Positions 1-23,400 of a DNA stretch of 23,400 nucleotides are shown in pieces (positions within the stretch are counted from its first letter, which is position 1; every line of letters begins with the position of its first letter). The notes under the pieces are model-generated. The model was not told the DNA's origin, searched no databases, and saw only the letters and a list, made by a program, of their open reading frames with translations. This DNA is from Myxococcota bacterium (GTDB lineage: Bacteria; Myxococcota_A; UBA796; CAJQPC01), in the NCBI GenBank assembly GCA_036012755.1, contig DASCPX010000011.1, positions 1-23,400 on the forward strand. Reading direction: 5' to 3'. The translations under genes and the position numbers were made by a program.

Positions 1-232
1 CAGCGTCACGTGGACCGAGGCGCACGCGGAAGGCGTGCTTCACCTACGCGCCCACGCGAAGTCCGGGCGCTGGTCCGAGCTGGAGAACACCGTCCTCAGC
101 ACGACGGGATGGCGCCCGACCGCCCGGCAGCCAAGGCAGGAAGAGACACCGCTGTCCCAGCCAATGATGCTCAGTCCATCAGCAAACCAGAAGTACGAGG
201 CGACGTTCTTCGGTCGCCGCATCATCAAATGA
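1..232 (+). mobile_element. 3' end of a probable ISKra4-family (IS256-like DDE) transposase, truncated by the window edge
   Basis: Frame from base 2 reads SVTWTEAHAEGVLHLRAHAKSGRWSELEN, matching the W-x4-AE-x2-L-x-LRA-x3-SGRW C-terminal pattern I recall for ISKra4/UPF0236 transposases. Stop TGA at 230-232. No terminal inverted repeat identified. Confidence 0.55.
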
Positions 233-300
233 CCCACGAGCGCTGCCTGCTCTCGACAGGTGAGCATCGAGAAGGCCGGAAGTACGCCAGTGGGCGAGCC

Positions 301-528
301 TCACTTGCGGAGTGACCTCGCCCACTCCTCGAAGTCGAGCTCCTTGCCCACCTCTTCGGCGTTGTCGTCCCAGGCCGTGTAGACGTAGACCTTGCCGTCC
401 CGGTAGACCTCGCTGTGGTTCGTGCCCTGGTAGTGGCCAGAGCGCCCACTGCGATCGATCGTGAGCTTGCCGGAACGCCCGGCTGCGGCCTTCTTCTTCC
501 GTCTCTCGTTCTTCTTTCGGCGGGCCGC
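301..528 (-). pseudogene. 75-codon ORF with no valid start codon (GCG where GTG would be expected); small hypothetical protein with basic N-terminus
   Basis: Not in the ORF track. Reads (A)ARRKKNERRKKKAAAGRSGKLTIDRSGRSGHYQGTNHSEVYRDGKVYVYTAWDDNAEEVGKELDFEEWARSLRK*, mostly G/C-ending codons. In-frame TAG at 538-540 prevents an upstream start. Confidence 0.5.
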
Positions 529-534
529 GGGTTC

Positions 535-540
535 ACTCTA
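535..540 (-). promoter_or_regulatory. putative -10 box TAGAGT, leaderless spacing to codon 528-526
   Basis: TANNNT followed by 6 nt (GAACCC) and then GCG, in frame with the 301-528 ORF. Confidence 0.4.
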
Positions 541-566
541 CTGTGCGCCGCCCGGGACCCGGGGCG

Positions 567-1901
567 TCAACGCGGAGCGAGGGCGTAGAGATCATCCAGC
601 GCCGTGGAGCGGCCCAGCCACTGGTCGTGCGCAGCTTGCCACTGAAGGTCCCAGACGACCTCGCCATCAGGGGTGACCTCGCGCATGCGAGAGGCGCTGC
701 CGTAGTTGTGCAGCACGTTGCCGCCCGAAAGCCGCCACGCCTCGCCCATCTCCTCGCCGAGGATGCCCTCTCCTTCGCCGTAGCTCCAGACCTCGGTGAG
801 CGTCTCCGTCTCGGCATCCATCTCGTACTCGCGCACGACCAGCTCCACGCCGTCCTCGCTGAGCATGGACGAGAGCATGAGGGTGCCGGACTCGGTGATG
901 TGGGGGCCGTGCTGCCACCAGAAGGCCGAGTCCTCCGGGTCGAAGGCCCAGGAGCCATCGAGGTGGCCGAACCAGTGAGAGGCCTCGCCCGCGGCCCGGT
1001 CGATGACGACGACGGAGTCCGTGGAGTAGGACGAGTACAGGTAGGTGTCGCTGTCCTCCAGGAACGTCAGGGTGTTCGAGCCGCAGTACCTGTTGATGCC
1101 GAGCGCCTCGTGGAACCCCCTGCAGCCCCAGATCTCGACCTCGTCCCCGTCGGGACCCTGCTCCACGATGGACTCGTCACGTCCGTCCGCGGCTACCCAG
1201 GCCAGGGTGCCGTCGGGGTGCTGGGTGAAGGGGTGATGCAGACCGGCGGTCTCCCAGATCCTCTCGACGCTCCCGTCGATGCGCACCTGGTGCACCTGGG
1301 AGGCGGCGCCTCCGTCGAAGGCACCCCAGAAGGAGTTGTGATCGATCAGCAGGGCTGTTCCATCGCTGGAAACCTGTGGCTGCAGCGTGACCCTGTCGGA
1401 TGGCGAGATGACCGCCCAGACCACCCGCCCCTGCCGGTCGACGATCAGGCTCCAGTAGGGCTCGCCCTGGTCGTTCTGGCCATCGTTGATCGAGGTGAAG
1501 ACCCAGACGAGCTCCGGGTCCCAGCCGGCTTCGTCGGACTCCAGCACCTCTGGTGTCGGGCACCCGTCGGGGAGCGGGCCTGTGGTGATCGAGATCTCGT
1601 CGCCCTGGATCTCGCCGTCGAGGACCGCGCGCAGGACGACCTCTGTGTCGTAGGGGATGCCCAATAGCAGCTCGGAGTGCGCTCCGGCGCCCAGGCCCCG
1701 GGCTGGCGAGCCCTGCCACAGTCCCTCGTCGAAGGAGTACTGCACGAGGACCTCTGCCTGGCCGTCCTGTTCCCACTCGAGCACGACGATCGAACCGATG
1801 GTGTCGTGCACGTCGGCCTCGAGATCGGTGAGGACGACAGCGGTGGGCGGGGGCTCGCCCTCGCACGCGACCAGCAGAGCCCAGGACTGCAGCGCTCTCA
1901 T
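567..1901 (-). CDS. arylsulfate sulfotransferase (ASST)-like beta-propeller lipoprotein, 444 aa
   Basis: ATG at 1901 preceded by GGAGAG; lipobox-like LLVAC; motifs IVDRQGRVVW, LHHPF, WQHGP, GEAWRLSGGNVL, REVTPDGEVVW. The ORF-track start at 2159 overlaps the divergent gene and was rejected. Confidence 0.75.
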   Translation of the reverse strand: MRALQSWALLVACEGEPPPTAVVLTDLEADVHDTIGSIVVLEWEQDGQAEVLVQYSFDEGLWQGSPARGLGAGAHSELLLGIPYDTEVVLRAVLDGEIQGDEISITTGPLPDGCPTPEVLESDEAGWDPELVWVFTSINDGQNDQGEPYWSLIVDRQGRVVWAVISPSDRVTLQPQVSSDGTALLIDHNSFWGAFDGGAASQVHQVRIDGSVERIWETAGLHHPFTQHPDGTLAWVAADGRDESIVEQGPDGDEVEIWGCRGFHEALGINRYCGSNTLTFLEDSDTYLYSSYSTDSVVVIDRAAGEASHWFGHLDGSWAFDPEDSAFWWQHGPHITESGTLMLSSMLSEDGVELVVREYEMDAETETLTEVWSYGEGEGILGEEMGEAWRLSGGNVLHNYGSASRMREVTPDGEVVWDLQWQAAHDQWLGRSTALDDLYALAPR

Positions 1902-1968
1902 TGACTCTCCGGCGAGAACGACACGGTAGCCGCGACGGACCGGGGTTACGCAAGAGCCGGGAGGCTCC

Positions 1969-4011
1969 ATGAACATCTCCTCCACCCTCGAGAGCGTGCA
2001 GGTGTACCGGCAGGGAGCGCTGATCACCCGGCGCGCCGAGCTCGCCGAGCCCACCGAACAAGTGGTGCTGGAGGGCCTGCCCCTGTCGCTGCTGGACTCC
2101 ACGCTGCGGGTGGAGCTCACGGGAGAGAGCCCCCCACAAGCCGTCGACCTGCAGCTCACCCTGCAGGTGCCTGCCGAGCAGGACCCCGACCGGCCCCCGG
2201 CCCACGACCAGGCGCTGCAGGCGGCCCGGCTCGACGTGCACCTCGCCGAGGCGACCCTCGAGCGCCTTCACTCCCAGCAGGCGCGGGTCTCCGCCATCGA
2301 GCTCACCGAGCGGCCCGAGCCGGAGGACGCGCCTGTTCCACCCCCGCCCGTCGAGGCCAGGGTCGCGCTCCTGCACTTCCGGTCCGAGCAGCTCCGCGCC
2401 CTGGAGCCCCAGCTGGCCCAGGCTCGCGACGCCCTGCGCCACGCCCGGGAGCACCAGGAGGAGCTCGAGGAGGCCAGGAGGCAGCGGACAGAGGCCAGGA
2501 AGGCGAGACAGGACGAGCTGCGCAAGGCAGCCGTGGTCCAGCTACGAGGCGGCGAGGGGGCCTGCACCCTCCGGCTCAGCTACCGCGTGCCCGGCGCTCG
2601 CTGGGCTCCGGCCTACAGCCTGCGCTTGAACGCCGAGATGAGCTCTGCTGAGCTCGAGGTCAGGGCCCTGATCGCCCAGAGGACCGGAGAAGACTGGGAC
2701 CAGGCCCGCGTCACCCTGTCCACAGCCCTGGCTCAGTCCTGGGCCGAGCTCCCCGAGCTCCCCTCGCTGCGCATCGGACGAGCCCAGGCCCCTCCCTCCC
2801 GCTCGGGATGGCGAGAAGCGCCCGAGGGAGCACAGACCCTGCTGGCGGACTACCGCCGCGCCTACCCGGTCCCGGCGGCGGAGCCCGAAGCCGAGGCCGC
2901 AGACAGCCCGGCTCCGCTGGACGATGCCTTCTTCGGCATGGAACAAGCCGCCGAAGAGGTCAGCTCGCCCTCGGAGCCGCCTCCAGCTCCCTCCCCGGCT
3001 CCCGTGCAGCGCTCCCGCTCCAGCCGCAGGCCCCACAAGGCCAAGAAGAAGAGCATGCCAGCCTTCAGTCGCGGGGGGCCCTCCGGTGGTGCACCGGCGC
3101 CGCAAGCCGCAGCGGCGATGCCCGGACGTGCCGAGGCGCCGCCCCCTCCACGACCCCTGATGGCCGACGCCGATCAGCTCGACTACGCCCGCCTGCGCCT
3201 GAGCCAGGGCTCCGTCCGCCTCGTCCAGAAGACCCGCGTCGAGATCATGGTGGAGCTCAGCGCGGTCACCGCCGTGAACCTCGCACCCCTCACCCGAGCA
3301 AGTTCACTGGCACGCTCGGCCGGGGACCAGCTGCCCGCAGGCCACACCCTCGCGCGCTCCGACGACGGCTTCGACCACGCCTGGGTCGCCAGCCACCCGC
3401 TGAGCGTGCCCTCGGACGGCGCCTGGCACAGCCTCCCCTTGAGGACCGAGAGCGCCCGCGTCTCGCCCCGGTTCGTCTGTGTTCCGCGGATCTCGGAGCA
3501 GGTCTTCCGCACCGTCGAGTGGATCAACCCCCTGAAGGCCCCCCTGCTGCGTGGCCCCTGCGATGTGCTCGTCGACGGGGGCTGGCTGCTCACCACAGAG
3601 CTGGCCTCCACCCCGCCCGAGGGCATGGTGGAGCTGGGACTGGGTGTGGAGCAGTCCATCAAGGTGTCCCGAAACGCCCGCTACCGAGAGGAGTCCAGCG
3701 GGCTCCTCAACCGCACGCAGGATCTGCATCACGAGGTCGACATCGAGCTCCGCAACCTGCGCGGGACCCCGGCCTCAATCGAGATCCGGGAGCGCCTGCC
3801 GGCGGCTGGGGAAAACGACGACGACGTCTCCGTGGACCTCCTCCACGTCGAGCCCCAGTGGGAGAGCTGGGAACAGGACCCGCCGATCGAGGGCAGCCAT
3901 CGCTGGCGCGTCGAGCTCGCCAGCGGCCAGGCCCGAACCCTCGCCCTTCACTACGTGGTGCACCTGCCCTCCGAGCACGAGCTCAGCGGCGGCAACCGGA
4001 GGGAGCCATGA
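1969..4011 (+). CDS. DUF4140/DUF4139 domain protein (mucoidy-inhibitor MuiA-like family), 680 aa
   Basis: GGAGG RBS; N-terminal VQVYRQGALITR; coiled coil; LSYRVPGARWAPAYSLRL, AQRTGEDW, VPSDG, LGLGVEQSIKVSR, IEIRERLP. Confidence 0.88.
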   Translation: MNISSTLESVQVYRQGALITRRAELAEPTEQVVLEGLPLSLLDSTLRVELTGESPPQAVDLQLTLQVPAEQDPDRPPAHDQALQAARLDVHLAEATLERLHSQQARVSAIELTERPEPEDAPVPPPPVEARVALLHFRSEQLRALEPQLAQARDALRHAREHQEELEEARRQRTEARKARQDELRKAAVVQLRGGEGACTLRLSYRVPGARWAPAYSLRLNAEMSSAELEVRALIAQRTGEDWDQARVTLSTALAQSWAELPELPSLRIGRAQAPPSRSGWREAPEGAQTLLADYRRAYPVPAAEPEAEAADSPAPLDDAFFGMEQAAEEVSSPSEPPPAPSPAPVQRSRSSRRPHKAKKKSMPAFSRGGPSGGAPAPQAAAAMPGRAEAPPPPRPLMADADQLDYARLRLSQGSVRLVQKTRVEIMVELSAVTAVNLAPLTRASSLARSAGDQLPAGHTLARSDDGFDHAWVASHPLSVPSDGAWHSLPLRTESARVSPRFVCVPRISEQVFRTVEWINPLKAPLLRGPCDVLVDGGWLLTTELASTPPEGMVELGLGVEQSIKVSRNARYREESSGLLNRTQDLHHEVDIELRNLRGTPASIEIRERLPAAGENDDDVSVDLLHVEPQWESWEQDPPIEGSHRWRVELASGQARTLALHYVVHLPSEHELSGGNRREP

Positions 4012-5489
4012 GCGTCCCCATCATCGAGGTCACCGTGCTCGAGGACCGAGCCCAGGTCCTGCGACGCGGCACCGTGGAGTTGCCAGCTGGGAGCAGCGTG
4101 ATCGAGGTCGAGCTGGCGCCCGTCTTCGCGAACAAGAGCCTGAGCGTGCGGGTCGACGGAGCCGCCCTGGCGGGCACGCGCATCCATCGAGAGATCCTGA
4201 CCCGAGCGGGGGACCAGGACACGGCCGTGCTCGAGGAGAGGGTGGCGCTGTCCGCCGCCGAGCTCGACGCCGATCGACGGCGGATCGGGGAGCTCCAAGC
4301 CGAATCCGAGCTGTGGGGCCGGGCCGCGGATCTCCACGCAGAGGAGCTCAGCGAGGACACGGCCCGTGGCCTGAGCGCAGGGCAGTCCTGGTCCGAGGGC
4401 TTCGCCCGCCTCGACGAAGAGGAGGCCCGCGTCGTCGAGGCCCGCCTCCGGCTGCAGCAGGAGCTCACGCTCCGACGACGAGCTCATGGTGATCTCCAGC
4501 GGGCGCTCCAGGTCGCCATGAGTCCCGGCAGCCGCAACCGCGCGGTCTTGCAGATCGAGCTCCACTCGGAGGGAGGGCCGGCGGTCCTCGAGATCGAGTA
4601 CCTCGTGCCCTGCGCCTGCTGGCGTCCCTGGCACCAGGCGACCCTGCAGGGTGGACAGCTGCGCTGGCAGAGCGACGCCTGCATCTGGCAGAACACCGGC
4701 GAAGACTGGGACGACGCCAGGATCCACGTGTCCACCGAGCGTCCCTCGCTGGGGGTGGAGCCTCCGAAGCTCGGCACCGACCGCGTCGTCGCCGTCAAGG
4801 TGGGCTCCAGGGTCGACGTAGAGACCCGCGAGCAGCAGATCCAGACCACCGGCCTGGGCGGCGGCAGGACCGCGAGCCAGCTGCCCGGGGTGGACGACGG
4901 CGGAGAGACCCTGCGACTCGGTGGCGAGCGCGCGTCGATCCCATCGGACGGAAGGCCACACCGCGTCCCGCTCTTCGACTTCGAGAGCGCCGCCACGCTC
5001 CAGCTGTTGCTGAAGGCCGAGCGCAGCCCCGCGGTCATCCTGCGCAGCCAGGCCAGGCACTCGGGAGTCCACCCCATCCTGGCCGGCCCTGTCGACCTGC
5101 TTCGAGACAGCGGCTTCGTGGGCCGCAGCAACACGCTGTTTGTCGCTCCGGGCGAGGACTACGAGCTGGGCTGGGGTCCCGAGCCCTCCTTGCGCGTCCA
5201 TCGCAAGGAGGAGACCGAGGAGATCGAGGCCAGGATGCTGTCGAGCTGGTCCACCACCGAGCACCGCCTGGAGCTCAAGCTCAGCAACATCGGCGCCCGG
5301 AAGCAGGACGTCCACGTGGTGGAGCGGATCCCGGTGAGCGAGGTGGAGAAGGTGAAGATCGAGCTCCAGGGCGACACGGCGGACAAGGACGGCTTCGTCA
5401 GCTGGGACCTGGAGCTCCCTGCCTACAGCACCGCAGCCGTGGATCTCTGCTGGCGCCTTCAGAAGCACCGGGACGTCGAGGGGATCTGA
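4008..5489 (+). CDS. second DUF4140/DUF4139 domain protein (MuiA-like), 493 aa
   Basis: ATGA overlap with the upstream stop, GGAG RBS; VTVLEDRAQVLRRG, EYLVPCACWRP, WQNTGEDW, IPSDGRPHRV, ERIPVSE. Confidence 0.88.
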   Translation: MSVPIIEVTVLEDRAQVLRRGTVELPAGSSVIEVELAPVFANKSLSVRVDGAALAGTRIHREILTRAGDQDTAVLEERVALSAAELDADRRRIGELQAESELWGRAADLHAEELSEDTARGLSAGQSWSEGFARLDEEEARVVEARLRLQQELTLRRRAHGDLQRALQVAMSPGSRNRAVLQIELHSEGGPAVLEIEYLVPCACWRPWHQATLQGGQLRWQSDACIWQNTGEDWDDARIHVSTERPSLGVEPPKLGTDRVVAVKVGSRVDVETREQQIQTTGLGGGRTASQLPGVDDGGETLRLGGERASIPSDGRPHRVPLFDFESAATLQLLLKAERSPAVILRSQARHSGVHPILAGPVDLLRDSGFVGRSNTLFVAPGEDYELGWGPEPSLRVHRKEETEEIEARMLSSWSTTEHRLELKLSNIGARKQDVHVVERIPVSEVEKVKIELQGDTADKDGFVSWDLELPAYSTAAVDLCWRLQKHRDVEGI

Positions 5490-5492
5490 CCT

Positions 5493-6281
5493 TCAGAGCT
5501 CCAGGGGGGAGTCCCCCGCTCCGATGACGACGAGGTTCGGCAGCCCCTCGCGCTCGAGCTCTGCGAGGTCCCCGTCGACGTGCTCGGCGAAGGCGACGAT
5601 CAGCGCCGTGGGGTTGCTCTCCGCCACAGAGAGCAGCGAGTCGATGTCTGTCTTTTCACGAAGGAGCAGCGTCCGTCCCTCCGCCGTGAGGGCCTCCAGA
5701 TCCGCCGAGGTGTAGAGGCCGCCGACGACCGGCTTGCCGCGCCGCGTCGCCTGGACCGGAGCCCCCCTGCGAGCGCCGAGGAAGGTGCGCCCGAGCCACA
5801 CGCCGACCGCCAGGCCCAGGATCATCGCGACGGCGACCACCAGGAGCACCAGCTCGGGGGGCTGCGGCGGGCCGGGGTAATCGGGCGGTTGCACCGTCTC
5901 CGAGGGTGCCTCCGGGGGCTCGTGCTCCTCGAAGTCGGCGGGCTCGAAGGTGAGGTTCGGGCCGCGCTCCGTCATCAGGATGCGGACCCGCTCCCCCGCG
6001 TTGAGCGGCACCTCGTCGCGGAAGCCCTCCTCTTCGCCGACCAGCACAAGGACCTCTCCAGCACCCGGAGCAGGGACCTCGCCGGACCACACGCCGTCGC
6101 CTGCGACGAGGTCAGCGCCGGCGCCGTCGTCCGACAGGGGGACCTCCGTGCCAGCGATCAGGACCTGGGGGACGACGTCCACGACCTTGACCAGGACGCC
6201 GAACATCCCGTCGCCGACCGGCTTGCCGGGGAGCTCGGAGAGAGGCTCCCCTGCGAGGGAGAGAGAAAGAGCCAAAAGCAT
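5493..6281 (-). CDS. single-pass membrane protein with extracytoplasmic choice-of-anchor-X-like motif, 262 aa
   Basis: Short signal MLLALSLSLA; motif LSDDGAGADLVAGDGVWSG; Pro-rich linker; TM LVLLVVAVAMILGLAVGVWL followed by Arg residues; C-terminal domain of about 90 aa. Confidence 0.7.
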   Translation of the reverse strand: MLLALSLSLAGEPLSELPGKPVGDGMFGVLVKVVDVVPQVLIAGTEVPLSDDGAGADLVAGDGVWSGEVPAPGAGEVLVLVGEEEGFRDEVPLNAGERVRILMTERGPNLTFEPADFEEHEPPEAPSETVQPPDYPGPPQPPELVLLVVAVAMILGLAVGVWLGRTFLGARRGAPVQATRRGKPVVGGLYTSADLEALTAEGRTLLLREKTDIDSLLSVAESNPTALIVAFAEHVDGDLAELEREGLPNLVVIGAGDSPLEL

Positions 6282-6288
6282 GGGCCCC

Positions 6289-6294
6289 TATAAT
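6289..6294 (+). promoter_or_regulatory. consensus -10 box TATAAT, 6 nt before GTG 6301 (leaderless promoter)
   Basis: TATAAT-ccggcc-GTG with no Shine-Dalgarno, inside a 19-bp divergent gap. Confidence 0.65.
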
Positions 6295-6300
6295 CCGGCC

Positions 6301-6777
6301 GTGCTCGCGCTCTTGTCGCTGACCACTTCCGCCAGTGCAGAGCGGCCCGTCTACGTCCACGTCGAGGTCGTCGGAGCAGAGGTCGACGAGGTCGTCGTGG
6401 AGATCTCCGCCCAGGAGGAGACGCGGACCCTGACGCTGGAGGACTCTGGCCGCCTGCCGCACGACGTGAAGGGGGACGGCACCTGGGCCGGCTACGCCGA
6501 GCTGCCCTACGCGCGCTGGACCCGGGTGAGCCTCGACGTGGACGGTGAGCGTCTCTGGTCGGACTTCGCGCGGAGCGACCAGGCCGGGGAGCTGCGCTAC
6601 GGCTGGTCGGTGGAACAGCTCGGAGGCGGCGAGCTGAGGGCGACCCGATCGGTCGGGACCTGGCCCGGCGCAGGCGACCAGGCGAGCCTGAGCCGCGCGC
6701 TGGCCGTGTCCTTCGGCTGGGGGCTCTTCGCCCTGGGCTACGTGGGCCTGCTCGTGTTCCTCCAGCGGCGCTCGTGA
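6301..6777 (+). CDS. exported, C-terminally anchored protein with choice-of-anchor-X-like motif, 158 aa
   Basis: GTG start preferred (ATG 6280 is an alternative); signal MLALLSLTTSASA; motif LEDSGRLPHDVKGDGTWAG; C-terminal TM then QRRS; GTGA overlap with the next gene. Confidence 0.7.
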   Translation: MLALLSLTTSASAERPVYVHVEVVGAEVDEVVVEISAQEETRTLTLEDSGRLPHDVKGDGTWAGYAELPYARWTRVSLDVDGERLWSDFARSDQAGELRYGWSVEQLGGGELRATRSVGTWPGAGDQASLSRALAVSFGWGLFALGYVGLLVFLQRRS

Positions 6778-8420
6778 AGCAGCACGCCCTCACCCTCGGG
6801 GCCTTCCTCCTCTTGTCCATCGCGTGGACGTGGCCGCTGGCGCTCGAGCCCACGACGACCGCGGTCAGCGGCTTCGACACCTGGGGGGTGGTGTGGACGG
6901 TCCACGCAGCCCAGAACCTCGACGCGACGCTGGTGACCGATGTCTCGGGCTGGCCGGTGGGGCAGGACCTGCGCCGCAGCGACAGCATGCTGCTGTTGTT
7001 GGCGGCCCGAGCGCTGCCCTTCCGCGTCGACCCCCTGCTCGTGGTCTCGCTGATCTGCGTGCTCGGGCCCGTCGTGAGCGCCTTCGCCGCAGAGCGTTGC
7101 GCCGCCGCCCTCGGCGCGAAGTGGCCCTGGTCGCTCATCGCCGGGGTCTCCTTCGGATTCCTGGGGATCTCCTCCGCGACCATCGCCGGCGGGCAGGTCT
7201 ATGCGCTCTTCAACCCCTGGCTCCCCCTGTTGGGCTGGGCCTGGGTCACCTCGACCTCTGCCAGCGGCACCTGGAGACACGGCGTCTGGGCAGGTCTCGC
7301 CTGGTTCCTCTGCCTGCTGACCACCGTCTACGTGGGCATCGCCGCCACCTTGCTCGTGCTGGCCGGACTGCCGCGCCTGTGGCGCTCTCGAGACCTCAAA
7401 CCGGCCCTGGCCGCCGCGGCCGTCGCGCTGCCGATGGGGCTGGCCTATGTGGCCCTGTTCGCTTCGAGCTCGATGCGCGCGGACCCGCCGATGATCGCGG
7501 ACCCGGTGCTGGTGCTCGAGATGGGCAGCACCACCCTCGCCGGCCTGGCGGGCGGATCCCGGAGCGCCGCGGCGCTCTTCCACGACGTCGTGCCGCTGGG
7601 CTGGACGGTGGTGGCGCTGGTGGCGCTGGCCCCGTGGGTCCTGAGGGGCCGGGAGACCCGCTGGTGGCTCGTGCTCGGGGTGCTCGCGCTGCTGTTGTCC
7701 ATCGGCCCGAGCCTGAGGCCGGAGAGCACGATGCGCGGCCTCTTCCCCTGGGTCCTGCGACCCTTCGCGACCGAGACCGTCGCCGCTTGGTTCCGCTTCC
7801 CGGTGCGGCTCTTGTGGGTGACCGGCCTGGCCTTCGGCGTCGTCGCCGCGCGCATGCTCACCCGGCTCGGCGAGCGCCCTCGGCTGGCAGCCCCGATCCT
7901 CCTGTTGGCCTTCGTCGAGGCGGTGCTCCTCTCAGGTCGACCCTGGAGCCCAGAGGTCCCGACGGTCCTGCCGAGCGCCTACGCCGCCACCCCAGAGGAC
8001 CGCGCCGTCCTCGACCTCTTCCCCCCCTCCGCCGGCCGCCCCCTCGACTACGAGCTGTACCACGTCGGTCAGACCTGCGCGTGGGCGGCGCTGCACGGTC
8101 GCCCGGTCTCCCAGTTCTGCCTCGAGACCAACATCGGGCAAGACCCGCGGGGGGAGCTCAGCGACTGGCTGCACGAACGGCTCCTGGCTGGGGGCGAGCT
8201 CGGCGACAGGCTCTCTGAGCTCGGCTTCGGGGCCATCGTCTTGAGACCGGACCACTACCTCCCGAACGACCGCGCGCTGCTCCTCGAGGGGCTGGAGAAG
8301 ACCTTCGGCGAGCCGGTCGCCGAGTCCTTCGACGGCGGAGAGCACCTCCTCGTCTTCGAGGTGCCGCCGAGTGATGCGGATCCGGTCTCGACCTGGAGGG
8401 CCCTTCACTCCTCCGGCTGA
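6774..8420 (+). CDS. multi-pass membrane protein, probable GT-C-fold glycosyltransferase (YfhO-like), 548 aa
   Basis: TM1 ending WTWP, Asp in first outer loop (SGFDTW), WPVG loop, roughly ten or more hydrophobic segments, RFPVR motif, soluble C-terminal domain (AVLDLFP...HGRPV...LGFGAIVL). Confidence 0.65.
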   Translation: MKQHALTLGAFLLLSIAWTWPLALEPTTTAVSGFDTWGVVWTVHAAQNLDATLVTDVSGWPVGQDLRRSDSMLLLLAARALPFRVDPLLVVSLICVLGPVVSAFAAERCAAALGAKWPWSLIAGVSFGFLGISSATIAGGQVYALFNPWLPLLGWAWVTSTSASGTWRHGVWAGLAWFLCLLTTVYVGIAATLLVLAGLPRLWRSRDLKPALAAAAVALPMGLAYVALFASSSMRADPPMIADPVLVLEMGSTTLAGLAGGSRSAAALFHDVVPLGWTVVALVALAPWVLRGRETRWWLVLGVLALLLSIGPSLRPESTMRGLFPWVLRPFATETVAAWFRFPVRLLWVTGLAFGVVAARMLTRLGERPRLAAPILLLAFVEAVLLSGRPWSPEVPTVLPSAYAATPEDRAVLDLFPPSAGRPLDYELYHVGQTCAWAALHGRPVSQFCLETNIGQDPRGELSDWLHERLLAGGELGDRLSELGFGAIVLRPDHYLPNDRALLLEGLEKTFGEPVAESFDGGEHLLVFEVPPSDADPVSTWRALHSSG

Positions 8421-10954
8421 GTGACCGCGCCCTCGCCGGTGCCGCGCACGTACACGACGTCTCGGCTGCGGAGCCCGATGTCGTCGATGGCTTCGACGAC
8501 GTAGCGGTTGCGGCCCGGCTGCACCTCCAGCGGCACGGACAGATCGACCCGTCTCCCCTCGCCGGAGTGGTAGGCGATCTTGTCACCCTCCGCCCAGACG
8601 ATGACGTGGTCGATCGCCGCGTCGTCGATGACGTTCACGTCAAGGGTGAACTCGCCGGCGGGCATGCTCAACGGGGACGCCACGTCCAGCGCTGGGGCCT
8701 GCAGGTGTGTCGAGCGCCCGTCGCGCGGTAGCTGGAAGGCGTAGTCCGCGACCTCGCCGAAGCGCGGTGTCTCGACGATGACGTGCAGGGGGAGCTCTTC
8801 GAGAGGGGTCTCGGACAGATCGAGCCCGAGGTGTACGACCCGCGTCTCCGAGTCGTCGAGCGCTGGGATGATGGCGTCGTACTCGGCCAGCTCGATGCCG
8901 GTGCTCTCCGGGTACTCGAAGCGCACGTGGAGCTGCATCAGCGGCTGTCTCGAGGTGTTCTCCACCTCGACGCGGACGTACTCGCCGTCCTCGCCCTTGA
9001 CCAGGGCGAGATCGAGGGCCAGCCGGGGACGCTCGACGCCGTCGTAGCCAAGGATGAACGCGCCTATTTCGGCGTCGGGGTGGCGGTCGGACTCGACGGT
9101 GGCGCTGACGCTGCTCTCCCGAGCCGGGGCCGAGGCGCGCACCTGGACGGTCGCCTCTCCGGTCTTCGTCTGGCCAGGCAACAGCACGCCGATCGGCAGG
9201 ACCCGCCGGTCCCAGACGGAGTCCGCGGCGTCCAGCCGTACCAGCACGCGGTGCAGGGGCTCGTCCCCGAGGTTCGTGACCTCGGCGATGAGCTGCGTGG
9301 AGCTGCCAGCGACGAGGGCCTCTTCCGTGTGCACATCGAGACGGACCCGAGGCTCCGGACCCGTGGTCTCGGCGGGCGCCCAGTCGATGCCCCGCGCGGC
9401 GAAGGTAGAGATCAGGCGCTGCTCCTCCTCCGCTCGGACGAGCTCGCGGATCTCGCCGGCTGCCTCGAGCACGTCTCCACGCTCCGAACCGCGCGAGGTG
9501 GCGAGCACCCTCACAGCCAGATCGACCCACAGGTCCTCTCGCTCCGGGGGTGGCTCCGCGTCCCGCCAGCCGGCGCTCTCGTCGACGAACAAGAGCGGCT
9601 CCGGACCCCCATCCTCGGCGCGGTCGTCCCGAACCTCGACCCCATCCTCGGAGAACAGGACACCGCCGACCGGAAGGTCCGCGGCGACCCCGTCTTCGTC
9701 GTGGATAGAGAGCCCGCCAGCGAGGAGGTACTCGGCGACGGTCAGCTTCAGGCGCGTGCCAGGCTCCATCGTGTAGAGCTTCTGGACCGTGCCCTTGCCG
9801 TAGGTCCGGGTCCCGATCAGGGCGGCGCGATCGAGCTCGCGCAGGGCACCGGCGAGGATCTCGGAGCCGCTCGCGGTCCGGTGGTTCTGCAGCACCACGA
9901 TGGGCACCGTGGGCTCGATGCCTGCGTCCTCCGCCCAGATGTGGGGCACCAGCCCGCGCACCTTGCCCCCGTCACGGCCCACGGTCCGGACGAGGTCGCC
10001 GCTGGTGAGGAAGGCATCCGCCGCGCGAGCCGACTGCAGCATCGAGCCGCCGGTGTTGTCGCGAAGGTCGATCACGAGGCCCCGCTCCAGCGCGCCGCGG
10101 GAGTCGAGATCGATGAGCGCGCGGCTCAGGTTGGCCTCGGTCAGCTCGCTGAAGTGGTCGATCCGGAGGTAGCCGAAGCCATCGCCAAGGTCCTTCCACT
10201 CCACGTTGGGGTCCTTGATCTCGTCGCGGGTGACGACGAAGGTGAGCTCCACCGGGTTGCCTTCGACGGTTCGACGGACGACGAGCTCGACGTCGGTGCC
10301 CTTGCGACCCGTGATGTGGTCGACCGCGTCCGTCACGGTCATGCCGACGGTCGAGGACCCGTCGATGCGCAGGAGCACGTCGCCGTCCTGGAGGCCGGCC
10401 CGAGACGCCGGGTTGTTCTCGAAGACCTCTTGCAGGTAGATCTCGTTGTCGGTGTCGTGGCGCGCGATGCGGGCGCCGATACCGAAGAAGGTGCCCTTGA
10501 GCCGCTTGTCGAAGGCCTTCACCTGCTCCCCGTAGAGCAGGCGGCTGTGCCGATCGAGGGCGTTGGTCGCGCCCTTGAGCAGCACGACGCGCAGATCCAG
10601 GTCCTCGTCGATCGGGCGAGCCGCGGACTGGGTCAGGTCCTCGAGCTCGCGCAGGCTGCGCTCCAGCGAGTTCCAACCACCGACCGTTACCGTTCCGAGC
10701 ACCTCGCCGTCGCCGACGCGCAGGGTCACGCTGGTGCCCTCCCGGTCGGCCATGAGCCACTCGACGTCGTCCTCCAGCTGCTGGGCGGCCTCGGCGAAGA
10801 GATCCTCTGCGACCAGGTCAGCGCGCCTCAGGTAGAGCGAGTCGATGCGGGAGAGCGTGTCGCTGTAGAGGTCGGGGGCGTCAGCCTCTGCTGGGAGGCT
10901 CGCCACCAGGCCCAAGAGCGCGACTAGGGAGAACTGGCGGAAGCGCGACCTCAC
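8405..10954 (-). CDS. S41 family carboxyl-terminal processing protease with PDZ domain and long Ig-like C-terminal extension, 849 aa
   Basis: Canonical signal peptide; FFGIGARI PDZ entry; GYLRIDHF, DLRDNTGG, TASGSEI (catalytic Ser), RTYGKGTVQ (catalytic Lys); beta-rich CARDB-like C-terminus. Confidence 0.93.
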   Translation of the reverse strand: MRSRFRQFSLVALLGLVASLPAEADAPDLYSDTLSRIDSLYLRRADLVAEDLFAEAAQQLEDDVEWLMADREGTSVTLRVGDGEVLGTVTVGGWNSLERSLRELEDLTQSAARPIDEDLDLRVVLLKGATNALDRHSRLLYGEQVKAFDKRLKGTFFGIGARIARHDTDNEIYLQEVFENNPASRAGLQDGDVLLRIDGSSTVGMTVTDAVDHITGRKGTDVELVVRRTVEGNPVELTFVVTRDEIKDPNVEWKDLGDGFGYLRIDHFSELTEANLSRALIDLDSRGALERGLVIDLRDNTGGSMLQSARAADAFLTSGDLVRTVGRDGGKVRGLVPHIWAEDAGIEPTVPIVVLQNHRTASGSEILAGALRELDRAALIGTRTYGKGTVQKLYTMEPGTRLKLTVAEYLLAGGLSIHDEDGVAADLPVGGVLFSEDGVEVRDDRAEDGGPEPLLFVDESAGWRDAEPPPEREDLWVDLAVRVLATSRGSERGDVLEAAGEIRELVRAEEEQRLISTFAARGIDWAPAETTGPEPRVRLDVHTEEALVAGSSTQLIAEVTNLGDEPLHRVLVRLDAADSVWDRRVLPIGVLLPGQTKTGEATVQVRASAPARESSVSATVESDRHPDAEIGAFILGYDGVERPRLALDLALVKGEDGEYVRVEVENTSRQPLMQLHVRFEYPESTGIELAEYDAIIPALDDSETRVVHLGLDLSETPLEELPLHVIVETPRFGEVADYAFQLPRDGRSTHLQAPALDVASPLSMPAGEFTLDVNVIDDAAIDHVIVWAEGDKIAYHSGEGRRVDLSVPLEVQPGRNRYVVEAIDDIGLRSRDVVYVRGTGEGAVTQPEE

Positions 10955-10961
10955 GACTACG

Positions 10962-10967
10962 AGAGTA
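10962..10967 (-). promoter_or_regulatory. putative -10 box TACTCT, 7 nt before GTG 10954 (leaderless)
   Basis: Minus strand TACTCT-cgtagtc-GTG; no SD at normal spacing; lies in a 42-bp divergent gap. Confidence 0.5.
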
Positions 10968-10996
10968 GCCCTCTACACCGCACGCCGCAGGGATCC

Positions 10997-11737
10997 ATGG
11001 ACGCCGACAAGGTCCGAGCGCTGTTGCTCTCGCTCGATGCCGGCGCGATCGGCCTGGACGAGGCGGTGCATGCGCTCTCGGCGAGCCCGCTGGGGGACTT
11101 CGCCACCGTCGACACCCAGCGCGCCCTGCGCACCGGCATTCCAGAGGTCGTCTACGGCGAGGGAAAGACCGTCGAGCAGATCGCGGCCATCCTGGATCGA
11201 CTCGCCGAGGCCGGCCAGGACGCGCTGGTGACGCGGCTCTGCGCGTCGAAGGCGGTGGAGCTCCCTGGCGACTACCACGACGTGGCCCGAGTGCTTGTGC
11301 GCCGCATGAAGCCATGGAAGGACCTCGGCGCGGGCGAGATCGGGGTCCTCTGCGCGGGCACATCCGACATCCCCGTCGCCGAGGAGGCCGCGGTCGTCGC
11401 AGAGGCCCTCGGAAACCGGGTGCGCCGGATCACGGACGTCGGCGTGGCGGGCCTGCACCGCCTGCTCCGGCACGAGGCCGCCCTGCGCGAGTGCCGGGTC
11501 CTGGTCGTGGTCGCCGGCATGGAGGGGGCGCTCCCGAGCGTGGTCGCCGGACTCACCGACAAGCCGGTCCTCGCCGTGCCGACGAGCGTGGGCTACGGCG
11601 CGAGCTTCGGCGGCGTCTCGGCCCTGCTCGCGATGCTGAACTCGTGCGCGGCGGGTGTCAGCGTGGTCAACATCGACAACGGCTTCGGTGCCGCCTACCA
11701 GGCGACACAGATCAACCGCCTCGGCCTGCCCTCGTGA
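10997..11737 (+). CDS. larB: nickel pincer nucleotide cofactor biosynthesis protein LarB (PurE-like), 246 aa
   Basis: RTGIPEVVYGEGKT, AGTSDIPVAEEA, DVGVAGLHRL, AGMEGALPSVVAG, PTSVGYG, MLNSCAAGVSVVNIDNGFGA. Confidence 0.96.
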   Translation: MDADKVRALLLSLDAGAIGLDEAVHALSASPLGDFATVDTQRALRTGIPEVVYGEGKTVEQIAAILDRLAEAGQDALVTRLCASKAVELPGDYHDVARVLVRRMKPWKDLGAGEIGVLCAGTSDIPVAEEAAVVAEALGNRVRRITDVGVAGLHRLLRHEAALRECRVLVVVAGMEGALPSVVAGLTDKPVLAVPTSVGYGASFGGVSALLAMLNSCAAGVSVVNIDNGFGAAYQATQINRLGLPS

Positions 11738-12891
11738 GCGTCCTCTGGATCGACGCCTCGGCGGGGCTGGCTGGAGACATGCTGGTAGGGGCGCTCCTCG
11801 ACGCCGGAGGCCGGATCGAGCGTATTGCATCAGCGGCGGCCGCCCTGGGCCTCGAGGTCGAGCTCAGCACGGAGCAGGTGCGGCGAGGGGGCTTCGGCGC
11901 GACGAAGTTCCACGTCGGGTTCGAAGCTGAAAGGCACCAGCACACCCACTGGTCGGAGCTCCGCGGCCGCATCGAAGCCGCGGGCCTGTCGGAGCGGACG
12001 AGGGCTCGATCCCTCGCTGTCTTCGGGCTGCTGGCAAAGGCCGAGGCGCGCGTCCACGGTGTCGCGGTCGAGGACGTCTCCTTTCACGAGGTCGGGGCCG
12101 TCGACTCCCTCGTGGACATCGTGGGTGCCTGCGTGCTGCTGGAGACGGTCGAGATGATCGTGTGCTCGCCGCTGCCGGCTGGAGGTGGCTTCGTCCAGAC
12201 GGAGCACGGCCGCCTGGCGGTGCCCGCGCCCGCCACGGTCGGCGTGCTCGCGGGCTGGCCGATGGTGCAGGACGGCCGGGACGGCGAGCTGGTCACCCCG
12301 ACCGGGGCGGCCCTGGTCTCGGCGCTCGCCACCTGTGGATCGATGCCCTCGATGACCCTCCGCGCGCAGGGATACGGTGCAGGAACGCGGGACCCGGAGG
12401 GGTGGTCGAACACGGTGCGCGTGGTGCTCGGCGACCACCGCCCGGCAGCGACCCCCACGACCGTCGAGGTGCTGGAAGCCCAGGTCGACGATCTCCCGGG
12501 CGAGCAGGTGCCGCCGCTCATCGGTGCCCTGCTGGAGGCAGGTGCCCTCGACGCGTGGGCGACGCCGATCCTGATGAAGAAGGGCAGGCCGGGCCTGCTG
12601 ATCTCGGCCCTGTCGCGCCCCGCGGATTGCGAGACGATCGGCGAGGTGCTCCTGCGCCACAGCTCGACCTTCGGGTTCCGTCGCCTCGTGGCCCAGCGGC
12701 GGGTGCTGGACCGCCGCCACGTCGAAGTCGTGACCGAGTTCGGTCCAGTTCGGGTGAAGCTAGGTGCGATGGGCGACGAGATCCTGCACGCGGCTCCCGA
12801 GTTCGAGGACTGCCACCAGCGCGCCCGAGAGGCCGGAGTGCCGATCGCCCGGGTCCACGCCGCCGCGCTCGGAGCCCTGTCATGGCCCTGA
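11734..12891 (+). CDS. larC: nickel insertase LarC (full length, single ORF), 385 aa
   Basis: GTGA overlap; GLAGDMLVGALLD, AEARVHG, FHEVGAVDSLVDI, HGRLAVPAPAT, ELVTPTGAA, GYGAG, MKKGRPG, PEFEDC. Confidence 0.96.
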   Translation: MSVLWIDASAGLAGDMLVGALLDAGGRIERIASAAAALGLEVELSTEQVRRGGFGATKFHVGFEAERHQHTHWSELRGRIEAAGLSERTRARSLAVFGLLAKAEARVHGVAVEDVSFHEVGAVDSLVDIVGACVLLETVEMIVCSPLPAGGGFVQTEHGRLAVPAPATVGVLAGWPMVQDGRDGELVTPTGAALVSALATCGSMPSMTLRAQGYGAGTRDPEGWSNTVRVVLGDHRPAATPTTVEVLEAQVDDLPGEQVPPLIGALLEAGALDAWATPILMKKGRPGLLISALSRPADCETIGEVLLRHSSTFGFRRLVAQRRVLDRRHVEVVTEFGPVRVKLGAMGDEILHAAPEFEDCHQRAREAGVPIARVHAAALGALSWP

Positions 12892-13901
12892 TCGCCTGCG
12901 CTGTCCCGGAACTCGTCAGCGTCTTGCGGACGGCCGGACACGACGTACTCGTCGGCTCCGATCCGCTGATCTACCTCGACCAGGCGGACCTGGTGGTGGT
13001 CGACTTCCGCGACGGACCGGTCAACGGGCGCGACTGGGTCCGCCACCTCGTCAAGCAGCTCGACCGCATCCCGCTGTTGGTGATCTGCGCCACCCTCGAG
13101 GAGATGGACGAGGCCCTCGCGGGGGGCGGAGCCGACGTCCTGCGCCGCCCCTTGTCGGCGGTCGTGCTCGAGAACCGCGCCAGCGCCTGCCTGGCGCGCA
13201 CCCTGGAGCACAGCCCCAGCTCCACACCCGGGGGGGCACAGGATCTCCTCGAGCGCCTCGTCACCGCCTGCCCGGACCCGGTCATCGCGGCGGATCTGCG
13301 CGGCAACCTCCTGGTCTTCTCCCGCGCAGCAGAGGCCATCCTCGGCTACGAAGCGCGCGAGGTCCTCGACGGGCGCCTGCACGTCTCCGAGCTCTACGCA
13401 GAGCCGGACGACGCCGCTCGCATCATGAAGGCGATGAAGGCCTCTGAAGATCGTGCCGCCATCGGCGTGCAGGTGCGCCTGCGCACTCGCCGGGGCGAGG
13501 CCGTGCCCGTGCACCTCTCGTCCAGCCTGGTGCACGACTTCGCCGGCCGGATCGTGGCCAGCGTCGGCATCTTCAGGGACGAGCGCCACTCCCACGAGCT
13601 GGCCATGCGGCTGGCGAGCGCCACCGATCAGCTGGTCGCCAGCGAGAAGCGGGCGGCGACGGTCGCCGTGGCTGGGGCGACTGCACACGAACTCAACCAG
13701 CCGCTGACCTCTGTGATGGGCATCGTCGAGTTGTTGCGCCTCGACAAGGAACTGCCCGAGAAGGTGCAGGACCGCATGGAACGAGCCTATGTCCAGCTCG
13801 ACCGCATGGCAGAGATCGTGCGGAATCTATCGCAGGTCACCGGCTACGGGACGAAGCCCTACACAGACGGTCAGGAGATCCTGGACCTCGACAAGCAGTG
13901 A
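12882..13901 (+). CDS. signalling protein: degenerate receiver, PAS, and HisKA phosphoacceptor helix; no ATPase domain; 339 aa
   Basis: ATG 12882 with GGAG upstream; DLVVVDF...GADVLRRPL receiver-like region; PAS (PDPVIAADLRGNLLVFSRAAEAILGY...SVGIFRD); H-box AHELNQPL; ends about 55 aa later. Confidence 0.85.
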   Translation: MALIACAVPELVSVLRTAGHDVLVGSDPLIYLDQADLVVVDFRDGPVNGRDWVRHLVKQLDRIPLLVICATLEEMDEALAGGGADVLRRPLSAVVLENRASACLARTLEHSPSSTPGGAQDLLERLVTACPDPVIAADLRGNLLVFSRAAEAILGYEAREVLDGRLHVSELYAEPDDAARIMKAMKASEDRAAIGVQVRLRTRRGEAVPVHLSSSLVHDFAGRIVASVGIFRDERHSHELAMRLASATDQLVASEKRAATVAVAGATAHELNQPLTSVMGIVELLRLDKELPEKVQDRMERAYVQLDRMAEIVRNLSQVTGYGTKPYTDGQEILDLDKQ

Positions 13902-14944
13902 TCGGCGTCCTCACCAGCGGGGGCGACGCCCCGGGCATGAACGCGGCGATCCACGCCGTCGTGAAGCTGGCCAGGCGAAAGGGCCTCGACGCCCTGGGGA
14001 TCGAAGCTGGCTACGAGGGGCTCATGGACGGTCGGGGTCGAGTGCTCCGACTCGACGAGGTCGATCCCATCGCCGGCTGGGGGGGCACCGTCCTCGGCTC
14101 GGCCCGCTCGGCGGAGTTCCGGACCGCGGAGGGTCGGGCGAAAGCGGCCAGGGCGCTGGATACGCGGGGTCTCATCGTCATCGGGGGCAACGGCTCGCTC
14201 ACCGGCGCTCACCTGCTGCACGCGGAGCAGGGCGTGCCCGTCGTCGGCATCCCGGCGAGCATCGACAACGACATCGCCTGCTCTTCCACGGCCATCGGGG
14301 TCGACACGGCACTCAACACGATCGTGTCTGCATGCGACCGCATCTCGGACACGGCCCGAGCCCACAGGCGGGTCTTCGTCGTCGAGGTCATGGGCCGCGA
14401 CTGCGGCTACCTGGCGATGGCCAGCAGCGTCGCCGCAGGAGCGGATGCCTGTCTCTTCCGCGAGTCGGGCAAGGACGAAGAACAGATCCTGGCCGAACTG
14501 AGCGAGGTCGTGCTGGCAGGCTTCTCGCCACAGCGGAACAAGAAGCGCATCCTGGTCATCAAGGCCGAGGGTGTCCAGGTGCCGACACAGCGCATCGTGC
14601 AGCGCCTCCAGACTGTAGTCGATGGGGCTCTGAAGGGGGTGACCGTGCGAGCCACCGTGCTCGGCCACCTCGTTCGGGGTGGAGCCCCCTCCTACGCGGA
14701 CCGCGCTGTCGCTGGCAGGCTCGCGGTGGCCGCGGTGAGCGCCCTGCTCTCCGGACAGAGCGACGTGATGGTCGGCTGGCAGCCCTGGGACGACGACGGC
14801 GAGCCCACCAGGGACCCGTCGGTCCGGCTCTTCCCCCTGGCCACCGTGCTGTCCCGGACAGAGGCCCTGCTCGACGGCACGAGCGAGATCACCAGGCGTC
14901 GCGTCGCGATGATGGAAGCCCACGCCGGGGTCCTGGCGATCTGA
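13898..14944 (+). CDS. pfkA: 6-phosphofructokinase (PfkA family, probably ATP-dependent), 348 aa
   Basis: IGVLTSGGDAPGMNAA, GGTVLGSAR, IGGNGS, PASIDND, VEVMGRDCG, TVLGHLVRGG; GTGA overlap. Confidence 0.95.
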   Translation: MIGVLTSGGDAPGMNAAIHAVVKLARRKGLDALGIEAGYEGLMDGRGRVLRLDEVDPIAGWGGTVLGSARSAEFRTAEGRAKAARALDTRGLIVIGGNGSLTGAHLLHAEQGVPVVGIPASIDNDIACSSTAIGVDTALNTIVSACDRISDTARAHRRVFVVEVMGRDCGYLAMASSVAAGADACLFRESGKDEEQILAELSEVVLAGFSPQRNKKRILVIKAEGVQVPTQRIVQRLQTVVDGALKGVTVRATVLGHLVRGGAPSYADRAVAGRLAVAAVSALLSGQSDVMVGWQPWDDDGEPTRDPSVRLFPLATVLSRTEALLDGTSEITRRRVAMMEAHAGVLAI

Positions 14945-14945
14945 T

Positions 14946-14951
14946 TAGGAT
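14946..14951 (+). promoter_or_regulatory. TAGGAT 6 nt before ATG 14958: leaderless -10 box and/or AGGA Shine-Dalgarno
   Basis: TAGGAT-cggtcg-ATG; both readings fit. Confidence 0.35.
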
Positions 14952-14957
14952 CGGTCG

Positions 14958-15263
14958 ATGAACCGACTCCCGCCCGCCTTCGACGAGGTCGTCCTCATCT
15001 GCAACAACACCCGTCCGCCCGGCGCGCCGAAGCACAGCTGCGGGGACCACGGCGCCTGGGAGCTGCGCAAGTGGCTCAAGCGCGAGCTGAAGAAGGAGGG
15101 GCTGTGGGGAGAGAAGGTCCGCGTAGTGCTCACGAGCTGCCTGGACTTCTGCCCCAGCGAAGGGGTCGTCTGCAGCTTCGACCGCGGCCGGAGCCTGGTG
15201 AAGATCGACGCACAGACAGACCGGGAGATCGTGCTCGAACGCATCCGCGAACTCTGCGGCTGA
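14958..15263 (+). CDS. thioredoxin-like [2Fe-2S] ferredoxin, 101 aa
   Basis: LICNNTRPPGAPKHSC ... VRVVLTSCLDFCPSEG four-Cys pattern. Confidence 0.88.
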   Translation: MNRLPPAFDEVVLICNNTRPPGAPKHSCGDHGAWELRKWLKRELKKEGLWGEKVRVVLTSCLDFCPSEGVVCSFDRGRSLVKIDAQTDREIVLERIRELCG

Positions 15264-15779
15264 GGGCGCCCTGGTCTTCCAGCTCTGGGAACTGGAGCTC
15301 GCCGGAGAAGCTCACGTCACCGAGGAAGCGGTACTCGCCGGAGAAGGTGACGATCCAGGTCTCGGAGTCCCATGTGCCGTTGGCGTCGAGGAGGTCCTCT
15401 GAAAACGAGCCATCGGACTCGTCGAAGCGGTAGACCTGCGCGACGCCCTTGTCGTCGTCGAGCACCAGGCCGCGGTAATCGGGACTGGGGACCGGGTGGG
15501 TCTGGTAGTCGCAGATGTTCTCGCCATCGAGCTCGGCGACGTAGAAGTGGTCGCAGAGAGCGCAGGCGTCCTGGAGTGCGGCGAGGTCGTCCTCGTCGTC
15601 GACCGTGGTGCCGGTCTCGACCATGTCGTCCTCGCAGTCGTAGTCGTCCGGCCAGGTGTCGAGCTCGAAGTGGACCTGCGAGGTGTACCGGCCGAAGTCG
15701 GGCTCGGGCGCGGAGGCCCCGCTGTCCGGAATCACCGGGATCTTGGGCTGGCACGCGAGGCTGAGAGCAGGAGGGTCAT
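15130..15779 (-). pseudogene. acidic hypothetical lipoprotein with a 1-nt frameshift in its signal peptide and a probable lost stop codon near 15271-15273
   Basis: ATG 15779 (3-nt gap after the upstream stop) gives MTLLL, then the protein continues in another frame as LSLACQPKIPVIPDSG...; body contains CALC and YDCED; the tail after PELED is unprotein-like and overlaps the ferredoxin by 134 bp. Confidence 0.6.
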
Positions 15780-15782
15780 GGT

Positions 15783-17945
15783 TCAGTCCAGCGACTTGTA
15801 GTGAAGGGGCTCGTGGACGCCCTCCGAGACGACCCAGTAGCCCGTGCCGTCGACGGAGAAGGCCATGGCCTCGGCCTGGCGTTCGCTGGGCGCCTCTCCG
15901 TCACAGGGTTCGCTCGAAAAAGCGGTGGCGAGGTCGTAGGCCTGGTCCCGCCGCATGATCCAGAGGTCCGAGTAGGTCCGGACACCGATGAGGTCTCCCA
16001 GGGGAGAGAAGTCCATCGCGGTCGTCGCGCCGCTCCCGGAGTAGGGAGCCTCCTTGTACTCGATGTCCGCTATCCAGACGAGCTCGGCGACATCCCCGTC
16101 GGCGTGGGGGGCGGCCTTGACGAAGACCCTGCTGTGGCCGTCGTAGTCCTTTGTCAGCACGACGAGGTCGCCGCTGACGGGGTCGATCGCGATGGCCTCG
16201 CTGTTGTAAGAGCCATCGGGGTAGGTCAGCGTCATGATGCCGAAGTCCTCGACGAGGATCTCGGCGGGGGCCTCCGCGTCGGTGTAGACCTCTGGCTCGG
16301 GCACGAGCAGGATCGTGTAGGTCTCGCGCATCATGCCGTTGTCGCCGACGTCGCCGACGAAGAGCACGCTGTCTCCGTCGATCTCTCCGAGCGCGATGTC
16401 CTCCCAGTCCCTCGCGGGGCCATCGATCTCGAAGTGGCCGAGGTCGGCGCCGTCTTGGCCGAAGGCAAAGAGCACGGGGGGGTTGCCGGCGTCGTTGTGG
16501 GTCCAGAACACCCCTGGATTGTCCTTGCTCTCAGCCAGCCCGGAGGCCTCGATGAGCTCGTCGCTGGCAAGCTCTCCGTGGGTCTGGTTCGGGCCGACGA
16601 CCGGGCAGTCCGCCGGCTCGACGACGACATCGATCGAGACCTCGCTCCGGGTGCCGTCCTCCTCTTCGACCACCGCGGACACCGGGAAGGTGCCAGAGGC
16701 CAGGTACAGCGCGTCGGCCGTGAGGCTCTCGACCGTGACGTCCTCGAGCGTCCAGGTGACACCCGCGACCTCGACGCAGTCGATGGAGAACTCGACGTCC
16801 AGAGGCACCTCGCCGGCGGCGGGCAGCGCCCAGATCTCGGGGCCATCGCCCTCGCAAGGCTGCTCCTGAGGCAGGAGCTCGACGAACCAGATCGGCTGCT
16901 CGGTCCCCTCGCTCAGGGTGTAGATGCCCGAGGAGTCCTCTGAGAAGACCAGGGCCTCGCCGGCAGGTTCGTCCGCGAAGGTGAGCGGACAGGGCTCCGC
17001 TGCGACGGCGGCAGCCAGGCTCTGGGAGCCATCGCGCAGCCAGAGCGCGGCGCCCTCGGTCGTGCGCAGGACGAGGTAGGCGCCGTGAGGGCTGAGCTCA
17101 CCACCGGTGGGACTGCCTTCGAGCTCCAGCGTGGCGATGAGCTCCAGCTCGGTCCGAGTGTCGGCCTCGTGGGGCGGCGCCTTCCGGTAGAGCCCGACCT
17201 CGCCCGAGGTGTCGACGGACACCAGCAGCAGGTCGCCGGTGAGGGGATCGAAGATGAGCGTGTTGGAATCGAGCGAGCGCCCCTCTGGGTAGTCGAGGTC
17301 CATCGAAGCCCAGTCCTCGACGGGGTTCTCGGCGGGATCGGGCACCATGAAGACGGTGACGAAGTCTCGCGAGTTGGTGTTGTCGCCGATGTCGCCGACG
17401 TAGAGGACGCCCTCGCCGGCGGTCATGTCCTCCCAGTCGATGGCCTCGGCCTCGGAGAGCTCGAAGATGCCGAGGTCGTCGCCCTCCGAGCTCATGGCGA
17501 AGAGCCGCGCGATGTCCCCGGAGTCGTTGTGGGACCAGAGCCCGAACTCGCCGAGCGCCAGGCCAGATGCCTCCGTCAGCTCGAGGTTCTCCACGACGCC
17601 GAGCTCGACAGGATCGAGCTGTTCGGGGCACTCGAGCGCTCCGACCTCGATCTCGATCTCGGCGCTGCCCGAGCGTCCCTTGGTGTCCGAGACCGTGAGC
17701 TCCACGCGGTGGGTACCCGAGGCGACGAAGGTGTAGTCGAGGACCGGACCGGTCAGGGTGGTGCCGTCCTCGAAGAGCCACAGGGCCTCGAAGTCCTCTT
17801 CGCAGGTCGACTCCGCGGTCAGCTCGACCGGCAGCGGCGCGAAGCCGTGGTCCCGGTCGAAGGCGATGTCCGCCTCGAGGGCGCAGCGCTCCCGCAGGGG
17901 CGGGTCGATGTGTGTGGGGAGCTTGCAGGCGAGGAGAAGGAGCAC
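15783..17945 (-). CDS. lipoprotein with two tandem [PKD + acidic beta-propeller-like] modules, 720 aa
   Basis: MLLLLAC; PKD-like GFAPLPVELTA...SGTHRVELTVSD and GEVPLDVEFS...SGTFPVSAVV; duplicated motifs EASGLA, W[ST]HND[SA]G, DWED[MI], VGD[IV]GDN, YP[ED]G, DP[LV][TS]GDL, SEG. Confidence 0.8.
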   Translation of the reverse strand: MLLLLACKLPTHIDPPLRERCALEADIAFDRDHGFAPLPVELTAESTCEEDFEALWLFEDGTTLTGPVLDYTFVASGTHRVELTVSDTKGRSGSAEIEIEVGALECPEQLDPVELGVVENLELTEASGLALGEFGLWSHNDSGDIARLFAMSSEGDDLGIFELSEAEAIDWEDMTAGEGVLYVGDIGDNTNSRDFVTVFMVPDPAENPVEDWASMDLDYPEGRSLDSNTLIFDPLTGDLLLVSVDTSGEVGLYRKAPPHEADTRTELELIATLELEGSPTGGELSPHGAYLVLRTTEGAALWLRDGSQSLAAAVAAEPCPLTFADEPAGEALVFSEDSSGIYTLSEGTEQPIWFVELLPQEQPCEGDGPEIWALPAAGEVPLDVEFSIDCVEVAGVTWTLEDVTVESLTADALYLASGTFPVSAVVEEEDGTRSEVSIDVVVEPADCPVVGPNQTHGELASDELIEASGLAESKDNPGVFWTHNDAGNPPVLFAFGQDGADLGHFEIDGPARDWEDIALGEIDGDSVLFVGDVGDNGMMRETYTILLVPEPEVYTDAEAPAEILVEDFGIMTLTYPDGSYNSEAIAIDPVSGDLVVLTKDYDGHSRVFVKAAPHADGDVAELVWIADIEYKEAPYSGSGATTAMDFSPLGDLIGVRTYSDLWIMRRDQAYDLATAFSSEPCDGEAPSERQAEAMAFSVDGTGYWVVSEGVHEPLHYKSLD

Positions 17946-18227
17946 TCAGAAACAGTAGCTCACCAGCTCGGCGTCCGAGGCGCTCGAAGACGGCACGTCG
18001 GTGCAGGTGCTCTCGCCGAAGCAGTCTCCGTCCGCAGCGCAGGGCCTCGCGCAGCTCATCGAGCCGAGGACGGAAGCGCACTGCTCCCCGCCGGGGCAGT
18101 CGGAGTCGATCTCGCAGGCCGGCCCCTGGCAGATGCCGTTCACGCAGGCGCCCTCGGGGCATCCGCGGTCGCTGGAGCAGGTCGCGTCGAGCTCGCTGAG
18201 GCAGCTCACCAGGAGGTAGATCAGCAT
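17946..18227 (-). CDS. small Cys-rich lipoprotein with three 4-Cys repeats, 93 aa
   Basis: ATG 18227 after GGAGGAAGG; MLIYLLVSC then 12 further Cys in repeats starting CSSDRGC, CEIDSDC, CAADGDC. Confidence 0.8.
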   Translation of the reverse strand: MLIYLLVSCLSELDATCSSDRGCPEGACVNGICQGPACEIDSDCPGGEQCASVLGSMSCARPCAADGDCFGESTCTDVPSSSASDAELVSYCF

Positions 18228-19553
18228 CCTTCCTCCACGAGCAGGACGGCGAGGTCCTCCATGCGTCCAGCCTCGCGGGAGAGGCTGACGCCGAGGTCCT
18301 CTTCCATGCCCTCGAGCAGATCGGCGGCGCCGGCGAGGCGGATCGCGGCTGCGTCGGCGAGGGCCGCGGCCTCGAAGACATCCACGAGACCACTGCATGA
18401 GCCCTCTGCGGCCTCCAGCGCGAGGGCCTCGTCGACGAGGGCGGCGAAGCGGAAGGCGCCCAGGCCGTCTGCGTGGATGGTCGTGAAGGGGTAGGCCTGG
18501 GTGTCGCCGGCGACCACATCCACCAAGGCCCCGTCGACCACGAGGCTGCCCAGGTGCGTGCCCTCTGGGAGAGCCAGCAGGTCGCCCTCGACCGGGCGCA
18601 GTACGAAGGCACGGGACCTGTCGGGGATGACACTGCCGAGCCAGGCACGATCGAGGGACTCGTCGCCCTCGTGCCCCAGCAGCCAGGTGTCCACGACCTC
18701 CCAGCCCTCCTCCGGTCGCATGACGAGCTCGACGTCGTTGGCCGCCGGGGCCAGGGAGCTGGCCAGGAGCTCCTCGAGGTCCTCGAGCTCCGCGAAGGCC
18801 ATGCGGCCGCCGGGGATGCGCTCCAGCTCCCATGCGAGCTCTCCGCCGAGGCGATTGCCAGCGCCCACCAGCGTGAGCCCGATGCCCGCGGCCCCTCGAG
18901 GGCGAGCGACATCCAGGAGCGCGTCTGTGTCGGATGGATCGTCCGTGACCAGCAGGACCCTGGAGCGCCGGTCGGGTCCGTGGTTCTTCGCGGCCTCCGA
19001 CAACGCCGTCTCCAGCCCGAGGACCACGTCGGTGGCGCCGTCCGAGTCGAGGTAGAGGGCGTCCTGGATCCGCCTGCGCTCAGAGCGCTCCCATCGAGCG
19101 CGGCGAGCGCCTGGTCCTCGCGCTGTCGGTGAAGGTGACGAGCGCCCCGAGATCGTCCAGGTCGAGCTCGGAGACCCGCTGGTCCAGACCCAGCCGCAGC
19201 GCGTCCATGCGGTCGGCCCCCATGGAGCCCGAGGTGTCGATGGCGATCACGAGGTTCTCGTCCACAGCGCTGGGCTCGGGCTCGAAGTCGAGGACCACCA
19301 GCACGCCATCCTCGCCCTCTGTGGAGCTGAACAGCGCCGTGGACAGCCGCGCGCACAGGTCGCCGAGGCAGTCTCCGTCCAGCGGTGTGTCCTGGCTCCA
19401 GAAGACAGCGGGGACGACGTAGTCCTCGCCCAGCCGAGGGACACGGCCCTCATCGATGGCGGCCTGGACACCGGCGAGCTCGTCGATGCCCGGGAGCCCC
19501 TCGACAACGTCGTTGTCGATGGTGGTGCCCGAGCAGGCCAGGAGCAGGATCAC
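18221..19553 (-). pseudogene. von Willebrand factor A (vWA) domain lipoprotein, frameshifted near 19080-19120
   Basis: 5' part MILLLAC...NLVIAIDTSGSMG...ALVTFTDSA (MIDAS DxSxS) stops at 19080; the domain resumes in another frame as ERRRIQDALYLDSDGATDVVLGLETA...RVLLVTDD...GIGLTLVGAG. Confidence 0.8.
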
Positions 19554-20230
19554 TGGAACAGGGCCTGCACTTCTTCCTTGTCGGAGGAGAAGGTGAACTG
19601 CTCGTTGAGCACGTAGCTGTTCTCCGGGTCGACGACGCGGGGCCGCAGGATGCGCACGACCTCGACCTGGTCGCTGCCGAAGGACAGGAGCTCGACGAGT
19701 TGGGCGACCTGGACGCAGGTGAAGTGGTGCGAGGTCGCGGCCGAGCGCACCAGGTCGAGCTGGTCCGAGCTGAAGGACTCGCCCTGGACTGCCGCGACGA
19801 GCTTCGTGAAGGCCGCCGCGTCCATCGGCTGTGGCGGACCCAGGGGGGGCTCGACCGGTGGGGGCCTGCCCTCTGTCTCGTCGAAGCTCACGTTCACCGA
19901 GAGCCCGAGCGGGCTGACGCCGGCGTGGAGGTCGACGACCTCTGTCTTCGCCATGTTCGGAAGCTGGCCTTCGCCGGTGACGCGCAGGGCGCGGTTTGCA
20001 TACTTCAAGCGCACCTGGTGATCGACGGGCACGTCGACCTTCTTCTCGGCGAGCAGCTCGCCACCGGCGGTGGTCACCCGGACCTCGTGCAGTCCGCCGG
20101 CCAGATCCAGCGCGGAGGCGACCATGGTGTCGCCGAAGTCGAGCACCTCGCCGTCGATCGTGACCACGACGGGGGAGCTGGCCTGGACCTGGACCTCGCC
20201 GGCCAGCGCGGTGGAGAGGAAGAACAACAT
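19550..20230 (-). CDS. exported DUF4476 domain protein with N-terminal PEGA-like beta domain, 226 aa
   Basis: Signal MLFFLSTALA; VVVTIDG...GLHEVRV; C-terminal MDAAAFTKLVAAVQGESFSSDQL...FTCVQV...FGSDQVEV...VVDPEN...FTFSSDKE. Confidence 0.82.
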   Translation of the reverse strand: MLFFLSTALAGEVQVQASSPVVVTIDGEVLDFGDTMVASALDLAGGLHEVRVTTAGGELLAEKKVDVPVDHQVRLKYANRALRVTGEGQLPNMAKTEVVDLHAGVSPLGLSVNVSFDETEGRPPPVEPPLGPPQPMDAAAFTKLVAAVQGESFSSDQLDLVRSAATSHHFTCVQVAQLVELLSFGSDQVEVVRILRPRVVDPENSYVLNEQFTFSSDKEEVQALFQ

Positions 20231-20237
20231 GGAGGCC

Positions 20238-21836
20238 TCAGTAGAGCTGGTAGATGCGGACGCGGTCGTCCTCTGCCAGGAGCACGAAGTTCGCACGTAT
20301 CATTCCCGCCGAGCGCACGAAGGCCTCCGCGATCAGCAGGTCCTTGTGCACGACGACGTAGCGCACACCTTGCTCCTCTGCGGTGCGGGAGACCTCGTCG
20401 GGGCCCTCGGACAGCCGCGCAGCAGTGAACACCTCGAGCGCAGCGCGGTTGGCTCCAGTGTTCAGCGAGGCCGCCAGGGGCTTGCCGTGGAGGACCTGCT
20501 CGTAGAGGTAGGCCCGGCTCGCAGTGACCGGCAGGTTCACCACCGCGCCGGCGGGAGCGTCGTCGAGGGCCTCCAGGGCGGGCGAGACGGGGACCTCGCT
20601 GAGCTCTGGCAGTCCAGCGGTCGGTGCGACGAAGAGGAACTCCAGCGCCACAACCGCCCCGGCGACGAGCCCGAGCCAGCGGTCCTCTCGCCTGGGCAGT
20701 GCTCGCTCGGCCATGGCTGCCAGCGCAAGGACCGCGGCACCGCTGAACCTGTACAGCAGCGACAGGGCGTCGAAGCCCGGCAGCTTCTCGAGCGCCAGGT
20801 ACGGCAGCGGGATCGCCCGTCCCTTGAAGCTGGCGGGGAAGCCGTCGAGGACGACGACCGGCCCCAGCGCGAGCACGATGGCGATAGCGAGAGCGATCCA
20901 CCAGGGCGCGGTGTCCCGACGACGCCAGGTCGCCACCAGGGCCAACAAGATCAAGGTGAAGCCGAGGTAGCTGGTGTGGACGTAGTCCCCGGGGCGCCCC
21001 TCCAGGTGCTGGAAGTCCGGGCTGCGGTACGGGCCCGGGACGAAGAAGGTGCGGACGTCCGCGGCGCCGAGGGTGCGGCGCAGCCTCGCCATGTCGTCGT
21101 CGTTCTTGATGTGGACCAGGCCGTCTTCTGCGCGGGCGACCTCGCGCACAGCGCGGGCCCAGGGAAGGGTCGCCCCCACCGCGAGCACGCCGACGAGGGC
21201 CAGGCGTGGCAGCCGGTGCACGACTAGCAGACCCAGGAGCAGGCACCAGGCGCCAATGCCCGCATACCAGCCGGACAGCGCGCAGGTGAACATCGCCAGC
21301 GCCGCGAGGCAGATCCGCCAGGCGCCGCCTCGCTCGACGACGGCCAACAGGGCCAGCCCGGCCAGGGGCAGCCAGCCCGCCGCGATGGCCTCTGAGGAGC
21401 CGTTGTGGACGTGGCTCAGGACGACCGGGGCCAGCATGTAGCCAAGGCCGGCGACGTAGCCCGTGCCCCCCAGCTTGCGGCCGAACGCGTGCGCCGCGAA
21501 GCCAGAGAAGACCAGGTGGCCGAGGACGAGCAGGCTGTATGCGACGACCGGCCCGAAGGCGGCGACGAGGGGGAAGCCCAGGAGCCCGTTGAGGGGGTCG
21601 GCCACGACGAGGCGTCCGCCGATGGGGAACTGGAGCAGATCGGTGTGGAGTGGCAGGCGACCCGACGCCAGCTCCTCGTACACGAACCACAACGACCAGA
21701 TGGAGTTCCAGGCGTCCGAGCGCTCCGCCCCCGGGATCACCCCGCCCGGATCGAGCACGACCGGCCACGTGAGCCAGGCGGCGACCAGGGGGTAGAGCGA
21801 CAACGGGAGCCACCGGCGCAACGTCGCGGCGCTCAA
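20238..21836 (-). CDS. second multi-pass membrane protein, probable GT-C-fold glycosyltransferase, 532 aa
   Basis: TTG start; WLTWP, RSDAWNSIW (loop Asp), FPIGG, YLG, LALGP, LPY, YRF; C-terminal AVVNLP...QVLHGKPL...GVRYVVVH; same layout as 6774-8420. Confidence 0.68.
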   Translation of the reverse strand: MSAATLRRWLPLSLYPLVAAWLTWPVVLDPGGVIPGAERSDAWNSIWSLWFVYEELASGRLPLHTDLLQFPIGGRLVVADPLNGLLGFPLVAAFGPVVAYSLLVLGHLVFSGFAAHAFGRKLGGTGYVAGLGYMLAPVVLSHVHNGSSEAIAAGWLPLAGLALLAVVERGGAWRICLAALAMFTCALSGWYAGIGAWCLLLGLLVVHRLPRLALVGVLAVGATLPWARAVREVARAEDGLVHIKNDDDMARLRRTLGAADVRTFFVPGPYRSPDFQHLEGRPGDYVHTSYLGFTLILLALVATWRRRDTAPWWIALAIAIVLALGPVVVLDGFPASFKGRAIPLPYLALEKLPGFDALSLLYRFSGAAVLALAAMAERALPRREDRWLGLVAGAVVALEFLFVAPTAGLPELSEVPVSPALEALDDAPAGAVVNLPVTASRAYLYEQVLHGKPLAASLNTGANRAALEVFTAARLSEGPDEVSRTAEEQGVRYVVVHKDLLIAEAFVRSAGMIRANFVLLAEDDRVRIYQLY

Positions 21837-21855
21837 GCAGTGGCACCCGGAGGAG

Positions 21856-22239
21856 TCACTCGCAGCAGTCCACGTCGAAGGTGATCCGCTCGGCGTCGGC
21901 GCCGGTGCTGACAGCCACCACGATCTGCCAGGCGCCCTCTACGTGGAAGCGCATCGGCGAGGCCGTCCAGAGCCCGCCTGCTTCACTGGCCATCTGGGGG
22001 TCGACGTCCATCCTGAGGTCATCCTCGGGCATGAGCGCGTCGGCGACGACGGTGAGCTCCGTCGGGGGCGTGACGATCAGGCTGAGCGCGAAGTCCTCGT
22101 CGAAGGGGATCGGAGTGGGCTCGGTGGTGTACTCGACGGTCCAGGTGCCCCCATCGGTGGTCCCGCTGGTGGCGAGGTTCAGCCCGCTGTCGCCCGAAGG
22201 ATCGGAGCAGGCGAGCAGCGCGAGGACGACCTTGAGCAC
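21856..22239 (-). CDS. YtkA/FixH-like Ig-fold lipoprotein, 127 aa
   Basis: MLKVVLALLAC; PTPIPFDEDFAL, DALMPE...M, MRFHVEGAWQIVVAV, ERITFDV; ends DCCE. Confidence 0.7.
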   Translation of the reverse strand: MLKVVLALLACSDPSGDSGLNLATSGTTDGGTWTVEYTTEPTPIPFDEDFALSLIVTPPTELTVVADALMPEDDLRMDVDPQMASEAGGLWTASPMRFHVEGAWQIVVAVSTGADAERITFDVDCCE

Positions 22240-22245
22240 ATCCGG

Positions 22246-22251
22246 AGCTTA
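22246..22251 (-). promoter_or_regulatory. putative -10 box TAAGCT, 6 nt before GTG 22239 (leaderless promoter of the envelope run)
   Basis: Minus strand TAAGCT-ccggat-GTG; no good SD. Confidence 0.55.
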
Positions 22252-22305
22252 GCCGGCTCAAGATCTCGCGCCAGGGACCGATTGGGCCCAAGACCTGGAG
22301 TCATC

Positions 22306-23172
22306 ATGGACCACGCTTGGACCCGCTTCGACGCCCGCTGGAACCTCTCTCCGAACACCCTCGGGAGCGAGCCCGTCTTCGTGCTCGCCGCCGGATGGCG
22401 CAGCGGCTCGACGCTGCTCCAGCGCCTGGTCTGCAGCTCCGGCGAGGTCCTCGTCTGGGGGGAGCCCTACGGCCGCGCCGGGCTCATCCCGGCCCTGACC
22501 CGCTCGGCGATGGCCCTGCGCGACGACTGGCCGACAGAGGGCCACTTCCCGGCTGACCTCGACCGCCTCCAGGACAAGTGGATCGCGAACCTCTATCCCC
22601 CGCCAGAGGCCCTGCGCGGCAGCATCGAGGCCATGCTCGAGACGCTGCTCGCCGAGCCGGCGCGCGCTCGTGGCTTCAAGCGCTTCGGGCTCAAGGAGGT
22701 CCGCCTCCAGGCCCTCGATGCGCGCCTGCTGCACTGGATCTACCCCGACGCCCGCTTCCTCTTCCTCGTCCGCAACCCCTGGGACGCCTGGTCGAGCTGC
22801 AAGGGCAGCGAGTGGTTCCTCCACTGGCCGGACCGCATCGTCTCGACCGCCGCGCAGTACGCCGTCCACTGGCGCCGCACGGTGGAGAGCTTCCTCCGCT
22901 GGCCCGGCGACGAGGGGATCCTCGTTCGCTACGAGGACATGAACCACCCCGACTTCGACCTCGGCTACCTGGCGAACCACTGCCGCCTGTCCTTCATCGA
23001 CGGCTCGGTGCTCGAGCACAAGCTCCGGGGCATGAAGAAGCCCCCGATCCCGCTCACGCTGCTCGAGACCGAGCAGATCCGCGCCGCAGCGGGCGAGCTG
23101 GCCCAGATCTGCGGCTACGAGGGCCCCACGACCCGACCCCAAGCGCAGCACGTCGCGCGACTCGCGCCATAG
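22306..23172 (+). CDS. PAPS-dependent sulfotransferase family protein, 288 aa
   Basis: ATG 22306 after GGAG; 5'-PSB loop PVFVLAAGWRSGSTLLQR; WGEP; GLKE; 3'-PB FLVRNPWDAWSS; VRYED. Confidence 0.88.
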   Translation: MDHAWTRFDARWNLSPNTLGSEPVFVLAAGWRSGSTLLQRLVCSSGEVLVWGEPYGRAGLIPALTRSAMALRDDWPTEGHFPADLDRLQDKWIANLYPPPEALRGSIEAMLETLLAEPARARGFKRFGLKEVRLQALDARLLHWIYPDARFLFLVRNPWDAWSSCKGSEWFLHWPDRIVSTAAQYAVHWRRTVESFLRWPGDEGILVRYEDMNHPDFDLGYLANHCRLSFIDGSVLEHKLRGMKKPPIPLTLLETEQIRAAAGELAQICGYEGPTTRPQAQHVARLAP

Positions 23173-23195
23173 ACGAGCCCAGCGAGGGTCTCCAC

Positions 23196-23231
23196 ATCAG
23201 CCCCTCGGGGTCCGCAGCCGGGGCGGCTGAT
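23196..23231. terminator. imperfect hairpin between convergent genes, possible terminator
   Basis: ATCAGCC-CCTCGG / 9-nt loop / CCGGGG-c-GGCTGAT: 13 pairs including one G-U, one bulge; no U tract. Confidence 0.35.
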
Positions 23232-23248
23232 CGCAGATGTCGACGCGG

Positions 23249-23400
23249 TCAGGGGCCCACGACCACCACCCTGTCGGGCCAGGACCAGACCATCACGTCC
23301 CCGACCTGCTTCACCGTTGCCGGGGCCTCCGGTGCGTGGATCAGCCGCAGGTGGCAGCACCGACACAGGGTGATCTGCCGCTCCGGGGCGTCATCGCCCC
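23249..23400 (-). CDS. 3' end of an HNH-endonuclease-like protein, truncated by the window edge
   Basis: Not in the ORF track. Reads GDDAPERQITLCRCCHLRLIHAPEAPATVKQVGDVMVWSWPDRVVVVGP*, like the G-x-D-x3-NL-x-TLC-x2-CH-x4-H HNH tail; mostly G/C-ending codons. Confidence 0.65.
   Translation of the reverse strand, partial: GDDAPERQITLCRCCHLRLIHAPEAPATVKQVGDVMVWSWPDRVVVVGP

Follow-up and report, generated by a model that had tools for sequence, protein, structure and literature searches.

Ultra-short, uncharged export-type signals on putative lipoproteins and other envelope proteins throughout the genome of an uncultured marine bacterium

About one-sixth of the genes of an uncultured marine bacterium open with a hydrophobic stretch of 5–13 residues that carries no positive charge, in place of the charged stretch of about 20 residues described in textbooks, and these short stretches look, from their sequence, like working signals for export and lipid anchoring, far below the accepted minimum length. 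Among the 5553 genes called with our own hexamer caller, 683 have a lipobox cysteine at residues 6–11, at which only about 8 were expected by chance (estimated from 71,786 internal start codons). Such a genome-wide excess of early cysteines had been set as a test in the initial annotation of the window, by which we mean the whole 23,400-nucleotide stretch analysed (Table 1). No published description of such ultra-short signals was found in our literature searches.

All the N-termini listed in that annotation were recovered at their positions, as were the upstream stops and the gene overlap that constrain the starts at 17945, 6281 and 19553. A TAA does lie at the fourth codon upstream of 22239, but it is part of a −10 box. 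The absence of a basic n-region holds genome-wide (K/R precede the cysteine in only 5 of the 683 short lipobox genes), but two of the listed examples, at 22239 (K3) and 1901 (R2, Cys13), hold one basic residue each; three homologues of the first, at 66–67% identity, have Cys8–11 signals without K/R. As for the proposed mature folds, PKD was confirmed by Pfam, whereas the vWA-like product had no Pfam match, only a visible DxSxS motif, and the disulfide repeats of the product of 17946..18227 came down to weak WAP/Dickkopf matches at or under the Pfam cut-off. The S41 protease, confirmed by Pfam, has the canonical signal ascribed to it. The gene at 15779 was correctly described as frameshifted, with identical letters in the independent run X8, and it has intact homologues with short lipoboxes in genomes G001 and G002. 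The frameshift region of the vWA-like gene is likewise identical in run X7, and both frameshifts are real in the population.

Table 1. Features of the window, with coordinates, strand and supporting observations
Feature	Coordinates	Strand	Observation
Arylsulfotransferase-like putative lipoprotein, Cys13, Arg2 (short yet charged)	567..1901	-	Pfam and N-terminus
Protein with 10-residue uncharged A-x-A signal	5493..6281	-	TAG three codons upstream
TATAAT −10 box at −12 of GTG 6301	6289..6294	+	Between two divergent genes; supports this start
Protein with 13-residue uncharged signal and C-terminal hydrophobic segment	6301..6777	+	N-terminus read
S41 protease, canonical basic R-rich signal (internal control)	8405..10954	-	Pfam and N-terminus
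Frameshifted putative lipoprotein gene	15130..15779	-	Short signal lies in a different frame from lipobox and body; overruns into convergent gene
720-aa PKD-domain putative lipoprotein, internal duplication	15783..17945	-	Pfam PKD_4, E 4.6e-14
7-codon putative lipoprotein signal, Cys7	17925..17945	-	Right after in-frame TGA of upstream gene; same letters in independent-study contig
93-aa Cys-rich putative lipoprotein, Cys9 (signal 18201-18227)	17946..18227	-	Shine-Dalgarno-like site at −9
vWA-like putative lipoprotein, Cys7 (signal 19533-19553)	18221..19553	-	GTGA overlap; frameshift near 19100 splits gene
DUF4476 protein, 10-residue uncharged A-x-A signal (20201-20230)	19550..20230	-	Pfam and N-terminus
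YtkA-like putative lipoprotein, Cys11, single Lys at position 3	21856..22239	-	Atlas YtkA look-alikes, score 0.94, TM 0.79
TAAGCT −10 box at −12 of GTG 22239, containing TAA	22246..22251	-	Predicted leaderless-type start

The short signals share with Sec/SPII signals a hydrophobic core, the L-x-[AGS]-C lipobox, small residues at +2, a Pro/Gly/Asp-rich tether, and the presence of Lgt, LspA, Lnt and LolA genes; they differ in having 5–10 residues and no K/R. Among the 745 hydrophobic-start genes with a first cysteine at 6–11, taken with no lipobox filter, A, G or S stands at −1 in 691 (29% for internal cysteines) and L at −3 in 459. The cysteine falls at 6–10, i.e. behind a signal of fewer than 10 residues, in 637 of the 683 lipobox genes, with Cys8 as the mode, while a 2026 review gives 10–25 residues for lipoprotein signals (PMC13721041) and one lipoproteome, whose search pattern demands R/K, has a mean cysteine position of 21.4 (PMC13068155). 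The short core is uncharged and is made up to 83% of large hydrophobic residues, a figure partly built into the selection rule, and it is slightly more hydrophobic than the canonical signal core (3.05 vs 2.81, p 0.0003). These are not twin-arginine (Tat) signals, as they lack K/R; RR-like motifs were found in 13 other genes. Acidity of the mature N-terminus does not differ between short-signal proteins and canonical lipoproteins (p 0.07–0.35), and charge compensation by it was dropped for this reason. A foreign-island origin was also dropped, since the short-signal genes have the GC content of the genome and occur on all 68 contigs longer than 20 kb.

It could be argued that the true starts lie upstream, through near-cognate codons, stop read-through or frameshifting, so that the signals would in fact have the usual length. 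A possible upstream ATG/GTG/TTG/CTG/ATH that would give a longer charged signal exists for 285 of the 683 genes, but 398 have no such candidate. In 117 genes the cysteine is at most 13 codons from an in-frame stop; this stop is the end of a called gene in 28 of them, yet all three stop codons are represented among the 117. An internal ATG lies inside 37 of 188 longer lipobox signals; against this, relative to the short start, GGAG peaks at −12 to −9 and TANNNT at −12, and the same gene caller finds canonical signals in other genomes. An independent start marker (−10 box, Shine-Dalgarno, gene overlap or upstream stop) accompanies 506 of the 683 short starts, compared with 2.5% of 24,510 control codons, and the 177 short starts with no marker count against the explanation that we favour. 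Assembly error at the key stops, named in advance as a refutation, was dropped: contigs of runs X7 and X8, from two studies not marked as the source (X1 and X2, possibly the source, were left out), are identical to the window, with zero differences, over 17900-18248, 18987-19307, 15563-16063 and 21989-22306, at a depth of 3–5. We thus regard upstream starts as extremely improbable. Leaderless-type starts are enriched among the short-signal genes, but leaderless transcription as the cause was dropped because orders without the trait show an excess of the −10/ATG pattern too.

When homologue N-termini were compared, as the initial annotation had proposed, close homologues kept the short form and more distant ones had normal-length signals before the same cysteine. 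In the family of the PKD protein, the one family tested, 28 of the 30 loci with homologues encode a lipobox cysteine, and the signals ahead of it, canonical or ultra-short, range from about 6 to 24 residues; this argues for its being a true lipobox cysteine. The trait is limited to one myxobacteria-like order, which we take to be probably GTDB UBA796, and varies about 80-fold within it; 342 genomes of other orders showed only the background level. A GTDB-wide scan returned at least 120 stretches; among the 80 listed, most of those from outside the group were frames that were closed or AT-rich, or segments of canonical signals, and five out-of-group genomes gave 1–3 matches each.

Signals of the A-x-A type are shortened as well. 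Those ending at residues 8–13 after a hydrophobic core were found in 359 genes, compared with about 38 expected, and uncharged ones of at most 13 residues in 309 genes, some of them false positives. They share the core, the A-x-A box and the clients (BamA, SurA, TolC-like and binding proteins) with Sec/SPI signals, and differ from them by a length of 8–13 residues and the missing basic n-region. Short signals are carried by BamA (13 residues, no K/R), SurA, an OEP/TolC-like protein, ZnuA, SBP_bac_5, PD40, Omp85 and PhoD proteins. As read by eye, K/R are absent from the BamA n-region in 16 of the 18 readable high-trait genomes and kept in 18 of the 20 readable low-trait ones. On the other hand, of 17 high-trait genomes 16 have a canonical LolA signal, and G000 still has about 80 canonical lipoproteins beside the short forms; the short form may thus be unsuitable for some clients.

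These clients also bear on two other readings. A location in the cytoplasm, with a short hydrophobic or acylated N-terminus as the tether, could be argued from the few matches that are false positives or cytoplasmic families (a carbamoyltransferase, ABC permeases). However, BamA, SurA, TolC-like and binding proteins work outside the cytoplasm and could not function within it, and the short-signal set is much more acidic than other proteins (−0.138 vs −0.038 per residue), which makes such tethering highly improbable. Alternatively, the proteins may be exported and diacylglycerylated, with the 5–10-residue peptide often left uncleaved as a small extra anchor, as LspA is thought to bind a much longer helix. 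This too is very unlikely, given that the −1 and −3 preferences fit cleavage boxes, that A-x-A on BamA and SurA implies cleavage, and that Lnt and LolA are encoded.

The genome encodes SecA, SecY, Ffh, LepB-family (S26) peptidases, Lgt, LspA, Lnt and LolA; LspA and the one Lgt aligned match solved enzymes with their catalytic motifs, and Lnt was identified by HMM cut-off. The initial annotation had proposed adapted Sec/Lgt/LspA machinery or another route, and a shift that reaches BamA genome-wide does suggest a trans-acting change. The signals would then be real but would depend on an Lgt paralogue of special function, possibly one that works ahead of translocation, on a route through SRP/YidC, or on altered properties of SecYEG or LepB. 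G000 encodes SecY and SecA once each. Its five divergent lgt and two lspA, the Tyr that replaces the E. coli His in the GGxxFHGG motif of the first Lgt, and the end of the trait at the order boundary would fit such adaptation. Nevertheless, lgt (2–7 matches per genome) and lspA (0–3) span these ranges whatever the trait level and in other orders, the high-trait genomes G437, G434, G454, G457 and G395 show a single lspA, and low-trait genomes, G019 and G341 among them, contain close matches to the C127-type Lgt; a dedicated lgt/lspA paralogue was dropped since neither copy number nor this Lgt type follows the trait. Several lgt/lspA copies per genome are shared across the myxobacterial class (M. 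xanthus has four lspA), but here their number is independent of the short signals.

For the translocon, engineered charge-free poly-Leu signal peptides can be accepted by Sec. The E. coli prlA (SecY) alleles I90N and S282R likewise let it accept defective signals (PMC8256087). Those are laboratory mutants of reduced efficiency, whereas the short signals are natural and affect about 1000 genes, and none of the SecY residues of the plug, pore ring or lateral gate tracked the trait among 71 sequences. SecY S282->A, which seemed a prl-like cause when two genomes were compared with two, failed in the 71, as low-trait genera share it and none of the 16 genomes sampled from the high-trait family f7 has it. 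Among 53 SecA sequences no residue was diagnostic, the best contrasts being conservative (e.g. R->K), and the stretch around E. coli positions 289-294 is shortened equally in high- and low-trait genomes. The neighbourhoods of lgt, lspA, lnt, lepB, secA and ffh, read by eye, held no obvious dedicated gene. With SecY/SecA residues and lgt/lspA copy numbers compared, no trans-acting change was found, and canonical signals coexist with the short ones. The lineage-wide loss of the n-region proposed by the initial annotation is borne out by the sequences, but its adapted machinery is unlikely.

The explanation we consider probable is that these are ordinary Sec-pathway signals that no longer have an n-region, retain few spacer residues and are served by ordinary Sec, Lgt, LspA and LepB. 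What remains would be Met, a Leu-rich core of 3–8 residues and a cleavage box, L-x-[AGS]-C for Lgt/LspA or A-x-A for LepB. The short core alone may be all that SecA or SRP needs, and may also open the lateral gate of SecY. Since nothing charged would anchor the peptide on the cytoplasmic side, it would not have to span the bilayer and, being neutral, could move across to the outer leaflet, the site of action of Lgt, LspA, Lnt and LepB, with Lol sorting afterwards as usual. Throughout the order, the machinery would tolerate short and canonical forms, and the short form would have been adopted one gene at a time, to widely differing extents per genus. We infer export, lipidation and cleavage; the supporting sequence features are the starts, the lipobox, the homology of the cysteine to that of canonical lipoproteins, the obligate periplasmic and outer-membrane clients and the complete standard pathway. 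More tentatively, and with our judgement just short of evenly balanced, the order may export and lipidate as many as about 1000 proteins per genome, among them BamA, through 5–13-residue signals unable to cross the membrane as a helix; in that case either loop insertion fails for them, with the neutral peptide crossing to the outer leaflet or the cysteine being lipidated first, or the export machinery has changed.

If true, the shortest natural signal peptides of bacteria would be roughly half as long as is now accepted, and a basic n-region would be dispensable genome-wide, even for BamA. A search pattern that demands K/R, as G+LPP does (PMC13068155), would overlook 678 of the 683 genes, and pattern-based lipoprotein catalogues of the order would therefore be badly short. 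A 6–7-residue export/lipidation tag would be useful in biotechnology, if functional in other hosts. Sister genera, in which homologues carry long or short signals, would provide matched pairs for the role of the n-region and for how a cleavage site at residue 6–10 reaches Lgt, LspA or LepB.

Ultra-short, uncharged export signals (a lipobox Cys at positions 6–11, or an A-x-A signal of up to 13 residues) were counted in the source genome G000 (6.73 Mb, 68.4% GC, 96% complete), of which the window is contig C11, a contig also contained in marine metagenomes. Our own hexamer model called 5937 genes (92% coding), and the 5553 that were 5′-closed and at least 80 aa long were counted. The lipobox Cys stood at positions 6, 7, 8, 9, 10 and 11 in 9, 123, 232, 169, 104 and 46 genes, respectively, which makes 683, where 71,786 internal start codons would lead one to expect about 8; a genome-wide excess of this kind is what the initial annotation's reading required. 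In 65 further genes the Cys stood at 12–14 and in 116 at 15–35. K or R preceded the Cys in 5 of the 683 short signals versus 93 of the 116 long ones. When the lipobox rule was dropped to escape circularity, 691 of 745 hydrophobic-start genes with their first Cys at 6–11 had A, G or S at −1 (background 29%), and 459 had L at −3. Among the remaining genes, 359 had an A-x-A box ending at 8–13 (about 38 expected), 309 of them uncharged. Both classes together comprise 992 of the 5553 genes, with false positives among them.

All listed N-termini and their upstream stops were borne out in the window sequence; most are charge-free as claimed, except those at 22239 (K3) and 1901 (R2), each with a basic residue. 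Short contigs (depth 3–5) from X7 and X8, sequencing runs whose two studies carry no mark as the source, agreed with the window in every base around the TGA-GTG at 17945, at the start of the 18227 gene, in the box upstream of 22239 and across the two frameshifts, and elsewhere showed three substitutions and zero indels; thus the upstream stops at these places are not assembly errors. The frameshifted genes (15130–15779 and 18221–19553), identical in independent samples, share one operon, which may be decaying; the first overruns its expected end into the convergent gene, and it has intact homologues with a short lipobox. Two multi-pass membrane proteins (6774–8420 and 20238–21836) adjoin short-signal genes; Pfam gave zero matches for them, and by eye they resemble membrane proteins of glycosyltransferase type. 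The side regions 1969–5489 and 10997–14944 carry tandem DUF4140/DUF4139 genes and a candidate LarB/LarC-like pair with a PAS sensor and a phosphofructokinase after it (labels by eye), the best matches of the phosphofructokinase being labelled proteobacterium and the next Myxococcales/Myxococcota.

At least one of four start markers was present in 506 of the 683 short-lipobox genes: TANNNT at −14 to −11 (137), GGAG at −12 to −9 (201), a start abutting or overlapping the upstream gene's stop (161), or an in-frame stop no more than 16 codons from the Cys (161); one of the first three occurred at 2.5% of 24,510 internal codons. That the true starts lie upstream and the short ones are miscalled is highly improbable: 177 starts have no marker and 285 genes have an upstream near-cognate start of some kind, but in 117 genes the Cys lies at most 13 codons from a stop, so that a normal signal could not be encoded. 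The stop four codons upstream is frequently the −10 box (420 genes at that offset versus 71–110 elsewhere), and leaderless-type genes are common throughout G000, TANNNT being most frequent 12 bases upstream of start codons (6289–6294 and 22246–22251 in the window). Most genomes of the class have more of this pattern than of its control. Operon-first genes with short signals are more often leaderless than those of canonical lipoproteins (26% versus 6%), which hints that new −10/ATG pairs trimmed the signals, but the promoter type is frequent too in orders without the trait. The divergent genes at 6281 and 6301 are separated by 19 bases with a TATAAT box inside, possibly a two-way leaderless promoter.

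Homologues retain the lipobox Cys. Among the best 30 loci of 86 genomes matching the 17945 protein, 28 have a lipobox Cys, with signals ranging from canonical (about 15–24 residues, with K/R) down to 6–9 residues and stop-limited in two cases; the 22239 protein has three homologues (66–67% identity) whose Cys8–11 signals contain no K/R. Of the 992 short-signal proteins, 149 were scanned with Pfam over their first 420 residues and 73 had a match, the sample being non-random, from 20 dense windows, three chosen to contain BamA, TolC and a binding protein. The matches included POTRA (BamA), SurA, OEP, HlyD, ZnuA, SBP_bac_5, PD40, Omp85, YceG, PhoD, S8 and numerous MopE/FG-GAP repeats; matches to two ABC permeases and one carbamoyltransferase were rejected as false positives. 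Predicted short-signal lipoproteins with Cu-binding_MopE and FG-GAP repeats are greatly expanded (L278–L297), many beginning their mature chain with R-N-K-D, and a YceG/MltG-family protein (L289:8322–9293) begins immediately downstream of a stop and bears a short lipobox where a membrane helix is usual. Where the pattern matched 10 or more times per Mb, 16 of the 18 genomes with a readable BamA had no K/R in its n-region (3 further genomes were unreadable); where it matched 5 times per Mb or fewer, 18 of the 20 readable genomes retained K/R (5 were unreadable). This comparison was made by eye and excluded 4 intermediate rows, and the related genomes in it are not independent. Of 17 high-trait genomes, 16 have a LolA with a canonical signal, and about 80 G000 lipoproteins and the S41 protease keep canonical signals, which counts against a universal shift. 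All five genomes of the class in which BamD (YfiO) was read (L092–L096) encode it with an A-x-A signal but without a lipobox, so that it seems not to be a lipoprotein there.

The narrow pattern Met-h5-Ala-Cys matched 0–4 times per genome in 342 genomes from the phylum's other orders and as many as 90 times inside the order, which we take to be GTDB UBA796. This name is used in passages of PMC11495043 and PMC11821767. A wider pattern was run on 131 genomes of the class.

Matches to the wider pattern by family (f1–f7) and in other orders of the class
Group	Matches/Mb	Genomes
f7	4.8–32.6	25
f1	2.0–29.7	18
f6	2.5–19.8	8
f4	~6	2
f3	0.9–7.5	31
f5	0.4–7.5	12
f2	0.8–2.2	9
Other orders	0–4.1	26

In 100–200 kb samples of low-trait genomes canonical lipoboxes predominate, with a few short ones; short, middle and long lipoboxes numbered 3, 5 and 8 in G004, 8, 2 and 7 in the high-trait G030, and 0, 0 and 5 in another order, as called by a caller trained on G000 that under-calls genomes of lower GC. 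High-trait genomes were scattered over several places in a quick SecY tree, which suggests that the trait may have arisen separately more than once. Records labelled Myxococcota or 'Deltaproteobacteria UBA2385' also carry it. Five multi-match records labelled, for example, Enterobacteriaceae, Klebsiella or Alphaproteobacteria are probably mislabelled members of the order, because their BamA is 51–56% identical to that of G000, within the order's range (41–84%) and above that of other orders (38–45%). Several trait genomes with depositor labels such as Enterobacteriaceae, Klebsiella, Alphaproteobacteria or Bifidobacterium look mislabelled (L539–L618).

The initial annotation had proposed adapted Sec/Lgt/LspA machinery, or another route. 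G000 has one secA, secY and ffh, three S26 peptidases, five lgt, two lspA, one lnt over the cut-off and two lolA matches; an lspA-lspA-lgt-lgt cluster lies in L081–L087, besides three further divergent lgt genes. Adapted machinery is nevertheless an unlikely explanation: across the class, lgt (2–7 copies) and lspA (0–3) are unrelated to the trait and several high-trait genomes showed a single lspA, the MAGs being incomplete, while no diagnostic residue emerged among 53 SecA and 71 SecY sequences, the two proteins compared residue by residue. SecY retains I278, I408 and the F67-S68-G69 plug motif. S282 is a known prl site according to passages of PMC8256087; S282→A was rejected as the cause, being common to low-trait genera and absent from 16 of 16 sampled genomes of family f7. 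A C127-type Lgt occurs in high- and low-trait genomes alike and was found in none of 8 genomes of f11, a family of a neighbouring order; most sampled f11 genomes have a second, divergent secA (L222).

It is rather likely that the Leu-rich core alone would suffice to engage SecA or SRP and to open the lateral gate. Because seven residues (about 10 Å as a helix, about 24 Å extended) fall short of the ~30 Å bilayer core, the uncharged peptide would probably leave the cytoplasmic face for the outer leaflet, the side on which the processing enzymes work. The short core is slightly more hydrophobic than the canonical one; the mature part showed no extra acidity relative to that after canonical signals in G000. 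Starts, boxes, homology, clients and pathway genes are demonstrated at sequence level. That the short peptide remains uncleaved is very unlikely, and that the proteins stay cytoplasmic highly improbable.

The short signals would appear to work like Sec/SPII and Sec/SPI signals, but have neither the basic n-region nor the length by which these are defined. Passages of PMC13721041 give signal lengths of 10–25 residues, and those of PMC13068155 a mean Cys position of 21.4 with a pattern that demands R/K; the lipobox consensus is that of PMC6139136, whose passages state no shortest length. A search of open PubMed Central and bioRxiv, bioRxiv supplements excepted, found no description of the trait, which is, as far as searched, undescribed. 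It is real and lineage-wide, and represents a variant of known signals.
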